Shown: positions 1 through 64,000 of the stretch, piece by piece | Position numbering within the stretch: the stretch's first letter is position 1 | How the letters are laid out: the number at the start of each line of letters is the position of its first letter | NCBI RefSeq assembly: GCF_002854065.1 | Contig: NZ_CP024154.1 | Direction: 5' to 3' (one strand) | Length of the DNA stretch: 64,000 nucleotides | Source: Escherichia coli | Lineage (GTDB): Bacteria > Pseudomonadota > Gammaproteobacteria > Enterobacterales > Enterobacteriaceae | Position numbers and translations under genes: made by a program | The notes under the pieces: model-generated | What the model was told of the DNA's origin: nothing | Seen by the model: only the letters and a program-made list of their open reading frames with translations | Databases searched by the model: none

Positions 1-66
1 TATGCGGTCGCCCGGTAACAGGTGCGGCACGGCCTGATGGAGGCCGCATGTGAGAGGAGAATTCCC

Positions 67-993
67 ATGCCAAACTGGTGCTCGAATCGTATGTATTTTT
101 CTGGTGAACCGGCACAGATCGCTGAGATTAAACGACTGGCCAGCGGTGCAGTTACACCGCTTTATCGCCGCGCCACAAATGAAGGTATTCAGCTGTTTCT
201 GGCCGGAAGTGCCGGACTTCTGCAGACCACTGAAGATGTGTGGTTTGAACCGTGCCCCGGACTGACGGCTGCCGGACGTGGCGTTGTATCGCCGGAGAAT
301 ATCGCGTTCACCCGCTGGCTGACACACCTGCAGAACGGTGTACTGCTGGATGAGCAAAACTGCCTGATGCTGCATGAACTCTGGCTGCAGAGCGGTACTG
401 GCCAGCGTCGCTGGGAAGGATTACCGGACGATGTCAGGGATACCATCACCGCGCTTTTCACCGCAAAAAGAGGTGACTGGTGTGGCTTCTGGAGTAACGA
501 GGATGTATCGGTGTGGTGGAACCGTCTGTGTGACAACGTACTGCCGGAAAAAACCATGCCGTTTGACCTGCTGACGGTTCTGCCCACCCGCCTTGATGTT
601 GAAGTGAATGGCTTTAACGGTGGTGTTCTGAACGGTGTTCCTTCTGCATATCACTGGTATACCGAACAGTATGGCGTGAAGTGGCCTTGTGGGTATGACC
701 TGAATATCAGCAGTCAGGGAGACAACTTCATTCAGGTTGATTTCGACACGCCGTGGTGTCAGCCGGAAAGCGACGTTATTGCAGAATTAAGCCGCCGTTT
801 CAGCTGCACGCTGGAGCACTGGTATGCCGAACAGGGCTGTGATTTCTGTGGCTGGCAGTTGTATGAGCGCGGAGAGCTCGTTGATGTGCTGTGGGGGGAG
901 CTGGAATGGTCTTCCCCGACAGATGACGATGAGCTGCCGGAAGTCACCGGACCTGCGTGGATAGTCGACAATGTGGCGCATTATGGCGGATGA
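67..993 (+). CDS. conserved leading-region protein of unknown function (about 308 aa; ORF open from window start, preferred start ATG 67)
   Basis: Long ORF with SD-like GAGAGGAGAA about 8 nt upstream of ATG 67; Trp/Cys-rich acidic protein; no catalytic motif recognised. Confidence 0.5.
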   Translation: MPNWCSNRMYFSGEPAQIAEIKRLASGAVTPLYRRATNEGIQLFLAGSAGLLQTTEDVWFEPCPGLTAAGRGVVSPENIAFTRWLTHLQNGVLLDEQNCLMLHELWLQSGTGQRRWEGLPDDVRDTITALFTAKRGDWCGFWSNEDVSVWWNRLCDNVLPEKTMPFDLLTVLPTRLDVEVNGFNGGVLNGVPSAYHWYTEQYGVKWPCGYDLNISSQGDNFIQVDFDTPWCQPESDVIAELSRRFSCTLEHWYAEQGCDFCGWQLYERGELVDVLWGELEWSSPTDDDELPEVTGPAWIVDNVAHYGG

Positions 994-1378
994 AGTATGA
1001 CGGAGACGGGCGGGCAACCGCCCGTTTCTTTTCCGGTAAAGGATGTCGCCGTGCTCCTCTTTATTACTGCGCCGGCTGACGCGGCGCGGCATAAACGCTG
1101 CCTGTGGTCAGTGTCCCGCGTCCGGCCGGGCACGGGACGGGCGCTTTTACCGCTCCCGGCTGGCGTCGGTGACAGTGTACGCCAGCCTGTCGCCCTTTTC
1201 TGATGAACGCCCTTCAAGCCGCTTTCGCGGCATAACCTTGCCGTCAAACAGACGACGGCTGCGGTATTCCACGGTCGGCCTGACCCGTTACCGGACGCGG
1301 TGAACAGCCCACAGGCAGCGGGGAACGGGCACCACAGGGGTGCCCTCCCGGTGCCCTCTGTAAGAGAAGGAGTTTTGT

Positions 1379-2062
1379 ATGTCCCGTTTTGTCCTCGGTA
1401 ACTGCATCGATGTTATGGCCCGTATCCCTGATAACGCCATTGATTTCATCCTCACCGACCCGCCGTACCTCGTCGGTTTCCGTGACCGTTCCGGGCGCAC
1501 CATCGCTGGCGATAAAACCGATGAATGGCTGCAACCGGCCTGTAATGAAATGTACCGCGTACTCAAAAAAGATGCGCTGATGGTCAGCTTCTATGGCTGG
1601 AACCGCGTCGATCGCTTTGTGGCCGCCTGGAAAAATGCGGGATTCAGCGTGGTTGGTCACCTGGTCTTCACCAAAAACTACACATCGAAGGCCGCATATG
1701 TGGGCTATCGCCACGAATGCGCCTACATCCTGGCAAAAGGCCGTCCACGTCTGCCACAAAACCCGCTGCCGGACGTGCTGGGCTGGAAATATTCGGGCAA
1801 TCGCCATCACCCGACGGAAAAGCCCGTTACCAGCCTGCAACCGCTGATTGAGAGCTTCACACACCCGAACGCAATTGTGCTGGACCCGTTTGCAGGCAGC
1901 GGCTCAACCTGCGTCGCCGCCCTCCAGTCCGGACGCCGGTATATCGGTATCGAGCTGCTTGAGCAGTATCACCGTGCCGGGCAGCAACGCCTTGCCGCCG
2001 TGCAACGGGCCATGCAGCAGGGGGCCGCGAATGATGACTGGTTTATGCCGGAGGCTGCGTAA
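1379..2062 (+). CDS. orphan DNA methyltransferase (N6-adenine/N4-cytosine type)
   Basis: DPPY motif (ILTDPPYLVGF) followed by FAGSGST AdoMet-binding motif; SD AGAAGGAG upstream; no adjacent restriction endonuclease. Confidence 0.8.
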   Translation: MSRFVLGNCIDVMARIPDNAIDFILTDPPYLVGFRDRSGRTIAGDKTDEWLQPACNEMYRVLKKDALMVSFYGWNRVDRFVAAWKNAGFSVVGHLVFTKNYTSKAAYVGYRHECAYILAKGRPRLPQNPLPDVLGWKYSGNRHHPTEKPVTSLQPLIESFTHPNAIVLDPFAGSGSTCVAALQSGRRYIGIELLEQYHRAGQQRLAAVQRAMQQGAANDDWFMPEAA

Positions 2063-2284
2063 ATGAACTATGCCGGACACGAAAAACTGCGCGCCGAAGT
2101 GGCGGAGGTGGCCAATGCCATGTGCGACCTGCGTACAACCATGAATGAGATGGAGCAGCGGTACAGCTTTAATGCCGACACCCTGCCGGAACGTCTGGTG
2201 CGTCAGACGCTGTTTCGCGCAAACCGCCTCCTGATGGAGGCATATACCGAAATTCTGGAACTGGATGCGTGCTTTAAAGATTGA
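2063..2284 (+). CDS. hypothetical small protein (73 aa), start abuts the methyltransferase stop
   Basis: ATG immediately after the TAA of the upstream gene (TAAATG); ORF only. Confidence 0.4.
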   Translation: MNYAGHEKLRAEVAEVANAMCDLRTTMNEMEQRYSFNADTLPERLVRQTLFRANRLLMEAYTEILELDACFKD

Positions 2285-2297
2285 GAAGGAGACGAGA

Positions 2298-2732
2298 ATG
2301 TACGGAACATGCGAAACGCTATGCCGGGAGCTGGCAGCAAAGTATCCGGGAGACACGCCGCTGATGCTGGTTATCTGGTCCCCGGAAGAAATTCAGGCCC
2401 TCGCTGACGGAATGGATATTTCCCTGTCCGATCATGAAATCAGGACTGTCCTGGCGCGCCTGGAGGACATCCCGGAAGACCAGCGGACTGAATCCGGTAT
2501 TTCTTCCGGTGCGGCGATGGAGATTATCAAATACGTGAGCGAAAACCGCCAGGTGACCGTCCCTGCTGAACTGCTGGCGTCCCTGATTCAGACCGCTGAA
2601 CAGGCACTGTGGAAACGTGAGTGGGCCGCCCGTGATAACGGCCTCGCCGTTCCGGAATGCGTCACCCGCCGACAGGCGGTGGTTAATCAGGCCCGCGCCC
2701 TGCTGAAAAACAACACACGCGAAAACGACTGA
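2298..2732 (+). CDS. hypothetical leading-region protein (145 aa), paralog of ORF 4435-4857
   Basis: SD GAGAAGGAGA upstream of ATG 2298; shares MY.T..E and R.VTVPA motifs with the 4435 product. Confidence 0.55.
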   Translation: MYGTCETLCRELAAKYPGDTPLMLVIWSPEEIQALADGMDISLSDHEIRTVLARLEDIPEDQRTESGISSGAAMEIIKYVSENRQVTVPAELLASLIQTAEQALWKREWAARDNGLAVPECVTRRQAVVNQARALLKNNTREND

Positions 2733-2776
2733 TGTTATCGCCGCCTCCGGGCGGCGATACAGGGAGACCATGAATC

Positions 2777-3547
2777 ATGAACGAAACGCTGAATGCACTG
2801 ATTTGTCGCCACGCCCGTAACCTGCTGCTGGCGCAGGGCTGGCCGGAAGAGACGGATGTTGACCAGCGAAATCCGAACTATCCGGGCTGGATCAGCATTT
2901 ACGTGCAGCTGGATGCGCCCCGGCTGGCGACGTTACTCGTTAACCGCCACGATGGCGTGCTGCCGCCGCACCTGGCCTCCGCCATTCAGAAACTGACCGG
3001 AACCGTGGCGGAACTTGTACTGTCCGGCAGCCAGTGGCAGGCGCTGCCGGTACTTCCGGCAGACGGAACGCAGGTGTCTTTCCCGTATGCCGGTGAATGG
3101 CTGACGGAGGAAGAAATCAGGGCCGTTCTTGATGCGGTGCACGATGCGGTACGCAGTGTCAGTTGCCGGGTGGCAGAAGATGCGCGGCGTATCAGGGCGG
3201 CGCTGACCACAACCGGTCAGACGTTGCTGACCCGCCAGACGCGCCGCTTTCGCCTGGTTGTGAAGGAAAGCGATTACCCCTGCTGGCTCGATGAAGACGA
3301 CGAAAACCTGCCCGTGGTGCTCGATGCCATCCTGAACCGGGGCGCTCGTTTTTCGTCGGTGGAAATGTATCTGGTCAGTGAGTGTGTGGAGCATATCCTG
3401 TCCAGTGGGCTGGCCTGCGATGTGCTGCGTATACCTGATGAACCGTCCCGTCGCTGGTTTGACCGGGATATTCTGCGGGAGGTGGTCCTGGAAGCCCGGA
3501 CTGAAATCCGCAGCATGGCGGATGCACTGGCGAAAATCCGGAAATGA
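2777..3547 (+). CDS. hypothetical leading-region protein (256 aa)
   Basis: Long ORF with SD AGGGAGA upstream; no recognised motif. Confidence 0.5.
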
Positions 3548-3619
3548 TGACGCTGGCGGGGAAAAATCTCCGCCTTTTCCAGCCGGTCCCCGGAAAGAGC
3601 AAAAGGATGTCGCCGCAGG

Positions 3620-3945
3620 CTCCGCTTTACCCGGCCATGCGGGGCATGGCCTTGTGGGTTTTCAGTTATGTGGCCTCAGCGCCGTGTGCGGGCTGTGCCG
3701 TGCCTCCATCGTAGCCGGGCTTCTGCGGGCGGGTTGCAAGGTAAGGTGAACCGCTGCGGTCACCCGGTCCCTCCTTCCCGTCTGCCGTGATTTTCCGGTC
3801 GTTCACCCGCTCAGATTTCGCGGTCTCACCCTTCAACTCCCGTCAGCCGTGCGCGTCAGGCTGCGGCTTCCCTTGCGCCCTTGCAACCCTGCAGGCCCGG
3901 CAAAGATGGAGGCACGGCACCGCCCGGTGTCGCGGAATATGTGAA
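3620..3945 (+). repeat. repeat family A copy 1: about 330-bp hairpin-rich element, putative single-strand promoter (Frpo/ssi-like)
   Basis: About 95 percent identical to 10567-10892; contains perfect hairpin GGCCATGC-GGG-GCATGGCC; ends about 20 nt before the klcA start. Confidence 0.6.
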
Positions 3946-3962
3946 CAACGGAGGAAAACATC

Positions 3963-4388
3963 ATGCAATATGCGAAACCTGTCACTCTGAACGTTGAAGA
4001 GTGCGACCGTCTGTCTTTTCTGCCTTACCTGTTTGGCCTGGATTTTCTGTATGCCGAAGCGTCTGTATACGCGCTGGCGAAAAAAATGATGCCGGAATAT
4101 GAAGGCGGATTCTGGCACTTCATCCGCCTGCCGGACGGTGGCGGTTACATGATGCCGGATGGCGACCGTTTCCACATGGTGAACGGTGCAAACTGGTTTG
4201 ACCGTACCGTGAGTGCTGATGCCGCAGGCATCATCCTTACCTCCCTTGTGATTAACCGCCAGTTGTGGCTGTACCACGACAGCGGGGATGCAGGGTTGAC
4301 ACACCTGTACAGGATGCGTGATGCGCAGTTGTGGAGCCACATCGAATTTCACCCCGAATGCAACGCGATTTACGCGGCACTTGACTGA
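3963..4388 (+). CDS. klcA: anti-restriction protein, KlcA/ArdB family
   Basis: 141-aa protein with KlcA/ArdB-like sequence and size; SD GGAGGA upstream; leading-region context. Confidence 0.75.
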
Positions 4389-4434
4389 TTAACGGACGGG
4401 GCGGCAATGCCGCCCCTGTAAAGGAGACGAGAAC

Positions 4435-4857
4435 ATGTACTGTACTGTTAAAGAAATCATCCGCGATGTACTGGATACAGACGTGCCGGACAGTGAATGC
4501 GTTTTTGCCGTGGTGCTGACCCGTGGGGATGTGCGTCACATAGCCCGGGACTGGAACCTGTCAGACGATGAGCTGGAAACCGTCATGCAGCGGCTGGACG
4601 ATGCTTTTGTATATGGCGCATGTGACAGAGTTGTTTCCGATATTGTCAATGAACTGATGGAAGAAAAGCGCGCCAGCCGTCATGTGACAGTCCCGGCGGT
4701 GATGCTGGAAAAAGTGATGGCGCTGGCAGGTAGTGAAATGAAGCGCCTGTATGCCGTCGGGAGTGAGAACGGGGGCGACGGTGACGCATTCGTCAGGGAG
4801 GAACTCGAAGCAATGGACGTTGTGTTGCAGGCGCTGGACGGGGAGACGATGTCATGA
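4435..4857 (+). CDS. hypothetical leading-region protein (140 aa), paralog of ORF 2298-2732
   Basis: SD AAAGGAGA upstream; shared MY.T..E, LSD.E..TV..RL.D and R.VTVPA motifs with the 2298 product. Confidence 0.5.
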   Translation: MYCTVKEIIRDVLDTDVPDSECVFAVVLTRGDVRHIARDWNLSDDELETVMQRLDDAFVYGACDRVVSDIVNELMEEKRASRHVTVPAVMLEKVMALAGSEMKRLYAVGSENGGDGDAFVREELEAMDVVLQALDGETMS

Positions 4858-5045
4858 ATATCAGCACAGAAACCCGCGAAATTCTGCGTAATTACAGGGC
4901 CGTGATTAATGCGCGGCGTCGTGAAATGGGGCAGAAACCGCTCACCACCGCGCAGATTGTTGATGAAATCTGCGATTTTGTGGCGAATCAGCAGGCGGTT
5001 TTCCTGGGCGGTCACTACATCCTTCAGGGCAGCAGAAACAGGTGA
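4854..5045 (+). CDS. hypothetical small protein (63 aa), start overlaps upstream stop (ATGA)
   Basis: ORF with translational coupling only. Confidence 0.35.
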   Translation: MNISTETREILRNYRAVINARRREMGQKPLTTAQIVDEICDFVANQQAVFLGGHYILQGSRNR

Positions 5046-5248
5046 TACAGGGGCAGGCGGTGGAGGCCGCCTGTCAGCCCGCGCGAAAACCCCTGGCAGG
5101 CTGACGCCTGCCGGAAACGAGGGGGGCAGCGCCTGCGGCGCTGCCGGCCCGGCTTTCCGGTCAGAAGGTAGTGTATGGCTGTATGCAGGGAACAGGAGTG
5201 ATATTCCGTGACACTGTCACCGTTTCTGGCTGTCTTTTATTGCGCCCA

Positions 5249-5745
5249 CTTCGGCTCCCGGCTGCCTGGCGGCATCCGGTCGTCAGGCCCGACTCCGACG
5301 GGCAGCTGCTGGCGCACCCGCCAGTCTCCGCCGAACCCGCTGGCGCGGTTTCGGGCTGCCGCTACGGTCCGATGCGTGAAAACCCGGCTTGCAGCGACCG
5401 TTCCGGTCGCGCCGCCCCTGTCGCGCCGTGACCTGCGCTCCCTGCACACCTGACGGTGTGTGAGGAAACTGCGCCTGATGGCGCAGCAGTCCTCCCTCCT
5501 GCCGCCACTCCTGCGGCCTGTTTCCCGCTGTGGACTTTCCGGGGGGCAGACGTAACCCCCTCCCGTTCCATCTGTCCAGGGTGAGATGCACCGGCCACAA
5601 AATTTTTAGCCATGAACCCGGCAAAAAATTTTGCGTCCGCCCCCGGACAGCTGCCCCGTGAGGCGGTAAACGGGCCCCCATCGGAAAGGTCCACTGCGGG
5701 GAGAAACCCCTGTGAAGTGGACGGCAGGAGGAGCTTTCGCTCCTC
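5249..5745 (+). repeat. repeat family B copy 1: about 500-bp hairpin-rich element, putative single-strand promoter/ssi
   Basis: Near-identical to 11592-12090 and partially to 14681-15010; multiple perfect hairpins (GCGACCG-TTC-CGGTCGC, ACACC-TGAC-GGTGT); ends about 70 nt before ssb. Confidence 0.6.
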
Positions 5746-5814
5746 TGAAGGGGCACATGAACGTCCCGTCGCCGGTATCCGGTTTATCTCACATCTTTCA
5801 GTCAGGAGGTTCTT

Positions 5815-6342
5815 ATGAGTGCACGTGGTATCAACAAGGTCATCCTCGTCGGGCGTCTGGGCAATGATCCGGAAGTCCGTTACATCCCCAACGGGGGCGC
5901 AGTGGCAAACCTGCAGGTGGCTACGTCAGAAAGCTGGCGCGACAAACAGACGGGGGAAATGAAGGAACAGACGGAATGGCACCGCGTGGTGCTGTTCGGC
6001 AAGCTCGCGGAAGTGGCTGGCGAATATCTGCGCAAGGGCGCGCAGGTCTACATCGAGGGGCAACTCCGTACCCGTAGCTGGGAAGATAACGGTATCACCC
6101 GTTACGTCACTGAAATTCTTGTTAAGACCACGGGCACCATGCAGATGCTGGGGAGTGCACCACAGCAGAACGCTCAGGCGCAACCGAAGCCTCAGCAGAA
6201 TGGGCAGCCACAGAGTGCTGACGCGACGAAAAAAGGTGGCGCGAAAACGAAAGGCCGTGGACGTAAGGCCGCGCAGCCCGAGCCTCAGCCGCAAACGCCG
6301 GAGGGGGAGGATTACGGGTTTTCAGACGACATCCCGTTCTGA
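5815..6342 (+). CDS. ssb: plasmid single-stranded DNA-binding protein
   Basis: OB-fold SSB N-terminus ([18 protein letters not shown]), Gly/Gln/Pro-rich linker and acidic C-terminal DDIPF tail; SD AGGAGG. Confidence 0.92.
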
Positions 6343-6393
6343 TCGGGCTGACTGTGACAACCGCCCCGCCCTGTGCGGGGCATCACCGGAGAT

Positions 6394-6633
6394 ATGAGGA
6401 TGAGCGAATATTTCAGAATACTTCAGGGACTGCCGGACGGCTCCTTTACCCGCGAACAGGCGGAAGCCGTTGCCGCACAGTACCGGAACGTCTTTATCGA
6501 GGATGATCAGGGAACGCATTTTCGCCTGGTTGTCCGCAATAACAGTGGTCTGGTCTGGCGTACCTGGAATTTTGAGGACGGTGCCGGGTACTGGATGAAC
6601 CATGCCATCCGTGATTTCGGGATTCTTAAGTAA
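6394..6633 (+). CDS. hypothetical small leading-region protein (about 79 aa)
   Basis: ORF with ATG at 6394/6400 and purine-rich upstream sequence. Confidence 0.45.
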
Positions 6634-6691
6634 GAGAGGTGCCGGACGCGCGAACGTCCGGCAGGACATAAGCAATTATAAGGGGATGATT

Positions 6692-8650
6692 ATGCCTGTA
6701 ACGAAGTGTGAACCAGAAACCACCCGCAAAGCAAGCCGTAAATCTGCAAAAACGCAGGAAACTGTCCTGTCTGCCCTGCTGGCGCAGACGGAGGAAGTGA
6801 GCGTGCCGCTGGCCTCGCTGATTAAATCACCGCTGAATGTGCGCACGGTGCCGTATTCTGCGGAGTCCGTCAGCGAACTGGCTGAGTCCATTAAGGGCGT
6901 TGGCCTGTTGCAGAATCTGGTCGTGCATACTCTGCCTGGTGACCGTTACGGTGTCGCCGCAGGTGGTCGCCGACTGGCTGCACTCAACATGCTGGCAGAG
7001 CGTGGCATCATTCCGGCTGACTGGCCTGTCCGTGTGAAGGTCATTCCGCAGGAGCTGGCGACGGCGGCATCAATGACTGAAAACGGTCATCGTCGGGATA
7101 TGCACCCTGCTGAACAGATTGCCGGATTCCGCGCAATGGCGCAGGAAGGCAAAACACCTGCACAAATCGGTGATTTGCTGGGCTATTCACCCCGCCACGT
7201 TCAGCGAATGCTGAAACTGGCTGACCTTGCGCCTGTCATCCTCGATGCGCTGGCAGAAGACCGCATCACCACCGAACACTGTCAGGCGCTGGCGCTGGAG
7301 AACGACACCGCGCGTCAGGTGCAGGTGTTTGAAGCTGCCTGTCAGTCGGGATGGGGCGGAAAACCGGATGTGCGGGTTATCCGCAATCTGATTACGGAAA
7401 GTGAAGTGGCGGTGGCGGGGAACAGTAAATTCCGCTTCGTGGGGGCTGATGCCTTCTCGCCAGACGAACTGCGCACCGATTTGTTCAGCGACGACGAGGG
7501 TGGCTATGTGGACTGCGTGGCGCTCGATGCCGCCCTGCTGGAAAAACTCCAGGCTGTCGCAGAGTTCCTTCGGGAAGCCGAAGGCTGGGGATGGTGCGCC
7601 GGACGCATGGAGCCTGTCGGTGAGTGCCGTGAGGATGCCGGAACATACCGCAACCTGCCGGAGCCGGAAGCGGTGCTGACCGAGGCGGAAGAAGAACGTC
7701 TGAACGAACTGATGACGCGTTACGACGCGCTGGAAAACCAGTGTGAGGAATCTGACCTGCTGGAAGCAGAAATGAAGCTGATGCGCTGCATGGCGAAGGT
7801 CAGAGCGTGGACGCCGGAGATGCGTGCCGGAGGTGGCGTGGTGGTGTCCTGGCGTTATGGCAATGTGTGTGTCCAGCGTGGTGTGCAGTTGCGCAGTGAG
7901 GATGATGCGGCTGACGACGCTGACCGCACGGAACAGGTGCAGGAAAAAGCATCAGTGGAGGAAATCAGTCTGCCACTGCTGACGAAAATGTCTTCCGAAC
8001 GCACGCTGGCAGTCCAGGCAGCACTGATGCAGCAACCGGACAAATCCCTGACACTGCTGGCATGGACGCTCTGCCTGAATGTGTTTGGCAGCGGAGCGTA
8101 CAGTAAACCAGCACAAATCAGCCTGGAATGTAAACATTATTCGCTGACCAGCGATGCGCCATCGGGGAAGGAAGGTACCGCATTCATGGCGCTGATGGCA
8201 GAAAAAGCCCGTCTTGCTGCCCTGTTACCGGAGGGATGGTCACGGGACATGACGACATTCCTGTCACTCAGTCAGGAGGTGCTGTTATCCCTGCTGAGTT
8301 TCTGCACCGCATGCAGCCTTAACGGTGTCCAGACCCGTGAGTGTGGTCACACGTCACGCAGTCCGCTTGACACGCTGGAAACCGCTATCGGATTCCACAT
8401 GCGCGACTGGTGGCAGCCGACAAAAGCAAACTTCTTCGGACACCTGAAAAAGCCGCAGATTATCGCAGCTCTGAATGAGGCAGGACTGTCCGGTGCCGCA
8501 CGGGATGCGGAGAAGATGAAGAAAGGCGATGCGGCTGAACATGCAGAGTTCCACATGAAAGACAACTGCTGGGTGCCTGGCTGGATGTGTGCACCACGTC
8601 CACAGACGGATACCACTGAACGCACCGATAACCTGGCTGATGCCGCCTGA
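6692..8650 (+). CDS. ParB-like nuclease-domain protein (about 653 aa)
   Basis: N-terminal ParB/Srx-like region (LIKSPLNVR, GLLQNLVV, AGGRRLAAL, HRRDMHPAEQ); long acidic C-terminal extension; between ssb and psiB. Confidence 0.7.
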   Translation: MPVTKCEPETTRKASRKSAKTQETVLSALLAQTEEVSVPLASLIKSPLNVRTVPYSAESVSELAESIKGVGLLQNLVVHTLPGDRYGVAAGGRRLAALNMLAERGIIPADWPVRVKVIPQELATAASMTENGHRRDMHPAEQIAGFRAMAQEGKTPAQIGDLLGYSPRHVQRMLKLADLAPVILDALAEDRITTEHCQALALENDTARQVQVFEAACQSGWGGKPDVRVIRNLITESEVAVAGNSKFRFVGADAFSPDELRTDLFSDDEGGYVDCVALDAALLEKLQAVAEFLREAEGWGWCAGRMEPVGECREDAGTYRNLPEPEAVLTEAEEERLNELMTRYDALENQCEESDLLEAEMKLMRCMAKVRAWTPEMRAGGGVVVSWRYGNVCVQRGVQLRSEDDAADDADRTEQVQEKASVEEISLPLLTKMSSERTLAVQAALMQQPDKSLTLLAWTLCLNVFGSGAYSKPAQISLECKHYSLTSDAPSGKEGTAFMALMAEKARLAALLPEGWSRDMTTFLSLSQEVLLSLLSFCTACSLNGVQTRECGHTSRSPLDTLETAIGFHMRDWWQPTKANFFGHLKKPQIIAALNEAGLSGAARDAEKMKKGDAAEHAEFHMKDNCWVPGWMCAPRPQTDTTERTDNLADAA

Positions 8651-8704
8651 TGAACAACCACACCGCCCCGCCGGAGACGGGGCGGCAGCAAGGGAGATAC
8701 CGTG

Positions 8705-9139
8705 ATGAAAACTGAACTGACCCTGAATGTATTACAGACCATGAGTGCACAGGAATATGAAGATATCCGGGCTGCCGGAAGTGATGAACGCCGTGAGCTG
8801 ACACACGCCGTGATGCGGGAACTGGATGCGCCGGACAACTGGACGATGAATGGCGAGTACGGCAGCGAGTTCGGCGGCTTTTTCCCCGTCCAGGTCCGTT
8901 TCACGCCTGCCCACGAACGTTTTCACCTGGCGTTATGTTCACCGGGCGATGTCTCTCAGGTCTGGGTGCTGGTTCTGGTGAATGCCGGTGGTGAGCCGTT
9001 TGCGGTGGTTCAGGTGCAGCGGCGGTTTGCACCGGAAGCTGTCAGCCATTCACTGGCACTGGCGGCGTCACTGGATGCGCAGGGGTACAGCGTTAACGAC
9101 ATCATTCATATCCTGATGGCGGAAGGAGGTCAGGCATGA
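8705..9139 (+). CDS. psiB: plasmid SOS inhibition protein B
   Basis: 144-aa product; position immediately upstream of and overlapping psiA; SD AGGGAGA. Confidence 0.85.
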
Positions 9140-9855
9140 GCGCACGTTCACGGGCACTGATCCCCCTCAGCGCAGAACAACAGGCCGCCATGCAGGCGGT
9201 GGCTGTCACAGAACAACGTCGTCGTCAGGGACGCACACTTTCAGCATGGCCTTATGCCACCGCTTTCTTTCGCTGCCTGAATGGCAGTCGCCGGATTTCG
9301 CTGACCGATCTCCGCTTTTTTGCCCCTGCGCTGACGAAGGAGGAATTTCATGGCAACCGTCTCCTGTGGCTGGCTGCCGTGGATAAACTGATTGAAAGTT
9401 TTGGGGAAGTCTGTGTTCTTCCCCTGCCATCCGATGCGGGGCACCGTCTGTTCCCGTCCCTGCCTTTTCGTGAAGGTGAGCGTCGTCGTCAGAAAACCAC
9501 GCTGACAGAGCAGAAATACAGCCGCCAGCGGGAACGTGAGGCAGAACGACGGGAACTGGAATACCAGACATGTTTTGCTCAGGCGCAGATTGACCTTGCG
9601 TTTCATACTCCCGCCACGGTCGGAAGCTGGTTGTCCCGCTGGTCTGGTGTTGTTGAGGAGCATGATCTGGAAACGATTTTCTGGGGGTGGTGCGGGCGTT
9701 TTCCATCACTGTCATCATTTGACCGGTTTTTCTGGCAGGAGGAACCACTCTGGCGGCTGATTTTTGAAGCCGGTGAGGCCGGTCGTGGTGCACCGGTACA
9801 GGTACGTGCACTTGAGCAGTGGATGATCCCGAACAAGCTGGAGAACGTAATATGA
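9136..9855 (+). CDS. psiA: plasmid SOS inhibition protein A
   Basis: 239-aa product, start overlaps psiB stop (ATGA); typical psiB-psiA pair. Confidence 0.85.
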
Positions 9856-10448
9856 TGAAATCAGACGAAAAATACCAGGTTCCCGCGTGGATGCGACCTC
9901 TGTTGCCGTTGCTCTGCAACACCGGGGGGAACGATCCGGAAGAACTGCTGAATGATACAGAAACCACTGCCAGTGCGAATGTTGTCCGTTATGTACTGAT
10001 AGTTGCTGTGCGGTCGCAGGTTGATCTGCTGCAGCTTCTGTACAGGAAAGGGCTGTTGCGCACAGAGATACCAGGTGGCTTTTCACCGGAAGAAGCGCAG
10101 GCACTCCTGGATAATCTGGTGCGCAGCCATATCAGCAGGGCGCTGTCGGGCGAGCGAATGGCAGCCCGTGACAGAAATGCCGATCTGGCCTGGATTGGAC
10201 AGCAACTGGTCGATGCCGCCTGGTTTGTCCGTGCCACACTGGAAGCGCATGGGATGAGCGTCGGAAATGAGAGCCCCCCTGCTCCGCCGGAGACAATGCC
10301 GGACATACAGACACGGGAACTGGTTATGTTGATCAAGCGACTGGCATCATCGCTGAAAGCGGTGAAACCCGACAGTAGCGTGGTGCGTGAAGCGCAGGAC
10401 TGGCTGTGCGACAGAAAACTTGTGGATATCACAGATATTCTCCGGTGA
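9852..10448 (+). CDS. hypothetical leading-region protein (198 aa)
   Basis: ATG 9852 overlaps psiA stop; SD GGAGAA upstream; no recognised motif. Confidence 0.5.
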   Translation: MMKSDEKYQVPAWMRPLLPLLCNTGGNDPEELLNDTETTASANVVRYVLIVAVRSQVDLLQLLYRKGLLRTEIPGGFSPEEAQALLDNLVRSHISRALSGERMAARDRNADLAWIGQQLVDAAWFVRATLEAHGMSVGNESPPAPPETMPDIQTRELVMLIKRLASSLKAVKPDSSVVREAQDWLCDRKLVDITDILR

Positions 10449-10566
10449 ACCAGACATGTATATTTTACGCAGGGACACGCCGATCATGATCGTTTCATAT
10501 CAGGGGTGGTCTGGAGGTCATGCGGCGTGTCCTCTGCACTCGCCGGAATAAGGAAGTCGCCGGCGG

Positions 10567-10892
10567 CTCCGCTTTTACCCGGCCATGCGGGGCATGGCCT
10601 TGTGGGTTTTCAGTTATGTGGCCGCCGTGTCGTGTGCGGGCTGTGCCGTGCCTCCATCGTAGCCGGGCTTCTGCGGGCGGGATGCAAGGTAAGATGAACC
10701 GCTGCGGTCACCCGGTCCCTCCTTCCCGTCTGCCGTGATTTTCCGGTCGTTCACCCGCTCAGATTTCGCGGTCTCACCCTCCAACTCCCGTCAGCCGTGC
10801 GCGTCGGGCTGCGGCTTTCCTTGCGCCCTTGCATCCCTGCAGGCCCGGCAAAGATGGAGGCACGGCACCGCCCGGTGTCGCAGAACATGTGA
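10567..10892 (+). repeat. repeat family A copy 2, putative single-strand promoter
   Basis: About 95 percent identical to 3620-3945; ends immediately upstream of the ardA SD. Confidence 0.6.
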
Positions 10893-10909
10893 CTATGGAG
10901 GATTCGGGA

Positions 10910-11410
10910 ATGTCTGTTGTTGCACCTGCTGTATACGTTGGAACCTGGCACAAATACAACTGTGGAAGCATCGCCGGACGCTGGTTTGACCTGACCACGT
11001 TTGATGATGAGCGCGACTTTTTCGCCGCCTGCCGTGCTCTTCACCAGGATGAAGCCGATCCTGAACTGATGTTTCAGGATTATGAGGGATTCCCGGGGAA
11101 TATGGCCTCTGAATGTCATATCAACTGGGCCTGGGTTGAAGGCTTCCGCCGGGCACGGGATGAAGGCTGCGAAGAGGCTTATCGTCTCTGGGTGGATGAT
11201 ACCGGTGAGACGGATTTTGACAGCTTCCGCGATGCCTGGTGGGGCGAGGCTGACAGTGAGGAGGCTTTTGCGGTTGAGTTCGCCAGTGATACCGGCCTGC
11301 TGGCTGACGTGCCGGAGACGGTGGCGCTCTATTTTGACTATGAGGCGTATGCGCGGGATTTATTCCTGGACTCCTTCACCTTTATTGACGGTCATGTGTT
11401 CCGTCGGTGA
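10910..11410 (+). CDS. ardA: anti-restriction protein ArdA (DNA mimic)
   Basis: 166-aa highly acidic protein (MSVVAPAVYVGTWHKYNCGSIAGRWFDL...); SD GGAGGA; leading-region position. Confidence 0.88.
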   Translation: MSVVAPAVYVGTWHKYNCGSIAGRWFDLTTFDDERDFFAACRALHQDEADPELMFQDYEGFPGNMASECHINWAWVEGFRRARDEGCEEAYRLWVDDTGETDFDSFRDAWWGEADSEEAFAVEFASDTGLLADVPETVALYFDYEAYARDLFLDSFTFIDGHVFRR

Positions 11411-11591
11411 TTTACTCCCCCGCTCCGGCGGGGGTATGGCCTGCCAGGCCGCCGGAAAACCCTGGCAGGCTTACGCCTGCCTGAAATGCAGGAGGGCCGC
11501 GCCTGCGGCGCTGCCCTTCCTGCCCGTCATGGTGTGAGGCATTTTTCTGTTATGTCGTTTCTGTTGTTCTGATTTCCGGAGGCGGGGACAC

Positions 11592-12090
11592 CTTCGGCTC
11601 CCGGCTGCCTGGCGGCATCCGGTCGTCAGGCCCGACTCCGACAGGCAGCTGCTGGCGCACCCGCCAGTCTCCGCCGAACCCGCTGGCGCGGTTTCGGGCT
11701 GCCGCTACGGTCCGATGTCTGAAAAACCAGGCTTGCAGCGACCGTTCCGGTCGCGCCGCCCCTGTCGCGCCGGAAACGGCGCTCCCTGCACACCTGACGG
11801 TGTGTAAGGCCACTGCGCCTGATGGCGCAGTTGTCTGCCCTTCCGCCGCCCCCCCTGCGGCCTGTTTCCCCGCTGTGGACTTTCCGGGGGCTGAAGCGGC
11901 CACAACACGTTTCAGCCGTCCAGGGGAGAGATGTACCAGCCACAAAACTTTTTGCCGCAGGCGTCAAAAACTTTTGCGTCTGCCCCCGGACAACTGCCCC
12001 GTGCCGTGGCAGTCGCTGCCCTATCGGAAAGGTCCACTGCGGGGAGAAACCCCGAAGAAGTGGACGGCAGAAGGGGCTTTCGCCCCTCCG
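11592..12090 (+). repeat. repeat family B copy 2, putative single-strand promoter
   Basis: Near-identical to 5249-5745; ends about 50 nt before ORF 12143. Confidence 0.6.
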
Positions 12091-12142
12091 GGGGAGCAAC
12101 CGGTCGGCCCGGCGACCTGATTCAGCAGAAGGAGACGTTTTC

Positions 12143-12577
12143 ATGACAGTCAGCAGCACGATTTCCGTTTTTTGCCGCGACGGGGTGTTCCGTACCGTTT
12201 ACTGCCACCTGCACGGTGAGCCGACCTGGAACGGTCGCATCCTGCATACCCACTATGCCACTGGTCAGCAGGCCGAAGCCCTGGTTGAACACGGTGATAT
12301 CCGTTGCCTCGGTCCCCGTTGCGACAAACCCGCCGGGCATACGCTTCAGAACCCGGTGGACGGTGTGACGGCTTATTACGGACGTGACAGTGGTTTCCGG
12401 ATGGACAGTGAGGCGCGTGAGTACCGTTCTTTCAGGGAGGCCATCGCCACGGAAAGCACTGAAGAGGTGCGCTTCCATTATGTGTTCATCGACGGCTACT
12501 GGAAGGTGATGTACCGCACGCCGGAAGGCTGGAAGATGAAGTCGCTTGCGCTGGCACTGCGCCGCTGTCCGAAATGA
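12143..12577 (+). CDS. hypothetical protein (144 aa) directly downstream of repeat B2
   Basis: SD AAGGAG 7 nt upstream of ATG; Cys/His-containing; rho-independent terminator hairpin downstream (about 12579-12606). Confidence 0.55.
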   Translation: MTVSSTISVFCRDGVFRTVYCHLHGEPTWNGRILHTHYATGQQAEALVEHGDIRCLGPRCDKPAGHTLQNPVDGVTAYYGRDSGFRMDSEAREYRSFREAIATESTEEVRFHYVFIDGYWKVMYRTPEGWKMKSLALALRRCPK

Positions 12578-12669
12578 AAAAAAGGCAGGGCGATAAACCC
12601 TGCCTCTCTCCGCCGCTGCTTCCCGGCCAGGAAGAGCGGCAGTCATCAACAACATAAGGAGAAATATTT

Positions 12670-12936
12670 GTGAGACCATCAATTATCTTTGCAACGGCTG
12701 AATATGTAAAGCGTCTGCGTGAAGAGTGCCTGCGGGAGAATAAACCCCTGCACCGCCATACCCGCTTCAGACGTCAGGAGCTGGCACAGGATGAGATTAA
12801 CCCGGACGTCCTGGCGATGAGCAGTCATATCGCCAGACGCTGCAGTAAGCAGAAGCGGGTGCGTATCCCCGCGATGAAAGCCAGCGAATGGGGCCACCTG
12901 CTCCGCGCGCTTGAAATTGAGCGGGTCTGCCACTGA
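12670..12936 (+). CDS. hypothetical small basic protein (88 aa, GTG start)
   Basis: ORF only; Arg/Lys-rich. Confidence 0.3.
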   Translation: MRPSIIFATAEYVKRLREECLRENKPLHRHTRFRRQELAQDEINPDVLAMSSHIARRCSKQKRVRIPAMKASEWGHLLRALEIERVCH

Positions 12937-13000
12937 TTAACCCTTGCCGTCTGCCTGTGCAGGCGGCAGGATACGTTCAGACATCTCACCAGGAGGAACC

Positions 13001-13951
13001 GTGAGTAAGAAGAAAAACACCACAACGCCCACGCCGCATGATGCCGCGTTCCGGTCGTTCCTGGCGAATCCCGACGTTGCCAGGGATTTTCTGGAACTGC
13101 ATCTTCCTGCGGAGCACCGGCAGTTGTGCGACCTGTCCACGCTGAAGCTGGAACCCGCCACCTTTGTTGAGCCGGACCTGCATCAGTACGCCAGCGATAT
13201 CCTCTGGAGCGTGAAAACCACCGGGGGTGAAGATGGTTATGTTTATACGCTCATCGAGCACCAGAGCACAGAAAATCTGTACATGCCTTTTCGCATGTTA
13301 CGCTACAGTGTGGCGGCGATGCAGAGACATCTGGAGCAGCACAAAACGTTGCCACTGGTGATTCCGGTGCTGTTCTATCACGGTGAGCGCAGCCCGTACC
13401 CGTACAGCATGAACTGGCTGGACTGTTTTGAGAATCCGGCACTTGCGGCTAAAATATACACAAAGCCGTTTCCGCTGGTTGATATCACTGTCGTTGATGA
13501 CAATGAAATCATGAACCATCGCCGGATGGCCGCACTGACGCTGCTGATGAAGCATATCCGCCATCGTGACATGATGGAGCTGCTGGACAAACTCCCGCAG
13601 GTCATGGTGGAAATTTCAGATGAACAGGTGCGTGTTCTGATTCATTACATCGTTAACGCAGGGGACTCTGTATCACCGGAATTTATGCGGGCGCTGGCTG
13701 AGCGTCTGCCGCAGCATGAGGATAAACTGATGACTATCGCAGAACGTCTTGAGCAAAAAGGTCGCCAGGAAGGCAGGATGGAAGGACGCATGGAAGGACG
13801 CATGGAAGGACGCATGGAAGGACGCATGGAAGGAGCGCTTGAAAAAGCCCTGGCTATTGCGTGCCAGCTTCAGAAAATGGGGATGACGCCGGAGCAGATT
13901 AAGCAGGCTACCGGACTTTCCGATGACGAACTGAAGAACATCACTCACTGA
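13001..13951 (+). CDS. Rpn-family (YhgA-like, transposase_31) PD-(D/E)XK recombination-promoting nuclease
   Basis: N-terminal YhgA-like motifs (HDAAFRSF, ASDILW, YTLIEHQS); SD CAGGAGGA before GTG 13001; C-terminal tail carries (EGRM)n repeat; terminator hairpin at about 13963-13990. Confidence 0.75.
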   Translation: MSKKKNTTTPTPHDAAFRSFLANPDVARDFLELHLPAEHRQLCDLSTLKLEPATFVEPDLHQYASDILWSVKTTGGEDGYVYTLIEHQSTENLYMPFRMLRYSVAAMQRHLEQHKTLPLVIPVLFYHGERSPYPYSMNWLDCFENPALAAKIYTKPFPLVDITVVDDNEIMNHRRMAALTLLMKHIRHRDMMELLDKLPQVMVEISDEQVRVLIHYIVNAGDSVSPEFMRALAERLPQHEDKLMTIAERLEQKGRQEGRMEGRMEGRMEGRMEGRMEGALEKALAIACQLQKMGMTPEQIKQATGLSDDELKNITH

Positions 13952-14013
13952 TGAGAACCACAAAGCCCGGCAAAATGCCGGGTTTTTTTGTCAGCAGGAG
14001 CAGAGCAAACAGC

Positions 14014-14196
14014 ATGACGATTGCAGAACGTCTTATACAGAAAGGTTTCGACGAAGGTTTTAAGAAAGGTGCGCTTGAAGTGGCGCGGGAAGCAGCCTGC
14101 CGGCTGCGGGATATGGGCTGGACGCCGGAACGGATTCAGGAGGCAACCGGACTTTCCGGTGAAGAACTGAAAAAGCTGTTTCCTGATGAGCAGTAG
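14014..14196 (+). CDS. free-standing paralog of the Rpn C-terminal tail domain (60 aa)
   Basis: MTIAERLIQKG...TPERIQEATGLSGEELKKLF aligns with the Rpn tail MTIAERLEQKG...TPEQIKQATGLSDDELKNI; weak SD; hairpin terminator downstream. Confidence 0.45.
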   Translation: MTIAERLIQKGFDEGFKKGALEVAREAACRLRDMGWTPERIQEATGLSGEELKKLFPDEQ

Positions 14197-14226
14197 CCTG
14201 GCATTCTGCCAGGCTGTGAATCACGC

Positions 14227-14478
14227 TCACACATTCCCTGCCGTTTCCCCCAGTTCATTTTCCAGTCGCCTGATGATATCTGCCTTACGCATCCCCTGCA
14301 TGTGAGGCAGCAGGTCACGGACTGAAAGTGCCTGGGTGGTCCTCCAGACGGTGACATCCACCTGTTCCGCATTTTCCCAGGCGTGCCATGTTCTCTGTGT
14401 CACGCCAAATTCTCTGGCCGCTTTTTCGCGTGACCAGAGCATGCTTTTTCGCCAGATTCGCAGTTCCCAGCCGGTCAT
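14227..14478 (-). CDS. helix-turn-helix (XRE/Cro-like) transcriptional regulator (83 aa)
   Basis: HTH signature SREKAAREFGVTQRTWHAWE; AT-rich upstream region with GTGAA-N5-TTCAC inverted repeat. Confidence 0.55.
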   Translation of the reverse strand: MTGWELRIWRKSMLWSREKAAREFGVTQRTWHAWENAEQVDVTVWRTTQALSVRDLLPHMQGMRKADIIRRLENELGETAGNV

Positions 14479-14680
14479 AAAACACCTTTGAAAAAGTGAA
14501 AAAACTTCACTTTATTTTATCATCATAGTCACCAAGTCAGCGCGATAAATAAGAGTGAAAAAGTAAAGAAATTTCATTTTTTTTAGTTGTAGGTGTCGTG
14601 CTGTTTTCTCTGTTTTCACCTGTGCGGGAGTGGGCGTCAGTGACCACCACATGCCATTGTTGTGCCGTCGTTTTTCTTCA

Positions 14681-15010
14681 GTCGCGCCGGATGCGGCGCT
14701 CCCTGCACACCTGACGGTGTGTAAGGCCACTGCGCCTGATGGCGCAGCTGTCTCTGCCTGTCTGCCGCCGCACTGCGGCCTGTTCTCCGCAGACGGACTT
14801 TCCGGGGGTGCATACACGACCACATCCCGTTTCAGTCGTCCAGGGGAGAGATGTACCAGCCACAAAACTTTTTACCGCAGGCGTCAAAAACTTTTGCGTC
14901 TGCCCCCGGACAACTGCCCCGTGACGTGGTGAGCGTCCCCCGTCGGAAAGGTCCACTGCGGGGAAATCCCCGAAGACCCGGACGGCAGAAGGAGCTTCGC
15001 TCCTCCGGGA
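14681..15010 (+). repeat. repeat family B copy 3 (5'-truncated), putative single-strand promoter
   Basis: Matches the 3' two-thirds of copies B1/B2; ends about 45 nt before ORF 15057. Confidence 0.55.
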
Positions 15011-15056
15011 AATGACCTGGCTGACCCGGCAGTCGTGACGATGAGGAGACAATGTG

Positions 15057-15905
15057 ATGAATCAGACTTTACCCACTGCTGACCTGAATACTGCCGGCAC
15101 GACAGATGTTATTCTGTCTGTGGCTATCGACCGCATCATAGCGCAGCGTAACGAAGGTATTGCACTGTTCATGCAGGCGATGGAATGCCTGGCGACAGCG
15201 CGCAGGATTCTGCTCGATGCTTCCGGTGACATTTTTCTCTACGGGTTTGAAGACTGCGTGACTGACTCCGTTCGGTGCATGGATAAACCGGAAGAAGCAA
15301 AAAAGAATATCACCCGTCTTGCCGACCGGAAAATCTGGGATCGCCTGATGACGGATACTGGCATGTACACCTTCATGAGTTCATGCCAGCGTGATGAGTG
15401 GAACAGCCAGCTGATGAGCGACACCTGTCCTGAAATCACCCTGGACAATGTACTGGCAACTTTTCGCTATCTGAATGCCAGCAAGATGCGGACGTTTGAA
15501 CAGGGACTGATTGATGTCTGGCGGAAATTGTCATGGGATTACAGAACCAATAATCCCTGCCGTCTGGGCAAGAAAATCATTATTGAAAACCTGCTGTACC
15601 GCTGGAGTAACGGGCGTGTGACGCTGGACTGCAGCGGACGGGAGGCACTGGATGACCTGGTATGTCCGTTTTATCTACTGGAGGGACGCAACGTTCCTGA
15701 CTTCAGGAACAGCATCGGGGCGCAGTATGGTGAATATCTCGGGAACGGCGATAATGTCGGTAAGCTGTTAGAAGGGGAATATTTTACGGTGCGTGGCTAC
15801 CAGAAAGGGACCGTACACATTGTCTTTAAGCGTCCTGACCTTGTTGAAAAACTGAATGATATTATTGCACGGCATTATCCTGGTGCATTGCCGCCACGAG
15901 TCTGA
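15057..15905 (+). CDS. hypothetical protein (283 aa); oriT-proximal plus-strand gene of the leading region
   Basis: SD GAGGAG 7 nt upstream of ATG 15057; directly behind repeat B3; terminator hairpin at about 15911-15945. Confidence 0.55.
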   Translation: MNQTLPTADLNTAGTTDVILSVAIDRIIAQRNEGIALFMQAMECLATARRILLDASGDIFLYGFEDCVTDSVRCMDKPEEAKKNITRLADRKIWDRLMTDTGMYTFMSSCQRDEWNSQLMSDTCPEITLDNVLATFRYLNASKMRTFEQGLIDVWRKLSWDYRTNNPCRLGKKIIIENLLYRWSNGRVTLDCSGREALDDLVCPFYLLEGRNVPDFRNSIGAQYGEYLGNGDNVGKLLEGEYFTVRGYQKGTVHIVFKRPDLVEKLNDIIARHYPGALPPRV

Positions 15906-15989
15906 TTAAACAGAAAAGCCCTGGTATTTATGCCGGGGCTTTTTTTCTGTAATCATCATAATCTCAGAACACGATGTGACATTGTCACA

Positions 15990-16331
15990 TCAATTGTTGT
16001 TCATATCGATGCCATCTTTCCTGCCTGAATCTGTCTTTTTAGGTGCTGTTTTAGAGGAAGAACGGCGGGATGGTTTTTTCGATTCTGCTTCCCGAATAAT
16101 GTCACGAAGTGCTTTCTCTCCTACTTCATACCCTGCATTTTTGAGCGTGTCACGAACATCTGCCAGTGTATAACCCTTTGTCCTTACCAGGACAATGATG
16201 TCATCACGAATGGCATCAAGAAAATCACGCAATGTTTTCCGTTGAGCGGTGAGGTCCGGCAATTCCGATAAGGCAGCTTTTGCCAGCTGGATGTCATCAT
16301 CTGAGTAAAATTTTTTAGAAGCCATTGGCAC
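15990..16331 (-). CDS. hypothetical small basic protein next to oriT (possible DNA-binding protein)
   Basis: ORF of 113 aa with Lys/Arg/Ser-rich C-terminus; stop codon lies within a perfect 20-bp palindrome. Confidence 0.4.
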   Translation of the reverse strand: MPMASKKFYSDDDIQLAKAALSELPDLTAQRKTLRDFLDAIRDDIIVLVRTKGYTLADVRDTLKNAGYEVGEKALRDIIREAESKKPSRRSSSKTAPKKTDSGRKDGIDMNNN

Positions 16332-16439
16332 TTTCTCTCTGTTTTATGTTGAAGCCTGATTTTATCACCAAAACTGCCCCTGGCAGGGCTGCGCCCTGCC
16401 TCTGCCGTCTGCATAAGACTATGATGCACAAAAATAACA

Positions 16440-16545
16440 GGCTATAATTGACCGAAAAACGGGACAGGATGTGGGAATGTCGGACCGCGCACGCGCACTC
16501 AGACATTCCCCACCTGGTCAGGGCTTTGCCCCGACACCCCGGTAA
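16440..16545. other. oriT: origin of transfer (oriT) with inverted repeats, immediately upstream of nikA
   Basis: GGGAATGTC...GACATTCCC inverted repeat flanking a GC-rich core, plus GGTCAGGGCTTTGCCCCGAC; position and orientation relative to nikA-nikB and the leading region. Confidence 0.65.
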
Positions 16546-16555
16546 GGAGCAGACC

Positions 16556-16888
16556 ATGAGTGAGAAGAAAACCCGAACGGGCAGTGAGAACAGGAAGAGA
16601 ATTGTAAAATTCACGGCGAGATTCACGGAGGATGAGGCTGAAATCGTAAGAGAAAAAGCGGAGTCAAGTGGACAGACGGTTTCAACATTTATACGAAGCT
16701 CTTCACTGGATAAGGTGGTTAACTGCCGTACTGACGACCGTATGATTGATGAGATTATGCGTCTTGGCCGCCTTCAGAAGCATCTGTTTGTGGAGGGAAA
16801 ACGCACTGGTGATAAGGAGTATGCAGAGGTTCTTGTTGCCATTACTGAATATGTCAATGCTCTGCGAAGAGACTTAATGGGACGCTGA
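16556..16888 (+). CDS. nikA: relaxosome accessory protein NikA (ribbon-helix-helix)
   Basis: 110-aa product immediately upstream of the relaxase; SD AAGGAG. Confidence 0.85.
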   Translation: MSEKKTRTGSENRKRIVKFTARFTEDEAEIVREKAESSGQTVSTFIRSSSLDKVVNCRTDDRMIDEIMRLGRLQKHLFVEGKRTGDKEYAEVLVAITEYVNALRRDLMGR

Positions 16889-16899
16889 GATAACTGCTG

Positions 16900-19611
16900 A
16901 TGAATGCCATTATTCCGCACAAAAGACGTGACGGCAGGTCTTCCTTTGAAGACCTGATTGCGTACACGTCTGTGCGGGATGATGTGCAGGAAAATGAGCT
17001 CACAGAAGACAGCGAAATCAAGAGTGATGTCCCTCACCGCAACCGTTTCAGACGGCTTGTTGATTATGCAACACGCCTGCGTAACGAAAAATTTGTCTCC
17101 CTGATTGATGTGATGAAAGACGGCAGTCAGTGGGTAAATTTCTATGGCGTAACCTGTTTCCATAACTGCAATTCACTGGAAACAGCTGCTGAAGAGATGC
17201 AGTACAAGGCGGACAAAGCTGTTTTTTCCCGTAATGATACAGACCCCGTTTTCCACTACATTCTTTCCTGGCCTGCGCATGAAAGCCCGCGTCCTGAGCA
17301 GCTTTTTGACTGTGTGCGTCACACACTGAAATCTCTTGAACTCTCAAAACATCAGTACGTGGCTGCCGTTCATACGGACACGGATAATCTGCATGTGCAT
17401 GTTGCCGTGAATCGTGTACATCCTGAAACTGGTTATATTAACTGGCTTTCCTGGAGCCAGGAAAAACTCAGCCGTGCATGTCGTGAACTTGAACTTAAGC
17501 ACGGATTCGCGCCTGATAATGGCTGCTTTGTGCATGCACCCGGCAACCGTATTGTGCGCAAAACAGCGCTGGTACGTGAGCGCCGTAATGCCTGGCGACG
17601 CGGGAAAAAGCAGACGTTCAGGGAATATATTGCGCAGATGTCGATTGCCGGGCTGCGTGAAGAGCCCGCACAAGACTGGTTGTCTTTGCATAAACGGCTG
17701 GCCAGTGATGGTCTGTATATCACGATGCAGGAAGGGGAACTGGTGGTGAAGGATGGCTGGGACAGAGCGCGGGAAGGTGTTGCACTCAGTTCGTTCGGAC
17801 CGTCATGGACAGCTGAAAAACTGGGGCGGAAACTGGGGGAATATCAGCCTGTACCGACAGATATTTTCAGTCAGGTGGGGACACCCGGTCGTTATGATCC
17901 GGAAGCCATAAACGTTGATATCCGGCCGGAAAAAGTGGCAGAAACGGAGAGTCTGAAACAGTACGCCTGCCGTTATTTTGCCGAACGCTTACCGGAAATG
18001 GCGAGAAATGGTGAGCTGGAAAGTTGCCTGGATGTGCACAGAACTCTGGCAAAGGCTGGATTATGGATGGGGATCCAGCACGGGCATCTGGTACTGCATG
18101 ATGGATTTGATAAACAACAGACACCAGTACGTGCAGACAGTGTGTGGCCGTTAATGACGCTGGATTATATGCAGGATCTGGATGGTGGATGGCAGCCTGT
18201 ACCGAAGGATATTTTTACTCAGGTTATACCCGGAGAACGATTCCGGGGACGTAATCTTGGTACTCAGGCTGTCAGTGATTACGAATGGTATCGTATGCGG
18301 ATGGGGACAGGTCCACAGGGAGCAATAAAGCGCGAACTGTTTTCTGATAAGGAAAGTCTGTGGGGGTACACGACTGTTCAGTGTGAGTCGTTGATTGAAG
18401 ATATGATCGCGGGCGGGAATTTCAGCTGGCAGGCGTGCCATGAGATGTTTGCGCGTAAAGGGCTTATGTTGCAGAAACAGCATCATGGTCTTGTGATTGT
18501 GGATGCGTTTAATCATGAGCTCACACCAGTGAAGGCCAGCAGTATCCACCCGGATTTGACGTTATCCAGGGCTGAGCTGCAGGCAGGGCCATTTGAGATT
18601 GCAGGTGCAGATATATTTGAACGGGTGAAGCCTGAATGTCGCTACAATCCGGAACTTGCTGCCAGCGATGAAGTGGAACCCGGCTTCCGGCGCGATCCTG
18701 TACTGCGTCGTGAACGCCGTGAAGCCCGTGCAGCTGCGCGGGAAGATTTGCGCGCGCGTTATCTTGCATGGAAGGAGCACTGGCGTAAACCCGACTTACG
18801 TTACGGAGAACGGTTACGGGAAATTCATGCTGCCTGCCGTCGGCGCAAGGCGTATATCCGTGTGCAGTTCCGGGATCCACAATTGCGTAAGCTGCATTAC
18901 CATATTGCGGAAGTGCAGCGTATGCAGGCGCTGATCAGGCTGAAGGAGAGTGTGAAGGAAGAGCGGTTGTCACTGATTGCGGAGGGTAAGTGGTATCCTT
19001 TGTCCTACCGGCAGTGGGTGGAGCAACAGGCGGTACAGGGAGACAGAGCTGCATTATCACAGTTACGTGGCTGGGATTATCGTGATCGTCGCAAAGACAA
19101 GCGACGAACAACGAATGCCGACCGCTGCGTGATTCTCTGTGAACCGGGAGGAACTCCACTTTATGAAGACACTGGCGTTCTCGAAGCCCGTCTGCAGAAA
19201 GATGGCAGTGTGCGTTTTCGTGATCGGAGGAATGGCGAGTTAGTCTGTGTGGATTATGGGGACCGTGTGGTGTTCTACCATCATCAGGACAGAAATGAAC
19301 TGGTGGATAAGCTGAATCTGATTGCTCCTGTATTGTTTGATCGTGAGCCAGGAATGGGTTTTGAACCGGAAGGCTCATATCAACAGTTTAATGATGTATT
19401 TGCGGAAATGGTGGCCTGGCATAATGCAGCTGGAATAACCGGAAATGGACACTTTGTAATCAGCCGCCCGGATGTGGATTTACATCGTCAGCGTAGTGAA
19501 CAGTACTACCACGAATATATCAGGCAACAGAAAAGCATATCCGGGGGGCATGGCGCATCTTATGCTCCAGTTCAGGATAATGAGTGGACGCCACCATCAC
19601 CTGGAATGTAG
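16900..19611 (+). CDS. nikB: conjugative relaxase NikB (MobP family)
   Basis: 903 aa; histidine-triad motif HTDTDNLHVHVAVNRV in the N-terminal relaxase domain; follows nikA; terminator hairpin at about 19631-19664. Confidence 0.9.
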   Translation: MNAIIPHKRRDGRSSFEDLIAYTSVRDDVQENELTEDSEIKSDVPHRNRFRRLVDYATRLRNEKFVSLIDVMKDGSQWVNFYGVTCFHNCNSLETAAEEMQYKADKAVFSRNDTDPVFHYILSWPAHESPRPEQLFDCVRHTLKSLELSKHQYVAAVHTDTDNLHVHVAVNRVHPETGYINWLSWSQEKLSRACRELELKHGFAPDNGCFVHAPGNRIVRKTALVRERRNAWRRGKKQTFREYIAQMSIAGLREEPAQDWLSLHKRLASDGLYITMQEGELVVKDGWDRAREGVALSSFGPSWTAEKLGRKLGEYQPVPTDIFSQVGTPGRYDPEAINVDIRPEKVAETESLKQYACRYFAERLPEMARNGELESCLDVHRTLAKAGLWMGIQHGHLVLHDGFDKQQTPVRADSVWPLMTLDYMQDLDGGWQPVPKDIFTQVIPGERFRGRNLGTQAVSDYEWYRMRMGTGPQGAIKRELFSDKESLWGYTTVQCESLIEDMIAGGNFSWQACHEMFARKGLMLQKQHHGLVIVDAFNHELTPVKASSIHPDLTLSRAELQAGPFEIAGADIFERVKPECRYNPELAASDEVEPGFRRDPVLRRERREARAAAREDLRARYLAWKEHWRKPDLRYGERLREIHAACRRRKAYIRVQFRDPQLRKLHYHIAEVQRMQALIRLKESVKEERLSLIAEGKWYPLSYRQWVEQQAVQGDRAALSQLRGWDYRDRRKDKRRTTNADRCVILCEPGGTPLYEDTGVLEARLQKDGSVRFRDRRNGELVCVDYGDRVVFYHHQDRNELVDKLNLIAPVLFDREPGMGFEPEGSYQQFNDVFAEMVAWHNAAGITGNGHFVISRPDVDLHRQRSEQYYHEYIRQQKSISGGHGASYAPVQDNEWTPPSPGM

Positions 19612-19714
19612 GGATGAGGAGTGGATATTAAAAATCTTAACTTGTATTAGTTAAGATTTTCTTTGCTCTGACAGAGCTATGGTACTGAGATCTATATGGA
19701 TTGAGGAGCAATAT

Positions 19715-20110
19715 ATGGGGGTAAAGAAAATCGTTATGCTGGCTATTTTAGTCAGCTTTGTGGCGGGATGTGCGCCATTACATCCTTCAAATTGCCATAA
19801 AACTACAGCCCTGGGTAGTTGCAGTTCAGGACGTTGGGATGATCAGGATGAATGGGGGGAGCAGGCACGGGGAATCAGGGATGCAATTAATGCTAAACTT
19901 GATGATCCGCAAAAATGGAAAAGGAAAAAATGCAGGTTGCATATGGAATTCTCCCGGGATGGCACGGCGTTAAAAATATCAACCAGTAATGGCGATAAAG
20001 CCTATTGCGAAGCGATAAAGTCAGCAGCCCATAAAGCTAAATTCCCGGCCTTCAACAATCCGGAAGTTTATAGAGATTTTCAAAAATCCGGCTTTGACAT
20101 GCGCGGTTAG
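19715..20110 (+). CDS. putative lipoprotein (131 aa)
   Basis: Signal peptide with lipobox (LVSFVAGC); SD GAGGAG upstream. Confidence 0.5.
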   Translation: MGVKKIVMLAILVSFVAGCAPLHPSNCHKTTALGSCSSGRWDDQDEWGEQARGIRDAINAKLDDPQKWKRKKCRLHMEFSRDGTALKISTSNGDKAYCEAIKSAAHKAKFPAFNNPEVYRDFQKSGFDMRG

Positions 20111-20497
20111 CTCCACGACATATCTGTAGGGCTAACAGAAGACTGTCAGGTTGGCTGATTACTACACTGGAACCTGAGGTACTTTGCCTCAGGTTATGTT
20201 GACATACTCAAAAATAGATTCTTACATTATCCCGGTAACGGCGTCTTTCATCGGCCTGCCAGTTACCATCAATGGTATTGGTACCCTCATTCTTTCTGTC
20301 TGTGATGTTAATAAGGGCAAAATTAATCAGCATGTCTGGCAGGATCTGGGAATTCATACCAATATCCATAGAAGTGAATCTATTACGAACGTGGGGAACC
20401 CTGGCACCATTTTTTGTGCTGCCCATATTTGTTTTCATGTATAATTCATAATCAAAGCGTTCATCCTGATTTAGCTTAACTGATTAAAATCCGTAGA

Positions 20498-20791
20498 TTA
20501 TGATTTTATCAGTGTTGTGACTTTATTTATTATGGGGAGCTTACCCAGTATTTCGAAATTATCGGGAGAACACTTGTACCATCTGTTTGAGCCTGCAAGT
20601 ATTTCTCTGTCCCATCGTCTGACCCTCTCCCCGTTTCTGAGTATGCATATCATATAGTTTTCGGGCACCATCAGTGTCCGGGCTGCCAGAAGACTATTTT
20701 TAAACGTCAGGGAAGTGATATTGATATCTTCTCCGGAATTTTTACGATAAATAACAGACCATGAGTTTTTTTCCGGGCTACTAATACACAT
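20498..20791 (-). CDS. hypothetical protein (97 aa) in AT-rich spacer
   Basis: ORF only. Confidence 0.3.
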   Translation of the reverse strand: MCISSPEKNSWSVIYRKNSGEDINITSLTFKNSLLAARTLMVPENYMICILRNGERVRRWDREILAGSNRWYKCSPDNFEILGKLPIINKVTTLIKS

Positions 20792-20904
20792 TTATTGTAC
20801 CTCTGGTGATGGATTGAAATCCTGAATCCTCCGCTTACTATGGTGAGCGGAGGAGATTAATAATCGCGTAAAGGTTGTTATTAAAATCAGCCATACAGGT
20901 GTTA

Positions 20905-23208
20905 TCAGAATCTTTTTTTACGACTCTCTTGTTTTCCACCTGATGGTGTCTGAGCGACATTTTTTTTATGGGGCGGGGATGCAGTTAGATCCGGTACAGG
21001 TAACAGCATCTCCAGGGGGAGCAGAGTATTCAGAATCGCCTTCACTGAAGGTATATCTTCAGGACCAGAGTGTTCCTCTTCCGGACGATTCAGTGTGATA
21101 TAACATACCCGGCGTTCTTCCCTGGTTGTGTTATTGATAGTGTGCACAGCCTTTTTCCACAGTTCGTTTGCCCGGGATTCGATATCTGTATCATATTGCG
21201 GAAGCAGATCCAGTGATGTCTGCGCTGTTGCCAACCGGCGCTGGAATGTATCAATGATACGGTAAGGCTCTGTACGGTTTTTACGACGTTTACGGGATGG
21301 TTTTGCTGTCAGTACACCGATGATGCTGCTGACATGCTCCGGTGTGGGGAGCCTGCGCTGCACTGTCCTGGGGACGAGACGGCGGAGACGCTCCAGCCGG
21401 GGGGCTTCAACGGAAATATAGCGGTTGATGACCACCGGATCACTGTCGCAACTTTTCTCGCTGTCCGGAATATACACAGAGGCTGACGGCACCACATCCC
21501 CCTGGAAAACGGTAAAGAACTCACCGGCATTCAGTCTGATCAAATCCTGCACGTCGATTTTGCTTTCCATCTGGATGGTGATCTGGTTACCGTCCACCCA
21601 GGACTCACCCATCACACCATCGTGGCGCTGCAGGCTGCCCATTCTGGCCCGTGCCTCTTCACCGGCGGCATTTTTCACCGTTCTTGCCGTTTTGTCGTCA
21701 CTGACAATGCGTCCGGCGAATTTGGTGCCGGCGTTCTGCATCAGTGTGGCGGTGTTGGTGGCGGAGGTCTGCCCTTCAATTCGCTCCTGATCCTGCGCCG
21801 TCATTATCAGGGAAAACTCCAGTGAACGTACCTGGGTGGCCTCCACAGCAATGCGGTCTGTGTAGTAGGCACCGACTTCATCAAGGATACAGATATAGGG
21901 GAAGCTGCCTTTGTATTTTTTGACTTCCAGGGTCTGTGCATCTGTGCCTTCCAGCCGGTAGCCCAGGTCACGGGCGAGGAGCATGCTCTGCTGGGTGACG
22001 AACATACGACCGAGTGCCGACGTGGTATGAGCCGATGTGTCCAGTGCAGGGATCATCACAATCAGAATGCGGTCGCTGTGAATACTGTCGCGAATATCGA
22101 TGTCGCCGGCATCTGCCGCAAAGACGTCCCCGAAGGTTTCGGCAAAGGTTGTGAACGTTTCCGAGAACTGACCGGAGAGATAAGCATGCTGTTTACGGGG
22201 CTCCTCAGTCCAGGCTGACGGCGTTCTCACCAGTGACATATCGAATCCCGGGACATCCTGCAGGTAGTTTCGCAGTGGTGCGATAGCTTCTTCCGGCCAC
22301 TGGTCATCAAGGCCACGGCAATAGAGTTTTGCCATCCCTTCCAGCGTCATATGTTCCCGTAACATCTGCAGGGACATGGTTTTACCTTCCCGGACGCACC
22401 AGAATTTTGTGCCAAAGACCAGGGCCTTGTTCATGGCTATCGCCCGTGACTGCCATTCTCCCCCCTGAACGTTCTGGGGTAGCATGGACTGCATGGTTTC
22501 GGCGGTGAAGGCTTCTGTGCTGAATGCGAACGGGTTCCAGGTGTTTGACTGTGGGCGGGATTTTTCGCCGCTCTGAATGATTTCACTGCGGGATTTTCCG
22601 CCGTTCATGAAGTTGATGACTTCGATATCATCCTCCCTGCCAAAACGTCGGGAGAGATACCAGATTGTCCTCGTGGTATCGTTCTGTGCCTTTCCGTCAA
22701 CAAAGGTAAAGCCTCTTCCCCAGCAGAGCGGGTTGAGCAGCCAGGCAAAGGTGGTTTCTGTTTTACCGCCACCGGTGGTGGCAAAAAACATGACATGCCG
22801 GGTGAGGTCATCCATGCTCAGCCAGAGCTCACGACCGATATCGTTGATACGGCGGTAACCGACATAAAAAATCCCCCGGGCGGGGAATGTTTCATCCGCT
22901 TCATACTGAAACAGGGTGGGCCAGAAGCTGAAGAGGCTTCTCCTGACCTTTCTGTCCTGGGAGGGGTCATCAAGGCTGAGTGTCATGGGCATACGCAGGG
23001 GGCATCGCCAGCGTTGCAGCATGAATATCACGGAGGTGACCAGGGTGAACAGCAGGCAGACAGGAAGGGCCAGTGGCCATATCAGCGCCGTAATGATACT
23101 GCCGGCCAGACACAGACCAGTGATGTTCAGGTTATGCAGTGCATTCCACAACGGGTTTCCCCAGGCCGTGCGGTGTATGAGGTCAGGATTAACGTGGTGC
23201 TGGCTCAT
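20905..23208 (-). CDS. trbC: TrbC-like conjugation ATPase (putative type IV coupling protein) with N-terminal transmembrane segments
   Basis: 767-aa ORF; Walker A FATTGGGKTETTF; position downstream of trbB. Confidence 0.75.
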   Translation of the reverse strand: MSQHHVNPDLIHRTAWGNPLWNALHNLNITGLCLAGSIITALIWPLALPVCLLFTLVTSVIFMLQRWRCPLRMPMTLSLDDPSQDRKVRRSLFSFWPTLFQYEADETFPARGIFYVGYRRINDIGRELWLSMDDLTRHVMFFATTGGGKTETTFAWLLNPLCWGRGFTFVDGKAQNDTTRTIWYLSRRFGREDDIEVINFMNGGKSRSEIIQSGEKSRPQSNTWNPFAFSTEAFTAETMQSMLPQNVQGGEWQSRAIAMNKALVFGTKFWCVREGKTMSLQMLREHMTLEGMAKLYCRGLDDQWPEEAIAPLRNYLQDVPGFDMSLVRTPSAWTEEPRKQHAYLSGQFSETFTTFAETFGDVFAADAGDIDIRDSIHSDRILIVMIPALDTSAHTTSALGRMFVTQQSMLLARDLGYRLEGTDAQTLEVKKYKGSFPYICILDEVGAYYTDRIAVEATQVRSLEFSLIMTAQDQERIEGQTSATNTATLMQNAGTKFAGRIVSDDKTARTVKNAAGEEARARMGSLQRHDGVMGESWVDGNQITIQMESKIDVQDLIRLNAGEFFTVFQGDVVPSASVYIPDSEKSCDSDPVVINRYISVEAPRLERLRRLVPRTVQRRLPTPEHVSSIIGVLTAKPSRKRRKNRTEPYRIIDTFQRRLATAQTSLDLLPQYDTDIESRANELWKKAVHTINNTTREERRVCYITLNRPEEEHSGPEDIPSVKAILNTLLPLEMLLPVPDLTASPPHKKNVAQTPSGGKQESRKKRF

Positions 23209-24313
23209 TGTGATACTCCTCGCTATCTGTTGCTTTCAGGAAGAGGCGAACGGAAGTGGCGTCTTTCAGGATGCCGGACGGCAGGTGCCAGCCGGTATCT
23301 GATAACACCCAGGGGGTTCCGCCAAAACCGAACTGGCGGAAAGCCTGGTTATTGACATCGATGGCAGCACGTGCGGCGGTCAGACACTGTCCATCCTGTG
23401 CGGCCGGTGCATCGCCGGTGGGGGCCATACCACTGTCAGCGGAATACAGCTGATGCCATCCGGTCGCCCGTTTTTGTGAGTCCGGTTCACACAGCAGCGG
23501 AGCAGTCCGCTTTGTACTGGACTCCCCGCCAATCACGGAGACCGGATAAATCACCACGCTGAATTCCCGGGCCAGTTGCTTAAGCGCGGGTTCCAGCAGA
23601 CGGCAGTTGATGCATGCGGGGTCAAGGAAGGCGTACAGCGTGCGTTCATGACCAGTGGACAGGTTAATGGTGAACATCCCCCGGTCTGCGTTGCGTTTAA
23701 GTACTGTGGCCAGATTACGGCGGGCCTCAGCGGCCTGAACGTGTTGTTCTTCCGTCACTGCCGTCGGGGCGGGGGCAGAAGAAGGTTCCTGCTGTGTGGG
23801 AGCCGGGCGGGCCGGGATGCTGTTAACATGATGTTCCGTATGTGGGCGTGGTGTCTCTGTGTCGGTTACTGGTTCAGCTCTCCATTCCTGAGATGTAGGG
23901 TAAGCCAGCGTGGAAGGGGACTCTGCCTTCATCCAGTGGTAACCTGCAACTGTCGCCGGCAGAGCAATTCCGGCGATAAAGCCACACATCAGTGTCCGCC
24001 AGAAGCCATTTTTCCGGGAGGGATGTTTTCCTTTTCCGGCATATTCGGCATCCAGGCAGGCATCAATCGCTGAGAGCATTCTGCCGATGTGATGTCCGGG
24101 ACGTTCTGCATCAACGGTATCAACAAGCACCGTTTCAGTTATTTCGCGAAAAGGGGAACTGAAGGACAGGTGCATCAGCCTGTTATTACGGTTAATCAGT
24201 GCGCCCAGTTCTGTTACCGGCAGGATGGCAATCACCTCCCGATTACCGTCAGGGTACAGGGCGGTCAGGGACAGGTGTTTATTATTCAGTGTTGCAGTGT
24301 AGTGGATGGTCAT
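23189..24313 (-). CDS. trbB: TrbB-like thioredoxin-fold disulfide isomerase
   Basis: CxxC motif (DPACINCRLLEP) in C-terminal half; Pro/Thr-rich linker; trbA-trbB-trbC order. Confidence 0.7.
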   Translation of the reverse strand: MTIHYTATLNNKHLSLTALYPDGNREVIAILPVTELGALINRNNRLMHLSFSSPFREITETVLVDTVDAERPGHHIGRMLSAIDACLDAEYAGKGKHPSRKNGFWRTLMCGFIAGIALPATVAGYHWMKAESPSTLAYPTSQEWRAEPVTDTETPRPHTEHHVNSIPARPAPTQQEPSSAPAPTAVTEEQHVQAAEARRNLATVLKRNADRGMFTINLSTGHERTLYAFLDPACINCRLLEPALKQLAREFSVVIYPVSVIGGESSTKRTAPLLCEPDSQKRATGWHQLYSADSGMAPTGDAPAAQDGQCLTAARAAIDVNNQAFRQFGFGGTPWVLSDTGWHLPSGILKDATSVRLFLKATDSEEYHNEPAPR

Positions 24314-25635
24314 TGTTCTTTTTCCTTGTCGGCGGGATGCTGTTTTTCGGTGGTTTCGGTGGTTTCGGTGGTTTCGGTGGTTTCGGTGGTTTCGGTGGTT
24401 TCGGTGGTTTCGGTGGTTTCACCAGTGTCAGTGTCTTCGTCGTTATCATGGCGGCGGGGTATCACGTCATCCGTGAGTGACCAGCGGGTCCTGATCTGAC
24501 GTTTACGATCGCGATCTGGCTGAGGTTCGTCCCATATCAGGCCCAGCCCCAGCATGTCCCGTCGAAGCCCTTCAATGGCCTCTTCCACACAGGGTTCCGG
24601 GCAGGGGAGGCCGAGACGGCTGGCTTCATTTTCTGCCCGGGCAACGGCCACCACGCCGGCCCCTTCGATGAAGCCTTTTGTGGTGTTTGCCCGGTGAAGG
24701 GCATAGAAGAGCGTCCGGTCAACGCCCTTGAGCCACAGCCAGTTGGGGGGCGTCAGGCGCAAATCATGTGCGTAAAGCCAGACAAGACCGCTGCGAACGT
24801 AACGGTGCTGCCTGAGCCACTGTTGTGCGTCTTCTGTTTTTATGACCCGGATAAAGGCGTTTCTGGCCAGTGAATACACTGGCGTGCTGAAACGCCCCTG
24901 GTCCCGCTTGCTTTTGAGTCTGCAGGAGAGGTTGAGGTTATTCATCAGGGAAACAGCCGATTTCCGGTCCCCAAGGAAGAACTGCAGGCCAAAGACGGCA
25001 AAGAGTGCTTTTTCATGTGGAGCCATGTCTTTCCAGGTGGTCAGAGGCTGGCCCAGTTGCGCCATAAAGCACTGGCGCGTGGCCGCAACATCGAGCTGCA
25101 TGTTGCGGATAAGGTTGTTCTGCTCCACAAAGGCTTCGGGGGTTAGAGCGACACGGCGCTCGGGACGTTTTTGTCCGTGGAAGAGTCTGTTGCTGTCTCC
25201 GTCAGCCAGAACGGGGGCGATCGCCGGTGACAGTGATGAAAACAGATGTGGCAGCGTGTGGATATTCAGTGGTCTGCGGGTGAAGCGGGGCTGGGCCGGA
25301 TGCTGAAACCACATCCACAGAAAGCCGATCGTCATGGGAAGCAGAATCAGCCAGAGGATCCCCACGGTCTGTGACATGACATCCAGCCACTGGCTGAAAG
25401 TGATCGTTGCAGCGTTGTTGGCGGTGTTGGCCAGCAGGTTATAACGGGGGGCGGCAAAATGGTGAAAAGGCCCCCAGTCAGTCATCCCCCACATTGTGTG
25501 CAGGATCAGGCAGGTGGCAAAGACGATGTCGGGTAAAAAGAGCCAGATGAGAAGCGCAAAGAGCAGACATATGGTGCCAACGATATACCATATGTTCATC
25601 GGGTCTTCTGTTGTGGGGGAGTGTTGGTAAGACAC
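24310..25635 (-). CDS. trbA: TrbA-like membrane protein with C-terminal (TET)n repeat
   Basis: 441-aa ORF with N-terminal TM segments; identity assigned by position upstream of trbB; 9-bp in-frame tandem repeat at 24349-24420. Confidence 0.6.
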   Translation of the reverse strand: MSYQHSPTTEDPMNIWYIVGTICLLFALLIWLFLPDIVFATCLILHTMWGMTDWGPFHHFAAPRYNLLANTANNAATITFSQWLDVMSQTVGILWLILLPMTIGFLWMWFQHPAQPRFTRRPLNIHTLPHLFSSLSPAIAPVLADGDSNRLFHGQKRPERRVALTPEAFVEQNNLIRNMQLDVAATRQCFMAQLGQPLTTWKDMAPHEKALFAVFGLQFFLGDRKSAVSLMNNLNLSCRLKSKRDQGRFSTPVYSLARNAFIRVIKTEDAQQWLRQHRYVRSGLVWLYAHDLRLTPPNWLWLKGVDRTLFYALHRANTTKGFIEGAGVVAVARAENEASRLGLPCPEPCVEEAIEGLRRDMLGLGLIWDEPQPDRDRKRQIRTRWSLTDDVIPRRHDNDEDTDTGETTETTETTETTETTETTETTETTEKQHPADKEKEQ

Positions 25636-25779
25636 GAGGATTCCTCCATCGATAAATAGATAAATTTCGGGATGAGGCTGAGTGGAATTAATGCGAACAA
25701 TCGCCGGTAATGACCGGGCAGGGCTGAATTCAGCAGGGCATTTTCACAGGAACAGCAGAAGGTGGTGAGAGACAGGCAC

Positions 25780-25810
25780 AAAAAAGCCGACTGGTGAGGC
25801 CGGCTTTTTT
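25780..25810. terminator. bidirectional rho-independent terminator-like hairpin (copy 1 of a duplicated element)
   Basis: AAAAAAGCCG-ACTGGTGAG-GCCGGCTTTTTT. Confidence 0.5.
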
Positions 25811-26083
25811 GCGATCCCAGGGAGAGTGGGTGGCTCTGGCCCGGAGGAAGTCTCTTTTCAACTAACGTTACCAGAATATCGTTATATTCACCTGATCGCA
25901 ATCTGTTCGTTACAGTCTATTGTTCCGGGAGTAGCGATATCGCCTGAAACAAGTATAATCAGCAAGTTAGCCTTGTCTGGAGACTTACCTTCGCATCAAT
26001 CCATTTGCCGTATTTTCGTAAAATTCAACAGGAAATATTCAACGGGAGTGAGAGAACTGCTGTCCGGGGAGGAGGTACAGACG

Positions 26084-26117
26084 CAAAAAAACCGACTGGT
26101 GAGGCCGGTTTTTTTGC
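26084..26117. terminator. bidirectional terminator-like hairpin (copy 2)
   Basis: AAAAAAACCG-ACTGGTGAG-GCCGGTTTTTTT, nearly identical to copy 1. Confidence 0.5.
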
Positions 26118-26431
26118 GATTCCGGATCGAAGTTGGTAGCCCTGACCGGAAGATAACTGCCTATAACTGACTATGAAATAATACGGCTGAAATAATATTT
26201 CTGCAAGCACAGTATAAGTATATACTCGGTGTGTCAGCTTTGAGGCACGTTCTTTCCGGCATATCGTTCACCGGGATGAACAGGTTGCAAGTCCTGGCCA
26301 AAACATCAGGTGGTGCTGGTTTTGGTGCTCTGGCCGGAGAAGAACTGTCTATAACTGACACTATAGAAAACGTGGCGACAGGCAATGTAAGGGCAAACCA
26401 CGGTGTTCTTTCTCCATTGATGGAGAAGCGG

Positions 26432-26527
26432 ATGATTAACCTGTTAATCATCGTTCTCAGGGCGGTTGTTGCTGTGGCTAACGCAGTGATAGCTCTCCTG
26501 GAACTGATCCGGGAACTGGTTGACTGA
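26432..26527 (+). CDS. small hydrophobic peptide (31 aa), candidate type I toxin-like membrane peptide
   Basis: SD GGAGAA 5 nt upstream of ATG 26432; MINLLIIVLRAVVAVANAVIALLELIRELVD; hairpin terminator downstream. Confidence 0.35.
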   Translation: MINLLIIVLRAVVAVANAVIALLELIRELVD

Positions 26528-26546
26528 TAATCCCGGAAACGTACTT

Positions 26547-26577
26547 AAGGGCAGAGGGTCACCGCCTTCTGCCCTTT
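26547..26577. terminator. bidirectional hairpin between convergent small ORFs
   Basis: GGGCAGA-N12-TCTGCCC followed by T-run. Confidence 0.5.
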
Positions 26578-26589
26578 AACAAAATATGC

Positions 26590-26766
26590 TCAGGTTAAAA
26601 ATCGAAAACCTTCCTGCACTTCCTGTGCCTGTTCCCGTGAGTCAAACATGAGCCGGCTTTTACCCGGAACTCCCCAGGAAATATATTCTACATCCACCCA
26701 CCATTTTCCGTATTCTTCATACGGTCCGGATATCACTTTAGTGACAAATGCATCAACCAGGTTCAT
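26590..26766 (-). CDS. hypothetical small protein (58 aa) downstream of the nuclease gene
   Basis: SD AAAGGTG upstream of ATG; MNLVDAFVTKVISGPYEEYGKWWVDVEY...; below the ORF-track size cutoff. Confidence 0.35.
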   Translation of the reverse strand: MNLVDAFVTKVISGPYEEYGKWWVDVEYISWGVPGKSRLMFDSREQAQEVQEGFRFLT

Positions 26767-26915
26767 TTTTACACCTTTCTGTTATTCTGCTTATTACGAC
26801 CAGCAGACAGCAAATATTAAAAATAACGCGGCGGTAAAAATGGCAATTTTTTCCATGCTGTATTTTTGCCATTTATTTTCTTTGAAATGGTTTTTTTCTT
26901 CATATCAGCAAATAA

Positions 26916-27383
26916 TTATTTCTTATTCTGTTTTCTCCAGGTCCATGGTGGTACCGGATTTTTATCTGCCCATAATCCCCGCTTCAGGGCGCGGGCATCA
27001 CGCTGGAGCGGCGGGAGAGTATAGTCATTATTGTAGTCCGGGTACACCCAGGCAGCGCCGTTACGGACCTGCCAGCGATTTGCTTCTGTGCCGTCAGCGG
27101 TATAGACCCGGCCGAGAATACGGCCATACCTGTCTGTCTGCGCGTATTGCACGGTTACGGGCTTTCCGGCCACCAGGTCCTTCAGCTGAGTGGCTGACCA
27201 GCGTCCAAAGGGCTGTTTCTTTTCCGGTGCATCAATATTAGCCAGACGGACCCTGACAGGCTTTTTGTCCTGTAATATTTCCAGCGTATCACCATCAAGA
27301 ACGCGGATGACGTGCCCCTGAATCTGTGCGGCACAGAGAGAAGCGGAAAAAATAATGGTGAGTGAAAAGATATATTTTATCAT
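26916..27383 (-). CDS. secreted thermonuclease (staphylococcal nuclease-like) family protein
   Basis: Signal peptide; SNase-like motifs (VIRVLDGDTLEI, RLANIDAPE, YGRILGRVY). Confidence 0.8.
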   Translation of the reverse strand: MIKYIFSLTIIFSASLCAAQIQGHVIRVLDGDTLEILQDKKPVRVRLANIDAPEKKQPFGRWSATQLKDLVAGKPVTVQYAQTDRYGRILGRVYTADGTEANRWQVRNGAAWVYPDYNNDYTLPPLQRDARALKRGLWADKNPVPPWTWRKQNKK

Positions 27384-27484
27384 TTCATCGTCTCCTTTTT
27401 ATTTATGAAAACAGGTGCAATTAATATTGCGAAATAATAACGTTCAGGTGTTTTTTTTTGGCAGTGTGATACTTCACGCAGGGC

Positions 27485-28165
27485 ATGAATTCCAGTACGC
27501 TGATATCCGTGATGATACGGCAACAGATATCCGGTGACGGTATGCAGGAACATATTGATTATCAGATTGAGAAATATCAGTTCAGGGCCAGGAATGAGTC
27601 ACCGCGACTGATGCGCCAGTGGGAAGATGTCATGCGTGAATGCCGTGATACCGGAGCAGGAGCCAGGGAGCGGCTGCGGATTGCCTTACTTAATGTTGAT
27701 TATGTGACCAGTTTTGAACTGCCGTTTCGTCTGCTGTTAACCCGGACACCGCAGATGATTGACAGCGTGCGGCGGGAATGGCAGCTCAGCCAGAAAAAAG
27801 TCGTATTCAATGAGCGGCAGCGGGGATGTGTATACAGTCTGCAGAATGACTTATCCGGCGTGCCGGATAGCTTCAGTTACAGTCTTGCGACGCGAATACG
27901 GCGGGTGGACAGCTATGGCATGACGACGCGTTGTTTCACTGATATAGCCGGGCAGGTTAAAGCCCCGACAGCACGGCTGAAACTGGCGCTGGAAAGCGGG
28001 TTAATTGTCACCGCGCTGGATGGTCTGTTCTGGCTTGGTATTCAACGTATTGCCGCAGATGTGCAGCGGCTGCGTCAGTCCGGAATGACAATCATCACCC
28101 GGGATGTTGAGGTCTCAGACTCGCTGACCGGAACCACACGGGTTGTTTCCGGGTACAGCCTTTGA
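27485..28165 (+). CDS. hypothetical protein (up to 226 aa), possible DNA-binding protein
   Basis: ORF; several candidate starts; C-terminal region resembles a winged-helix fold by composition only. Confidence 0.4.
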   Translation: MNSSTLISVMIRQQISGDGMQEHIDYQIEKYQFRARNESPRLMRQWEDVMRECRDTGAGARERLRIALLNVDYVTSFELPFRLLLTRTPQMIDSVRREWQLSQKKVVFNERQRGCVYSLQNDLSGVPDSFSYSLATRIRRVDSYGMTTRCFTDIAGQVKAPTARLKLALESGLIVTALDGLFWLGIQRIAADVQRLRQSGMTIITRDVEVSDSLTGTTRVVSGYSL

Positions 28166-28366
28166 TTTATGCAACAAAGTATCGCAGCGTCGAATATGAG
28201 CTATGGCCAGATTTTTGTTAATCGTGGTTGTTGCAACATGTAAGGCGAATGACCACACTATTCTGGCACGCTCGTAATCATGCTGAAATTCTGCTTCCTG
28301 TCCTGCCGTGATGAGTTCCGACCAGGACATACGGCGAAGTGTATGTCTGTCAGTAATATCCGTCAT
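28115..28366 (-). CDS. hypothetical small protein (83 aa)
   Basis: ORF whose start overlaps the stop of the upstream gene (ATGA); last gene of a three-gene minus-strand cluster. Confidence 0.4.
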   Translation of the reverse strand: MTDITDRHTLRRMSWSELITAGQEAEFQHDYERARIVWSFALHVATTTINKNLAIAHIRRCDTLLHKSKAVPGNNPCGSGQRV

Positions 28367-28578
28367 GAGCTCTCAGCCTCCTCCTTCGTATTTCCGTCAG
28401 AAACACAAACGCCCCGCAGAGAAAATTCGCCAACATTCTCCTTTTTAATGGCGCGCAATGCATCGCGGCAGGCCCGTTCGGTATGAAAGGCCTGGCTGTG
28501 CACCGCCAGTGTGGGCTGACGGGCATCACCGGAAGAGACATTAAAGGGCGATGAAAGCCAGAAAATCAGTAGCCACAT
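28363..28578 (-). CDS. hypothetical small protein with N-terminal hydrophobic segment (71 aa)
   Basis: ORF only. Confidence 0.4.
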   Translation of the reverse strand: MWLLIFWLSSPFNVSSGDARQPTLAVHSQAFHTERACRDALRAIKKENVGEFSLRGVCVSDGNTKEEAESS

Positions 28579-28581
28579 GCG

Positions 28582-28965
28582 TCACACCTCGTCCTTTTTA
28601 TGCGGGTATCTGGACAGAATATTGAGCGCCTGTAATGGCGCTTCATGCATTTCACGGATACAACGGGCATCGGTGATATTTTCCCGGTAATGTGTGGTTT
28701 CCAGCATCATATGATGCATATGGAGCATCCGGGCCAGGGCTGCGCGGAGTTCTTCAATATGTTGTTCATGGGAATGCTGGCGGGGCTGTATCCGGCAGAG
28801 AGGGATAACCTCCACATCATCCGGGTGCGCGCGAAGCCACGCGTCAGTGACTGCAATGTCGTCAGTGTAAAACCATGTGCCGGATGTCCCGTTGGCCAGA
28901 AAACGCATTTTCCAGGCTTCTGGGGTGGCGGTTGTGTTGTTATCTTTCATGGTGCCACCACTCAT
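28582..28965 (-). CDS. hypothetical protein (about 122-127 aa), His-rich
   Basis: ORF only; first gene of the three-gene cluster. Confidence 0.45.
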   Translation of the reverse strand: MSGGTMKDNNTTATPEAWKMRFLANGTSGTWFYTDDIAVTDAWLRAHPDDVEVIPLCRIQPRQHSHEQHIEELRAALARMLHMHHMMLETTHYRENITDARCIREMHEAPLQALNILSRYPHKKDEV

Positions 28966-29240
28966 TCAACAGGCTTAATGCTGTCCAGGCGCAGTCTGCT
29001 CAGACTGCCGTGGCTGCCACAGCGGCGTCCAGTGCTTTTGCTGTAGCACTCCTGCCCCCTGATACACCATGCCGTTGGCGTTTCGTAGAGGCTGACACGT
29101 CGGGTTTTATCTTTAATGATGAGAAGCCCGGTGTGAGTTTTTGTCTTTTTCATCGGTGGGGTACAAACGCAGAGATTTTGTTGTCATCAGTTTTTGCCTG
29201 CAGAGGCCTGAAAAGACAGCGTTTTCAGGCCCTGTTCAGG

Positions 29241-29483
29241 TTAGTGAATATTCTTGCCTGGCCTTTCGGCAATATCAATCCCCTGAAGTTGCATGGATAT
29301 CCCATGCCCATTGAGCATCTGGCTGTCCATGGAATTGATACCGCATGTCATCATCAGGTTGTAACAAAGCGTACTCAGCATGGTGAGCGCCTCTTCTGAG
29401 GATTTACAATGTGTATTCATAAGGGCCAGAAACTGCTCAACAACATCCGGGTTAATGCTGGTACTGTGTATTTCATCCTTCAT
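29241..29483 (-). CDS. hypothetical small protein (80 aa)
   Basis: SD AAGGA 6 nt upstream of ATG 29483. Confidence 0.4.
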   Translation of the reverse strand: MKDEIHSTSINPDVVEQFLALMNTHCKSSEEALTMLSTLCYNLMMTCGINSMDSQMLNGHGISMQLQGIDIAERPGKNIH

Positions 29484-29664
29484 GATGTGTCCTTGTTTTT
29501 TATTATTTTGCATTTCAGAAAATAACACGATGCCTGCAGCCCGGAAAACAGATGTGTGCACACGTAGTCACTTTCCGGCTTTATTTCTGTCCCTGACACA
29601 AAATACGTGGTGGCATGAAAAGGATTGTGGCGGACAGGAAAACGATTAGAATAGCGGCGGGCGC

Positions 29665-29958
29665 TTGAGGCTGTATGCCGAAAGCGTTTTGTGGACGGCA
29701 TGTAGCAGAAAGCCCCAGGCGATTTTTTTATCAATCAACCCAGGGCCCACTGTAATGCCTCAACAACATTATAGTAGCCCGATGACGGCCGAAAGGCAAT
29801 GGAGGGGCTGCGATGCCACAACGAACGTTTTTAATGATGTTAATCGTCGTCTGTGTGACGATACTGTGTTTTGTCTGGATGGTGAGGGATTCGCTTTGCG
29901 GATTTCGTATCGAGCAGGGAAATACGGTGCTTGTGGCAACGTTAGCCTACGAAGTTAA
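29665..29958 (+). CDS. pndC: pndC (mok-like) overlapping leader reading frame of the pnd locus
   Basis: Reading frame that overlaps and ends inside pndA in a different frame, as in hok/mok loci. Confidence 0.5.
   Translation: MRLYAESVLWTACSRKPQAIFLSINPGPTVMPQQHYSSPMTAERQWRGCDATTNVFNDVNRRLCDDTVFCLDGEGFALRISYRAGKYGACGNVSLRS
29690..29780 (-). ncRNA. pndB: expected position of PndB (Sok-like) antisense RNA; not delimited from sequence
   Basis: Placed by analogy to hok/sok architecture only. Confidence 0.25.
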
Positions 29959-29965
29959 ACGTTAA
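29813..29965 (+). CDS. pndA: PndA, Hok-family type I toxin (50 aa)
   Basis: MPQRTFLMMLIVVCVTILCFVWMVRDSLCGFRIEQGNTVLVATLAYEVKR; hairpin terminator at about 29975-30005. Confidence 0.85.
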   Translation: MPQRTFLMMLIVVCVTILCFVWMVRDSLCGFRIEQGNTVLVATLAYEVKR

Positions 29966-30102
29966 CGGGCAACACGGCGGCAGGACATCTGCCGCCGGAT
30001 TGTTGCGAAGGCTGACCTCAATGCGCCTTGTTTGTCTTTTTTACCGGACGACTGCTGGTTGCTGCTGTCCGGCAGCTATTATTTTTTCCGTCCTGTGCGT
30101 CA

Positions 30103-31689
30103 TCAATTATGACAGTCGCTCTCATTTGGTTGTCTCTGGTTAGATGTATTATTAGATATTTTCGGGGTAATTCGATAAAAGTTATCCACTTCAGCACCAG
30201 ACTGAATGATATATGCAATAAGATCTAAACGATGAATCTCGTATCGTGTACGTAACTCCATCATTTCACGCCATGCTAAAATCCTTGATGTTTTCAGTTC
30301 AGCCTCTATAAGTTTCCATGTGTTTGTTGAGATGGCATGTTCTTCCAGCTGACGTAACGAGAACCTATCACTAATGACCAACCATCCCCATCCTCGAGTA
30401 TGTGCCCATTTGCGACCTGCATTACTTTTTATTCTCGTGAGACTCAAGGTCATTCGGTCTGTTGGCTTCACTTCCATAAGTAGGCACCGACCATCAACTG
30501 TCGCAATGAGTAAATCTGGATAGTATTTTTTTGATTTGTTTTTAAAACAATATGGAATAGAAAATGGTTGTTCTTGATAGAAAAGAACCTGATCGCAACA
30601 TTCTAATAGATTCATTATTTTAAACTCAAGCCCTGATTCGTACTGGACTGTACGACCTAATTTTTGAGAGTAAAAGAATCCAGATATGTCAGTATCATTA
30701 ACCGCTCTCTGTGAACATAGCTGTTCTACGGGGGGAGGAGGTGCGATATATTTTGGCCAATGTGTATTGTCTAGCCATTTACTGAATATGAACTCAACTC
30801 TTTCTTTCTTGATTCGGGCTCTTTCCTGAGCGTGAGCGTGTGCTAATTCTGCTCTTCGTTCACGTAACTTCTGCTTTTGTAATTGTGATATTAATGAGAG
30901 CGAATTTTTTATTTCATCTCGTCTTGCTTTAGGAATGCCTGCGGCAAAAATGATGAATTTGGCGGCTAACTCAGAGGATGTAACGAAATCCCGATGAACA
31001 ATACGATAAATCCATACTGCTATATCATATGGTGAATTACCTATTGAGTTAATAAGGGCTTTAAGGCAAGCTCCAGGTGTCCCTTCATAGCGAGATTTAG
31101 CAGCTAGTAAGCCAAGGGCTCGTTCCTGAAGTTGTCTTACCCTTTCACGGGAAATTCCTAATTTGACGGCAATATCTGCCAGAGAATGAGGTGAATCATC
31201 TGTGCCGAGTCGCATTAGAAGAATATATTGATGTCGTTTATTAGATAAACTTTCGATAGCAGAATGAATTAGCATAATGACATCATGTTCATCGGCTATA
31301 TAATCTTTAAAATCTGTATTGGGTTGGCAGAGGGGGAGTGGGGTATTTTGTTTAAAACTATTCTTTTGTATTTCAACTTTATCATGAGCAATTGTTTTTG
31401 CAGTGCTCAATGATATTAAATTATTGATGATACTATTGTGTTCTTGGCGAGGAATCTTGTTGAAGTAATTGCTGAGGTCATTCACCGTGTTTATATCGTT
31501 GAACTCAAGAAACTCAGAAGGAAGCAGGCGTTTGATTGCTCCACGTATTCCCCCGGACGATCGTTGATGTGTTTGAGTAAGTTTTTTTAGCGAGACGCCC
31601 TCCGCTATGGATACGAGAAGACGCTGTAACTCTTCAGTATTCCATGGAGTACCATGTCGTGCTGGAAAATTGCTGCGGGATTCAGACAT
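30103..31689 (-). CDS. 528-aa protein with N-terminal HTH domains and C-terminal PD-(D/E)XK-like nuclease motif, in AT-rich DNA
   Basis: Sigma-70 region-4-like HTH (SLADIAVKLGISRERVRQLQERALGLL); Myb/GcrA-like N-terminus (PWNTEELQRL); C-terminal YYPD...LLMEVKP. Confidence 0.55.
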   Translation of the reverse strand: MSESRSNFPARHGTPWNTEELQRLLVSIAEGVSLKKLTQTHQRSSGGIRGAIKRLLPSEFLEFNDINTVNDLSNYFNKIPRQEHNSIINNLISLSTAKTIAHDKVEIQKNSFKQNTPLPLCQPNTDFKDYIADEHDVIMLIHSAIESLSNKRHQYILLMRLGTDDSPHSLADIAVKLGISRERVRQLQERALGLLAAKSRYEGTPGACLKALINSIGNSPYDIAVWIYRIVHRDFVTSSELAAKFIIFAAGIPKARRDEIKNSLSLISQLQKQKLRERRAELAHAHAQERARIKKERVEFIFSKWLDNTHWPKYIAPPPPVEQLCSQRAVNDTDISGFFYSQKLGRTVQYESGLEFKIMNLLECCDQVLFYQEQPFSIPYCFKNKSKKYYPDLLIATVDGRCLLMEVKPTDRMTLSLTRIKSNAGRKWAHTRGWGWLVISDRFSLRQLEEHAISTNTWKLIEAELKTSRILAWREMMELRTRYEIHRLDLIAYIIQSGAEVDNFYRITPKISNNTSNQRQPNESDCHN

Positions 31690-31962
31690 GATTTTATCTT
31701 TATGTTTTCTAGGTACTGCCTTGAGTGTGTGGATATGATAATTATTTATAATGATATTGTTATCTTTTATAGATAACTGATATGCAGAATTGTATTGATT
31801 TTGTCTACAGTGGGCAAGACAGTGCTAAGAATTTGTGGGGAAAACATAGAGACTCCATGCGGCGTCCTGAGATAGACGGCAGACAGGCATTCTGCCTGAA
31901 AAGAAAAAGCCGGTTCAGAGAAAACCGGCTGACGGATTATCGTCTAACAGTTGATAGCTACC

Positions 31963-32610
31963 TCAAAATACTTCTGCAACAGGAACACCGGCAACTTTTT
32001 CCCACTCTTTAACCCGATACCGGATCATCTGTGGGAAACGTTCCTTGTACTCATATCCACGTGCAGCCATGGTGTGCATGGTGTTGGCCAGCGTCCTTGA
32101 TGAGATGCCGGAGATTTCCAGTGGGATCATCGGCAGACTCACATATGTAGTGTGGATTTCCAGCTTGCCGTCTTCAGCAACCGTGCGGGTAAAGTTGTGA
32201 ATATCCAGACCAATCACATCCATCACATTGTTCGGATAAATGCGCACATACAGCATGGTGCCGTTTTTAATGTCGATCCCGAAATAACAACTCTTCGAGA
32301 ATGACAGTTGCTCATAATCGCTGGTTGGAGCAAAGTGACAGCTTTCTTTTATCTGCTGAACAACCTGCTGGACTTTCTTTTTTTTCGCTCTGGTTCTCAG
32401 ATATAGCCAGAGTAATGGGAGAATTATTAATGCCCAGCATCCATATGCAAAAATAAAATCCATTGTTTGAGATAAGGCTGAATCATGAACAATTAGTGTT
32501 CCGAAAAAAGCATAAAATAATAAGCATGGTATGCCAAATATGAAATACGCATTGCGAACAAGGTAATAATATGGCCACCAGGAAGGATATCTGCTTTTTG
32601 TTGTACTCAT
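31963..32610 (-). CDS. putative entry-exclusion inner-membrane protein (ExcA-like by position)
   Basis: 215-aa ORF with N-terminal TM segments directly downstream of the traY-like gene; AT-rich. Confidence 0.5.
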   Translation of the reverse strand: MSTTKSRYPSWWPYYYLVRNAYFIFGIPCLLFYAFFGTLIVHDSALSQTMDFIFAYGCWALIILPLLWLYLRTRAKKKKVQQVVQQIKESCHFAPTSDYEQLSFSKSCYFGIDIKNGTMLYVRIYPNNVMDVIGLDIHNFTRTVAEDGKLEIHTTYVSLPMIPLEISGISSRTLANTMHTMAARGYEYKERFPQMIRYRVKEWEKVAGVPVAEVF

Positions 32611-32697
32611 AATAAACCCCCATATTCACCTGAATATATTTTAATCTCTTCAGGTGAATATGGCAATAGTGTTTTATTGGTTTTTCGATATTTTTAT

Positions 32698-34857
32698 TTA
32701 TTGTTTTATTCCGTCTTTATCATCTCCATTAACATTTTTCAGTTTTTCTTCACGAACGCCAGGTGTTCTGCGCATATTGGTATTACCTCCGGCAATAATA
32801 TCTTTGACTGAAGAAACCATATTCCCCAGCATATTAACGCCGTCACGTCCGCCCAGAAAATTAATTACATGGTCAGGCAGATAAGCCTGAAGCGCAAAAA
32901 CGGCTGCAACCAGTGTGGTACAGACTCGGGCATAAATCAGCAAAAATCCAGCGATGCTGAATAACCCCGTAAGGGAGTCCGCCTGCACATTAACCAGAGC
33001 CGCGCCAAACAACGCATTCAGAATGGTGCCGCCGGCCACGATGGCGACCGATGCAAAAAAGAATCCGAACACCATCAGCAGCGGTCTGATCATGCTGTCT
33101 ATCAGGTAGATGTAACCGTAAGCAGCCCGGCTTCCCCTGTCCTGGCTTGTTCCCAGATGGGTGGCGGCCCACAGGGGGCCAGCAGCACATCCAATCAGTA
33201 CGCTGACTATCCAGTTGCCGATGCCGGTCATCCAGAAGATAAACGGGATAAACGGCAGGTAAATGGATAACGAAAAGCCGGCACAGAACAGCAAAAACAG
33301 CAGGAAGTAGAGTGGTGGTGCGGATGCTTCCAGAAAAGCCTTTGCGGCGTCAGATAATCCGCTGACGGCATTGACCAGTCGACCAAAAACGGAGTTGCTG
33401 CCGGCTGTGGAAAGTACCCTGACGGTGGTATAACCCGCCCATATGCTTTCAGTAATACCCATAGTGTAATCACCGATATTTTTCATTTTTATCAGTGGAT
33501 TTAGTTGGTCCGAGGATGTTCCTGTTCCAGATAAGGATGTCGCAATTTTGTCTGCAAAATTTTCACCCGACCATACTTTCATTATTATGCTTTTAGGTTC
33601 AGCGGCTTCCGCTGTTCTGTATTCAGTTGATGAAGTGTTTGTTCCCAGTGCAGGAGTATATGGTGAATTCTGCAGCTGTGCCTGGTAAGCCCCCTTGACT
33701 TCCTTCAGGAATTCCGTATCCCCGGCTTCGCCCAGTGACGAGACGCCACTCACGGTAGGGGCGCGGTTGGCCAGGTCTTCCAGTCGCTGGTTGGCGGTGG
33801 CAAAGGTCTGGTACCAGGCACCCAGGGCAACCCAGCCGTAGGTGGTCAGGTAGGATTTCAGCTGCTCCCTGCGCTCAGTTTCTGCGTTATCTGCCGGCAA
33901 CGCCTTCTGCACCGTTTCTTCATACCGGTTGGCTGCCTTCTGAATACGGCTTTCAATATCCGGCAGGTTGCCGTTACCCGTGTCGCGCCGGGTCCGGTAT
34001 GCCGACACAAATTCCTGCGCCGCGCTGTCCAGGTCACGGAGCATGGTATCCATGGCGGAGCGTTGTGCCGTCAGAACCCCCTGATATTCCGTTTCAATGA
34101 AGGGATTGAAAAAATGGGCCAGCGCGGACTGCTTGTTACTGCCGTTTCCTTTCACGGAGAGACTCACACTCCCGCAGGTGGCGCTGCCATTTGAGACGGT
34201 GACGGTATATCTGCCATTCTCTGTCCGTGAGGATTCGCTCATGGGCGGCGTTGATGAACGTGCGGTACGGTTAAAGTCATCGAGGCCCGTATTCATGGCG
34301 TGTTTGCACAGTTCCATCTCCAGAATTCCCCGTGCTGCCGTGCGGGTGGAGACATGTACTGGCTGTACGGTCATTGAATAGTCTTCAGCAATGTTTTCTG
34401 CCGCTGTCTGAACCATGATATTGGCGGAACCGATGCCCATGATGGATGCGCCCCACAGCATGACCAGTTGCGCCAGACTCCAGCCGGAAGCGGTGGGCAC
34501 AATCATCAAAAATCCACTCACGACACTGAGTATGCCGACGACGTCCCGTCCGTTGTTAAAGACACTGCCCTGGTGTCCCGTGCGGACAGCATGACGGATA
34601 CCAATAAACAGAAACCAGACTATCCCCATCGTGGCGATAATTGCGTTAAACACCATGAACAGGTTGCCAATGATGGTGTTGCTGCTGGCTGTCAGGGGAT
34701 TTGTGACCACATCACCAAAAATGGTGACCAGTGCCTGGCGCGACAGGTCATCCGGATTGGTGGCGGCACTCACAATGTCCTGATAGGTGACGAAAGCCTG
34801 TGCAGGTACGGCAGCCAGCGCCAGACCTGCACTCAGTGCTCTGGGTATGATTTTCAC
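32698..34857 (-). CDS. traY: TraY-like polytopic inner-membrane conjugation protein (DotA-like)
   Basis: 719 aa with signal peptide and multiple TM segments; gene order. Confidence 0.65.
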   Translation of the reverse strand: MKIIPRALSAGLALAAVPAQAFVTYQDIVSAATNPDDLSRQALVTIFGDVVTNPLTASSNTIIGNLFMVFNAIIATMGIVWFLFIGIRHAVRTGHQGSVFNNGRDVVGILSVVSGFLMIVPTASGWSLAQLVMLWGASIMGIGSANIMVQTAAENIAEDYSMTVQPVHVSTRTAARGILEMELCKHAMNTGLDDFNRTARSSTPPMSESSRTENGRYTVTVSNGSATCGSVSLSVKGNGSNKQSALAHFFNPFIETEYQGVLTAQRSAMDTMLRDLDSAAQEFVSAYRTRRDTGNGNLPDIESRIQKAANRYEETVQKALPADNAETERREQLKSYLTTYGWVALGAWYQTFATANQRLEDLANRAPTVSGVSSLGEAGDTEFLKEVKGAYQAQLQNSPYTPALGTNTSSTEYRTAEAAEPKSIIMKVWSGENFADKIATSLSGTGTSSDQLNPLIKMKNIGDYTMGITESIWAGYTTVRVLSTAGSNSVFGRLVNAVSGLSDAAKAFLEASAPPLYFLLFLLFCAGFSLSIYLPFIPFIFWMTGIGNWIVSVLIGCAAGPLWAATHLGTSQDRGSRAAYGYIYLIDSMIRPLLMVFGFFFASVAIVAGGTILNALFGAALVNVQADSLTGLFSIAGFLLIYARVCTTLVAAVFALQAYLPDHVINFLGGRDGVNMLGNMVSSVKDIIAGGNTNMRRTPGVREEKLKNVNGDDKDGIKQ

Positions 34858-34931
34858 GGTAACTCCGGAACCGAAGGGGATGCCCGGGCATCAGCCCCCG
34901 GAATGAGGAAAAGAAATTGCAGACCGGACAG

Positions 34932-35501
34932 TCAGTACTGCCGGTGGGTAATGGCCAGCCATGTGGCCTGTTTCCAGCCGTGCCGGGCCTGCAGGTAATC
35001 GGGGAATGTGCCCTGTTCGTCCTCGCTGACCCGACGTTCATTCAGCTGCCAGAGGCGGTATGACGCAATCAGGGCTTTTGAGGCACACAGTGCTGCAATG
35101 GTACTCATCAGTAACAGGCAGACCAGGATACGTATCAGGGTGATGACCGGCAGTGCGGTGGCCGCAAGGGCCATACCACACAGCAGAAGTACCGGTATCA
35201 TCATCAGCCAGAATCCTGTCCGCCAGAACATCCTGCGACGTCGCAGACGCCGGTCCAGTTCGTCGACCGTCAGTCCGCTGGCCCTGACCGCTTCCTCCCA
35301 GGTCATACAGACCGGACTCTCCGGTTGCCGGTCGGGCATGAGGCGCTTCAGGCGCGTTTTATGCTGGTCCAGCATATGGCGGCAGCTGCGCAGCATCCAG
35401 CGGGTTTCGGCCAGTGGTGCGAACAGATTTATCCCTATATCACCGATGCGGCGGAGACGGGGGGCCGGTTTTTTTTCGTCGATGCTGTTGTCGTCTTTCA
35501 T
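34932..35501 (-). CDS. TraX-like membrane protein
   Basis: 189 aa; TM segments; gene order. Confidence 0.5.
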   Translation of the reverse strand: MKDDNSIDEKKPAPRLRRIGDIGINLFAPLAETRWMLRSCRHMLDQHKTRLKRLMPDRQPESPVCMTWEEAVRASGLTVDELDRRLRRRRMFWRTGFWLMMIPVLLLCGMALAATALPVITLIRILVCLLLMSTIAALCASKALIASYRLWQLNERRVSEDEQGTFPDYLQARHGWKQATWLAITHRQY

Positions 35502-36703
35502 CTTACGCTCCCCTGGCTCATGGCCTGTGACAGTTCGCCAAGGCGCTGTCCGTAATACTGCCGTGCGGCCAGCGCAAGTTGCTGCCCGGCGATAACGTTA
35601 CCCTGACGAATCTGCTCTTTCAGATCGTTCATCTGCCAGTTCAGCAGGGCGGTGGTGCGCAGCAGCTCACGGAGAAGGTTATCGCCTTCCATGCCCTGCA
35701 GATCCTGCTGCCAGTCGGTGTTGGCATACCGTCTGCCGGCTTCAAAGGCCTCAAACTCCCGCTGGCTCATGTGGCCACGGGTGCGGGCTTCTGATGATGC
35801 GGTCCGGTCAAAATATGCCGCAGCTGACGGTGACTGCAGGGCTTCAGTCAGTGCCCCACGGGTGGCTTCATTAGGGGTACTGTCAGCAATCAGTGACAGC
35901 TGCGGATGAGAGGCGGCATCGATGATGCCGTTGTATTCATTCTGCAGGCCCACATACGTGCGCCCGGTCTGTGTGCCCACTTCTCCTTTCCCCGGGGCAC
36001 GACCCGCTGACGGTCTGGCGGTGTTTTTCATATAAGCCGTCGCAGCATCAATCTGTTTCTGATCCCAGGTGAGAGCGGCCGGGGTATCTGCTGTGCCTGC
36101 GCCCTGATAGAGCGATCGTACCTGGCTGTCTCCGCCCGGCAGATCGCCCACGGCAGGGCAGACATCAGTTCCGCCAAAGCGGGCATACTCCGCTTCCGTG
36201 CAGTAACCGGCGTGGATGCCGGCACTGTCATACGCCTCGCGGACCGGGGAGTCCGCAGCCCGGGAGAGACGTTCCCGGATGGGTTTACTGCTGACCCCTC
36301 CCCCCTGACTCAGACGTGCCGCTGCAGACGCTGCTGCCCGGCGGCTTTCTGCTGCAATGCCGGACGCGGATTCACTGCAGATGGAGTCCGGCACGCTGAA
36401 GCTTTTCCTGGCCTCCTCGAGGCGGTGTGTTTCATTACTGAATATCATCTGCTGACGGGTGGCCTGCCCGTCCTGGGCAATGACGGTGGCCAGTTTTTCT
36501 GAGTTCTGGGTGATGGCTGTGCCGGTGGCCGTCTGCATACGGACCATTTCCTCCATGATGCCCTGTATGGTGGCCAGCTCCGGCATGATCTGTCGGGTGA
36601 CCGGCTGACTGGACACAACATTCACAGAGTAGGCATGGGTGGCAGGGATAACCGCACAGCCTACAAGGAGTGCAAGCAGTGTGGTTGCAGATTGTCTTTG
36701 CAT
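35498..36703 (-). CDS. TraW-like secreted/lipoprotein component
   Basis: Signal peptide (LLALLVGCAVIPATHA); SD GGAGAA before ATG 36703; gene order. Confidence 0.55.
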   Translation of the reverse strand: MQRQSATTLLALLVGCAVIPATHAYSVNVVSSQPVTRQIMPELATIQGIMEEMVRMQTATGTAITQNSEKLATVIAQDGQATRQQMIFSNETHRLEEARKSFSVPDSICSESASGIAAESRRAAASAAARLSQGGGVSSKPIRERLSRAADSPVREAYDSAGIHAGYCTEAEYARFGGTDVCPAVGDLPGGDSQVRSLYQGAGTADTPAALTWDQKQIDAATAYMKNTARPSAGRAPGKGEVGTQTGRTYVGLQNEYNGIIDAASHPQLSLIADSTPNEATRGALTEALQSPSAAAYFDRTASSEARTRGHMSQREFEAFEAGRRYANTDWQQDLQGMEGDNLLRELLRTTALLNWQMNDLKEQIRQGNVIAGQQLALAARQYYGQRLGELSQAMSQGSVR

Positions 36704-37281
36704 TCTTTTTTCTCCGTTTTCGGGGGATACAGGATGTCTGGTACGCGATGACTGAGTGATTCCGGCAGCGGAGCCAGCGGGAAACACTGGAAGCGGCGCG
36801 TGATCCATCCCTGACGGTTACGGTTATCGATGAGCGTGAAGGTACGACGCTTCACGCGTTTCAGTGTCGGGGTGTCGCTTTCCATGACCGGCCAGTCTCC
36901 GGCTGTGAGTGCCGGTGTGCCGGGGACATCCGGCCACAGCCAGGTGTTGTCAGACATCAGCGCAGTGAGTGGTGCGGGCAGAAGCCAGTGAATGACATGC
37001 TGTATATCAAAAGGCGGTCGCTCCGGCACGTTAACCTGCCAGGTGGCCGTTGTTATCAGCGTGCCTGTCTCTCCGGGCAGGGCCAGGCGAATACCACTCA
37101 TCTCCCCGTCAGCCCGTCTGTCACTGGCAAAAATGACCCGGGGATTGGGGGACGGTCGCAGTGTGAAGCAGGCGGACGGCAGGGTGAAGCTGAAACTGTC
37201 ACCGTCCACGCGCAGTGTTTTCAGGAAGACCTGTCCCCGGGCAGGACGCCGGCAGCGGGGGGTGATATGAATGCTGTACAT
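36661..37281 (-). CDS. TraV-like protein
   Basis: 206-aa ORF, start coupled to the traU stop. Confidence 0.5.
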   Translation of the reverse strand: MYSIHITPRCRRPARGQVFLKTLRVDGDSFSFTLPSACFTLRPSPNPRVIFASDRRADGEMSGIRLALPGETGTLITTATWQVNVPERPPFDIQHVIHWLLPAPLTALMSDNTWLWPDVPGTPALTAGDWPVMESDTPTLKRVKRRTFTLIDNRNRQGWITRRFQCFPLAPLPESLSHRVPDILYPPKTEKKECKDNLQPHCLHSL

Positions 37282-40200
37282 CAGAGGTTATATCCCTGCT
37301 TACGGATGAGTTCTGCTGCCAGCTCATGGATGACGTTTTCACTGTCATGTGTGCGGGCGCGGTGTTCTATCAGTGAGGTGGCTGAACCCCGGGGAAAGTG
37401 TTCGGCCAGGATCTGGCGTGCCCGCAGTGACCCCACCTCCTGCGTCAGCGCACGTCGCAGGGCGCTGTCTTTAGGAGAGGAGTTCAGTGCCCACAGCTCC
37501 AGTGGACCGAGGGTGAATTTCAGGATCCGGGCCAGCGTGCCGTTTTTTACACGGAACACAGCCAGTACCGGGACACCGCTGCCGTCCGGTGCGGCCCCTT
37601 CCGGCATTTTCAGGAAGCGCCGCAGTGTGACTTCCGGGACGCCAAAGTTATCCCGCAGGAACGGAATTTCGTCAGGGCGGTAACGCAGCAGCCACAGGGT
37701 GTTGGCGGATTTGAGCACGGCCGGAGGATAATGCTGCAGCAGCTGGGTGCTCAGCACCGTGCGTATCCCGAACTTACGCTGCTCCAGCTCCTGGGTGTCC
37801 AGGGCTTCCCAGATGAAGTTGATCCCTTTTGCATTGTGCAGTTCGTCATAGACTTTGGTCTTGACCTCCTGATCAAGCTGTTCAATGCGGCGGAAAATCA
37901 CCTCATGGTAGCGTGGGTCGAGATTTTTCCGTATTTCCTCCTGATACTGCGGCAGGACAAAATCCCCGCCGGCGATCTGCCCGGCCAGCAGATACATGAT
38001 ACCGGTGCGCAGACGTCCGGCAGGTGTCTTGTCCCCGGCCACATTGTTCAGATCAACGGCGACCACGCGGGTGTCGGGGCTGAGCATAAACCGGGTACAG
38101 CCGGACATCATCGGGTAGTCACTGTGTCCCTGATCGAGGGCACGGCGGATGTAGTCCAGCAACCGCTCTTCCGAGTTATCACGCTGAACGGTGCCGAACA
38201 CATCCCGGATGGACGGCTGTCCCAGCAGGGCGGACATTTCAGCCAGCAGGGGCATGGCCTGGTAGTGTGCCCGCTGGGCGGCGGGGATATTCCCTGCAAT
38301 ATGCAGCATGTCCCTGATTTCAAACCAGGTGGCGGCATTCCACCATCCGGCATCATGTTGTTCAGCGATGCCGCTCTCTTCCAGGGCGAGATCCACCAGG
38401 GGTTCCGTACCTGCGCGGTAAAGTCTGGGGTTATTCTCGCCATATTCCCGGAAGGCCAGGTCCACCAGGCTGCTGATGATTTGCCGGGTGTCGCCGGGAT
38501 TACAGGGCTGACCGGTGCCGGTATCCACACACAATGCACAGAGGACGGAGACCATGAAGTTCTTTTCCGGTGTGACGGGTTTTCTGGCCCCGTACATCAC
38601 ATCAAACAGGTTGCGGGTGTGGTCCGGGTCATTACTCAGAATGATCCCCACGGCTTCGTCCTTTCTCTGCTCAGGCAGGCTGTCACGGATAAGCTGTACC
38701 AGTCCCTGTGCACTGAATCCCTTGTCGATATAGGCAATGAAAGGGAGATTCTTCTGGGCTGAGGCTATCTGGATCTCCGACAGTGCGTTGATGAGTACCG
38801 ATTTGCCCAGACCGGGTGCGCCGGGTGTCAGCTCCGTGTGCTTGTTCTGTTGTGATGACGCCAGCGCCACCTCCCATGCAGAGCCGTCTTCGGTGTGCAT
38901 CATCAGATTTCCCTGTCCCCGCCAGACAGAGCCTGCCCTGTTCAGGGGAAACAGGGAAAGGGCGTGTGAAAGGGGCGGGTAAAGGGGGATCGGGCCGGAG
39001 CTGTGGGAGGCTGCCAGAACCGTGTTCACCCAGGCACGTCTCGGATCACCGAAGGTTGTGGTGGTGCCGCATACCCCCCAGCCTTCCAGCGCAGATTTCA
39101 GGAGAGCCTGGTTACGGGTACAGACTTCCCGGCTGTTTCCCCATGTGGTGGCAACAATGGTCATGATACAGACCGGATCATGCTTGTTGATGTCATTCAG
39201 CATCATTACCGAGTCATACATGGGCCGGAGAGGAGGAATAAAGCTGCTGTAGGTCAGCAGGGTTTTCTTGACCCCCAGCGCCTTCATGCCGTCGGGCATC
39301 AGATCCATCCGGATACGCCAGGGGATTGCACGGGGCACATCCCTGACCAGCTGGTTGAATGTCCGCAGATTCTGAGGGGGCAGGGTAATGGCGACCATAC
39401 CGTGCCAGAGCTCACCGGCCTGAATCAGGCTGCCGTGTGTTTCAGGCTGTGTGGTGAATAACTGCAGATTCAGCGACGGTGCGTGGAATACAGAGGTATC
39501 CCCGCCCTGTCGCCAGCCGGCAGGACGGGCATCTTCGGGCAGATGAGGCTGCCATACTGCCGGTGTACTGTTGCGCTCCAGTTGGCGGCGGATTTCCCGT
39601 CCCACTTCATGGATATCCATCAGGCGAATCAGCAGGCCATCAGAATCATGTGTCAGGGCCTGCTCCAGCGTGTCCAGTAAGGCGTCATGCCGTATTTTGA
39701 GGGCGGAAAGTGTCCAGCGCCAGGGATCCTGCGCAAAACGGGCTGGCGGAGCGTGTTCAGCTAGTTTCCTGACACGGGTCTGATGGTCCTTGCGATCGGT
39801 CCGGCTCAGCAGTTCTTCAGAGCTCCAGACGGTCAGCCAGCAGCGCTCCCGGACAAGCCAGGGGGTGAGTGTGGTGACTTTTTCATCCAGGACGTCCTGA
39901 AGCAGGATCCCCGTGCGTGCGATGGATTTTCGCTGGGGTAAGAGCATGGCTTCGATTTCATCCCTTCCACGCTCCGGATCGCGTTCGAAAACAAAACTGA
40001 TTTTGTGGCCGGAATTTTTCCAGGCCGTGTTCATTCGCTCAGCCAGTGCTGCAATCAGTGACTCCAGTGTCCCGGGGGCCGTCTGGTCCGGGTTTTCATC
40101 CATTTCTTTCAGGGCACCGCTGATTTCAAAGACGGAAAGGTAATACCCCTGTTTTGTGGTGGCAATGTAGGGGGCTTTCAGCCAGGGGCGGCGTTCGCGG

Positions 40201-40349
40201 TCCTGCTGGTCCAGACCGATGACGGTGTGCAGATCACAGTAATCGGGGAAGAATGCGGAAACGGAATACCGTGACAGGGTACTGATACAGTCTTCAATGG
40301 CAAAAATAATGCGGTTGATATTCATGGCAGAGGTGGCTCCGGAAGACAA
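37281..40349 (-). CDS. traU: TraU conjugation ATPase (DotO/IcmB-like)
   Basis: 1022 aa; Walker A GAPGLGKSVLINAL. Confidence 0.85.
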   Translation of the reverse strand: MSSGATSAMNINRIIFAIEDCISTLSRYSVSAFFPDYCDLHTVIGLDQQDRERRPWLKAPYIATTKQGYYLSVFEISGALKEMDENPDQTAPGTLESLIAALAERMNTAWKNSGHKISFVFERDPERGRDEIEAMLLPQRKSIARTGILLQDVLDEKVTTLTPWLVRERCWLTVWSSEELLSRTDRKDHQTRVRKLAEHAPPARFAQDPWRWTLSALKIRHDALLDTLEQALTHDSDGLLIRLMDIHEVGREIRRQLERNSTPAVWQPHLPEDARPAGWRQGGDTSVFHAPSLNLQLFTTQPETHGSLIQAGELWHGMVAITLPPQNLRTFNQLVRDVPRAIPWRIRMDLMPDGMKALGVKKTLLTYSSFIPPLRPMYDSVMMLNDINKHDPVCIMTIVATTWGNSREVCTRNQALLKSALEGWGVCGTTTTFGDPRRAWVNTVLAASHSSGPIPLYPPLSHALSLFPLNRAGSVWRGQGNLMMHTEDGSAWEVALASSQQNKHTELTPGAPGLGKSVLINALSEIQIASAQKNLPFIAYIDKGFSAQGLVQLIRDSLPEQRKDEAVGIILSNDPDHTRNLFDVMYGARKPVTPEKNFMVSVLCALCVDTGTGQPCNPGDTRQIISSLVDLAFREYGENNPRLYRAGTEPLVDLALEESGIAEQHDAGWWNAATWFEIRDMLHIAGNIPAAQRAHYQAMPLLAEMSALLGQPSIRDVFGTVQRDNSEERLLDYIRRALDQGHSDYPMMSGCTRFMLSPDTRVVAVDLNNVAGDKTPAGRLRTGIMYLLAGQIAGGDFVLPQYQEEIRKNLDPRYHEVIFRRIEQLDQEVKTKVYDELHNAKGINFIWEALDTQELEQRKFGIRTVLSTQLLQHYPPAVLKSANTLWLLRYRPDEIPFLRDNFGVPEVTLRRFLKMPEGAAPDGSGVPVLAVFRVKNGTLARILKFTLGPLELWALNSSPKDSALRRALTQEVGSLRARQILAEHFPRGSATSLIEHRARTHDSENVIHELAAELIRKQGYNL

Positions 40350-40549
40350 AATAAATCGCGGGCTGCAACTGTATTCAAATGGGAACGCTATGCGTGTAAG
40401 TTGTGCTGAGTGAGTATTGCTGTCAGGATGTTTTTTGCTGAGAATAGTGTAGTTTCCCCGGCAGGGAAATTTAAAGTCATGATTTGTCCTCCAGGTTATG
40501 TGTAATGTTTTCCGTTTTTAATATGTTTCTTGGGAAATGAGGAAATAGA

Positions 40550-41095
40550 GTGAAGGCTGAAAATAAAATATTAAATCTTTTTCATGCGACAACAATGAGC
40601 AGAGGCCTGCAAATAATAAAAGATGGGAAAATAAGAACTGATGCTCCTTCTGTTATATGCTGGTCGTTAGAGACGACACCAGGATGGATTTATTTATCGG
40701 ATCAACTTGATAATGCGGTGCATTGGGGGAATAAAATAGCATGCTTTTCAAAAGATGAATTATTTTTCTATATTTTCAGAGTTCAGGTTCAGGAAGAAAA
40801 TTGTTATCCTGATACAGATGATTTGCAATATGTGTCGTGGTTATCTCCTGAGGAGGCAGAAAACACAGACCTGTATACATGTCTTTCTCTTTGCCATTCC
40901 TGCCGAACTGACAAAGAACTGTATACAGGTTGTGAAATATCAGATTATGCAGTCCTTCCTGCAACAACACTGTATACTGACAATTCAGGACATCCTCAAT
41001 ATGATATTGTTAATACGCTTAAAAAACATATAGGCAAAGATGAGTATAATCAGTATGAATCACTTCGTCAGCGTATTGAATGGGTTTGTTTATAA
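40550..41095 (+). CDS. AT-rich orphan ORF (181 aa, GTG start) on the strand opposite to the tra operon
   Basis: SD GAGGAA 6 nt upstream of GTG 40550; markedly lower GC than flanking tra genes; no recognised motif. Confidence 0.45.
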   Translation: MKAENKILNLFHATTMSRGLQIIKDGKIRTDAPSVICWSLETTPGWIYLSDQLDNAVHWGNKIACFSKDELFFYIFRVQVQEENCYPDTDDLQYVSWLSPEEAENTDLYTCLSLCHSCRTDKELYTGCEISDYAVLPATTLYTDNSGHPQYDIVNTLKKHIGKDEYNQYESLRQRIEWVCL

Positions 41096-41451
41096 GTGAT
41101 CTTATTAAGGTGTACAACAATAGATTTTCTTCTTTTGTTTTGTATAAATACCGGAGGAATATAAAAGAAACGGAGACTGCAGAGACAGAGATGAAGTTGT
41201 TTTCCCCGTTTCCTTAATGAAAATTCAGTCAGGGGGGTGGCCGGATAATTATGCCGCGCACTTAATTCCCTGTTGAACTGAAGTATTCCGGCAATATTCA
41301 GCAGTACGCCGGCCAGCCTGCCGTCATCATCCCGCAGGAAACGACGGAGTAGCCGGTGCTCTTCTTTGGCGGTACTGTCAGCTTTTCCGGCCAGGTGTGC
41401 GTGGATGAGTGTTATAAGCGTCTCCGGGGATATGCGGTGAATTTTCATCAT
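41068..41451 (-). CDS. hypothetical tra-region protein (127 aa)
   Basis: ORF only; 3' end runs into AT-rich DNA. Confidence 0.4.
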   Translation of the reverse strand: MMKIHRISPETLITLIHAHLAGKADSTAKEEHRLLRRFLRDDDGRLAGVLLNIAGILQFNRELSARHNYPATPLTEFSLRKRGKQLHLCLCSLRFFYIPPVFIQNKRRKSIVVHLNKITYKQTHSIR

Positions 41452-41852
41452 TCTTCTCCTGATTTTGTCGGGGGTACACCCGGATAAATAAACTGCTGGC
41501 GGCGAATGAAAAAATCACAGAAGGGCATATCCGGTAATTCCGGGAGACCGGACACGGCAATATCCATCCATGAGAGATAGTTATCGACGCTCACTGTGAC
41601 GGTGATGCTGTTATGGGTACGGGATCTTTCATGAATTTCTGCAGCCAGAAAGAGCAGCCAGCCGCCGTTAAATGCCGGGTGGCGGAGAATGAACCGGGCA
41701 ATCTCTTTTTCATCTCCGTCAGGCGGAATATCGTCAGTCAGCGTCCGGATAATAAAGCGCCGGAATGCATCTGCGGAAAACTGATATCCGGCAGTGAGGG
41801 TATCCATTTTTTGTTCCTCTGTCAGTTGGGGCCGGCAGAACGTCACCGGCAC
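41448..41852 (-). CDS. hypothetical tra-region protein (134 aa or shorter)
   Basis: ORF coupled to the downstream gene. Confidence 0.4.
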   Translation of the reverse strand: MPVTFCRPQLTEEQKMDTLTAGYQFSADAFRRFIIRTLTDDIPPDGDEKEIARFILRHPAFNGGWLLFLAAEIHERSRTHNSITVTVSVDNYLSWMDIAVSGLPELPDMPFCDFFIRRQQFIYPGVPPTKSGEE

Positions 41853-41861
41853 CGGTGTGTG

Positions 41862-42680
41862 TCACATGACGTACTTTTTATCAGGAAACGAATCCGGCAG
41901 CAGAATGAGCGCCACCCCGTCCATTTTCTCCCTCAACGTTTTACGCTGTGCCGGCGGCCAGCGGCGCAGGGCATCAGCAAAATCCGCCGGACGCCAGGTG
42001 CGGAATTTCTCCTCAACGGCCAGACGGTTCTGTACCAGGGCATTCAGGACTGCCCGTCCCTGCCTGACCCGCTGACGGTTATCGCTGAAAATCTCCTGCA
42101 GTGCCCGCGCATTGAGGGCAACCACCGAGGCCGGATGCAAATCGGGGAGCCAGACCATCACTCCCTGTGCGGCAGCATAGCCGTTCAGACAGTGCCAGGC
42201 ATGGCAGAAGGCACAGAGATGAAAGGGCGGGCCTTCCGGCTGCAGCAGGTCACTTTCATTTTCGCTGAGTGCATCCGTTGTGACGATTTGCGACTTTTCC
42301 ACATGACGCAGGGCCAGTCGCCTGGCCGACAGGCGGGCCTGTGCCAGGGACCGCTCCGCATCCTGCAGGGTTCGGGTGTGTTTCTTTTTTTCGTCAGCGT
42401 TTTCCGGTACCGGACGTTTTTTCAGGCGCATCACCCGGGTGAGGTTTTTTTCCAGCAGGACGACCGTATCCCGGCAGGTGTCAGCCATCTGCTGTAATGG
42501 CCATGAATCTTCCAGAATGAAGCGGTGGGTGACGGTCCTGCGACAGCAGGGGCAGCGTCCCTCTGTTGAGAGCACTGGCGGTGGTAACAGGGCTTCACCG
42601 CTGAATACCGTGTCCGGTTGCGGGAGCGGGAAAAGCCATCGTTCCCGGACCGGGGCGATGAGTGGCGGGGTCTTTTTCAT
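41862..42680 (-). CDS. TraT-like protein (by position), Cys-rich
   Basis: 272-aa ORF. Confidence 0.45.
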   Translation of the reverse strand: MKKTPPLIAPVRERWLFPLPQPDTVFSGEALLPPPVLSTEGRCPCCRRTVTHRFILEDSWPLQQMADTCRDTVVLLEKNLTRVMRLKKRPVPENADEKKKHTRTLQDAERSLAQARLSARRLALRHVEKSQIVTTDALSENESDLLQPEGPPFHLCAFCHAWHCLNGYAAAQGVMVWLPDLHPASVVALNARALQEIFSDNRQRVRQGRAVLNALVQNRLAVEEKFRTWRPADFADALRRWPPAQRKTLREKMDGVALILLPDSFPDKKYVM

Positions 42681-42879
42681 ACGCTTTTCTCTCTGTATAC
42701 AGGGTGACGGCAGCCAGAATCAGTGCTGCTATAGCGGTGGAGTAACACTCTGCAAACACAAACTCCTGATTATCCCGGTTGTCGCGGGCAATCACGTTGC
42801 CGTGCTCTGTTCTGAGCAGGGTGAAAGGGGGTAGCTCACAGGACATGGTCTGGTCCTCCTCATTGTGTGAAGACGGCAC
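42595..42879 (-). CDS. TraS-like small membrane protein (by position)
   Basis: ORF with TM segment. Confidence 0.35.
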   Translation of the reverse strand: MPSSHNEEDQTMSCELPPFTLLRTEHGNVIARDNRDNQEFVFAECYSTAIAALILAAVTLYTERKAYEKDPATHRPGPGTMAFPAPATGHGIQR

Positions 42880-42902
42880 CGGTTTCCCGGTGCCTTTGCG
42901 GA

Positions 42903-43301
42903 TTAACTGATTGAAACCGGAGAAAGACCGAGCGTTTTCTGTCCGCTGCCCATCAGTTCCGGTACGACGGCAAGGCAGACGCCGACCAGAATTGACAGCA
43001 GGCAGGCCAGCCCTGCACCGGGTTTTTTACCGATTTGTTTGAGGCCAAGCAGGCCGCCGATAAAGAGCACCAGGCCAATAACCTGACCGATAGCCACAAA
43101 CGAACTGCTGGAGCCTCTGGCACCATCGCCAACGGTTTTAATCATATCGAAGAGGGTATTTGCCATTGCGGTGTGGGGCAGCAGCATCACGGGAAGCAGC
43201 AGTAACAGGCGTACCAGCCGGTCACGGCAGGCCATCAGGCATAACTGAACATAAACAGATGCAGCGCGCAGACGCGCCGCCATGGCACGAAGTCGTGACA
43301 T
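42903..43301 (-). CDS. TraR-like membrane protein (by position)
   Basis: SD AAGGAG before ATG 43301; TM segments. Confidence 0.5.
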   Translation of the reverse strand: MSRLRAMAARLRAASVYVQLCLMACRDRLVRLLLLLPVMLLPHTAMANTLFDMIKTVGDGARGSSSSFVAIGQVIGLVLFIGGLLGLKQIGKKPGAGLACLLSILVGVCLAVVPELMGSGQKTLGLSPVSIS

Positions 43302-43347
43302 AGTGTCTCCTTTATTAACAGATTGATTTACTGAAAAAATACAGGGG

Positions 43348-43878
43348 TCAGAAGGCGATACCGAGGCTTGCCAGAGTGGCATCGATAACCCGGTCGTTGA
43401 AAACCAGCAGAACGCCGGCCACAAACTTGACGTTCCCTTTACTGATGGATTCACTGGCGCTCAGGGCGGTGTGCCCGTCCAGCAGTGATTTGCGCCAGAT
43501 GGATATGCCGTTCATGACAAAACCGACGCCGGCCAGTTTTGCCAGTGAGAGAATGGCATTGACGGCACCGGCAGCGGCACCAAAGGAGCCCGGCTGCACG
43601 TATGCGATGGGGGCGAAAGAATCTGCCCTGAAGCCCATCTGGGTACCACCGGCATTGATCATTGAGGGCAGACTGACCAGCATGCCGCAGATGAAGATAC
43701 CGGCAATAAATTTTCCCGGTCCCATACTGCGACGTCCTTCTGCCCGGGCGCGCATCAGATGACCGATAAGGCCGATAATCCCCAGCAGCTCTCCCCAGGT
43801 AAAGAGAAACTCCATGCCTGCACTGAAAATACCGCTGGCAAAGTTCTCTATGGCTGTCAGGGCATCAATGCTCATCAT
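43348..43878 (-). CDS. TraQ-like inner-membrane protein (by position)
   Basis: 176 aa, multiple TM segments. Confidence 0.5.
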   Translation of the reverse strand: MMSIDALTAIENFASGIFSAGMEFLFTWGELLGIIGLIGHLMRARAEGRRSMGPGKFIAGIFICGMLVSLPSMINAGGTQMGFRADSFAPIAYVQPGSFGAAAGAVNAILSLAKLAGVGFVMNGISIWRKSLLDGHTALSASESISKGNVKFVAGVLLVFNDRVIDATLASLGIAF

Positions 43879-44588
43879 CGTAATGTACCGGCAGAGGTGA
43901 TGACTGCCCGGCTGGACGGGTCAATCCGGGTGATGGTGATGTTTCCCAGACTGTCGCCTTCCCGTACTGCCCAGGCACTGCCCTGCCAGCGGATCCAGGC
44001 CATGCCTTTCTCCACCGACATGATTTTCATGCCCTGCAGAGGTGAAGGCAGGGTTTTCGCAGGCTGTCTGTTATTCCCGGTCGGGGCTGGCAGTGCTCCC
44101 TGCATCTGTAGGGTATGCACCTGCTTACGGGTCTCCTCAAGCAACTGACGGGTTTCCTGTGCCCAGGCCTCATCCTTCTGAATGGCGTTACTGAGGGTGG
44201 TGATACTGTCCTTCAGCATGGTCAGGGTGCGCCGGATTTCCTCATCCCGTCTGTCCAGCTCTGCTTTCAGATCACGGGCAAGTTGCTGCATGTCTGCCTG
44301 TGGGGTAACCGGCGGTGCGGGCATGTTGTTTCCGCTCCCGGACTCCGTCATGGTCATGGGCTCTGCCCAGCTCTCAGCAGCGGGCGGTGTGACAGCAAAG
44401 CCTGCATCTGCAGGGGGCTCTGAGGGTGTCCGCAGAAACTTGTACCAGATGGCGACCAGGATGATGAGGGCACAGCCGGCCCAGACCGGCAGGCTGTATC
44501 CCATATACTGGCGTTTCAGGAAGGATTTGCCGGATGCCGGTGCCGTCGTTTCGCCAAAGCTGCCGGGATCTTCATGTTCGTTTTTCAT
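43875..44588 (-). CDS. TraP-like protein (by position)
   Basis: 237 aa, one TM segment and coiled-coil-like region. Confidence 0.5.
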   Translation of the reverse strand: MKNEHEDPGSFGETTAPASGKSFLKRQYMGYSLPVWAGCALIILVAIWYKFLRTPSEPPADAGFAVTPPAAESWAEPMTMTESGSGNNMPAPPVTPQADMQQLARDLKAELDRRDEEIRRTLTMLKDSITTLSNAIQKDEAWAQETRQLLEETRKQVHTLQMQGALPAPTGNNRQPAKTLPSPLQGMKIMSVEKGMAWIRWQGSAWAVREGDSLGNITITRIDPSSRAVITSAGTLR

Positions 44589-45916
44589 GGATAACTTTCC
44601 TGTTGTATGCCGTAGCGTTGCTGCATTTCATTCTGTTTACGGAGGACCGCCGCCCGGATCCTGTCAGAGGCCTGGTGCTCTGCCTCCGCCTGGGTGAGCG
44701 GACGTCCGGAGGAGGGGGACTCAGAAGGGGCAGTGCCGGAGGACGGCGTACTGATATCGTTGCTCATGACCGGCTCAACAAACAGAATGGAGACGACCTC
44801 GCCCCGTGATACTGTCACCTGACGGTAAGGTTCGCTCTCTGCCTGGCGGGTCAGCAGCTGGCTGCCCCGTTCGGCCATGCCACCTGCAATGACGCCGGCC
44901 AGCGCCTCTCCATCAGGCATTCCCACCCTGCCGGTAATACTGCCGTAGTTTCCCTGAAGGATCTGTGTGTTGGCGTCTTTGTAAAGACTTCCGACATTGC
45001 CCACCCCGCCAAGTACGGACGGCAGAACGATGTGCTTAAACCAGCGGTGGTTCACGTCGCTGGCCACGGTTGACATTCCTGTTCGTTCATTCAGGGCATA
45101 TGCATTGACCTTCAGAAACATGCCCCGCCACATCATCCGGTCAAAGTGGATATCCATTCCCTGACCTGCGAGTCTGGCGTCCTGGCTGTAGAGAACGGCT
45201 CCGGCCCATGGCCCGGCAGGTACGGAGGCCACCACGCGGGAGACCGCATTGTCAGAGTCCACTGCGGTGTCGATGTAAGCCGGTACGCGGGTCAGTGCCG
45301 GTATCAGCTGGATCCCCTGACGTGTAGCCGGTGTTGCCAGACTCGTCTCCTGCAGACGGGGATGCTGTGATGTAACGGTACCGGACGGTGACGCATGAGG
45401 GGCTGTCCCGGGCGCGCCGGTGGTGCTCCACATGGCTGCTGCCACTATCGGTGGCCGGGCATCCTGATGCTGTGTGTTGATACGGGCAAGCAGTTTCTGT
45501 AATGCCTCACGCCGTTTTTCCCGGGCCGTCTGATCTTCCTGAGGAGGGGATGCGTTTTGCCCGGAAGTGCCTGACTGATCATCGGGGGGATTATCCCTTT
45601 TCTGATCGTTTCCGGTATCGGTATCCAGTCCCCGGGGCAGACTGGCGATAAACGTCTCGTTATTACGTAACGCTTCTGCAGCACCACGTTCATTGTCAGC
45701 CCGCAGTAAATCCCGGTAGTGCTGTGTCTCCATCACGTTCCGTCCGCCGCCGGACGTTGTGCTGTTGATATTGACTGACGAGAGCGATGCAGCGTTTTCG
45801 GGGGACAGCCAGGTGAGCAGCAGGTATCCGCCCCCGATAATAATCACGCCCCCCATAACCAGCAGGGCTGACAGCTTTTTGCCGGATTTTGCGGCTGTGT
45901 CCTGTTCTTCGCTCAT
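44585..45916 (-). CDS. TraO-like (DotG/VirB10-like) channel protein
   Basis: 443 aa; N-terminal TM segment, Pro/Gln-rich linker, conserved C-terminal domain. Confidence 0.6.
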   Translation of the reverse strand: MSEEQDTAAKSGKKLSALLVMGGVIIIGGGYLLLTWLSPENAASLSSVNINSTTSGGGRNVMETQHYRDLLRADNERGAAEALRNNETFIASLPRGLDTDTGNDQKRDNPPDDQSGTSGQNASPPQEDQTAREKRREALQKLLARINTQHQDARPPIVAAAMWSTTGAPGTAPHASPSGTVTSQHPRLQETSLATPATRQGIQLIPALTRVPAYIDTAVDSDNAVSRVVASVPAGPWAGAVLYSQDARLAGQGMDIHFDRMMWRGMFLKVNAYALNERTGMSTVASDVNHRWFKHIVLPSVLGGVGNVGSLYKDANTQILQGNYGSITGRVGMPDGEALAGVIAGGMAERGSQLLTRQAESEPYRQVTVSRGEVVSILFVEPVMSNDISTPSSGTAPSESPSSGRPLTQAEAEHQASDRIRAAVLRKQNEMQQRYGIQQESYP

Positions 45917-45919
45917 GAT

Positions 45920-46894
45920 TTACTCCAGTTCCGGGGTGACGTGAACGGACTGACCATTCACGGAGAAGGTGAGTAAGGGGGTCACCGGCAGTTTCCACAG
46001 CCGCGTACCATCAGCCGATGCCAGCGTCTGTTCAAATTCATCCCGCAGCATGGCCCGTGAGCGCACGAGAAGATCATCGCCGTGTTGCCAGATGGTGGTG
46101 TCCGGGACGTTACCGGAGAATTTCAGGCGGCGGATGGCGGGATCATCCGGTGGCACACCGTCCAGAAAGGCCTGCAGAGTGGCGTCATGCAGGGCAATTT
46201 TTTCTGACGGTATGGACACCACCGGGTTGGCAGGTCCCTGCCGGGGAATGCGCAGATCCAGACGACTGTCGATTTCCTGACTCAGGGTAGTGGTGTCTGT
46301 TTCACCACTGGTGATATTCAGGATGACCGGTACAGACAATCCTTTGAGATAGACCGTCACATTCCCGGCAGCCCAGGCGCGCAGGGGGGTGACGGACACC
46401 ATATTGCCGTTGAACTGCACGTCAAAGTGACCGGGCGCAGCGTTATAGGGCGGATCCGACTGTGGCCACGGACTGCCGTTGACGTCAGTGAAGGTCACCA
46501 CGCTGACGTTATGCAGAGCGGTACGGACAAGGGGCAGGCTGGCCCCCGGAGACAGATTCACCGTGAGGGAACTGATACGGGGCACCACACTGGTGAGCGG
46601 GGCACTGATGGCCCGTTCGTTATCGGCCATTATCCCACGGAGTTCACGAATTTCACCGGCATTCAGGGGAGAATCCAGCGATGCGCCTTCCTGTACAAGA
46701 GCAGCGCCGGGAGGCGGCAGGTTTCCCGGGAGTTGTGCGGCTGGCGGGGGACCGCCTGCCGGGGTGTTCCCGGTTGCCTGTGCGGTCTTTCCGCCGGTCT
46801 GCGGGCTTCGTGCATTTTTCCAGCCCGGGTTATCTGCAGCTGTGACAGTGCCGCACACAATAAGCAGTGCGCCAATAAGATGATGTATGTGCAT
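45920..46894 (-). CDS. TraN-like secreted protein (by position)
   Basis: Signal peptide after ATG 46894 (MHIHHLIGALLIVCGTVTA). Confidence 0.55.
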   Translation of the reverse strand: MHIHHLIGALLIVCGTVTAADNPGWKNARSPQTGGKTAQATGNTPAGGPPPAAQLPGNLPPPGAALVQEGASLDSPLNAGEIRELRGIMADNERAISAPLTSVVPRISSLTVNLSPGASLPLVRTALHNVSVVTFTDVNGSPWPQSDPPYNAAPGHFDVQFNGNMVSVTPLRAWAAGNVTVYLKGLSVPVILNITSGETDTTTLSQEIDSRLDLRIPRQGPANPVVSIPSEKIALHDATLQAFLDGVPPDDPAIRRLKFSGNVPDTTIWQHGDDLLVRSRAMLRDEFEQTLASADGTRLWKLPVTPLLTFSVNGQSVHVTPELE

Positions 46895-46904
46895 GATATG
46901 AGTC

Positions 46905-47600
46905 TCAGATTCCTGCTGCGGCGTTACGGGAAACCATCTGGCTGATTTCCATGCCGCCGGGTTTGATGCGGGGGTCAACGCGCCGGACAGTGATTTCAAA
47001 GGTGAAGGCCTGTTCGGGGCGGGTGCTGGTCTGACCGACCAGGCGCATCCTGACCGGATACTGGAATTTCCAGAACCAGACGCCGTTCTCCATCTGTCCC
47101 TGGTTGACCAGGGTACCTGCCCCGATAGTGGTTGTGAGGTTAAATTTCTCCTTTTTAATAGTGTCGAGAATGTTCGAGGCCTGAAGGGCATTCACATAGC
47201 CGGCAAAGCCGGCTTCGGAAAAGCGGGGGGCCTGTGTCGTGATTTGTTTTCGGTAGTGGACAAAATCGAGATTGAAGGCTTCGCTCAGCGTCATGCTGCC
47301 AAAGTTCATGACGTCGCTCTGACTCCAGGCCGGCTGGCTGGTTGGTGCCAGACGGACCAGTCGGCCATTGTCAGTGGCAAAGTATTCGCGCGTCACGCCG
47401 GTGGCATGCCAGTACTGTATGCCATTAGCCACCAGGCTGATGCAGAGTGCTGCGCCGCTGTACAGCAACGCCCTGACCAGACCGGGTACCAGCGCGGCCC
47501 GTTGTTCTGACTGTGCGATGGTTCTGAGCACGGGGTTATAAATATCTCCGCTGTTATCCGCTTCCGGTGAGACAGGGGAGGTGGGTTGTGCTTCGCTCAT
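46905..47600 (-). CDS. TraM-like membrane protein (by position)
   Basis: 231 aa with TM segment. Confidence 0.55.
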   Translation of the reverse strand: MSEAQPTSPVSPEADNSGDIYNPVLRTIAQSEQRAALVPGLVRALLYSGAALCISLVANGIQYWHATGVTREYFATDNGRLVRLAPTSQPAWSQSDVMNFGSMTLSEAFNLDFVHYRKQITTQAPRFSEAGFAGYVNALQASNILDTIKKEKFNLTTTIGAGTLVNQGQMENGVWFWKFQYPVRMRLVGQTSTRPEQAFTFEITVRRVDPRIKPGGMEISQMVSRNAAAGI

Positions 47601-47611
47601 GGTGCTCCTGT

Positions 47612-47962
47612 TCAGAGGTTGTAGTCTTTCCAGGGGTCGATATTCCCCGGAAGATGGTCATTCACCCGATCCACGACGGCATCACAGACCTGGTTTTCCA
47701 GGTCGCGGAGGAGCTTGTCCAGGCTGGGGAACTGCGGAAGAGTGATACTGATGTCCTTGATGCGGGACAGGCAGGACTGCAGGGAGGAGGCGACGTCATT
47801 CTCCCGCTGTGACCATGCCTGGCTGGCTGTGCGCGCCCGCTCCCAGGCGGCTCTGCTGCCGGCTTCGGCAGCGGCCCCCGCCCGGCAGGTGGCGGCACCT
47901 GCCACCGGTGATGCCAGGGTGATGCCGGTCAGTATGACCAGCAGCGTTTTTTTCATGTTCAT
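47612..47962 (-). CDS. TraL-like small secreted protein (by position)
   Basis: Signal peptide; SD AAGGA before ATG 47962. Confidence 0.5.
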   Translation of the reverse strand: MNMKKTLLVILTGITLASPVAGAATCRAGAAAEAGSRAAWERARTASQAWSQRENDVASSLQSCLSRIKDISITLPQFPSLDKLLRDLENQVCDAVVDRVNDHLPGNIDPWKDYNL

Positions 47963-47978
47963 GGTCGTCCTTACCGGC

Positions 47979-50900
47979 TCATCGGCCGGGGCTGTGGGAT
48001 TGTGCCTGTTGCAGAGTTTTTTCCTGCCTGTCCTCCGCCTTTTGGCTGTCAGACCACTCTTTCCAGGTCTGCTCAAAACCCAGAGAGCGGAAAAGCTTGT
48101 CCGGTTGCTCTTCCGGTTTGTGGATGGCGGCAAACAACGGGGAGTCCTGTTGCTTCAGGTGAAACTGCATTATTTGTGGGGACGGACGCTGATGATTATT
48201 CTCATCATGGTTAACAGCTTCACCGTAACCGGCAAACTGCAGACCGTTATCCGTCAGGGCATTGATAACCAGCTGACGGTTGTCAGCTGACGGGGTGGCC
48301 AGTGCCGGGTAAAGGGTGCCGTTCAGGCGGACCACGCCCTGCAGATGATCATCTGCGCTGTGGACCAGCAGAAGATTCAACTGACGATTGTCCTTATCGG
48401 CAGAGGCGATGGCTGGTATCAGTTCATTGGGGGCATTACCAGCGAGGGGGAGTCGCATTGATTGATCCTGAGGTGCTGATGCAGGTTGCCTGTCTTCACC
48501 AATGTACAGATTATTGGGAGGATTTTTGGGGGAGCGAACTTCCTGCATTATCTGTGGCCAGTGTTGTTGCATCTGTAACATCACCTGGCTGAATGTTGCC
48601 ATCGGAAACTCCAGGGTATGCTGACCCGCATGAGGTTGGTCATTATTAACGGTAATGCCGTTACTGACCGGGGTTATGGCCCAGATATTACGGATACGAT
48701 CCCGCGTTTCACCGGACAGCCGGAATGTTTCTCTCGCCTGCAGTGTCAGTGTGACGGGGTCACCCTTCTGATGGTTTTTGACCAGTTCTTCCAGGCCGTT
48801 TCCCCAGTATTCCCGTTTGCCACTGCGGTTGGTGAGCTCCACAAAAAAGCAGCGCCCTTTTCCGGGCGCATACTCTTTTTCTCCGTAGTTTGTCAGGACG
48901 GCAGTCACACTTTCACCGGGGCTGAGCTTGCCGGGCGGCTCTTCCACCGGTGTGTCGGGTTGCTGCGGCTGTGCACTGACAGGGGCTTTTTCTGGCGCAG
49001 ACGACGGGGCGGCGGGGTGTTCCGGTCTGTCGGCCCGGGGGGCTTCAGCTTTTGCCGTGACCGGCGCTTCCGGATGCGGTGTTTCAGCCGTACTGCCTGC
49101 TGTTTGTTCAGCCTCTGCCTTCGGTGACACAGGGGGGGCCGGTTGGGCCATTGTTGTCTCTTCCGGTGACTGGCGGTTGAGTTCCGGCGTGGGTCTGTGG
49201 GTGACAATGGCATCATGCGCCATCTCTTTTTCCTTGCGGAGTTTTTCCAGTGCTGCCCGCTGGGCCGGGAGTTTCATGCGAACCTTGATGTCGTATTCGA
49301 CAATCAGCTGCATGGCTTTTTGCTTAAAGGCATCACTGCCGGTCAGCTCGATAACGCCGCCATAGAAGTTGGTGGCCACAGCAAGGGCAGCCAGGACCTT
49401 TTTGTCATCCGCGCTGGCGCCATCCACCATTTCGAGACAGTAGAGTCTGTCCAGGAAGGCGGGTTCACCGTCAACGCTGTAGAGCGCAGTCCTGTCGGGA
49501 AACTCTTTGTGTGTAAGATTTTTAAGGATCTCGTCCAGGTTGTGCCGCTGCGGACTGTCGGGACGGCGGGGTGCAAAGATAATCGTGTCCGGTTCCGCTG
49601 ACGATGTGTCTTCCGGGCTGGTTTCCGGTGGTGATGGTGGTGCGACCTCCTCTGTTGCTGTTTCAGCCTCCGTGGGCTTTTTCTCCTGAATAACGGAAGG
49701 TTCTGAGGTGCGTGATTTCACACCGGTCAGAAAACGGCGCAGACGGCTGAAAAGCGATGGCGTTTCAGGGCGGGCTGCTTCATTCGCTGTGCTGGTCTCA
49801 GTGGCGGACACAAGACGCTCTTCCTGCAGTTTATCTTCAGCCGTCGGTTCAGCGGTGGCCTGCCGGACTGGCTGAGTTTCTGCAGGTTCAGAAGGTGAGG
49901 CTGTTTCTGCTGTGCCGGTGTTGTGAACAGCAACCGTGGCATCGGCATTGAGCTCCTCAGCGGGTGCGTTCCTGTTGTCATCGGTGATGTCAGAGGAGTG
50001 CTCTGCGCCGGTCTCAGCGGCAGACGCAACGCTCTTTTCCTGTGCTTTATCTTCTGCCGTCAGTTCAGTGGTCACCTGCTGAACTGGCCGCATCCCGGCC
50101 GGTTCAGAAACTGTATTTGTCTCCGCGTTGTCGGTGTTGTGAACAGTGGGGGCCCCCGGAGTGTCAGCGTTGAGATCTTCCGCAAATGCGCTCCAGTCGT
50201 CAGCGCTGGCCATGGAAACCTGCACTTGTTCTTCAGACTGCGTTGTGGTGGTGTGCTGTGTCCCGGCCGCGTCGGAGAGGGAGGTTTCCGGTGTGTCTTC
50301 ACTCCGGGGATGTTCTTCTGCCTGCGTGCTCTGGTTGTCAGCGGTGGTGGCAGAGGCATTTTCTTCACCGGTATCAGCGGTAGCCACAGAGGCATTTTCT
50401 TCTCTGGTATCGGCAGCGGAAACAACGTTCTCGTGTGGTTTATCTTCTGCGGTCGGTTCAGTGGTTGCCTGCTGCACGGACTGCATCCCGGCAGGTTCAG
50501 GAAGCGTTCCTGTTTCTGCTGTGTCGCTGTTGTGAGCGGTGTCTGTACCTGTGGCGTCTGTATTGAGGTCTTCCTGGTCGCCAGCGGTAGGCACAGAGGT
50601 ATTCTCTGTGCCGGTATCAGCGGCAGACGCAATATTCTCCAGTGGTTTATCCGGGGATAACGTCTCCGCAGTTACTGATTGCAGGGATGCATAGGCGGCA
50701 TAGTCATCTTCATATGCCTGGTTTTCTGTATCGTCGGAGTGGGTGTCATAAGGCGTATCCTGTGTCGCCAGCTCCGTTTCCGGGGCTGTGCTCTGTCTGT
50801 TTTCAGGGGACATTTGTGGCTTCTCATCTTTTACCGGTGTGAATATCAGGTTGTCGATCACGACAGCCTCACGATGGTCGGCAGTGTCACTGTTGGGTGT

Positions 50901-52040
50901 GGGGATACCGATATGTTTTAACTGTGCATTCATGGCATTCTGAAAGTTGTCCCGTCCCCGGCTGGCGTCCAGGTCATTGAAATCGGTCAGTCCCTGTGCT
51001 TTTTCCGCCTCCGTAAAGGCCGGAATAATGACTTCGCCATTCGTGACTTCTGCGGCCTTTGTTGCACTAAAAACCCCTTTGTTAATTTCCCGTTGATGAT
51101 CGTTGTCGGCACAGAAGACAAAGGGGCTGTCAGTCCAGATTTGGCGGGCATTTTCTGCCACGGCAATCATATTGCTGGCATCAACTGTCATCAGAACCGG
51201 AAGGCCGGTTGCTTCGTGCAGGGAGGCTGCAGTAGCGTAACCTTCCGCAAATAACAGGGGGCGGCCATTTTCCGGGGTTCCGAAGGTGAACCAGTTGCCG
51301 GTTTTCTCGGAGTCTTTCAGAATGCGGGCATCCTTCCCGCCGGTGACCGGAATACGCTGGTACGAACGTATTTCTCCCCGGCCGTTGCTGAAGGGAATAA
51401 CCAGCTCATTTTTATTGTTCAGCCGCACGCCAGGCGCGGCCCGGATGCCCTTGCGCGTCAGGTATTCATGTGCTGTTGCCTGTGGCAACCTGTTAATATA
51501 GGAGCGGGCATAGCCGGCCTGTTTGTTATACTGTTGCTGCAGTTTACGTGCGTTATCATCGCGCTGTTGCTGAGCGAATGCCCGCAGATGCAGTCTGGCC
51601 AGAGGATCGTGTTGTTCTCCGCCGGAAAATACCCAGTTTGTGGGACTGTCATCGGCGCTCCGGTAGTCGCGGTACCAGCCGGCGGGACGACCATCAAGAT
51701 AGGCCCTGTATGCGCCACTTTTGGCCCCTTTTTTGTCATCCCGGGTGGCCACTCTGTGTATGGCTCCGTCCATCTGTGGCAATCCCTGAATAACCAGCCC
51801 GGCGTTTTCCAGGACCTGAGCAAATTCAGTGACCGGATCGCCGGCATCCATCGACAGTTCCTGTGGCCGGGGTAACCAGCGCTCCAGCAGTGAAAGTTCG
51901 GTACCCGCCCGGGCATACCAGAGCTTTTTTTCTGGATCCCATGCGACAGCTTTGCGGCCATTTAACGGGGGAACCGCATTTTTTACGGCTTCTGTCTCCT
52001 CAGGCGGGACAGCAAGCCAGGTTCGATATCTGGACTTCAT
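47979..52040 (-). CDS. sogL: Sog DNA primase (SogL), transferred with the DNA during conjugation
   Basis: 1353 aa; N-terminal primase/Toprim-like region (EGYATAASLHEATGLPVLMTVDASN); long acidic repeat-containing linker. Confidence 0.85.
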   Translation of the reverse strand: MKSRYRTWLAVPPEETEAVKNAVPPLNGRKAVAWDPEKKLWYARAGTELSLLERWLPRPQELSMDAGDPVTEFAQVLENAGLVIQGLPQMDGAIHRVATRDDKKGAKSGAYRAYLDGRPAGWYRDYRSADDSPTNWVFSGGEQHDPLARLHLRAFAQQQRDDNARKLQQQYNKQAGYARSYINRLPQATAHEYLTRKGIRAAPGVRLNNKNELVIPFSNGRGEIRSYQRIPVTGGKDARILKDSEKTGNWFTFGTPENGRPLLFAEGYATAASLHEATGLPVLMTVDASNMIAVAENARQIWTDSPFVFCADNDHQREINKGVFSATKAAEVTNGEVIIPAFTEAEKAQGLTDFNDLDASRGRDNFQNAMNAQLKHIGIPTPNSDTADHREAVVIDNLIFTPVKDEKPQMSPENRQSTAPETELATQDTPYDTHSDDTENQAYEDDYAAYASLQSVTAETLSPDKPLENIASAADTGTENTSVPTAGDQEDLNTDATGTDTAHNSDTAETGTLPEPAGMQSVQQATTEPTAEDKPHENVVSAADTREENASVATADTGEENASATTADNQSTQAEEHPRSEDTPETSLSDAAGTQHTTTTQSEEQVQVSMASADDWSAFAEDLNADTPGAPTVHNTDNAETNTVSEPAGMRPVQQVTTELTAEDKAQEKSVASAAETGAEHSSDITDDNRNAPAEELNADATVAVHNTGTAETASPSEPAETQPVRQATAEPTAEDKLQEERLVSATETSTANEAARPETPSLFSRLRRFLTGVKSRTSEPSVIQEKKPTEAETATEEVAPPSPPETSPEDTSSAEPDTIIFAPRRPDSPQRHNLDEILKNLTHKEFPDRTALYSVDGEPAFLDRLYCLEMVDGASADDKKVLAALAVATNFYGGVIELTGSDAFKQKAMQLIVEYDIKVRMKLPAQRAALEKLRKEKEMAHDAIVTHRPTPELNRQSPEETTMAQPAPPVSPKAEAEQTAGSTAETPHPEAPVTAKAEAPRADRPEHPAAPSSAPEKAPVSAQPQQPDTPVEEPPGKLSPGESVTAVLTNYGEKEYAPGKGRCFFVELTNRSGKREYWGNGLEELVKNHQKGDPVTLTLQARETFRLSGETRDRIRNIWAITPVSNGITVNNDQPHAGQHTLEFPMATFSQVMLQMQQHWPQIMQEVRSPKNPPNNLYIGEDRQPASAPQDQSMRLPLAGNAPNELIPAIASADKDNRQLNLLLVHSADDHLQGVVRLNGTLYPALATPSADNRQLVINALTDNGLQFAGYGEAVNHDENNHQRPSPQIMQFHLKQQDSPLFAAIHKPEEQPDKLFRSLGFEQTWKEWSDSQKAEDRQEKTLQQAQSHSPGR

Positions 52041-52103
52041 GTCGTTCTCCGGGGATTAAAGATGAGGGCGTTGTGATACGCCGGGATGATGAACAAAAGA
52101 GGG

Positions 52104-52394
52104 TTATTCCGTTCCGCGCCATTCACGGGGTAATTCTGTGCGATGCCGGTACCACCAGGGACGGCCTGACGCCTGTTTACCCTGCACCAGGCTGTACAGA
52201 CGCCGGCAGAGCGTCCGGACAGTCCATCCTGAGTACCCCAGGAGCACAAAAAACAGCAGAATGCCGCTGCACACCCAGAATGTTGTTTTTGACGGATACG
52301 GAAACAGCAGCAGGTAAATCATGGTAAACGGCAACGGGACACCATAAATATTCAGTGGCGGAGTGACATCCCGCCAGAAGCCTTCGCGTTTCAT
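52104..52394 (-). CDS. TraK-like small membrane protein (by position)
   Basis: 96-aa ORF coupled to traJ. Confidence 0.45.
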   Translation of the reverse strand: MKREGFWRDVTPPLNIYGVPLPFTMIYLLLFPYPSKTTFWVCSGILLFFVLLGYSGWTVRTLCRRLYSLVQGKQASGRPWWYRHRTELPREWRGTE

Positions 52395-53539
52395 TTGGGG
52401 AATTCTCCGGCCGGGATGAAGAGCGCAGCTTCTGATGCCTCAATGCTGCCCGTCTGATACATGGTCAGAACCTGATCCCGTATCCGCCGTTTTTCCTTGC
52501 GAATGATTTCATCAATGTAATGCCCCCATGTCGCATGGGACTGCCGGGAGAGCGTATCACGCAGTTCGTCAGTTATGACGATGTATTCCCGGACGGCCTG
52601 TCTGCCACCGTCATTTGTTCTGACCAGGACCTGCACCAGAATGAACTGCACCAGGGAAAGGGTGGCGGCTGCCATTGAATCCCTGATTTCCGGTGGAAAT
52701 AACCCCAGCAGCCGGGCAAAGGTTTCACCGGGTGATTTGGTGTGCATGGTGCCGATGCAGAAGTGACCGGTGTTACCTGCCTGGACGGCTGCATCTGCCG
52801 TTTCATAATCCCTGATTTCACCGATACCGATGATGTCCGGGTTACGGCGAACGGCAGAGCGAAGTCCTGCCGCAAAACTTTCCACATCACGCCCGATTTC
52901 GGCCTGATGGGGTGGCAGAAGGTCATTCTCTCCCCCCAGAATGTATTCCACCGGATCTTCATAGGTCACCGTTTTGCGGTCGGGGAAATGCGTCTGAATG
53001 TAGCGGTACAGTGCCGCTGCCAGTGTGGATTTACCGGAGCCGGTCTCTCCGCAGATGAAACCCAGACCGGTTTTCCGGAGCATGGCATCCAGCAGGTCCG
53101 GTTCAATATTCATGGTGAGGATGTCCGGAATATCGGACGGGATCACCCGCATGGTGACGGAGATTACTTTTTCTTCTGTTGCTGATGTTCCCTGAATCAG
53201 ATGACAGCGCAGGCGAACACGCTGCCCCCGTTGCAGACCGTAGCGACCGGAGGCATCACCGCTGACCTGAATGGTACGGTCCACGGGATGACCGGACAGC
53301 ACCCGGGGAAGGACTTCCCGTCCAAACAATTCATCACTCAGCGCCATCATGATGGAGGACGGCAGAGGATGTGCGGACGAACGTACCCGCCGTCCAAAGC
53401 GACTGACAGATACCGGTGAGCCGCCTGTCAGATCGATATCACTGACGCGGTGTCGGGCACACCAGGCAAAAAAATAGCGAAACTCTTCGGCCGTGAAACG
53501 GGCGAAAGGGAATGTGCCGAACTCATCGGGTAATTTCAT
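52391..53539 (-). CDS. traJ: TraJ conjugation ATPase (DotB/PilT/VirB11-like)
   Basis: Walker A GETGSGKST; 382 aa. Confidence 0.85.
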   Translation of the reverse strand: MKLPDEFGTFPFARFTAEEFRYFFAWCARHRVSDIDLTGGSPVSVSRFGRRVRSSAHPLPSSIMMALSDELFGREVLPRVLSGHPVDRTIQVSGDASGRYGLQRGQRVRLRCHLIQGTSATEEKVISVTMRVIPSDIPDILTMNIEPDLLDAMLRKTGLGFICGETGSGKSTLAAALYRYIQTHFPDRKTVTYEDPVEYILGGENDLLPPHQAEIGRDVESFAAGLRSAVRRNPDIIGIGEIRDYETADAAVQAGNTGHFCIGTMHTKSPGETFARLLGLFPPEIRDSMAAATLSLVQFILVQVLVRTNDGGRQAVREYIVITDELRDTLSRQSHATWGHYIDEIIRKEKRRIRDQVLTMYQTGSIEASEAALFIPAGEFPK

Positions 53540-54359
53540 CGGGGGCTCCTTCCGTGCTGACGACCGGACGCCAGCGTGATTTCTGCAGGGTGAATTCCGC
53601 GTGTGTCTTCAGACGGCGGACGTGGTCTCCGGTGATGAGTTTCCTGCCGTTACCGGTGACGGTCTGCCGCTGTTCAGTCACATCCGGGCGTGTGATCATG
53701 CCCTGACGCCAGAGCAGGGCATAAAGCATCATTCCCCGGTAATCCCGGGTCAGGCGTTTCTGGTTGGCTTCCAGGGTGAGGTCAGCGTTGTCACGGCCTT
53801 CCTGCCAGCCCTGGCGGAGTGCGTTTTCCCAGAGTCTGCGCTGTGCGCGGTCTTCCGGTACAACACGGCCCTCAGTTCCCGGGGTGGCGGTAGTGGAAAG
53901 CCCCCGCAGAAGCCAGTCACGCCAGCCCGGCGGGTTACTGACAAAACGTTCGGGGCGCAGGATGGTCCAGACACGGGACGCGGTTCTTATCTGGTCAGGC
54001 TGAATGTGAGCAACATCCTGCGCTTCATCAATAACAGGGGGTAGCCAGCCTTCCCTGCTGATAAGGGGACGGAAGTCATACAGGGCATTCAGTGTACTTT
54101 CCCGGGCATTCAGTGCCTGAATCAGTTCCCATGAGCGCTGTGCTTTTCCGCCACGGAATCCCAGCGTTCGTCCGGCGTCCGTGAGCATCTGGCGACGGGT
54201 GTCTGAAATGCCGTCATCCTGGTTGTCAGTGGGCGTCAGCCATGCCCGGAGATCCGGCGGTGGTAAATTGCCTGCCATACCGGCAGGGGGGCGATGGTGC
54301 TGTCCGGCACAGCCTGCCAGCAGGAGCCCGGACAGCAGGAGACAGACCTGTTTTTTCAT
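53523..54359 (-). CDS. TraI-like lipoprotein (DotC-like)
   Basis: Lipobox LLLAGCAG; 278 aa. Confidence 0.6.
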   Translation of the reverse strand: MKKQVCLLLSGLLLAGCAGQHHRPPAGMAGNLPPPDLRAWLTPTDNQDDGISDTRRQMLTDAGRTLGFRGGKAQRSWELIQALNARESTLNALYDFRPLISREGWLPPVIDEAQDVAHIQPDQIRTASRVWTILRPERFVSNPPGWRDWLLRGLSTTATPGTEGRVVPEDRAQRRLWENALRQGWQEGRDNADLTLEANQKRLTRDYRGMMLYALLWRQGMITRPDVTEQRQTVTGNGRKLITGDHVRRLKTHAEFTLQKSRWRPVVSTEGAPDEITR

Positions 54360-54814
54360 TTTTTCTCCGTTGGCATATAGGAAAGATGTAAACGCCCGGC
54401 TGACTGTGAGAGGACTGCCCGCCAGGCAGTCTGGGCCTCTGTGAGACGAAGGGCATCAGCGAAGGTCATATCGCGTACATGGAGTGAGACGGGCAGGGGA
54501 AGACGCACGCCGCTGTAACTGAACTGTTGTCCGCGCAGACGGGCCAGCTCGCTCAGGAGCTCCAGAGCATCGCCTTCCCAGTCAAAGGAAACCCGCCCGC
54601 TGTGAGCCTGCAGGCTGCCTCCGGGCTGGCGGGAAGGCAGGGCTGCAGAATACGTGCCCTGCTCCCACAACTGATACTGTGCATGTCGTGTGACAGCGAC
54701 TTCAGAAGCTGCACCGTACTTCCTGGCCGGTGCGGTATTATCCGGGGGAAGATGACAGCCGCTCAGACAGAGCATGGCAACTCCCCCTGCAAGGGTGATA
54801 CGTTTTTTTTGCAT
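54356..54814 (-). CDS. TraH-like lipoprotein
   Basis: Lipobox LCLSGCHL; 152 aa. Confidence 0.55.
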   Translation of the reverse strand: MQKKRITLAGGVAMLCLSGCHLPPDNTAPARKYGAASEVAVTRHAQYQLWEQGTYSAALPSRQPGGSLQAHSGRVSFDWEGDALELLSELARLRGQQFSYSGVRLPLPVSLHVRDMTFADALRLTEAQTAWRAVLSQSAGRLHLSYMPTEKK

Positions 54815-54917
54815 GGTTTTATCCGGAAAATAATGAACAGGACTGGCGGTGAGTGGCCAGAAGAGCGGAAACGAGCAGATTCAGGTCAGAAGCCCCGGGC
54901 GTCCCGGGGCGTGATAA

Positions 54918-56120
54918 TCAGAAGGTGAACTGTAACTGAGCAATGGCACCGTAGTTGTTGTCGGTGCCCACGAGGCCGGCGACATCAATGTGAATCACAT
55001 CAAACGGTGAGAGCCCAATCCCGGCAGTGAATGCACTGCCGTTGTTGCTGGCCAGATTCTGGCGGTAACCGGTACGTAACTGTGCCCATTTCCAGGCATT
55101 AAACTCAGCACCTACGGCGGCAAACTGACGTTTGCTGTCTGATGTGAAGCCGCTGGCCGGGGTCAGATCCACATCCAGTGCCGTGGTGAACATGTCGTTG
55201 TGCCATGATACGCCGGTTGTTACCTGCGGACGGATCCTGAAGGTTTCAGTGACACCATGTACCTCTTTGGTCTCAATGCTGCGTGGGATCAGGTTCTGTG
55301 CGACCAGACCCAGCGTCCAGTTGTCATCCAGGTCCATGCTGGCACCGATATCAGCGTTAATACCGTTTTGGGTGTTGTGGTAACGGTCACCTTTGAATGC
55401 GCTGCTGTCATAGTTTTTGATCAGCGTATTGTAGTTAAACAGGTCAACACGCTGGAATTTTGGTGTGAAGCCCAGTGACCATTTTTGTCCGGCCGTTTCC
55501 AGTTCAGTGGCCAGCGCAACGCCCACATCGGTGATCAGTGCGGCACGGGCAAAAGCCTGTGAGGTCAGTCTGTTTTTATCCACATCCTGGCTGCCACTGT
55601 CTGCAATGCTTTCCAGATAGTTCAGGTCGGCATCGCTGACTTTACCGTCGACGCTGACAGTCCCGAGCGTTTTCAGCATCAGTGCAGCAGCGAGGGTATC
55701 ACCGGGAAGGGCCGCCACAGCAGATACCCCGGCCTGTGCGCTGGCATGGGTGTTCCGGAAGTCCTGCAGTCTCTCTTTCAGGCGGGCCGCTGTCTGCGGT
55801 ACCCCGGAGTGGCTGTCGACGGCACGGTCGAAGGCTTTCCAGTCATCGCTGATTTTGTCGGCGTTGTCGGCGATATTACCCGGATCGGACAGCTGCGCAC
55901 CCACGGACGGAAGCAGAAGACTGAAGTCATCTTTTGCACCGGATTTTGTCAGCAGTGCCGGGTTTGCCAGTGGGGCCACACCATAGTGAGAGGAGGCAAC
56001 CCCCGTTCCTCCCATCGCATCATTGCGGGCTTCAAAATATGACGTTGCTGCAGTCGAATTAAAGGAAAATAAAACGGCAGACGCGATGAGAGTACGGGTA
56101 ATATGCTTTTTCATCATCAT
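54918..56120 (-). CDS. outer-membrane beta-barrel protein (TraF/TraG-like by position)
   Basis: Signal peptide; C-terminal aromatic residue (QLQFTF) typical of outer-membrane proteins. Confidence 0.55.
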   Translation of the reverse strand: MMMKKHITRTLIASAVLFSFNSTAATSYFEARNDAMGGTGVASSHYGVAPLANPALLTKSGAKDDFSLLLPSVGAQLSDPGNIADNADKISDDWKAFDRAVDSHSGVPQTAARLKERLQDFRNTHASAQAGVSAVAALPGDTLAAALMLKTLGTVSVDGKVSDADLNYLESIADSGSQDVDKNRLTSQAFARAALITDVGVALATELETAGQKWSLGFTPKFQRVDLFNYNTLIKNYDSSAFKGDRYHNTQNGINADIGASMDLDDNWTLGLVAQNLIPRSIETKEVHGVTETFRIRPQVTTGVSWHNDMFTTALDVDLTPASGFTSDSKRQFAAVGAEFNAWKWAQLRTGYRQNLASNNGSAFTAGIGLSPFDVIHIDVAGLVGTDNNYGAIAQLQFTF

Positions 56121-56221
56121 TTCAGTTTCCTGTATTGAGGTATTTTGGGTATAACAACAGAGGGCACGGCTGTGCCATTAAAAACAGTTGGTGTATTATT
56201 CCAGTTTATTGCTCAGTATTA

Positions 56222-57043
56222 TTACCAGGGGGATAACGGAACCCTGAATAACGCAGTGGGTAATATTTTTCCTGTTATCAGATATTCTGCCTGTGCCGGA
56301 GTGAGTGTTACGGCGCGAACAGGGATATCCGGAGATATTTTTCGGGCCATCTGAAACCAGCCTTCTTTTTCTATATCCATTCTGGCCGGATATAACGAAA
56401 GTACCGGATAAATAATGGTGTTATTAATTTCTTTTTTCTGCCTGAGCAGAACGCCGCAATATTCTCCGGAATGCGTTCCGGCAAACGGAAAACCATGCCA
56501 GAGAATAATGTCCATATTCTCGCGGGCTGAAATAATCCTGCAGAATATCTCCTGTGTGGCTGGCCAGTCTCCCGGACGATACAGTGGATAATGCACCCTG
56601 CCGTTCAGCCATTCCGGACTGAGATAAAACCAGTCAGCCAGTGCTGCAAGAATCTCCCCGGTCAGATAGTCAGTGAGTCTGTCCGGCTCCCGGAAGACGG
56701 CAGGGCGGATATTCCAGGGGGCCAGTAATGCAGCCATCGTTGTTGCGCTGATATCATGTGCCTGCATGATGTGCTCCATCCTGCTGAGAAGACGGCGGAC
56801 GATGTTATCTGCAGGAAGAAACATTTCACTTAACGCGTCTTCGACCAGGATACGCGTCAGGTCAGAGACGGAAAGAGAAAGCTGTTCGCTCATGATACCA
56901 AGGGCATCCCTGACTCCCTGCGGATAACGAACCTGCAGGGGTGTGGACTGCAGCTGGCGATGACTGAGCAGGCATTCGCAAATTCGCTCCCTGTCCAGGG
57001 AGAGCATCATACGGGCGGCAATACCTGTGCTGTCAGTTTTCAT
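56222..57043 (-). CDS. hypothetical protein (273 aa), TraE-like by position
   Basis: ORF; no tyrosine-recombinase motifs. Confidence 0.4.
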   Translation of the reverse strand: MKTDSTGIAARMMLSLDRERICECLLSHRQLQSTPLQVRYPQGVRDALGIMSEQLSLSVSDLTRILVEDALSEMFLPADNIVRRLLSRMEHIMQAHDISATTMAALLAPWNIRPAVFREPDRLTDYLTGEILAALADWFYLSPEWLNGRVHYPLYRPGDWPATQEIFCRIISARENMDIILWHGFPFAGTHSGEYCGVLLRQKKEINNTIIYPVLSLYPARMDIEKEGWFQMARKISPDIPVRAVTLTPAQAEYLITGKILPTALFRVPLSPW

Positions 57044-57515
57044 TTCACCTCCATGCGGGTCAGCGTGTTTTGTTCATAAATTGAGTCTAAAGAGAGTGTT
57101 TTTTAAACGGAAGCGAGTTATTTCGATCGTTATGATCGAGTGTGTTTCAAGAGTGTTTGCAACTCTGTTTTAAGGGCGAATGAAAAGGATTCGGACAGGA
57201 GGTGACTGAGCATGCTGGCATGAGATATTGCCAGTCCCCGGGTTTCTGCACGGGTTTCAAGGTCGAAATCGTGCAGTGTCACGACAAACAGCCCGTTTCT
57301 GCACCCGACAGTTGCAGGGTAGGGAACAAAATAAGGGGAAATTTTGCTGGTCTGTTTACGCCTGGCATCGAGTTTGCTGACCAGCTGATATGCCCGGAGA
57401 TTTATTTCATTTGCCGTGCCAGTGGGAGCGTCATATCAAATCATCTCCAGACCAACACAAAATTACGCCTGTGGTAACGGTGTTTTCTCTGTGTATGCCT
57501 ATCAGATGTGAGTCC

Positions 57516-58877
57516 CTAGCTGGCTTTAACAATGTAGTTGAATGCAATGTTTTTGGGACGCATTTCTGTGGTACTCCCCTGTGCCCAGTATGGCATACCA
57601 CTATGATGCCCTTTCAGCCATCCGCCACGTTCGTGATAGACGCCTGATTGATCGGCCTGATAACTCAGGAGCTGTCTGTTCCGATCACCATCAAGTCCCT
57701 TCCCGTTATCCCAGCCACGGATAAAAACACCGCGCAGATCGGGTAACTTACAGCTAGGATAAGCACGGGCAAGCTGAGGATACCGGGAACAGGAAAACGA
57801 CTGGCCGTTCATCAACAGATAGCCTTGTGGAGGAGTGGCAGATGGCCACGGGATAGGGCTTCCCACAGGGTAGGATTCAAAGCCAACCCACACACCGGAT
57901 TGGCACGAAAGTATTGCCCCTTTGCTGTCGCGGCCTACAAGTCCATCTGGTGAACACTTTGTATTTGCTACGGCTGTTTTATCCAGCTGTAAATACTCAC
58001 CTGTGGAAAGGCGACCGTCAGACCGGACTGTCCCCCCACTGACTTTTCCTCCTTTGATTTCCCCTGTGGTTATAATTCCTTTACCACCGACTGCGCGTAT
58101 CCACTGGCTGTCTGTCATCGTAAAACCGCCACCATAGGTGATGTTCTTCCAGCCTTTATCATTTTTGGTGATTAACCAGCCGTTTTCGCTTGTAACATCA
58201 CCTTTCAGTGTTGCACTTTGTCCATTGACGTTTCCTGCATTGTTCAGGTTGTTCCCTCCCATATTGATGGCCGTGTTCATCTGGTTCAGCTCCGGTCGTC
58301 CCGGTACCTGAAAGCGATACAGGCGATCGCTTTCCTGCAGGTCATCACCCATCATTACGATGGCGATGTGCCCGCCATTGCAGCTGAGTCCATAGTCGCC
58401 GGGTTTATCTGTCCATCCACCAAAAACACCGGTTGCTGTGCCATTTTTTCCTATAAATCCGCCCAGACCGGGGAGCAGGCTGGCGATACTGCGCAGGGCA
58501 TCGTCTTTGATATTCTCCCCTCCGGTGGAGCAGGTCAGGGCCTCCAGACGACCGGTACTCGTGTTACGACGGATGCCGGTGGTATAACTCTGCCCAAAGG
58601 GCGAGCGGTTAAGACCCTTCAGATATCCTTTCCGGATTAACTCATCCGCCGTGAAGGTGGCAGGAAGCGTTCCGCTATGCAGGCGGGCATTGTTATCGGC
58701 GATGTAGGTCCTGGCTGCAGTATTGTAGGCATCTGCATGAAATGCGGCGCTCTGGTTGCGCATTTCATTCAGGTAGTCTTCAATGTAAGACCAGAACAGC
58801 GGCATGAGCAGGCTGATGACAACCAGTCCTCCCAGAATTTCAAGAAGTGCAAAACCTTTATCGTTGTCTTTTTGCAT
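57516..58877 (-). CDS. pilV: PilV thin-pilus minor pilin/adhesin
   Basis: Prepilin-like N-terminus (KGFALLEILGGLVVISLL); SD GGAGGGA before ATG 58877; shufflon-type site within the 3' part. Confidence 0.8.
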   Translation of the reverse strand: MQKDNDKGFALLEILGGLVVISLLMPLFWSYIEDYLNEMRNQSAAFHADAYNTAARTYIADNNARLHSGTLPATFTADELIRKGYLKGLNRSPFGQSYTTGIRRNTSTGRLEALTCSTGGENIKDDALRSIASLLPGLGGFIGKNGTATGVFGGWTDKPGDYGLSCNGGHIAIVMMGDDLQESDRLYRFQVPGRPELNQMNTAINMGGNNLNNAGNVNGQSATLKGDVTSENGWLITKNDKGWKNITYGGGFTMTDSQWIRAVGGKGIITTGEIKGGKVSGGTVRSDGRLSTGEYLQLDKTAVANTKCSPDGLVGRDSKGAILSCQSGVWVGFESYPVGSPIPWPSATPPQGYLLMNGQSFSCSRYPQLARAYPSCKLPDLRGVFIRGWDNGKGLDGDRNRQLLSYQADQSGVYHERGGWLKGHHSGMPYWAQGSTTEMRPKNIAFNYIVKAS

Positions 58878-58894
58878 AGTCGTTCCCTCCGGTA

Positions 58895-59521
58895 TTACCA
58901 AAGGCCACCGGGATAAAAAGTAAATGCGTACTGTGACGCGCAGAGAAACGGCCCAAAGGGAAGTTCTCTGGTAATGCGTCGTTGTCCGTTACACCACAGA
59001 TAAAGTAAGGCTCCGCCTGCTGCCGTTGCGACAATCCAGGGGATGTCTCCCGGCGGGGACCAGATGGCAATACCGGCAATCAGAAAAACATCGCCCAGGC
59101 CTATGGTTTCTGTTTTCCTGCGGTAAGAGGTGTATTGCCTGAACAGAAGCAACAGCAGGAACCAGAACCCTGCACTGCACAGGCCTGTCAGCCAGTCTCC
59201 CTGCCAGAGACGAAATGCGCTGCCGCTTATCAGATACATGATGGTGAAGGGCCGGGGAAGACGGCAGGATGCAGCATCCGTCAGGGTCATCAGTGTCATA
59301 CATCCGGTCATTATCGTCATAAACAGCACCCCGACAGCGCTGTCATTCTGATAAAGACGCAGGATAATGGCGGCAGCTGCAAGCATCCCGCTCATCAGCG
59401 CCAGCCCATGGTGAGGGGGGCGGGCATTCATCCGGGAGAGTCGATAGCGACTCATCTGAACGGCCAGACACTGTATTACCACGGTTATGGCGACCAGCAG
59501 TGCCGGGATTATCTGGAGCAT
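58895..59521 (-). CDS. pilU: PilU prepilin peptidase (A24 family)
   Basis: 208-aa polytopic membrane protein between pilT and pilV. Confidence 0.75.
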   Translation of the reverse strand: MLQIIPALLVAITVVIQCLAVQMSRYRLSRMNARPPHHGLALMSGMLAAAAIILRLYQNDSAVGVLFMTIMTGCMTLMTLTDAASCRLPRPFTIMYLISGSAFRLWQGDWLTGLCSAGFWFLLLLLFRQYTSYRRKTETIGLGDVFLIAGIAIWSPPGDIPWIVATAAGGALLYLWCNGQRRITRELPFGPFLCASQYAFTFYPGGLW

Positions 59522-59536
59522 GGCAGTTCTCCCGGA

Positions 59537-60022
59537 CTAACGTCCCTGCATGTAAGCGCTGTAAATCTGCCGGGCGTATTTCATCCGGCGGTGAGTGTTA
59601 CTTTTACTGAAGCCGGCGTTATAACTGCCGAGGCATTCCCAGTTTACGCCGCATCGCTGAAAATGCCGGGCGAGGATCCATGCTCCGGTCTGAATATTCA
59701 GGCAGACATTATTCAACAGATCTTTCTCACTCCGGATAATGCCCATTTTTTTCAGCCCGGGAATATGTGTGGAGTTAATCTGCATTATCCCGTAATCGGT
59801 ACTGATAATTTTTCCTCTGTCATTCCTGTTATGATTAATGGCCCGGGGATTCAGACTGCTTTCCCTGCGGGCAATAATTTTGAGTAATCCTGGATCAATG
59901 GAATAACGTTTTCCGGCGGTAATAAAACAACGATCATATTGTTTGTCCTGTGGGGATGCCTGTGCGGAAGGAAGTGAGCATAACAGTGAAAAAATCACTG
60001 TCAGGATAAATAACCTGTTCAT
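59537..60022 (-). CDS. pilT: PilT lytic transglycosylase
   Basis: Signal peptide and SLT-like motif (GIMQINSTH). Confidence 0.8.
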   Translation of the reverse strand: MNRLFILTVIFSLLCSLPSAQASPQDKQYDRCFITAGKRYSIDPGLLKIIARRESSLNPRAINHNRNDRGKIISTDYGIMQINSTHIPGLKKMGIIRSEKDLLNNVCLNIQTGAWILARHFQRCGVNWECLGSYNAGFSKSNTHRRMKYARQIYSAYMQGR

Positions 60023-60066
60023 ACAGTGACCTTAAATAAAGCGCCCGGGCGGGCGCTGATGAATGA

Positions 60067-60603
60067 TTAACTGTTGGTTTCCAGTTTGATAGTAGTTTTA
60101 TCTGCGTTACATACTGTAGACGGGTCAACTTTATTCGTCACATTGCCGTTGATTTTTGTAAACATGGATGAACTGCGCAGGCTGGTGACCAGATCAATAC
60201 AGTTTTTCTTCGGCACATTGCTGGATTCAATAACGTAGGAGTATTTATCTGAACTGACTTTGATGGTTACCGCACCACCCCAGGCATTTTTCGCCTTATT
60301 ACCACCGGCGATCATATCGGCAGGCAGGCCACCACTTTCGGTCAGGATTTTGACGTAGTCAGTACCTGTATACTGCCCCTGGAATTTCTGGGCTTTCATT
60401 TTGGTGGCGATTGTCTGCAGGTTTTTGAGTTCCTTCTGGTTGTCTGAAGAGGACAGGGTATCGGACATCAGTCCCATCACGGCACCAATAACAATGGCAG
60501 CGACGACCAGAACACCGAGAACTTCCAGCAGGGTCATGCCTTTATCATCGTTCTGAAGGTGACGAATATTATGTTCTGAATACGAAGAGGTTATGACGCT
60601 CAT
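60067..60603 (-). CDS. pilS: PilS type IV (thin pilus) major prepilin
   Basis: Leader followed by G/MTLLEV and hydrophobic helix. Confidence 0.85.
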   Translation of the reverse strand: MSVITSSYSEHNIRHLQNDDKGMTLLEVLGVLVVAAIVIGAVMGLMSDTLSSSDNQKELKNLQTIATKMKAQKFQGQYTGTDYVKILTESGGLPADMIAGGNKAKNAWGGAVTIKVSSDKYSYVIESSNVPKKNCIDLVTSLRSSSMFTKINGNVTNKVDPSTVCNADKTTIKLETNS

Positions 60604-60664
60604 ATTAGCTCCTGAGATTGGTAAAACAGAATTTGGATCGAGGGGAATATAAAGGATGCTGTGT

Positions 60665-61759
60665 TTACTGCTTCAGCATGTCACTGATGCCGTAAATGGC
60701 ACTGACCATATTGATGATGAAGAGAAATACCAGCAGACCTGATATAGCAGTAATAATAATGCCGCTTTTTCTGACATTCTTTTTTGCTTCTTCCAGCCAG
60801 CGGTCTGCATAAAGCGCCATACTGGCAACACTGTCCTCCCTTTCTGAATTTAAAAGAAGATTATTCACACAGGATTTTGACGGAAAGTCATAACCACAGT
60901 TTTTCATGGCCAGTGCCAGTGACTGACCGGATAAGACATTTTTTCTGATAGCACTTATTCGTGATTTTAACCATCGGTTATGTTCTGCATGTTTTTCTAT
61001 TCTGGTAAGGGCATGAGATAAAGGAATATTTATCTGCAGCATGGATGAAATATTAAAAAGGTAATTCACGCCATGGAAAGTCTGATACAGGGACCATGGC
61101 GGGATGCGATCAAGATACCGTCGTCGGGGACCGGTATACAGACTGAATGACATCCTGATGAGAATTGCCAGCAGCAGCAGTCCTGCCAGCAGCCACAAAC
61201 CATAACCGATAACCAGTCCGGAGGATTTGGCCAGAATGACCATCTGTACTGACCAGCGTTCTTCCGGTGCAAAGGCGCTGATCATCGGAATAACCCGGGT
61301 ATGAACGTTATACATATTCACCACACAGAGTGTCAGCAGGATGAGCGGATAGAGGCAGACACTCACCAGACTGCTAATCATCTCCTGTCGTCCTTTTGCC
61401 GTTTTGACGACCTGAAACATGGCTTCAGCGATATCACCTCGTTCTTCACCGTTACGGATCAGGGCAATTTCATCTTTGGGTACCCAGTCCTTCAGGGCCG
61501 GAGAGAGCTGACCACTGCTGCGTATGCTGGCGATACAGTCTGTCGCCAGAAAATACAGGCCGGACTGCCCTTTCTTTTTACCAAAATCCGTTTCCACATC
61601 GCAGATGAACTCCAGTGCCCGCATAACCGGTGTGCCGTCCCGGATCATGCCTGCAAGGGACTCGTAAAACGTAGTCCGCCTGAACGTCTTTTTGCCCAGC
61701 CAGCGGTTAAGGCCGGACAGTTCCAGTTCCGTATTGTTGAGTCTTTCCAGAATTTTCAT
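60665..61759 (-). CDS. pilR: PilR inner-membrane platform protein (GspF/PilC-like)
   Basis: 364 aa polytopic protein downstream of the pilQ ATPase. Confidence 0.8.
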   Translation of the reverse strand: MKILERLNNTELELSGLNRWLGKKTFRRTTFYESLAGMIRDGTPVMRALEFICDVETDFGKKKGQSGLYFLATDCIASIRSSGQLSPALKDWVPKDEIALIRNGEERGDIAEAMFQVVKTAKGRQEMISSLVSVCLYPLILLTLCVVNMYNVHTRVIPMISAFAPEERWSVQMVILAKSSGLVIGYGLWLLAGLLLLAILIRMSFSLYTGPRRRYLDRIPPWSLYQTFHGVNYLFNISSMLQINIPLSHALTRIEKHAEHNRWLKSRISAIRKNVLSGQSLALAMKNCGYDFPSKSCVNNLLLNSEREDSVASMALYADRWLEEAKKNVRKSGIIITAISGLLVFLFIINMVSAIYGISDMLKQ

Positions 61760-61760
61760 A

Positions 61761-63269
61761 TCAGTGCAGCAGCGTATAGCTGTCCTCGTCTACAGGGGAT
61801 ATGTAATGCGCAGCCAGCGGATCGACCTGACCACTGTTGATTTTGCCCAGCAGGTGCTGATTTCGTGTCATACCGCCGAGCTCCCGGTGCCAGTAGGTTT
61901 TTGCCTCAATCCGGCCTTTTTCCCGGTAAATCTGGAAAAACTTCGCATCCGGGGAAATCACTTCTGCAATGACGGTCCGGCCGTTCACTCCACGCCAGCA
62001 GTGTGGGCAGCCGTTATGGTTACGAAGATACACGGCATCGGGCTGGCAGAAGTTTTCCACCAGGCGTCGTTCTTCATCCGTCCGGGAGCTCTCCACCTCA
62101 TGCCAGGGGAGGCGGCAGTGGGGACATATCACCTGAACCAGACGCTGGCTGAGCAGGCCGATAAATAACTGCGGATCTGCAATCATCCTTGCCTGAACGC
62201 CCTCCATTTCCAGACGCTCAAGAATATTTATCGGGTCGTTAGCATGAAGGGTGGTCAGCATCAGGTGACCGGTCATGGCGGCTTTTATCGCCGTGATGGC
62301 GGAGGCATGGTCACGTATCTCCCCGTTCAGGATAGCGTCAGGATCAAGGCGCAGGGCGGACTTAACAGAATCGACCCAGCCCTGAGCGGTATCCATAACG
62401 GCCGTCTGAATTGCACCGGGGATACGCCCCTCTGGTGGTGATTCTATTGTGAACAGACGTCGCCGGGGGAGCAGGATCCCTCCGGTATCGTTGAAGCCAT
62501 ACTGTTCCAGATAGGCGGCAGAAGCCGTCCTCAGCGTGGTGGATTTTCCGGAACCGGTGGGGCCAGAGAGGATCACGATGCCCTCCGGTCGCTGCAGCAT
62601 CCTTCGGACAGCGCGCTCCTGCTCAGGGTGATACCCCAGCATACTGAATGTCGGTATATGCTGACTGTCATCCTTGATCAGACGCAGTACGGCATAGAGT
62701 CCGCCCACACACGGATAGTGGGAGTAGCGCGCACCAAACAGTCCGGCCAGTTTCAGGAATCTTTCAGCCAGACGGGCATCCTGGGGGACACCGGGATCAA
62801 ACTGTGTTCCCTTTATGACGTCAGTCATTCCGGAATAGGTGGCCCCCAGTAATTCCAGCCCCTCATCTTTTCTGACGATATCGAGCAGCTCCAGCTCTCC
62901 GTGGACACGGGCCTCCAGATACGTGAAATCCGTACTGTCACGCCCCGGCGTGATGTGAAGATCTGAGGCGCTGAGGGTGGCCGCATGGCTGATATACCCG
63001 AGCATTTTTTGCTGTACGGGGTTAATTCCGTTTTCCACCCCGGAAATGACCGTCTCCTGCCTGAGTCGGGCGATCACATCAAGTGTGGTGAACTCAAACG
63101 GGGATACTTTACCCGGATAGCGGGAGCACAGGCGGGTCAGATAATCCTGGACGGCACGAAGGTGTTTTTTTCCTTCCACCACTCTGACATGAATTTGTCC
63201 TGTTTTATCTGTATCAACAACCACGTATTCCAGAATGTCATCAGGTGGCTGGTCTGCAGGTGCCAGCAT
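61761..63269 (-). CDS. pilQ: PilQ pilus assembly ATPase (GspE/PilB family)
   Basis: Walker A SGPTGSGKSTTL; tetracysteine motif (CPHC...CPHC). Confidence 0.85.
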   Translation of the reverse strand: MLAPADQPPDDILEYVVVDTDKTGQIHVRVVEGKKHLRAVQDYLTRLCSRYPGKVSPFEFTTLDVIARLRQETVISGVENGINPVQQKMLGYISHAATLSASDLHITPGRDSTDFTYLEARVHGELELLDIVRKDEGLELLGATYSGMTDVIKGTQFDPGVPQDARLAERFLKLAGLFGARYSHYPCVGGLYAVLRLIKDDSQHIPTFSMLGYHPEQERAVRRMLQRPEGIVILSGPTGSGKSTTLRTASAAYLEQYGFNDTGGILLPRRRLFTIESPPEGRIPGAIQTAVMDTAQGWVDSVKSALRLDPDAILNGEIRDHASAITAIKAAMTGHLMLTTLHANDPINILERLEMEGVQARMIADPQLFIGLLSQRLVQVICPHCRLPWHEVESSRTDEERRLVENFCQPDAVYLRNHNGCPHCWRGVNGRTVIAEVISPDAKFFQIYREKGRIEAKTYWHRELGGMTRNQHLLGKINSGQVDPLAAHYISPVDEDSYTLLH

Positions 63270-63371
63270 AAAATCTCCTTACGGGCAGCGGTACCCGGAA
63301 ACGATTTTTTTGTGATTAAGGGCCGGGGGAATAATCTGTTCCGACAGCCGGCTGTAAATGGCGGCACTGAG

Positions 63372-63830
63372 TCAGGGTTGTAGTGTTGTTCTGATACCAT
63401 TTTGTTCAAGGACAACACTGTCAGTGGTGATCTTTTCCACGCGGAATGTGGTGCCGGGAATGTGTTGCCCTTCTTTTACATCAGCAGTTTGTCCGCCCGG
63501 CAGTTGTATCCTGGCGGTTATCTGGGGGTGAACTCCGGATATCTCTGTCAGCCGGGGAATACCGGTAATGGGGGCAGGGGTATCTGTCGTGACGGCTGAA
63601 CTGCTTTCCTGTGAATGCACAGGCTCAGCTGGTTCTCCCTGCTCCAGGGTTCTGAGTTCATGTCGCACCTTTTCTCTTGCCAGCATGGCTTCATACAGTG
63701 CAGTTTCTTCCTGAATCTGTTCCACCTGGAGTTGCCGGTTATTCTGTTGCATGTTGCTGATGGTGCTGGCCGCGACCGTTGTCGGCAGGATCAGGACGGA
63801 AAGCAGAAGAGCTTTTGTTTTACTGGACAT
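63372..63830 (-). CDS. pilP: PilP-like pilus biogenesis protein
   Basis: 152 aa with signal peptide; position upstream of pilQ. Confidence 0.6.
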   Translation of the reverse strand: MSSKTKALLLSVLILPTTVAASTISNMQQNNRQLQVEQIQEETALYEAMLAREKVRHELRTLEQGEPAEPVHSQESSSAVTTDTPAPITGIPRLTEISGVHPQITARIQLPGGQTADVKEGQHIPGTTFRVEKITTDSVVLEQNGIRTTLQP

Positions 63831-63999
63831 AATATTTACCTGTGAATTGATAACGGAAACGACCCTCTTCCAGTTGCCTTGTTACGGAGATAAAACGGAC
63901 GGAGGGTTCACTGAAATGCTCTGCCACCTGGTGCGCCGGAAGTGTCGTCAGTATCTGCAGGTCATACTCCTTCCAGGGGGGCTGGATGGTATTTCCGTC
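63820..63999 (-). CDS. 3' end of upstream pil gene (pilO-like), partial at window edge
   Basis: Open frame to the window end; stop overlaps the pilP start (ATGTCCAGTAA). Confidence 0.45.
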   Translation of the reverse strand, partial: DGNTIQPPWKEYDLQILTTLPAHQVAEHFSEPSVRFISVTRQLEEGRFRYQFTGKYYVQ

Positions 64000-64000
64000 T

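Follow-up and report, generated by a model that had tools for sequence, protein, structure and literature searches.

The window, i.e. the whole stretch of 64,000 nucleotides of Escherichia coli contig NZ_CP024154.1 that was analysed here, carries at 1379-2284 two genes that follow each other on the plus strand. The first (1379..2062, ATG start) is an ORF of 227 aa for a DNA methyltransferase, an ortholog of M.EcoGIX from plasmid pESBL, of YfbB from R64 and of YfeA from F. The second (2063..2284, ATG start) encodes a small protein of 73 aa belonging to the YubE family, named YfcA in R64 and Hp9 in pESBL.

The methylase gene and its junction with YubE

The initial annotation had proposed a DPPY-type methyltransferase at this position, and both the extent of the ORF and the motif proved exact: the catalytic motif IV, DPPY (residues 27-30), was located in the sequence by motif search and is encoded at 1457..1468 of the plus strand. 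FAGSG (residues 171-175), encoded at 1889..1903 on the same strand, is motif I, which binds AdoMet; it was recognised by motif search and by comparison with solved enzymes of the beta class such as CcrM and RsrI. The motif search also placed a PTEKP at residues 145-149. Motif IV is therefore N-terminal to motif I, which is the order of the beta class (beta permutation). The protein matches Pfam PF01555 (N6_N4_Mtase; E=3.8e-40, residues 21-201 on profile positions 1-219 of 221), NCBIfam NF010253 (PRK13699; E=1e-150, 499.6 bits against a cutoff of 244) and the PADLOC model MTase_II PDLC03228 (E=3.2e-144). From these features we assign it as a minimal beta-class N6-adenine enzyme, member of the M.EcoGIX family. 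With its catalytic motifs intact it is predicted to be active, and not the inactive methyltransferase that had been considered as a counter-indication to a protective role.

The pESBL enzyme (E. coli O104:H4; NC_018659.1, 54782-55465) has the same length of 227 aa and the same motifs, and 216 of 227 residues are identical (95% amino acid identity). All 11 substitutions in the window enzyme are confined to residues 75-127, leaving every motif intact. This segment is probably the part likeliest to contact DNA, and a shift of specificity with respect to M.EcoGIX may have occurred. Concerning more distant enzymes, the solved N6/N4 methylases of the beta class, CcrM and M.RsrI among them, share with the window enzyme the order of IV before I, the DPPY and the (H/N)PT.KP...FxGSG pattern; however they are 250-370 aa long, contain a target-recognition domain and act at defined double-strand sites, whereas the window enzyme has only 227 aa and falls far under their cutoffs. 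DpnA, the second methylase of the pneumococcal DpnII locus, acts on single-stranded DNA, is induced by the entry of foreign single strands and protects from restriction. It is located in a restriction-modification locus, is site-specific (GATC) and competence-induced, and, unlike the system proposed here, it has no hairpin promoter on the incoming strand as inducer. Solved chains named DpnA share with our methylase the motif X-I region (residues 142-205, E ~7e-12), and since the alignment is limited to this C-terminal motif region, DpnA belongs to a different branch of the family.

The junction between the two genes reads GCG TAA ATG, with the methylase stop codon at 2060-2062 and the YubE start codon at 2063-2065, without any gap, exactly as the initial annotation had it. 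A GGAGG Shine-Dalgarno sequence for YubE (2050..2054, plus strand) is found 8 nt upstream of the ATG, inside the last methylase codons (PEAA). Diverged plasmids keep the internal GGAGG, and in them stop and start are either abutting (TAAATG) or share one base. The earlier proposal that the two genes are co-translated is better expressed as co-transcription with probable translational coupling, on the basis of this conservation of the GGAGG and of the stop/start arrangement in diverged homologs; YubE would thus probably be made from the methylase transcript by coupled translation.

Operon, leading region and upstream hairpin

YubE comes second in an operon of four genes whose order is the same in pESBL, pN600 and IncF plasmids. 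The third gene (2298..2732, plus strand) encodes a DUF1380 protein, YfcB in R64 and Hp10 in pESBL, which matches PF07128 (E=1.1e-53) and is accompanied by an AAGGAG at 2286-2291. The fourth and last (2777..3547, plus strand) encodes a 256-aa protein, YfdA in R64 and Hp11 in pESBL, recognised by synteny and by its match to phrog_8919 (unknown function; E=8.3e-137). Farther along the leading region, on the same strand, lie the genes for KlcA (3963-4388), ssb (5815-6342), a ParB-like protein (6602-8650), psiB/psiA (8702-9855) and ardA (10829-11410). All leading-region genes are on the plus strand and point to the oriT/nikA-relaxase region, in which nikA and the relaxase occupy 16448-19611 and homology to pESBL places oriT itself at ~16459-16541; these neighbours and their orientation bear out the assignment of the locus to a leading region. 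The pESBL methylase gene has the same leading-region position and orientation and is followed by the same genes, i.e. Hp9/YubE (100% identical), DUF1380 and YfdA. The two plasmids differ in type, pESBL being assigned by MOB-suite to IncI-gamma/K1, whereas the backbone of the window plasmid is IncK2/Z-like. About 24 kb of the plasmid lie beyond the window and were judged from its relatives alone.

A terminator-like hairpin with a U-run is found upstream of the methylase at 1002..1029 (plus strand; RNA fold -23.7 kcal/mol, z -4.17, then UUUCUUUUCC), and it would end the upstream DUF1281 gene and separate the methylase operon as its own unit. It is followed by a large conserved stem-loop at 1054..1372 on the minus strand, which is the transferred (template) strand. 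This putative single-strand promoter is the homolog of the pESBL 'class 3' promoter of M.EcoGIX, for which a start site determined by 5'RACE has been published (PMC12672017). The 385-bp spacer upstream of the methylase is ~98% identical to the pESBL hairpin promoter region, and the DNA fold of 994-1378 reaches -107.1 kcal/mol (z -7.25). The two strands fold about equally (-107.1 vs -105.5 kcal/mol), and the fold offers no choice of strand. In the consensus structure derived from 8 loci of diverged plasmids, 22 of the 102 pairs show compensatory changes; shuffles gave 4.5+/-1.8 and slid controls 1-3. The promoter scan of 900-4000 returned no match to a double-strand sigma-70 promoter, and no Rfam family was matched in 1-17000. 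We predict that a single-strand hairpin promoter of 'class 3' precedes the methylase. At the other end of the operon, a weak terminator-like hairpin (3555..3574, plus strand; RNA fold -16.3 kcal/mol, with z of just -1.61) lies between the last gene and the next hairpin promoter, which occupies 3603-3955 ahead of klcA and has a repeat copy at 10550-10902.

Probable action of the methylase on plasmid entry

Experimental knowledge on this family comes from pESBL M.EcoGIX. In PMC7736820 it is described as an enzyme that methylates single-stranded DNA promiscuously, giving m6A in a relaxed SAY context, and the same source attributes a single-strand m6A activity in SAY context also to M.BceJIII of Burkholderia cenocepacia plasmid pBCA072. 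M.BceJIII is likewise plasmid-borne and of the beta class; it belongs to another genus and another plasmid, and the likeness is drawn from the published description. The modification made by M.EcoGIX involves one strand, is incomplete and is preferentially directed to single-stranded substrate, the gene is silent in its native host, and a DPPY-to-APPA change abolishes activity (PMC7736820). Knockout of the gene reduces the transfer of pESBL into recipients bearing EcoGIII or EcoRI by up to ~1000-fold (PMC4288162). Protection from restriction needs the native orientation of oriT on entry, which indicates expression in the recipient (PMC7736820). [quoted passage not shown] The suggestion of a protective, early-expressed methylase made in the initial annotation agrees with these experiments on a 95%-identical ortholog (PMC4288162, PMC7736820, PMC12672017), and by analogy with it single-strand specificity, zygotic induction and protection from restriction are probably properties of the window allele as well.

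On this basis the following course of events can be proposed. The minus strand of the window would enter the recipient 5'-to-3' from oriT (~16.5 kb), which would place the methylase region ~15 kb behind the nick. Before synthesis of the complementary strand, 1054-1372 would fold into a long stem-loop acting as promoter for the host RNA polymerase, and a single transcript would span the methylase, YubE, the DUF1380 protein and the 256-aa protein. The methylase would act on the single strand with very little sequence selectivity (SAY context, partial occupancy), and a fraction of the sites recognised by type II restriction in the recipient would therefore already be hemimethylated when the plasmid becomes double-stranded. 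In double-stranded DNA the hairpin promoter would no longer form and the operon would become silent, a step that would explain why plasmids in established hosts are found without the methylation. We assign a probability of about 0.9 to this explanation as a whole, which includes the identification of 1379-2284 as genes one and two of the M.EcoGIX operon, borne in its leading region by a conjugative plasmid of the IncI complex (IncK2/Z-like).

Two different roles for the methylase were weighed against this one. The enzyme could be half of a restriction-modification system with its endonuclease elsewhere on the plasmid, since PADLOC assigns it to generic 'Type II methyltransferase' models and the ~24 kb beyond the window could hold such a gene. 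However, none of the flanking genes (DUF1281, YubE, DUF1380 and YfdA) matched a PADLOC model, Pfam and PADLOC identified the window's nuclease-like ORFs as Rpn, SNase and a TnsA_N/sigma-70 r4 protein, with no restriction enzyme family among them, and no restriction gene appears in the full annotation of two complete relatives, pESBL and CP056607.1, the latter being the closest complete plasmid. Moreover M.EcoGIX is without a defined recognition site and offers none for a cognate enzyme to share (PMC7736820). A restriction partner is thus largely refuted and very improbable, and the orphan status claimed by the initial annotation holds for the adjacent genes, the window and CP056607.1. Alternatively the methylase could be a regulator of Dam or CcrM type, expressed vegetatively and acting epigenetically on double-stranded plasmid or host DNA; orphan methylases are often regulators, and a beta-class fold and motifs are common to our enzyme and CcrM. 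This role also appears quite improbable, because the protein scores far under the cutoff of the CcrM model (85 vs 830 bits), the hairpin promoter lies upstream where no double-strand promoter was matched, and the ortholog has the silence in the native host and the partial, one-strand, single-strand-preferring activity already described (PMC7736820). Protection during entry remains the preferred role. As for a possible second methylase, the DUF4942 protein near oriT was considered as a candidate and gave no sequence match in the PDB.

Of 5426 complete E. coli genomes, 3371 (62%) carry the methylase-YubE pair. It is a real, very common and ordinary plasmid feature, already known, to which the window adds one more allele. 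Few anti-restriction devices are commoner than the methylase on resistance plasmids of the IncI and IncF types. The small residual value of the locus lies in YubE, which is equally widespread, clearly under selection and conserved across plasmids, N15-like phages and an integrative element.

Nature and possible role of YubE

YubE of the window is 100% identical to the pESBL copy and matches phrog_4830 ('unknown function') over its whole length (E=3.9e-34, residues 1-73 of 73). The Pfam family PF27407, 'YubE', is precomputed for clusters 99-100% identical to it. That the ORF might be fortuitous, or part of a 3' UTR, was taken into account, as it finds no match in the local Pfam, NCBIfam and PADLOC libraries (the local Pfam copy being one without PF27407) and is non-essential in pESBL TnSeq. 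Against this, dN/dS is 0.07-0.24 with dS up to more than 1, indicating purifying selection, and the length of relatives is strictly 73 aa down to ~32% identity, with conserved ends (MNY..G at the N-terminus and F.D at the C-terminus). The ORF also has its own Shine-Dalgarno sequence and a confident AF2 model, and two families, PF27407 and phrog_4830, both curated, include it. As far as sequence evolution goes, a non-coding origin is already refuted, and its chances are practically nil. The AF2 model is a two-helix hairpin (helices 7-32 and 41-72, mean pLDDT 91), and the protein is mildly acidic (net charge ~-4, pI 4.9). Foldseek against the PDB returned generic helical hairpins alone (best E=0.73), and a profile search of 1.84 billion representatives gave 130 family members, many of them fragments, with no link to a characterised family. 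The pattern search on viral contigs was based on a four-sequence subset, the full diverse alignment being without a sufficiently conserved stretch. We also considered whether YubE is a known type of anti-restriction protein (ArdA, KlcA/ArdB or an Ocr-like DNA mimic) and rejected it, since there is no profile or fold match and the charge, only ~-4, falls short of the strongly acidic surface that marks DNA mimics. Among the papers searched, none treats the function of YubE, YfcA or Hp9, in agreement with the initial annotation, which assigned no role to the 73-aa ORF; both genes had already been named and the methylase already characterised.

Our best guess, held with a little better than even confidence, is that YubE is a separate factor of early establishment or anti-defence and not a subunit of the methylase. 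The M.EcoGIX ORF cloned without its neighbours is active in vivo (PMC7736820), and therefore YubE is dispensable for catalysis. The opposite arrangement, in which the single-strand methylase has YubE as an accessory subunit or a regulator, kept at a fixed ratio by translational coupling and, for example, targeting the enzyme to single strands bound by SSB or PolI or limiting its activity, is possible, if rather unlikely. It draws on the junction, with its conserved internal GGAGG and abutting or overlapping stop and start, and on the finding that all plasmid lineages examined carry a PF01555 methylase immediately upstream of YubE. In addition, purified M.EcoGIX is reported to lose its activity, with an apparent need for a partner (PMC7736820). 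In N15-like phages, moreover, a different PF01555 methylase of 353 aa is located ~550 bp downstream of a YubE homolog, and this near-universal adjacency in plasmids and phages speaks for some functional link and weakens the guess of an independent factor. Nevertheless, besides the activity of the methylase ORF alone, several observations speak against a subunit. YubE diverges far faster than the methylase (37% against 83% identity at locus L014); a widespread Salmonella lineage has a broken methylase (IS110, frameshifts) next to an intact YubE; in an integrative element YubE is present with no PF01555 gene within 4 kb; and gp50/gp51 of N15 and phiKO2 are set apart from the methylase by a late promoter and a terminator. 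A model of the methylase-(GGGGS)6-YubE fusion (AF2, pTM 0.56, mean pLDDT 67) gave no sign of confident docking, and the YubE part decreased to ~81, values to be read with the shallow alignment of 10 paired sequences in mind. A more speculative and unlikely proposal is that YubE, far from being a passive passenger, is a fast-evolving partner of the DNA-modification enzymes of mobile elements, or else an unrecognised anti-defence protein acting on entry; it could then tune or target single-strand methylation, or neutralise a host factor in the single-strand phase.

YubE occurs near PF01555 methylases in two unrelated gene orders, that of plasmid leading regions and that of N15-like telomere phages. 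In the gp50-gp51-gp52 genes of N15 and Gp50-Gp52 of phiKO2, gp50 is a 73-aa YubE homolog (phrog_4830) with the PF01555 methylase gp52 nearby on the same strand. Compared with the window, their order is reversed, a winged-helix gene is interposed, and the late promoter and terminator between them are annotated. In N15 the methylase is annotated with 284 aa, in phiKO2 with 353 aa, and the 353-aa methylase of a related locus (L017) gives a local match alone with the window enzyme, at ~25-51% identity. In the integrative element, a PAPS-reductase-like gene comes first, then an 88-aa ORF, and YubE follows as the second gene downstream.

The methylase and its published ortholog

The methylase ORF (1379-2062, plus strand, ATG start, 227 aa) has its motifs in beta-class order, DPPY (residues 27-30), PTEKP (145-149) and FAGSG (171-175), and it matches Pfam PF01555 (E=3.8e-40), confirming the DPPY-type methyltransferase proposed in the initial annotation. 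NCBIfam NF010253 (PRK13699) also matches over the full length (E=1e-150; score 499.6 bits, family cutoff 244), and the PADLOC model MTase_II PDLC03228 matches too. Compared with M.EcoGIX of pESBL (NC_018659.1, 54782-55465), 216 of the 227 residues are the same (95%); the 11 differences are confined to residues 75-127, with no change in the motif regions. Most silent differences from M.EcoGIX also fall in the corresponding segment, 1600-1760, with nearly identical flanks, and other plasmids have different patchworks. At the sequence level, the pattern in codons 75-127 suggests recombination among alleles in the part likeliest to contact DNA. PMC4288162 treats the R64 protein YfbB (94% identity) and the F protein YfeA (91%) as equivalents of M.EcoGIX.

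The proposal of a protective, early-expressed methylase is supported by published work on this ortholog. PMC7736820 describes M.EcoGIX as promiscuous, placing m6A on single strands at ~40% of sites in a SAY context and only on one of the two strands; there the enzyme is silent in its native host and inactive after a DPPY-to-APPA change. When M.EcoGIX is deleted, transfer of pESBL to recipients with EcoGIII or EcoRI drops by up to ~1000-fold (PMC4288162). In PMC12672017, RNA-seq of transconjugants finds six leading-region operons very strongly induced at 15 min. One of the six is the M.EcoGIX operon, whose start site was mapped by 5'RACE to a new type of single-strand promoter, 'class 3'. Leading regions have orphan methylases as one of their most prominent gene families (PMC11541004). 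All that was first proposed for the methylase is already published for the 95%-identical ortholog, as is the promoter; the feature is already known and its interpretation supported.

Concerning the absence of a cognate endonuclease, no restriction enzyme family match was found among the neighbours of the methylase, and neither complete relative, pESBL or CP056607.1, has an annotated restriction gene. The only nuclease-like ORFs in the window encode an Rpn/YhgA-like protein (12944-13951), a staphylococcal-nuclease homolog (26916-27383, minus strand) and a 528-aa protein (30103-31689, minus strand). The last joins a TnsA-like endonuclease N-terminal domain (TnsA_N) to a sigma-70 region 4 helix-turn-helix and matches no recognised defence model; its gene is found between the Hok/Gef region and excA. 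Judged on the 64-kb window and its relatives, with ~24 kb of the plasmid lying outside the window, orphan status is very likely rather than proven.

The leading region and its structured elements

The window is 99.99% identical to the IncK2/Z plasmid CP056607.1 over 31168-64000 and 99.3% over 13794-31167, whereas 1-13027 is only ~95-96% identical to CP056607.1, pESBL and an IncI1/B/O plasmid. From these values we regard it as part of a conjugative plasmid of the IncI complex whose leading region has diverged somewhat. The two parts, 1-13027 and 13794-64000, make the plasmid a mosaic joined near 13 kb.

From position 1 to ~16.9 kb, DUF1281 is followed by blocks that each begin with a hairpin: methylase, YubE, DUF1380 and a 256-aa ORF; KlcA, a DUF1380-like gene and a 63-aa ORF; ssb, DUF905, a ParB-like gene, psiB, psiA and one more ORF; and ardA with more genes, including Rpn and DUF4942. 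Then come oriT, nikA and the relaxase. All leading-region genes point towards oriT, which homology to the pESBL oriT given in PMC4288162 places at ~16459-16541. It follows that the minus strand is the one transferred and serves as template for the leading genes; the methylase lies ~15 kb behind the nick. The DUF4942 protein (283 aa, 15054-15905, plus strand), encoded just before oriT on the leading-gene strand, gave no sequence match in the PDB and might be a candidate for the uncharacterised leading-region families discussed in PMC11541004.

The 385-bp spacer before the methylase (994-1378) is ~98% identical to that of pESBL. Folded as single-stranded DNA, its transferred strand reaches -107.1 kcal/mol (shuffles -78.8+/-3.9 kcal/mol, z -7.25), and the opposite strand folds almost equally (-105.5 kcal/mol). 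We aligned the homologous spacers of eight loci, two of them diverged (L009 and L014). In the consensus fold, 22 of 102 pairs stay paired through changes on both sides; column shuffling gave 4.5+/-1.8 such pairs, never reaching 22 in 500 trials, and sliding the partners by 1-3 columns gave 1-3. By these controls the structure, which spans ~1054-1372, is selected and not a by-product of G+C content. No double-strand sigma-70 promoter was matched within 900-4000. Terminator-like hairpins stand at both ends of the methylase unit, a strong one (1002-1029) at the close of the preceding gene and a weak one (3555-3574) after the fourth gene, and these borders fit the unit being one of the six operons of PMC12672017.

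Related plasmids annotate a ~103-aa 'hypothetical protein' across the hairpin promoter (e.g. 8991-9302 in the related locus L001). In the window (997-1303), 1-nt indels break this ORF into two, of 68 and 86 aa, that lie in different frames; the structured non-coding element has probably been misannotated as a gene. The leading region also holds two families of repeated non-coding elements. A pair (3603-3955 and 10550-10902), upstream of klcA and ardA, cross-matches its counterparts in related plasmids at ~87-96% identity; a trio (5249-5745, 11592-12088 and 14678-15009), upstream of ssb and at two further sites, does so at ~83-90%. The pESBL counterparts of pair and trio have been described as its class 2 and class 1 (ssi/Frpo) single-strand promoters.

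YubE as a gene

Beyond the published methylase, the remaining point of interest is what YubE does. The 73-aa ORF (2063-2284) is 100% identical to the gene after M.EcoGIX in pESBL, Hp9 (O3K_25852, WP_001104879.1), which TnSeq found non-essential for maintenance and transfer (PMC4288162). An R64-like plasmid has it annotated as yfcA, the protein collection places it in Pfam PF27407 (label YubE), and it matches phrog_4830 ('unknown function', E=3.9e-34); we found no literature on its function as YubE, YfcA or Hp9. Pairwise dN/dS is 0.07-0.24 (dS 0.5 to >1), and relatives down to ~32% identity keep exactly 73 residues, an N-terminal MNY.G and a C-terminal F.D. AlphaFold2 (21 sequences) predicts, with mean pLDDT 91, a hairpin of two helices (residues 7-32 and 41-72). 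Constraint, fixed length with kept ends and the predicted fold together show that this is a real gene. The protein is predicted to be soluble and mildly acidic (pI ~5, net charge ~-4). Foldseek against the PDB returned generic helical hairpins only (best E=0.73), and a profile search of 1.84 billion representatives gave just 130 members and no tie to a known family.

The ORF does start directly after the methylase stop, with the junction GCG TAA ATG and no spacer, and GGAGG (2050-2054) lies within the last methylase codons, 8 nt before the YubE ATG. Among methylases of 225-227 aa, stop and start abut (TAAATG) or have one base in common, and GGAGG is retained inside the conserved C-terminal PEAA codons; the shorter methylases of 214 aa end earlier, with a separate 18-33-nt spacer. 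The kept junction and GGAGG make co-transcription, with probable translational coupling in place of the co-translation suggested initially, well supported by sequence.

YubE and the methylase

Weighing the evidence for and against a functional link, we weakly favour YubE as a separate early-entry factor that is co-expressed with the methylase. That it is a subunit or regulator of the enzyme seems unlikely, even if gene order speaks for it: in ten of ten plasmid loci examined (L009, L010, L011, L012, L014/L015, L016, L029, L032, L033 and L030, the last cut by a contig end) YubE directly follows a PF01555 methylase gene or what remains of one, and N15-like telomere phages keep a 73-aa homolog, then a winged-helix gene, then a PF01555 methylase, an order holding in N15, phiKO2 and eight IMG/VR loci. 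However, the methylase ORF is active in vivo on its own in PMC7736820, and YubE diverges much faster than the methylase (37% versus 83% identical in L014). YubE is also intact in a widespread lineage of Salmonella plasmids, found in 837 indexed blocks of the collection, where an IS110 insertion and frameshifts disrupt the methylase. In the integrative element L031, YubE lies close to DUF3085 and a PAPS-reductase-like gene, and no PF01555 gene occurs within 4 kb; in N15 and phiKO2 a late promoter and terminator are annotated between gp51 and the methylase. A fused methylase-linker-YubE model (pTM 0.56), built from only 10 paired sequences and without PAE output, gave no sign of docking.

The phage homologs are gp50 of N15 and Gp50 of phiKO2 (L028), with further loci L017-L026; the N15 locus is L027, 40661-42475. 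In this conserved trio the winged-helix protein has 75-77 aa and the methylase 353 aa in phiKO2, IMG/VR and Logan loci, although it is annotated as 284 aa in N15. In the Salmonella contigs (L006-L008, locus positions 5086-6222), YubE comes directly after the methylase pseudogene. The homolog at L031 4001-4222, in an integrative element within a 355-kb contig, belongs to an ICE-like ssb region with the order AcaB, DUF3158, SSB, PAPS-reductase-like gene, 88-aa ORF, YubE and DUF3085; 3 kb downstream is the gene for a DUF6094 protein that weakly resembles methyltransferases.

The 1.8-kb segment 1000-2800 occurs at >=90% identity in at least 5000 plasmid records. The two-gene methylase-YubE segment is present in 3371 of 5426 complete E. 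coli genomes, where 4637 of its 4693 placements are on plasmids.

Follow-up and report, generated by a model that had tools for sequence, protein, structure and literature searches.

One of the closest described counterparts of the locus analysed here is the early operon of the plasmids pESBL and F that is headed by the gene of the methylase M.EcoGIX. In pESBL, the single-stranded DNA (ssDNA) promoter of this operon and its start site have been mapped by 5′RACE, a class-2 ssDNA promoter has been mapped 5′ of klcA, and the operon was strongly induced in both pESBL and F transconjugants at 15 min (PMC12672017). The publications on the operon, in their accessible portions, centre on the methylase. 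The three genes that follow it have received several sets of names, with yfcA-yfcB-yfdA (R64/pS261), Hp9-Hp10-Hp11 (pESBL-EA11) and yubE-yubF-yubG (F) being the same genes in the same order behind the same methylase gene. The annotation of LC567096 carries the R64-style names; those of F style are taken from Pfam PF27407, RefSeq and the UniProt names in Table S1 of Samuel et al.

The corresponding protein families have been ranked by size among those of plasmid leading regions, as families 7 (DUF1380, 3957 members), 10 (YchA/YubG, 3556 members) and 11 (YfcA, 3388 members), and labelled uncharacterized (Samuel et al. 2024). All three are enriched in leading regions (FDR-corrected p given as 0) and lie in the orientation expressible from the transferred strand (T-strand), their median distance from oriT being 18-20 gene positions (Samuel et al. 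2024). Some tentative labels in that catalogue derive from neighbouring or fused genes, namely “adenine-specific methyltransferase” for DUF1380 and “ArdA” on 10 of the 3556 YubG-family members. A literature search on yubE-J, ychA, ycgB, yfcB, yfdA and DUF1380 returned no functional study.

The three ORFs studied here belong to these catalogued, named families, which occur in thousands of enterobacterial conjugative plasmids, and their copy in the window (the 64,000-nucleotide stretch of Escherichia coli DNA that was analysed) holds no information beyond the published catalogues. What we contribute is a consolidation of the names and published phenotypes, a pattern of modularity and confident structure models.

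The probable methylase operon and its plasmid setting

ORF1 (2063-2284; YubE, YfcA, pESBL Hp9, pMS7163B “950”), ORF2 (2298-2732; the DUF1380 protein YubF, YfcB, YcgB, pESBL Hp10, pMS7163B “940”) and ORF3 (2777-3547; YubG, YfdA, YchA, pESBL Hp11) lie on the + strand and encode products of 73 aa (acidic), 144 aa and 256 aa (pI 5.2), respectively. The ORF1 ATG (2063) immediately adjoins the methylase TAA (2060-2062, gap of 0 nt), the next gaps are 13 nt (ORF1-ORF2) and 44 nt (ORF2-ORF3), and each of the three starts has a GGAG-type ribosome-binding site. This agreed with an earlier note on this DNA, which had described three tightly packed ORFs at these coordinates with good Shine-Dalgarno sites. 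The same note had correctly placed the block between an orphan methyltransferase gene and klcA. The former (yfbB, 1379-2062, + strand) is the first gene of the operon and encodes an M.EcoGIX-type orphan, single-strand-specific adenine methyltransferase (PF01555, 3.8e-40; NF010253, E = 1e-150), with 216 of 227 aa identical to pESBL M.EcoGIX. The latter is the klcA/ardB anti-restriction gene (3963-4388, + strand; PF03230, E = 2.4e-26).

Two hairpin regions of the T-strand, both on the − strand of the window, flank the operon. The first, at 994-1378, lies 5′ of the methylase gene (dG −107 kcal/mol, z = −7.25 versus shuffles), shares 98.2% identity with the pESBL stretch 5′ of M.EcoGIX and is, by homology, a class-3 ssDNA promoter. 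The second, at 3548-3962 (dG −104 kcal/mol, z = −4.15), shares 92.6% identity with the pESBL stretch 5′ of klcA; by homology it is the klcA operon's class-2 ssDNA promoter, and it delimits the methylase operon on the 3′ side. No sigma-70 promoter-like site for double-stranded DNA was present in 900-6000, and no Rfam family within positions 1-17000 of the window. A GC-rich intercistronic stem-loop without a T-tract separates the DUF1380 gene from yubG (2736-2759, + strand; dG −22.8 kcal/mol, z = −4.4), and a hairpin of differing sequence occupies the equivalent place in seven other cassettes.

Based on the spacing and on a published figure, we infer that ORF1-3 are co-transcribed as the distal cistrons (2-4) of a four-gene M.EcoGIX early operon. 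The earlier note had viewed them as a free-standing block, and had missed that they are distal cistrons of this operon and members of catalogued, named families. Since they lie 3′ of an M.EcoGIX-type methylase gene and of a ssDNA promoter nearly identical to that of pESBL, their products most likely appear in the recipient as a burst immediately after plasmid entry. In vegetative pMS7163B, the DUF1380 transcript had a Ct of ~31 against ~24 for repA, a difference of 6.5-7 PCR cycles (roughly 100-fold lower).

The plasmid context was read from the rest of the window. NikA and the relaxase are encoded at 16448-19611, and psiA, psiB, ssb and klcA lie between the relaxase genes and ORF1-3. PsiA (9136-9855), NikA and the relaxase are all encoded on the + strand towards oriT, a layout in agreement with the pESBL map, and the transferred strand is the template of the leading-region genes, including ORF1-3. 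The plasmid is conjugative and of I-complex/IncF type, and the operon is located ~13-14 kb into its leading region. The anti-defence island proposed in the earlier note was borne out as a leading-region setting with klcA, psiA, psiB and ssb; the assignment of ORF1-3 themselves to anti-defence was not.

The ORF1-3 block was found at 90-99% identity in at least 5000 PLSDB plasmids, mostly conjugative, from Escherichia, Klebsiella, Salmonella and Shigella. A wider stretch (1379-4857) was matched in 3824 of 5426 complete E. coli genomes, nearly always on a plasmid. The best match of the window copy was an IncI-gamma/K1 plasmid of Shigella sonnei (97%), and the divergence from the R64, pESBL and F counterparts was only allelic (3-10% of the DNA), the three products being 100%, 93% and 90% identical to the pESBL proteins. 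The gene order is common to MOBP/MPF_I and MOBF/MPF_F plasmids, and the cassette methylase-YubE-DUF1380-YubG-KlcA is preserved in five diverged lineages, in which YubG is 39-63% identical.

Coding status, families and modularity

The window is G+C-rich and has many long chance ORFs in other frames, so ORF length alone is no proof of coding. We have therefore relied on comparisons. All three ORFs were intact in four of four comparator plasmids (three IncI-gamma/K1 and one IncF), with pairwise Nei-Gojobori dN/dS values of 0.18 for ORF1 (from the IncF comparison only), 0.20-0.37 for ORF2 and 0.23-0.27 for ORF3, against 0.05-0.11 for the methylase gene. Length and gene order were also preserved in diverged homologs (25-63% identity). 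By these sequence measures, ORF1-3 are genuine genes under purifying selection and not chance ORFs. Within the same diverged loci they have evolved much faster than the methylase, which is 80-99% identical, compared to 44-77% for YubE, 31-55% for DUF1380 and 39-63% for YubG.

The ORF1 product is identical (100%) to pESBL Hp9. PF27407 (YubE) is assigned by precomputed matches to cluster representatives 99-100% identical to it and also to the 73-aa gene located 3′ of the methylase gene in six diverged loci; with a Pfam copy that lacks the PF27407 model, no family was matched by ORF1 up to an E of 0.1. YubE homologs that are 44-78% identical are invariably 73 aa long and align without indels. In each of the seven methylase-bearing contexts examined, all of which carry YubE, the YubE start directly adjoins or overlaps the methylase stop, and YubE is absent from both lineages that lack the methylase (0/2). 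YubE is probably translationally coupled to the methylase and a functional partner of it.

ORF2 is a DUF1380 member (PF07128, 181.4 bits, E = 1.1e-53, model positions 1-137 of 137). Its product is 97% identical to pMS7163B 940, has a pI of 4.7 and is all-alpha, with six helices in the AlphaFold2 model (pLDDT 79.6). A mechanical ORF list offers an alternative upstream ATG at 2265, but 2298 is the likely start according to both the family alignments and the position of the ribosome-binding site. We considered an acyl-carrier/PP-binding assignment (PF00550) and rejected it, as the score of 14.5 bits is below the 20.8-bit cut-off; moreover, the serine of the phosphopantetheine site, next to the invariant glycine, is not conserved, with Thr in its place in one homolog and either Cys or Asp in the paralogs.

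Downstream of klcA, the ORF at 4435-4857 (+ strand; 140 aa, pI 4.3; YubJ, YfeC, YcgC, pMS7163B “910”, the last 89% identical) encodes a diverged DUF1380 paralog. RefSeq names it a DUF1380 family protein, and with PF07128 it scored 17.5 bits, under the gathering cut-off of 26 bits. Pairwise alignment of the two products, as proposed in the earlier note, confirmed homology (BLASTP, 26% identity over 116 aa, E = 2e-7), and the two families aligned with an hhalign probability of 93.6% (E = 2e-7, 113 columns). In addition, the two genes have in common a ribosome-binding 13-mer, AAGGAGACGAGAA, at 2286-2298 and 4421-4433 (+ strand), which occurs exactly twice in the 64 kb, once per paralog start, with 0 copies expected by chance. 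The duplicated family recognised in the earlier note is therefore real and, judged by these alignments, the 2298 and 4435 products are true distant paralogs, the latter representing a sister family that has diverged (number 14 in the catalogue of Samuel et al. 2024). With respect to the motifs from which the duplication had been deduced, R.VTVPA is shared, whereas MY.T..E is reduced to MY.T (MYGTCET in ORF2, MYCTVKE in the paralog).

ORF3 belongs to the YubG family by full-length homology and is 90% identical to pESBL Hp11/YchA; “YubG family protein” is the RefSeq annotation of a close homolog whose block is 97.4% identical at the DNA level. It had no match in NCBIfam release 20. AlphaFold2 gave a confident, well-packed fold of two alpha/beta domains, and neither solved nor viral structures provided informative neighbours for the confident AlphaFold models. 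The best viral match of the YubG model (Foldseek, E = 1.2e-3) was an uncharacterized 114-aa phage protein. A CesT-type secretion chaperone or AcrIF24-like fold, weighed for YubG by superposition of whole domains, is a candidate at most. Three candidate assignments of YubG were rejected: an internal duplication (N half versus C half, hhalign 0.6%), membership of ArdA (PF07275; no Pfam match, hhalign probability 0.2%) and membership of KlcA/ArdB (PF03230; no Pfam match, hhalign 1%, a short WFDR match only).

Diverse YubG homologs were obtained solely from an exhaustive search of representatives, the word-indexed homolog searches and plasmid tblastn being dominated by near-identical copies. In every context with a recovered downstream flank, the YubG homolog lies directly 5′ of klcA or ardA. 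One lineage lacks DUF1380, and YubG is also found where the methylase, YubE and DUF1380 are all missing, preceded by a T-strand hairpin of its own (z = −6.4 and −3.35). YubG is thus autonomous and YubE tied to the methylase, a modularity pattern that is contributed by the present analysis.

Searches of Pfam, NCBIfam, PHROGs and PADLOC with the three products matched only DUF1380 and PHROGs of “unknown function”. The latter memberships are probably misclassified plasmid sequence, since tblastn found no match to ORF2 or ORF3 in 50,697 phage genomes. PDB sequence and profile searches with ORF1-3 and the 4435 paralog gave nothing below E = 0.009, with chance-like matches, and Pfam and structure searches detected no DNA-binding fold or motif in ORF1-3. 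No homology to partition (ParA/ParB/ParM), pilus or T4SS components was found by family, PDB and structure searches, in line with the earlier note, which had named homology to structural or partition proteins as evidence against its reading. Its “no recognisable function” holds as regards function, but all three products belong to named families (PF27407 YubE, DUF1380 and YubG).

Proposed role and alternatives

The three products are small to medium-sized, acidic and hydrophilic. The invariant columns of the homolog alignments of the three families contain no His/Cys/Ser/Lys catalytic set. Given this lack of conserved catalytic residues, ORF1-3 most likely bind partners and are not enzymes. 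The reading that we favour, with a probability of about 55%, is that they are early operon cistrons encoding putative binding proteins for establishment or anti-defence, of conditional use to the plasmid. During conjugation, the − strand of the window would enter the recipient first, in single-stranded form; the 994-1378 region would then fold into a large hairpin and provide a promoter that exists in this form only. The operon would be transcribed as a burst in the new host and silenced upon synthesis of the complementary strand. The DUF1380 protein and YubG would be separable modules aiding establishment of the incoming plasmid, most likely by acting, next to the methylase and KlcA, against restriction or another defence of the host, with a benefit that would be conditional and not essential.

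Published phenotypes of the homologs bear on this proposal. In the pESBL TnSeq, Hp9, Hp10 and Hp11 were fully non-essential for both maintenance and transfer, and a clean deletion of the YubE homolog left conjugation at the wild-type level in an EcoKI-matched cross. The pMS7163B yubG is destroyed by a natural 571-bp deletion, and this plasmid is in circulation. Forced cis-expression of its DUF1380 gene and yubG remnant (940/930) in donors led to no conjugation and to the donors being out-competed, whereas expression of 940/930 in trans caused no growth defect. The cis effect could equally reflect a role in plasmid DNA processing or be an artefact of read-through transcription. Disruption of pMS7163B 910, described without complementation, lowered transfer, as did ardB::Cm, only from a hsd-minus donor to an EcoKI-plus recipient. 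Given that 910 is the ortholog of 4435-4857, this anti-restriction-like phenotype belongs to the paralog and not to ORF2.

KlcA/ArdB and ArdA have in common with ORF1-3 the island, the early single-strand-driven expression and the acidic character, but no sequence or profile similarity and no structural match links them. Two more specific readings, which we advance tentatively, would make YubG a new kind of early-entry defence inhibitor and the DUF1380 paralogs plasmid anti-restriction co-factors. The former is suggested by a confident two-domain fold without neighbours in an autonomous, hairpin-driven module beside ArdA/KlcA, and the latter by the position of the paralogs, one of which follows each anti-restriction effector (methylase and KlcA). 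KlcA/ArdB reportedly blocks type I restriction in vivo and not in vitro, a difference that a DUF1380 co-factor might explain.

Alternatively, YubE and possibly DUF1380/YubF could serve the single-strand methylase as accessory or regulatory subunits and not be independent effectors; as such they might adjust how active it is, direct it to DNA polymerase I or the entering strand, or keep harmful over-methylation in check. We regard this as possible but doubtful. The invariable junction of the methylase stop and the YubE start, the indel-free 73-aa length and the loss of YubE from both methylase-less lineages argue for it. Moreover, Fomenkov et al. describe a dependence of M.EcoGIX activity on association with Pol I (PMC7736820), and they found over-methylation by the enzyme to be harmful, which makes a small partner protein plausible. 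However, the same report shows that M.EcoGIX cloned and expressed alone in artificial constructs is active and methylates in vivo (PMC7736820), so YubE is not required for its activity. The clean deletion of the YubE homolog had no conjugation phenotype, YubE has evolved 3-5 times faster than the methylase, which is unusual for an obligate subunit, and DUF1380 and YubG are lost or present independently of the methylase.

It appears unlikely that the ORF1-3 products act on early DNA transactions of the plasmid or on host physiology instead of defence systems, for example on single- to double-strand conversion, the timing of early expression or a HerB-like reprogramming of the host. The block of conjugation upon cis-expression, with no growth defect in trans, suggests such a plasmid-directed effect, although read-through into the klcA promoter hairpin may be its cause. 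The neighbouring ParB-like YfjB/HerB is a host transcription reprogrammer and not an anti-defence protein, and conversion timing is also under ssDNA promoter control. Against this possibility stand the TnSeq and clean-deletion results, with no effect on transfer or maintenance, as well as the acidic nature of all three proteins, in which no DNA-binding fold or motif was detected in the searches above.

Finally, that ORF1-3 are hitch-hiking or decaying sequence without a selected function, kept by useful flanking genes, is very improbable and largely refuted: laboratory dispensability, the natural yubG deletion in pMS7163B and dN/dS values above those of the methylase and klcA would fit, but IncI-complex and IncF plasmids alike have undisrupted frames whose dN/dS lies well under 1, homologs down to 23-30% identity retain length, motifs and genomic setting, the YubG model is confident and well packed, and each of the three families shows strong enrichment in leading regions.

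Matches to the block plus its neighbours are present in about 70% of the complete E. coli genomes, and the plasmids that bear the block are those by which ESBL and carbapenemase genes spread. The ORF1-3 proteins, which on the present analysis would be made within the first minutes after plasmid entry, are among the largest plasmid gene families without an assigned function, and they are a reasonable experimental target. Any one of them, should it prove to disarm a barrier of the host or to control establishment, would offer a target against the spread of resistance plasmids and a new anti-defence mechanism.

Gene layout, coding status and paralogy

The methylase gene (227 aa, 1379-2062; PF01555, 3.8e-40; NCBIfam NF010253, 1e-150) is followed head to tail by ORF1 (73 aa, 2063-2284), ORF2 (144 aa, 2298-2732, a full-length DUF1380 protein) and ORF3 (256 aa, 2777-3547), the last of the three before klcA (3963-4388; PF03230, 2.4e-26), all on the + strand. 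The ORF1 ATG directly abuts the methylase TAA, gaps of 13 and 44 nt separate ORF1 from ORF2 and ORF2 from ORF3, and every start has a GGAG-type ribosome-binding site, which bore out the earlier note's description of tight packing and good Shine-Dalgarno sites. Since the G+C-rich window holds many long ORFs in other frames, ORF length alone was uninformative, and coding status was established by comparison. All three frames were intact in comparisons with four plasmids (three IncI-gamma/K1, one IncF), with pairwise Nei-Gojobori dN/dS of 0.18 for ORF1 (IncF comparison only), 0.20-0.37 for ORF2 and 0.23-0.27 for ORF3, compared with 0.05-0.11 for the methylase and 0.07-0.09 for klcA. Length and neighbourhood were also kept in diverged homologs.

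To the right of klcA lie ssb, a DUF905 gene, a ParB-like gene, psiB (assigned by synteny with the annotated best-match plasmid), psiA (PF06952), nikA (PF21983) and a MobA/VirD2-type relaxase gene (16900-19611). The arrangement is that of an IncI-complex plasmid leading region. The oriT lies just left of nikA, and therefore the block sits ~13-14 kb into the first-transferred DNA; the template of the block and of the leading-region genes is the transferred (-) strand. The ParB-like gene (6602-8650, 682 aa) belongs to the YfjB family, lately renamed HerB, which a 2026 preprint (PMC13370423) describes as a clamp that binds CTP and, once in the new cell, reprograms host transcription. Upstream of the methylase promoter, 67-993 encodes a DUF1281/Api92-like protein (308 aa, pI 4.3, 10 Cys, 17 Trp), which corresponds to family 27 of Samuel et al., a large uncharacterized leading-region family.

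The 1,485-bp block was 90-99% identical in at least 5,000 PLSDB plasmids, mostly conjugative, with Escherichia, Klebsiella, Salmonella and Shigella as host genera among the matches listed; the closest plasmid among these was IncI-gamma/K1 (97%), and IncF plasmids carry the identical gene order. The wider 1379-4857 stretch was matched in 3,824 of 5,426 complete E. coli genomes, nearly always on plasmids. ORF1, ORF2 and ORF3 are named yfcA, yfcB and yfdA in R64 style, Hp9, Hp10 and Hp11/YchA in pESBL, and YubE (Pfam PF27407), YubF (DUF1380) and YubG (RefSeq "YubG family protein") in F style. Samuel et al. 2024 (PMC11541004, Supplementary Table 1) listed them by size as families 11, 7 and 10, leading-region-enriched and labelled uncharacterized, and the gene at 4435 as family 14. 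Hence, the three are already known as uncharacterized families and the window copy is no new variant.

The proposal that the ORF2 product has a paralog at 4435-4857 held up. ORF2 matched the DUF1380 model at full length with 181 bits (cut-off 26) and the 4435-4857 product reached 17.5 bits; the two proteins aligned with 26% identity over 116 residues (E = 2e-7), and their families matched profile to profile with 93.6% probability over 113 columns. Of the motifs said to be shared, R.VTVPA was present in both, and MY.T..E was reduced to MY.T, the extent of the N-terminal agreement. The 13-mer AAGGAGACGAGAA occurred exactly twice in the 64 kb (2286-2298 and 4421-4433; 0 expected by chance), indicating that the duplicated stretch takes in the translation-initiation region.

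Probable expression from the entering strand

Two segments are predicted to fold strongly on the - strand, 994-1378 (dG -107 kcal/mol, z = -7.25 vs shuffles) and 3548-3962 (dG -104 kcal/mol, z = -4.15 vs shuffles). A search of 900-6000 found no sigma-70-like double-stranded promoter. At 98.2% identity, the first segment matches the one 5' of M.EcoGIX in pESBL. For that plasmid, Yamaichi and colleagues reported that transconjugants showed strong induction at 15 min, and they mapped the start sites of two single-stranded DNA (ssDNA) promoters, one of class 3 before M.EcoGIX and one of class 2 before klcA, both classes also conserved in F (PMC12672017). M.EcoGIX is described as a promiscuous m6A methylase that acts on single strands, is produced from the strand as it enters and gives protection from recipient restriction (PMC7736820, PMC4288162). 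In vegetative pMS7163B, the DUF1380 transcript was reported ~100-fold below repA (Ct ~31 vs ~24; PMC10286972). The hairpins, the homology to mapped promoters and this vegetative silence led us to read ORF1-3 as distal cistrons of an early operon; from spacing and synteny, we infer that they would be co-transcribed with the methylase. The incoming single strand would thus trigger a burst of M.EcoGIX operon expression, ORF1-3 included, a reading well supported by homology to the mapped elements.

Within the class-3 promoter hairpin, RefSeq places a "hypothetical protein" of 103 aa (pESBL 54394-54705; window 997-1303). The window DNA there is 98.2% identical, but the frame is split into ORFs of 68 and 86 aa; the annotated gene is probably an artefact over a structured non-coding element. 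Frpo/ssi-type (class 1) ssDNA promoters would be expected in the long G+C-rich non-coding stretch 5' of ssb (5050-5810).

Diverged cassettes

When 1.84 billion representatives were searched exhaustively, YubG-family clusters numbered only 182, many of which were fragments; DUF1380 comprised only 514 clusters and YubE only 191, all Enterobacterales among the matches listed. Five diverged loci (L010, L011, L013, L014 and L015; YubG 39-63% identical to the window) had the order methylase-YubE-DUF1380-YubG, then KlcA where the contig continues, and L007 (YubG ~45%) had methylase-YubE-YubG without DUF1380. YubG stood alone, with its own T-strand hairpin, upstream of KlcA in L005 (29% identity, z = -6.4) and upstream of ArdA in L008 and L009 (25%, z = -3.35). 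YubE was 73 aa in every case, without indels, its start abutting or overlapping the methylase stop throughout, and no YubE without a methylase was seen in the loci examined. Identities in the same diverged loci were 80-99% for the methylase, 44-77% for YubE, 31-55% for DUF1380 and 39-63% for YubG. Across these comparisons, YubE is tied to the methylase, while DUF1380 and YubG form separable modules that evolve faster.

A GC-rich stem-loop, UAUCGCCGCC-UCCG-GGCGGCGAUA (2736-2759; 9-10 bp stem, dG -22.8 kcal/mol, z = -4.4, without a T-tract), lies between the DUF1380 stop and yubG. Hairpins of other sequence occupy the equivalent place in seven cassettes (the five full-order loci, L004 and L020), and GC hairpins precede yubG even without DUF1380 (L007). 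The element may act in mRNA stability or attenuation.

In four metagenomic loci with distant yubG homologs (L005, L008, L009 and L010), a HolE homolog (DNA polymerase III theta, PF06440) lies downstream of ardA/klcA; none was found at the equivalent place in the window.

Published phenotypes and possible function

In the pESBL TnSeq data, Hp9, Hp10 and Hp11 each had a non-essential score of 1.00, for maintenance and transfer alike. Matching pMS7163B locus tags (PMC10286972) to window genes by coordinates and sequence assigned 950 to YubE (77% identity), 940 to DUF1380 (97%), 910 to the paralog at 4435 (89%) and 930 to a YubG remnant of the first 23 aa only. Two copies of GGGCTGGCC lie within yubG (2836-2844 and 3407-3415), and a 571-bp deletion between them (window 2845-3415; pMS7163B 12463-12864) left the first 23 codons fused out of frame. 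The pMS7163B allele is a natural yubG knockout in a circulating plasmid.

In that report, 950::Cm carried an outward promoter that raised 940 and 930 ~1000-fold, did not conjugate and was out-competed; a clean 950 deletion was like wild type, and 930/940 in trans left growth unimpaired. The 910::Cm and ardB::Cm insertions reduced transfer only when the donor was hsd-minus (TOP10) and the recipient EcoKI-plus (J53). The pESBL and pMS7163B data show that the ORF1-3 genes are dispensable under laboratory conditions, and the latter also that mistimed expression is harmful and that the DUF1380 paralog acts like an anti-restriction factor.

The predicted DUF1380 model had six helices (pLDDT 79.6, pTM 0.51), with nothing beyond generic helical-hairpin matches among its structural neighbours. 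YubG and KlcA have WFDR in common (RRWFDRD, 3440-3455; NWFDRT, 4190-4205), which in YubG sits in the most conserved loop, R.P..P.R.WFDR; the match is probably due to chance, as profile comparison of the two was not significant (probability 1%). YubE, DUF1380 and YubG are all acidic (pI 4.7-5.2) and hydrophilic, and their invariant positions, mostly hydrophobic, Gly/Pro, Arg, Glu or Trp, included no catalytic-type residue set, a pattern more in keeping with binding proteins than with enzymes. Reading ORF1-3 as part of an anti-defence island that contains a duplicated family is reasonable, if unproven. They may serve establishment or anti-defence through protein binding, YubE probably in connection with the methylase, and their value is as a target for experiments.

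Follow-up and report, generated by a model that had tools for sequence, protein, structure and literature searches.

Each of the two copies of repeat family A in this Escherichia coli sequence is, we are confident, a class 2 single-stranded DNA (ssDNA) promoter module of an I-complex conjugative plasmid, one placed before a klcA/ardB-type and the other before an ardA anti-restriction gene. The family belongs to the class 2 promoters already published, and the finding is therefore already known: Wen et al. 2025 (NAR, PMC12672017) reported that six operons of pESBL are induced within 15 min of plasmid entry, each of them preceded by a large hairpin of the transferred strand. Three of these hairpins, homologues of ssi1-3/Frpo, constitute class 1, the mutually similar hairpins 5' of klcA and ardA were termed "class 2 ssDNA promoters", and the hairpin 5' of M.EcoGIX is class 3. 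In the same study the starts of all six operons were mapped by 5' RACE in transconjugants, and the leading-region genes showed up to ~500-fold induction 15 min after mating, an induction that falls as pESBL turns double-stranded and lasts longer in uvrD-deleted recipients (PMC12672017). Our own evidence comprises homology, fold, covariation, promoter geometry and gene context; what is said about mapped starts, about induction that is early and transient, and about a roadblock to replication comes from the literature on orthologues. For the plasmid analysed here we infer both the start site and the silence of the duplex. The window, i.e. the whole stretch of 64,000 nucleotides of contig NZ_CP024154.1 that was analysed, holds the following repeats, genes and further elements:

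3603..3955, plus strand: family A copy 1 (blastn, 94.6% over 354 nt against copy 2; MAFFT alignment)
10550..10902, plus strand: family A copy 2 (blastn, MAFFT, repeat search)
3963..4388, plus strand: klcA/ardB-type anti-restriction gene after copy 1 (Pfam Antirestrict PF03230, 3e-26)
10910..11410, plus strand: ardA anti-restriction gene after copy 2 (Pfam ArdA PF07275, 2e-29)
5249-5745, 11592-12088 and 14681-15009: family B, class 1 elements before ssb and two further operons
~1095-1330: class 3 hairpin, followed by the methylase gene at 1379 (folding at -82.9 kcal/mol, z -6.25)

The initial annotation had described two copies of about 95% identity at 3620-3945 and 10567-10892. Both are real and lie inside a wider homology, 3603-3955 and 10550-10902, which blastn recovers as direct repeats with 94.6% identity over 354 nt. 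In the MAFFT alignment of 3520-4000 with 10467-10947 the copies are near-identical from ~3603 to 3955, and a repeat search of the window matched 3626-3925 with 10574-10873 over 300 nt at 97%, ungapped. The copies point in the same direction at a spacing of 6948 bp. The initial annotation had let each copy end within about 20 nt of the Shine-Dalgarno sequence of an anti-restriction gene (ATG at 3963 and 10910); the homology, ~353 nt long, reaches through the Shine-Dalgarno GGAGG itself. The names klcA and ardA, given to these genes at the outset, agree with the Pfam matches listed above; a search of NCBIfam assigned neither KlcA nor ArdA nor the two upstream ORFs to a family. The klcA-type protein of the window shares 93.6% amino acid identity with the product of the F gene 3' of ssp2 (yfgB by position), and its ArdA shares 98% with ArdA of pESBL.

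The family A element matches that of the E. coli plasmid p86 (IncK2/Z, MOBP, MPF_I) at 100%, and at least 5000 PLSDB plasmids contain it; one of two class 2 cores is found in at least 5,900 of 72,556. Within one plasmid, the two copies have hairpin cores that are 97.5% identical in the window and 99.2% in pESBL; between the two plasmids the cores are only ~84% identical, and the left flanks track orthology instead. Such concerted evolution of the copies is the pattern that would be expected of gene conversion between them.

Positions 1-16550 of the window are collinear at ~95% with positions 53405-70445 of pESBL-EA11, and the two share a gene order of orphan methylase, klcA-type gene, ssb, parB-like gene, psiB, psiA, ardA, mobC and nikA, the collinearity extending to mobC and the start of nikA. 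The window is the leading region of an IncK2/Z (I-complex) conjugative plasmid. Given the same gene order as in pESBL-EA11, oriT lies near 16.4 kb, with the leading region toward low coordinates; since all genes are on the plus strand and oriT is at the high-coordinate end, the minus strand is the one transferred, and it is also the template for the plus-strand genes of the leading region. The polarity used here is the established one of IncI1 transfer. It is also that of the pESBL map in Wen et al. 2025 (PMC12672017).

Within this frame the window holds the same six elements as pESBL: one of class 3, two of class 2 and three of class 1. The proposal in the initial annotation that two distinct classes of structured element precede different leading genes thus coincides with the published scheme of class 1 and class 2, family A aligning with class 2 and family B with Frpo1 and Frpo2. 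In blastn, family B matches two F regions, 5' of ssb and of ygeA, which are Frpo2 and Frpo1, respectively. Family A was described as unrelated to family B, and indeed blastn finds no similarity between it and 5249-5745, 11592-12088 or 14681-15009, nor any match to the Frpo1 and Frpo2 regions of F; homology to class 1 was therefore not found. Aligned end to end with whole intergenic regions, in contrast, family A is 89.3% identical to that of pESBL klcA, 91.7% to that of pESBL ardA and 88.3% to that of F (89.1% to F in blastn), and so is homologous to described class 2 elements. It also shares their location: a leading-region site directly 5' of klcA/ardB and of ardA, with the transferred strand as template. 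A search of Rfam gave no match at the gathering score and none at E <= 1 for positions 3540-3990.

The class 2 elements of pESBL (IncI1) occupy the same two positions in a collinear leading region, their intergenic regions being 89-92% identical to those of the window, and they likewise possess a long minus-strand hairpin with a basal stem, an apical loop and a small upstream hairpin. Class 1 elements (Frpo1/Frpo2 [ssiD] of F; ssi1-3 of ColIb-P9; Masai & Arai 1997; Bates et al. 1999) follow the same principle as family A: a hairpin of the transferred strand rebuilds the -35 and -10, is active as ssDNA only, and serves early genes of the leading region. Transcripts from class 1 have been reported to prime complementary-strand synthesis, whereas ssp2, the class 2 element of F, blocks it (bioRxiv 10.64898/2026.01.09.698686). 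The class 3 element of pESBL is also present in the window; it has a boundary motif in common with class 2, but a different hairpin sequence, and class 3 was reported to be without roadblock activity (bioRxiv 10.64898/2026.01.09.698686).

The structural elements of the proposed promoters are as follows:

3689..3926, minus strand: class 2 ssDNA-promoter hairpin, copy 1 (fold, pseudo-duplex drawing, covariation)
10637..10874, minus strand: class 2 ssDNA-promoter hairpin, copy 2 (fold, pseudo-duplex drawing)
3734..3739, minus strand: -35-like hexamer TTGCAA, copy 1, on the non-template arm, fully paired
3708..3713, minus strand: -10-like hexamer TACGAT, copy 1, on the non-template arm, with T.T and C.T mismatches opposite
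10682..10687, minus strand: -35-like hexamer TTGCAT, copy 2
10656..10661, minus strand: -10-like hexamer TACGAT, copy 2
3913..3915, plus strand: predicted klcA transcription start (A3914, 7 nt past the -10, from the pseudo-duplex geometry)
10861..10863 (10862), plus strand: predicted ardA transcription start, in the same register as in copy 1

Folded as minus-strand DNA, the 363-nt repeats reach -92.9 (copy 1) and -92.6 kcal/mol (copy 2); shuffled sequences fold at about -72 kcal/mol (z -5.2 and -4.5), and none of 100 shuffles was as stable. The 238-nt hairpin alone accounts for -74.1 and -72.1 kcal/mol, respectively. In both copies the transferred strand folds into the large stable stem-loop characteristic of class 2. 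In copy 1 the template arm spans ~3880-3926 and the non-template arm ~3689-3750. When the basal stem is drawn as a pseudo-duplex, its non-template arm reads 5'-CC TTGCAA CCCGCCCGCAGAAGCCCGGC TACGAT GGAGGCACGGCAC-3'; at the -35 position of copy 1, pESBL, F and other relatives have TTGCAT. In the window copies 20 nt separate the -35 from the -10 along the non-template arm, compared with 15 nt along the template arm. A perfect 16-bp stem follows downstream of the -10, and the basal stem consists of 16 + 5 bp with one mismatch. As in class 2, then, a -35 and a -10 are rebuilt in the stem and point at the gene, but with the spacing arranged differently. The seventh base past the -10 is paired with position 3914 of the template arm, which makes A3914 the predicted start; the predicted starts lie ~49 nt before each ATG, and this is the length of the leader. 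On the plus strand of the linear duplex one finds only TTGCAA-15 nt-AAAGAT, and a scan for the linear sigma-70 consensus on both strands at both copies returned no site.

A comparison with relatives provides further evidence on the hairpin. A scan of a species-dereplicated genome collection with a core pattern yielded 91 loci. About two thirds of the matches proved to be genuine relatives, every one of them situated on a contig whose context is that of an enterobacterial leading region; their sources include Pantoea, Erwinia, Yersinia pestis, Klebsiella, Buttiauxella, Cedecea, Salmonella arizonae, Lelliottia and Mixta. The remaining third (e.g. Streptomyces sp., Verrucomicrobiota, Bacteroidetes) were chance matches with neither a -35 nor a complementary arm and were dropped. 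It should be kept in mind that the search pattern itself imposed GCCCGGCTA...T...G.CACGGC, hence the invariance of this string among relatives, and that relatives were additionally filtered for a -35-like motif. When 29 long-type members are aligned, the consensus hairpin has 50 pairs, and compensatory changes are seen at 18 of them. In these relatives 96.7% of the alignment cells are paired, compared with only 32-45% for slid partners, and the covariation score of 0.283 stands against 0.144 +/- 0.006 in shuffles (0 of 500). Blocks in the apical loop, GACCGGGTGA and AAGCCGCAGC, are conserved in 29 of 29. The candidate 'Frpo' 4', predicted computationally from an insect metagenome (Samuel et al. 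2024, Nature, PMC11541004, Suppl. Table 2), has the same sequence as an Erwinia dacicola contig and aligns over the whole of family A, loop blocks and small hairpin included. The gene downstream of it is of the KlcA type, and the candidate differs from the window in spacer and stem, with compensatory changes.

Among 55 relatives with a recognisable downstream ORF, the arm bearing TAnnnT faces a gene for ArdA (17), KlcA (16) or an M.EcoGIX-like orphan methylase (20) in 53, and the start codon is found 39-54 nt beyond the hairpin-base reference point. TAnnnT is present on one arm only, the other arm having AAAGAT or TTTTAT. These regularities bear on the idea that family A is an inert dispersed repeat, whether a palindromic mobile element of the MITE type or the scar of a recombination event. 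A long imperfect palindrome in several copies per plasmid, homogenised within plasmids, is what such a repeat might look like; yet the orientation is constant, the start codon always keeps to the distance just given, and the downstream genes fall into three anti-restriction families across many genera. The compensatory changes, moreover, keep the stem, and neither a terminal duplication nor a transposase context was seen. We regard an inert repeat as extremely improbable.

Even less can be said for a protein-coding repeat, i.e. a duplicated small gene for a 'DUF1472 domain-containing protein', the probability of which we take to be practically negligible. A 190-aa ORF annotated as DUF1472 does run across the element in the Salmonella Infantis plasmid CP052799, and in record LC521841 the matching stretch is annotated with a hypothetical protein and 'ycfA'. 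However, an ORF of the CP052799 type overlaps the end of the upstream gene and the start of klcA, most of the records listed annotate nothing at the element, and base pairing accounts for the substitutions. Nor does the annotated 190-aa ORF match anything in the current Pfam-A. In both window copies, pESBL and F, the frame is broken by stops and 4-5-nt indels. The initial annotation had named simple duplication including coding sequence as an outcome that would speak against its reading; DUF1472 is the only ORF annotated across the element, and it is broken here.

The hairpins of relatives in other genera touch on a further point. Class 2-like hairpins precede the methylase gene there, whereas the window, pESBL and F use class 3 at that place, and the methylases associated with class 3 are up to 90% identical to those behind class 2-like hairpins. 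The promoter class can be exchanged.

Covariation proves the hairpin, but not which of the two strands folds. An asymmetry of G.T over A.C pairs, 107 to 13, was considered as a strand test and rejected as an artefact of using the structure derived from the minus strand: on the pairs common to both strand-derived structures the count is 7 to 7, and on their union 110 to 110. This leaves room for the view that the hairpin acts in the sense RNA, as a structured leader, a processing or stabilising element, or a terminator/attenuator of klcA and ardA reached by read-through. The palindrome folds on both strands (-70.2 and -65.9 kcal/mol on the plus strand versus -74.1 and -72.1 on the minus strand), covariation and wobble counts do not separate them, and the small hairpin further upstream, followed by a T run, resembles a terminator on the plus strand. 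Nevertheless, only the last ~40 nt of the repeat are downstream of the predicted start, a -10-like TAnnnT is kept only on the non-template arm of the minus-strand hairpin, and Rfam has no match even at E = 1. In pESBL, the starts were mapped inside the stem and induction follows the ssDNA state (PMC12672017). A role in the sense RNA is thus very unlikely, and we assign the fold to the transferred strand because of the orientation, with the one-armed TAnnnT facing the gene, and because of the published experiments.

Both window copies differ from pESBL and F in the promoter core. Their non-template arm carries TTGCAA/T-20 nt-TACGAT together with the bulge, the spacer of the template arm being 15 nt, whereas pESBL, F and every other relative have a non-template spacer of 15 nt and ~4 extra bases (19 nt) on the template arm. 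In pESBL the core is TTGCAT-15 nt-TAAGAT with three mismatches at the -10 and a template bulge; the window has two mismatches and a non-template bulge. The window-type core is not rare: it occurs in 1,393 PLSDB plasmids, compared with 4,512 that have the pESBL/F core. Because of this frequency we infer that the variant core is active and works like that of pESBL and F. With it the window contributes a class 2 core variant that is both natural and frequent.

The element of F deserves separate consideration. F ssp2, independently found as 'Frpo3' (bioRxiv 10.64898/2026.01.09.698686; bioRxiv 10.1101/2025.04.03.647016), occupies the orthologous position directly 5' of a klcA/ardB-type gene, with 88-89% nucleotide identity to the window; F has a single class 2 copy because it is without ardA. 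Its core is of the pESBL type, and its basal stem is an uninterrupted, perfect 21-bp helix, compared with 16 + 5 bp and one mismatch in the window. It drives yfgB, an ArdB homologue, and is needed for its expression; in addition it stalls complementary-strand synthesis at the end of the stem until UvrD resolves it (bioRxiv 10.64898/2026.01.09.698686). This roadblock is a measured feature of F ssp2 only. By analogy, complementary-strand synthesis probably halts at the window hairpin as well, for as long as UvrD has not opened it, and expression from ssDNA would be prolonged.

One may ask, then, whether the main selected role of family A is in replication, as a programmed roadblock or a priming site (ssi), with the promoter secondary. 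Besides the stalling at the stem end of ssp2, a swap with ssp3, which has equal promoter strength and no roadblock, restores F transfer incompletely in some hosts or against EcoKI (bioRxiv 10.64898/2026.01.09.698686), and the conserved apical-loop blocks play no part in the promoter. On the other hand, the roadblock is an added rather than an exclusive function, ssp2 being needed for the expression of yfgB, and the strict association with anti-restriction genes, with a leader of fixed length, argues for selected transcription. The window, furthermore, has two copies, and the roadblock data concern F ssp2, which precedes a klcA/ardB-type gene. Replication as the main role is highly improbable in our judgement, and we retain the promoter as the primary function.

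Upstream of the promoter hairpin, the repeats carry two smaller features:

3633..3651, plus strand: small perfect hairpin GGCCATGC-GGG-GCATGGCC, then TTGTGGGTTTTC, copy 1
10581..10599, plus strand: small perfect hairpin, copy 2
3609..3628, plus strand: boundary motif GTCGCC..GGCTCCGCTTT with AGGA before it, copy 1, at the upstream edge of the repeat
10556..10575, plus strand: boundary motif, copy 2

The small hairpin was the perfect hairpin to which the initial annotation had drawn attention. It is present in both copies as stated, but as a promoter structure it does not hold, being separate from and outside the 238-nt hairpin. Its shape is kept, with a differing stem sequence, in the copies of Entomohabitans, K. 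grimontii and Erwinia dacicola. The simplest reading of the small hairpin and its T run is a possible intrinsic terminator that ends the preceding operon. This stays a suggestion because neither test rose above background: a terminator scan at the small hairpin found 1 where 1.2 and 0.6 were expected from shuffles, and the left domain folded as RNA is not unusually stable (z -0.79). The boundary motif, AGGAnGTCGCC...GCTCCnCTTT, borders both class 2 copies and the class 3 element on their upstream side; searched as a variable-gap pattern, it has 3 matches in the window, compared with 0.03 expected. In class 2, the small hairpin and the T run come next after it.

We propose the following course of events. 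During conjugation the minus strand of the window would enter the recipient first, as ssDNA, and its positions 3689-3926 (and 10637-10874) would snap back into the 238-nt hairpin. The basal stem would then serve as a pseudo-duplex sigma-70 promoter, with a fully paired -35 (TTGCAA or TTGCAT), a partly unpaired -10 (TACGAT) and a spacer of 15 rungs from which 5 extra bases are bulged out. Host RNA polymerase would start at ~3914 or 10862 and transcribe klcA or ardA before a complementary strand exists, so that the anti-restriction proteins would be ready in time against type I restriction. Synthesis of the complementary strand would finally melt the hairpin and leave the linear duplex with TTGCAA-15 nt-AAAGAT, a poor promoter, and expression would therefore shut off.

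A more far-reaching interpretation, which we put forward tentatively and consider rather doubtful as a whole, is that the boundary motif, the terminator-like hairpin and the promoter-roadblock hairpin make up a portable cassette dedicated across Enterobacterales to ArdA, KlcA and the orphan methylase. Helical geometry rather than linear spacing might set its activity (~15 rungs and a 4-5-nt bulge on either arm), and the apical GACCGGGTGA and AAGCCGCAGC might be a host-factor site for the roadblock. Were this true, the non-template bulge of the window would be a natural experiment on the spacing rule.

The window holds no new principle; its value is in a confirmed annotation and in side observations that can be tested. 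The distinction between class 1 and class 2 proved recoverable from a reading of the sequence alone, and the class 2 family, being tied almost exclusively to three families of anti-restriction genes, could aid the annotation of leading regions and of anti-defence genes. Promoters of this kind let conjugative plasmids express anti-restriction functions before the defences of the host cut the incoming DNA. Their carriers include IncI, IncK and IncF resistance plasmids, and ssDNA promoters thereby help to set the host range of plasmids.

In both class 2 hairpins of the window, those in front of klcA and ardA, the promoter core is a variant: its spacer bulge lies on the non-template arm (20/15 nt), whereas pESBL, F and every other relative have the bulge on the template arm (15/19 nt). 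Among PLSDB plasmids the variant core was found in 1,393, compared to 4,512 with the pESBL/F core.

Positions of the variant promoter core
3700-3745 and 3880-3910: copy 1
10648-10693 and 10828-10858: copy 2

Outside the promoter stem, three apical-loop blocks, AAGCCGCAGC, AACGAC-GGAA and GACCGGGTGA, are invariant or nearly so in 29 of 29 long-type relatives (columns about 96-105, 160-170 and 204-213 of alignment A2; about 3760-3870 in the window). These blocks may have a structural role as a junction, or may bind a factor connected with the roadblock to complementary-strand synthesis.

The paired hairpin cores inside one plasmid are 97.5-99.2% identical (3689-3926 and 10637-10874 in the window; 7091-7364 and 14038-14311 in L004, the pESBL locus), but between the two plasmids the cores share only about 84% identity. 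Unlike the cores, the flanks of the copies track orthology, and this distribution of identity is the pattern expected of gene conversion between copies.

In some GenBank records a 190-aa "DUF1472 domain-containing protein" is annotated across the class 2 hairpin (L096, one such record's locus, 418-990, CP052799.1), overlapping the klcA start and the end of the upstream gene. In the window (3378-3990) that frame is interrupted, and the annotated ORF matches nothing in the current Pfam-A; a spurious gene call is therefore probable.

The class 1 (Frpo/ssi) ssDNA promoter of the window is family B, whose sequence matches the Frpo1/Frpo2 regions of F. Its three copies stand in front of ssb, of the operon that follows ardA and of the DUF4942 gene at 15054. 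Two stretches matched Rfam families, the second just above the gathering score, and a repeat search yielded further direct repeats at 49802-50574 and 13817-14174, with three 164-nt copies (62-73% identical) in one set and two 122-nt copies (72%) in the other.

Class 1 elements and Rfam matches of the window
5249-5745, 11592-12088 and 14681-15009: family B
29659-29815, plus: sok antitoxin RNA, 124.7 bits
26083-26170, minus: AgrB-like antisense RNA, 47.7 bits

Besides families A and B there is a third type of large hairpin in the transferred strand, with a sequence related to neither; it folds at -82.9 kcal/mol (z -6.25) and, judged by position, is the counterpart of the class 3 ssDNA promoter in front of M.EcoGIX in pESBL. 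GTCGC-N4-9-CTCCNCTTT, a motif with AGGA before it, was found at three places in the window versus 0.03 expected, in each case at the upstream boundary of a class 2 or class 3 element and never at a class 1 element. Distant relatives retain it as well, and it may act as a weak bulged terminator hairpin.

Class 3 hairpin and boundary motifs
1095-1330, minus: hairpin preceding the methylase ORF 1379-2062
1045-1062, 3609-3628 and 10556-10575, plus: boundary motif

Enterobacterial plasmid leading-region DNA is also contained in two loci of Streptomyces morookaense DSM 40503 (L008, L009) and in MAG records labelled Oscillibacter, Oscillospiraceae, Collinsella and Lachnospiraceae (L011, L013, L026, L054, L058), with klcA, ardA or methylase genes downstream of class 2 hairpins. 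Contamination or mis-binning is the most likely explanation.

M.EcoGIX-like methylase genes lie directly 3' of class 2-like hairpins in many Pantoea loci and in three others.

Class 2-like hairpins before a methylase gene
L033, 7177-7450: Yersinia pestis
L017, 55-328: Cedecea
L007, 7342-7615: Enterobacter

These methylases share up to 90% identity with that of the window, which is itself preceded by the class 3 hairpin, unrelated to class 2. Thus one promoter class has replaced another in front of orthologous methylase genes.

Follow-up and report, generated by a model that had tools for sequence, protein, structure and literature searches.

What is the role of a hairpin-rich sequence that occurs three times, in lengths of up to about 500 nt, in a 64,000-nt stretch of Escherichia coli DNA (contig NZ_CP024154.1, the whole of this stretch being called here the window), upstream of ssb and of two other genes? 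The sequence-only reading of this DNA took the repeats for single-strand promoters or ssi elements, which would fold in the transferred strand. The answer depends on the extent of the copies, on their kinship with known elements, on which DNA strand forms the structure and on how well other explanations of the same hairpins stand.

A repeat search and a MAFFT alignment give three direct repeats in one shared orientation: copy A at 5249-5748, copy B at 11592-12092 and copy C at 14679-15009. All three copies that had been located before are real and well beyond what chance would give, and the interval of 14681-15010 given then for C was right to within 2 nt. Copies A and B have in common a unit of about 500 nt formed by two modules, a 170-nt flank (5249-5417 in A and 11592-11761 in B) and a 330-nt core; C, already described as partial, carries the gene-proximal 330 nt only. 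The description of the copies as near-identical is valid for the flank, with 97% identity between A and B, and not for the cores, which are 80-89% identical to each other and are separated by several indels of 1-2 nt. Comparison of the repeats by blastn and repeat search found no further copy elsewhere in the 64-kb window. Each copy ends just upstream of a plus-strand gene, the distance to the start codon being 67 nt for A (ssb, start at 5815), 51 nt for B (12143) and 45 nt for C (15057). Long open reading frames on both strands cross all three copies, and a coding function was considered for them and rejected: because of the 1-2 nt indels there is no reading frame common to the copies across the element, so these frames are spurious, as had been supposed, and are a by-product of GC-rich, palindromic DNA. 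Perfect short hairpins are also present in copy A, namely CACACC-GTCA-GGTGTG at 5445-5460, CTGCGCC-ATCA-GGCGCAG at 5469-5486 and GCGACCG-GAA-CGGTCGC within 5391-5412.

The identity of the repeats is settled by the comparison with F Frpo and ColIb ssi sequences that the sequence-only reading had proposed. The blastn queries were the known Frpo/ssi sequences listed in Supplementary Table 2 of Samuel et al. 2024. Frpo3 of ColIb-P9 corresponds to 5418-5748 of the window with 98.8% identity, Frpo2 to 11762-12090 with 87.9% and Frpo1 to 14679-15007 with 98.8%, over 326-331 nt. The E-values of the copies against the published elements range from 1e-73 to 1e-168, those of the ColIb Frpo3, Frpo2 and Frpo1 matches from 1e-115 to 1e-168. 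In addition, ssiD of F, the original Frpo, matches the central ~130 nt of each copy, around the apex of the fold, with 74-76% identity over 80-135 nt (E 2e-14 to 7e-8). The ssi3, ssi2 and ssi1 elements of pESBL-EA11 are 99.4, 92.0 and 98.8% identical to A, B and C, respectively, in the same gene contexts, and for copy A the 99.4% identity holds across all 500 nt. Judged by these matches, A is ssi3, B is ssi2 and C is ssi1 (Frpo3, Frpo2 and Frpo1) of ColIb-P9, and they are homologues of Frpo1 and Frpo2 of F. The ColIb-P9 elements ssi1, ssi2 and ssi3, which are Frpo1-3 of AJ238399, were reportedly described by Bates et al. 1999 and Nasim et al. 2004, and F Frpo1 (ssiD) is said to go back to Masai & Arai 1997.

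For this family, it is established that the hairpin acts as a promoter only in single-stranded DNA, that it is used by the host RNA polymerase, that it yields both mRNA and a primer, and that it is off in the duplex (PMC9849209, PMC12672017, PMC7690428, bioRxiv 10.64898/2026.01.09.698686). Wen et al. 2025 classified ssi1-3 of pESBL as class 1 promoters, with starts mapped by 5' RACE in transconjugants, and their RNA-seq and 5' RACE data place these elements at the head of the most strongly induced operons (PMC12672017). We think, with a probability of about 0.93, that the three repeats of the window are the class 1 ssDNA promoters of the IncI-complex leading region. The finding made from the sequence is correct in this respect and, at the same time, already known and recently validated in vivo. 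Copy B is only 88% identical to ssi2 of ColIb and 92% to that of pESBL, so the activity expected of this copy rests on homology.

The likeness to ssi1-3 of ColIb-P9 and pESBL extends to how the elements are oriented and ordered from oriT, to the genes that follow them and to the hairpin architecture. Unlike in ColIb-P9, copy B is a diverged ssi2 allele and the leading region is shorter by ~660 bp. The F elements Frpo1 (ssiD) and Frpo2, also named ssp1a and ssp1b, have in common with the present repeats the kind of element, the position upstream of ssb and of the oriT-proximal operon, and an apex region of ~130 nt that is homologous at 74-80%, whereas no sequence relationship exists in the lower half of the stem, where F-type elements carry GCCGCGGTTTTGACG.... 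A scan of contigs with the 16-mer CGACCGGAACGGTCGC was of little use for finding more relatives: it gave ~120 matches, mostly by chance in GC-rich genomes, and the genuine relatives among them were only one Citrobacter contig and two 'Streptomyces' contigs. The latter, labelled Streptomyces morookaense DSM 40503, are short contigs with 87-96% identity to this enterobacterial leading region, flank included, and most likely they are assembly contamination.

The repeats sit among genes arranged as in an IncI leading region, those for a methylase, a klcA-type antirestriction protein, ssb, DUF905, parB-like, psiB, psiA and ardA, followed further on by mobC, nikA and the nikB relaxase; the window is thus an IncI-complex leading region. 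The genes ssb, parB-like, psiB, psiA, ardA, nikA and nikB all lie on the plus strand. Copy A heads an operon formed by ssb (5815-6342, plus strand), DUF905, parB-like, psiB and psiA. Downstream of copies B and C are the genes that also follow ssi2 and ssi1 of pESBL, in the window a 144-aa gene (12143-12577, plus strand) whose product matches only PHROG families of unknown function, and a DUF4942 gene (15057-15905, plus strand). Among the other genes of this region, the one at 12944-13951 is annotated as Rpn family in related plasmids, and the adjoining 81-aa ORF at 13951-14196 matches only the C-terminal end of TIGR01784 (Rpn-family nuclease/transposase); the Rpn gene seems to be split or to carry a frameshift. 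At least 5000 plasmid records match the sequence, most of them from conjugative plasmids of Escherichia, Klebsiella, Salmonella and Shigella. Matches of 100% were found in plasmids of ~90 kb, and for one of these the typing gives IncK2/Z, a MOBP relaxase and an MPF_I mating system.

The oriT nick-region motif CATCCTG|T lies at 16464-16471 on the minus strand, in the intergenic space between the mobC-like gene and nikA, upstream of nikA/nikB. The cleavage position within it is presumably that of the MOBP (RP4/R64-type) nick regions. Since the motif is on the minus strand upstream of nikA, the transferred strand (T strand) is the minus strand, which is the template of all downstream genes. In the 5'->3' direction this strand heads to lower coordinates, passing first through copy C, at 1.5 kb from the motif, then through B at 4.4 kb and finally through A at 10.7 kb. 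The exact distance from the nick motif to copy C is 1458 nt, and the coordinate of Frpo1 in AJ238399 (ColIb-P9) is 1459. As a separate observation, the octamer YATCCTGY occurs 20 times in the window, compared with 8.6 ± 2.8 times in dinucleotide shuffles (none of 100 shuffles reaches 20), and only the occurrence at 16464-16471 is in the oriT region.

When the minus-strand core is folded as ssDNA, it gives in the 5'->3' direction a short 5' hairpin, an imperfect hairpin of ~230 nt and three short near-perfect hairpins. The large hairpin has an A+T-rich apical stem and a conserved bulge of ~10 nt on the 3' arm. In copy A it spans 5495-5731 of the minus strand, its base being formed by pairing of CCTCCTGCCG with CGGCAGGAGG, its apical stem by 5597-5634 and its unpaired bulge by 5582-5592; the three short hairpins, at 5423-5438, 5445-5460 and 5469-5486, lie 3' of it on the T strand. 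The equivalent main hairpins, also of the minus strand, are at 11840-12073 within the core of B (11762-12092) and at 14761-14991 in C. The DNA folding energies of the T strand are -104.8 kcal/mol for A (z -11.3), -106.9 for B (z -11.0) and -97.4 for C (z -8.3), with 0 of 100 shuffles as good. A sliding fold of 300 nt along the whole 64 kb has a mean of -45 and a standard deviation of 11 kcal/mol, and the three repeat loci reach -84 to -97. No more than six loci in the 64 kb fall to -75 kcal/mol or lower, namely the three repeats, another two hairpins of the leading region and one unrelated site.

Compensatory substitutions support the fold as well. For the core, seven ColIb-type sequences were aligned, these being the three of the window, ssi2 of ColIb, one Citrobacter copy and two from other E. 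coli plasmids. Their consensus has 114 pairs, with 92.9% of the cells paired, and compensatory changes are seen in 17 pairs, compared with 7.1 ± 1.7 in column shuffles (0 of 500 as high) and 2-10 in slid controls; as the seven cores are kin, the shuffle count is not a probability, and the slid controls agree in direction. Independently of this alignment, the T strand is the more stable of the two DNA strands, by 9-20 kcal/mol, in 13 of 13 class 1 elements from 6 plasmids, and this asymmetry arises because variable positions of the stem use G.T pairs on the T strand. The folding in the transferred strand that had been claimed for the repeats is well borne out by these data.

The strand asymmetry bears directly on the possibility that the repeats act at the RNA level, as structured 5' leaders of riboswitch or attenuator kind or as small RNAs, made in either case from the double-stranded plasmid. 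The plus strand does fold well, with -89 kcal/mol and z -7.9 for copy A, and the transcription start predicted below, if right, would put part of the 5' arm in the mRNA leader. However, it is the mRNA-sense strand that loses the 9-20 kcal/mol in every one of the 13 elements, as the G.T pairs at variable stem positions turn into A.C mismatches in it. Besides, no Rfam family matches the repeats, either at the gathering threshold or at E<=1, and the homologues are reported to depend on ssDNA and to lose activity in the duplex. An RNA of minus sense would share the sequence of the T strand, so the wobble test is silent about it, and the consensus scan gave no minus-strand promoter from which it could be made. 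We consider action at the RNA level very improbable.

Where in the single-strand promoter would the RNA polymerase bind? The sequence-only reading expected -35 and -10 hexamers within a stable stem. The stem is indeed very stable, and the hexamers are weak matches to sigma-70: a consensus scan of both strands gave 0 sites, and the best scores of a PWM scan are 2-7 of ~17 possible bits, with weak and inconsistent hits. Comparison of 13 diverse elements was more informative. Their 3' arms carry a -35-like hexamer (TGGACA/G/T, TAGACA, TGGCCA, TGGATG, TTGGAT or TTGCGC). In 12 of the 13, TG(G/C) comes 16-17 nt later, and beyond it an internal loop holds a degenerate hexamer; in the thirteenth, Frpo2 of F, the spacing is 20 nt with a 3-nt bulge. 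The spacer between the -35-like hexamer and TG(G/C) varies in sequence, compensated on the other arm. Furthermore, in the Frpo-acrIIA4 construct of Samuel et al. 2024, which is functional, the hairpin of F Frpo2 is reduced to its upper two thirds. The promoter must therefore be sought within ~95 nt of the apex, and this apex-near part is also the one conserved between F-type and ColIb-type elements. The bulge of the 3' arm brings the A+T-rich apex ~11 bp upstream of the -35-like hexamer, on the 5'-arm side, which is the position of an UP element.

The layout that we prefer would accordingly consist of an UP-like apex, a -35 of the form T(G/T)GAC(N), a spacer of 16-17 nt, TG(G/C) and a degenerate -10 in the loop. 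In copy A, the candidate promoter would occupy 5550-5578 of the 3' arm on the minus strand, with the -35-like TGGACA at 5573-5578, a 17-nt spacer and GGG+TTACGT at 5550-5558 in the internal loop, a position conserved in 13 relatives. The start of transcription is predicted near 5675-5685. The -10 hexamer of this layout is poorly conserved, and T(A/G)CATC in the conserved bulge at 5582-5592 may serve as an alternative -10. Another candidate, TTGACG-17-TTTTGT at the base of the 5' arm, was the best PWM hit in F-type relatives and was rejected: its pairing partner is missing from the construct of Samuel et al., and it has no counterpart in ColIb-type elements.

The working of the class 1 promoters in this plasmid can be pictured as follows. 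The minus strand would enter the recipient with its 5' end first, from the nick near 16465, and before synthesis of the complementary strand each 330-nt core would fold on itself into the ~230-nt imperfect hairpin, whose stem would mimic a double-stranded sigma-70 promoter. The host RNA polymerase would then read down the 5' arm into ssb-psiB-psiA, into the operon of the 144-aa ORF and into the DUF4942 gene, giving a burst of establishment and anti-defence proteins, and the same transcripts would be able to prime the complementary strand. Once the region becomes duplex, the hairpin would be lost and the promoter switched off. The dependence of transcription on ssDNA, the start sites and the priming are taken in this picture from the literature on near-identical sequences, and would hold here by analogy.

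As these elements were first found as single-strand initiation signals, and the RNA of Frpo primes DNA synthesis in vitro and in vivo, they might be thought of as priming sites only, of the classical ssi or primosome type, with no part in driving expression. This is very hard to reconcile with the work of Couturier et al. 2023, in which deletions of Frpo1/2 in F abolish early expression and protein production (PMC9849209), or with the top-induced operons headed by ssi1-3 of pESBL (PMC12672017), and we give it hardly any credence. Frpo transcripts do prime conversion in vivo (Fraikin et al. 2026 preprint, bioRxiv 10.64898/2026.01.09.698686); as this priming is done by RNA polymerase from the same promoter, it is a second output of one mechanism and no true alternative. 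Equally little credence is given to the idea that the repeats are copies of a non-autonomous mobile element (MITE- or REP-like) or recombination scars with no dedicated function, as three dispersed GC-rich, hairpin-rich copies on which annotators place spurious 'hypothetical proteins' could suggest, since they have a single orientation, each directly before the gene that opens a leading-region operon, keep these positions in IncI, IncF, Klebsiella and Citrobacter plasmids, show compensatory substitutions in their stems, and were found neither elsewhere in the window nor at unrelated sites with target-site duplications.

Besides the core that acts as a single-strand promoter in its relatives, copies A and B contain the 170-nt flank. 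The published ColIb coordinates that were compared (328-331 nt) stop at ...GGCGCGACAG, whereas the homology between A and B, and also with other plasmids, continues for 170 nt. On the T strand (minus), the flank of copy A forms four hairpins within 5249-5417, which are H4 at 5258-5279, H3 at 5309-5324, H2 at 5331-5355 and H1 at 5391-5412. In an alignment of 12 copies, these four hairpins have 97% of their cells paired, and compensatory changes occur in 10 pairs, compared with 4.9 ± 1.3 in shuffles (0 of 500 as high) and 0-3 in slid controls. One helix switches from TGCC/GGCA to CAGC/GCTG and to GCGC/GCGC, and the T strand has 23 G.T cells versus 1 A.C. The fold of the flank alone is weak (z -2.6), so the support for it comes from covariation and not from energy. 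The identity between the flanks of A and B could be explained by gene conversion between direct repeats, which leaves, however, the covariation of the flank across genera unexplained.

In several plasmids, nhmmer placed the flank next to class 1 cores, directly upstream in the plus sense. Its carriers include IncF plasmids, at 96% identity, a Klebsiella quasipneumoniae IncF plasmid with two copies, a K. aerogenes plasmid with two and a Citrobacter MOBP plasmid with three, one of which has the proximal part only. F also carries just the proximal part, the first ~75 nt with GCGACCG-GAA-CGGTCGC, at 86-92% identity. The Citrobacter version matches at least 5000 records from Klebsiella, Escherichia, Enterobacter, Salmonella, Citrobacter, Raoultella, Serratia and Kosakonia. 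Between the window and the K. aerogenes and Citrobacter plasmids, identity is 75-79% in the flank, 77% in ssb and 64-71% in parB-like, psiB and ardA; for one IncF plasmid, it is 96.5% in the flank and 84-89% in the neighbouring genes. Across Enterobacterales plasmids, the conservation of the flank equals or exceeds that of ssb. Neither ssi1 (copy C) nor the Frpo construct of Samuel et al., which is functional, has the flank, so promoter activity does not require it.

Thus, we regard it as possible, and still rather doubtful, that the flank is a separate functional module, a four-hairpin T-strand array located beyond the 328-331-nt ssi coordinates compared. It lies on the side where an upstream RNA polymerase and the DNA polymerase of the complementary strand would arrive, which suggests an insulating or stalling role. 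One may speculate that it works as an insulator or roadblock that prolongs the single-stranded state of the promoter hairpin, like the role reported for ssp2, or else as a site for priming or protein loading. A rule by which the flank is present only where a co-directional operon lies upstream had to be given up: it is true for most copies, and one Citrobacter copy follows a minus-strand gene. This reading would lose weight through gene conversion between the direct repeats, or if the flank was already described in the earlier ssi literature.

Several other structured loci were observed in the window. A second family of direct repeats, at 3603-3955 and 10550-10902, has 94.6% identity and T-strand hairpins of -93 and -100 kcal/mol; the first is closely followed by the klcA-type antirestriction gene (3963-4388), and the second precedes ardA (10910-11410). 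These two loci are the equivalents of the class 2 ssDNA promoters (ssp2) reported by Wen et al. 2025 and Fraikin et al. 2026. A T-strand hairpin at 1040-1380 (-94.6 kcal/mol, z -5.7), which directly precedes the DNA methylase gene (~1379-2062), is probably the counterpart of the class 3 ssDNA promoter that pESBL has for M.EcoGIX. Promoters of classes 2 and 3 (ssp2, ssp3) share with those of class 1 the leading region and the logic of a T-strand hairpin, in their case upstream of anti-restriction or methylase genes, but they have no sequence similarity to the class 1 repeats and form a separate repeat family. Moreover, a 43-nt repeat with the hairpin GGCAGGC-TGAC-GCCTGCC occurs at 5084-5126 and 11453-11495 (81% mutual identity), 39-43 nt past the stop codons of the operons that precede A and B, and is also present in F upstream of Frpo2 (5868-5908 of the F sequence compared); possibly the upstream transcription units stop at this repeat. 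Outside the leading region, strong folding is confined to one GC-rich segment at 47640-48060, which reaches about -96 kcal/mol on one strand and -94 on the other, shows no strand asymmetry and overlaps the end of a minus-strand ORF of 1353 aa (47979-52040). Two Rfam families scored above the gathering threshold in the window, the sok antitoxin RNA at 29659-29815 (plus strand, 124.7 bits) and the AgrB antisense RNA family at 26083-26170 (minus strand, 47.7 bits).

In practice, the three loci can with confidence receive the annotations ssi3, ssi2 and ssi1, and the overlapping ORFs called 'hypothetical protein' can be removed. The value for annotation is real and the value as a discovery is low, the flank being in our opinion the sole part worth following up. 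The ssi/Frpo elements set how fast SOS inhibitors, SSB and anti-restriction functions are expressed from a resistance plasmid on its arrival, and research on plasmid establishment is currently directed at them. If the flank influences the duration of the promoter's single-stranded state, the recently proposed coupling between DNA conversion and early gene expression would gain a component.
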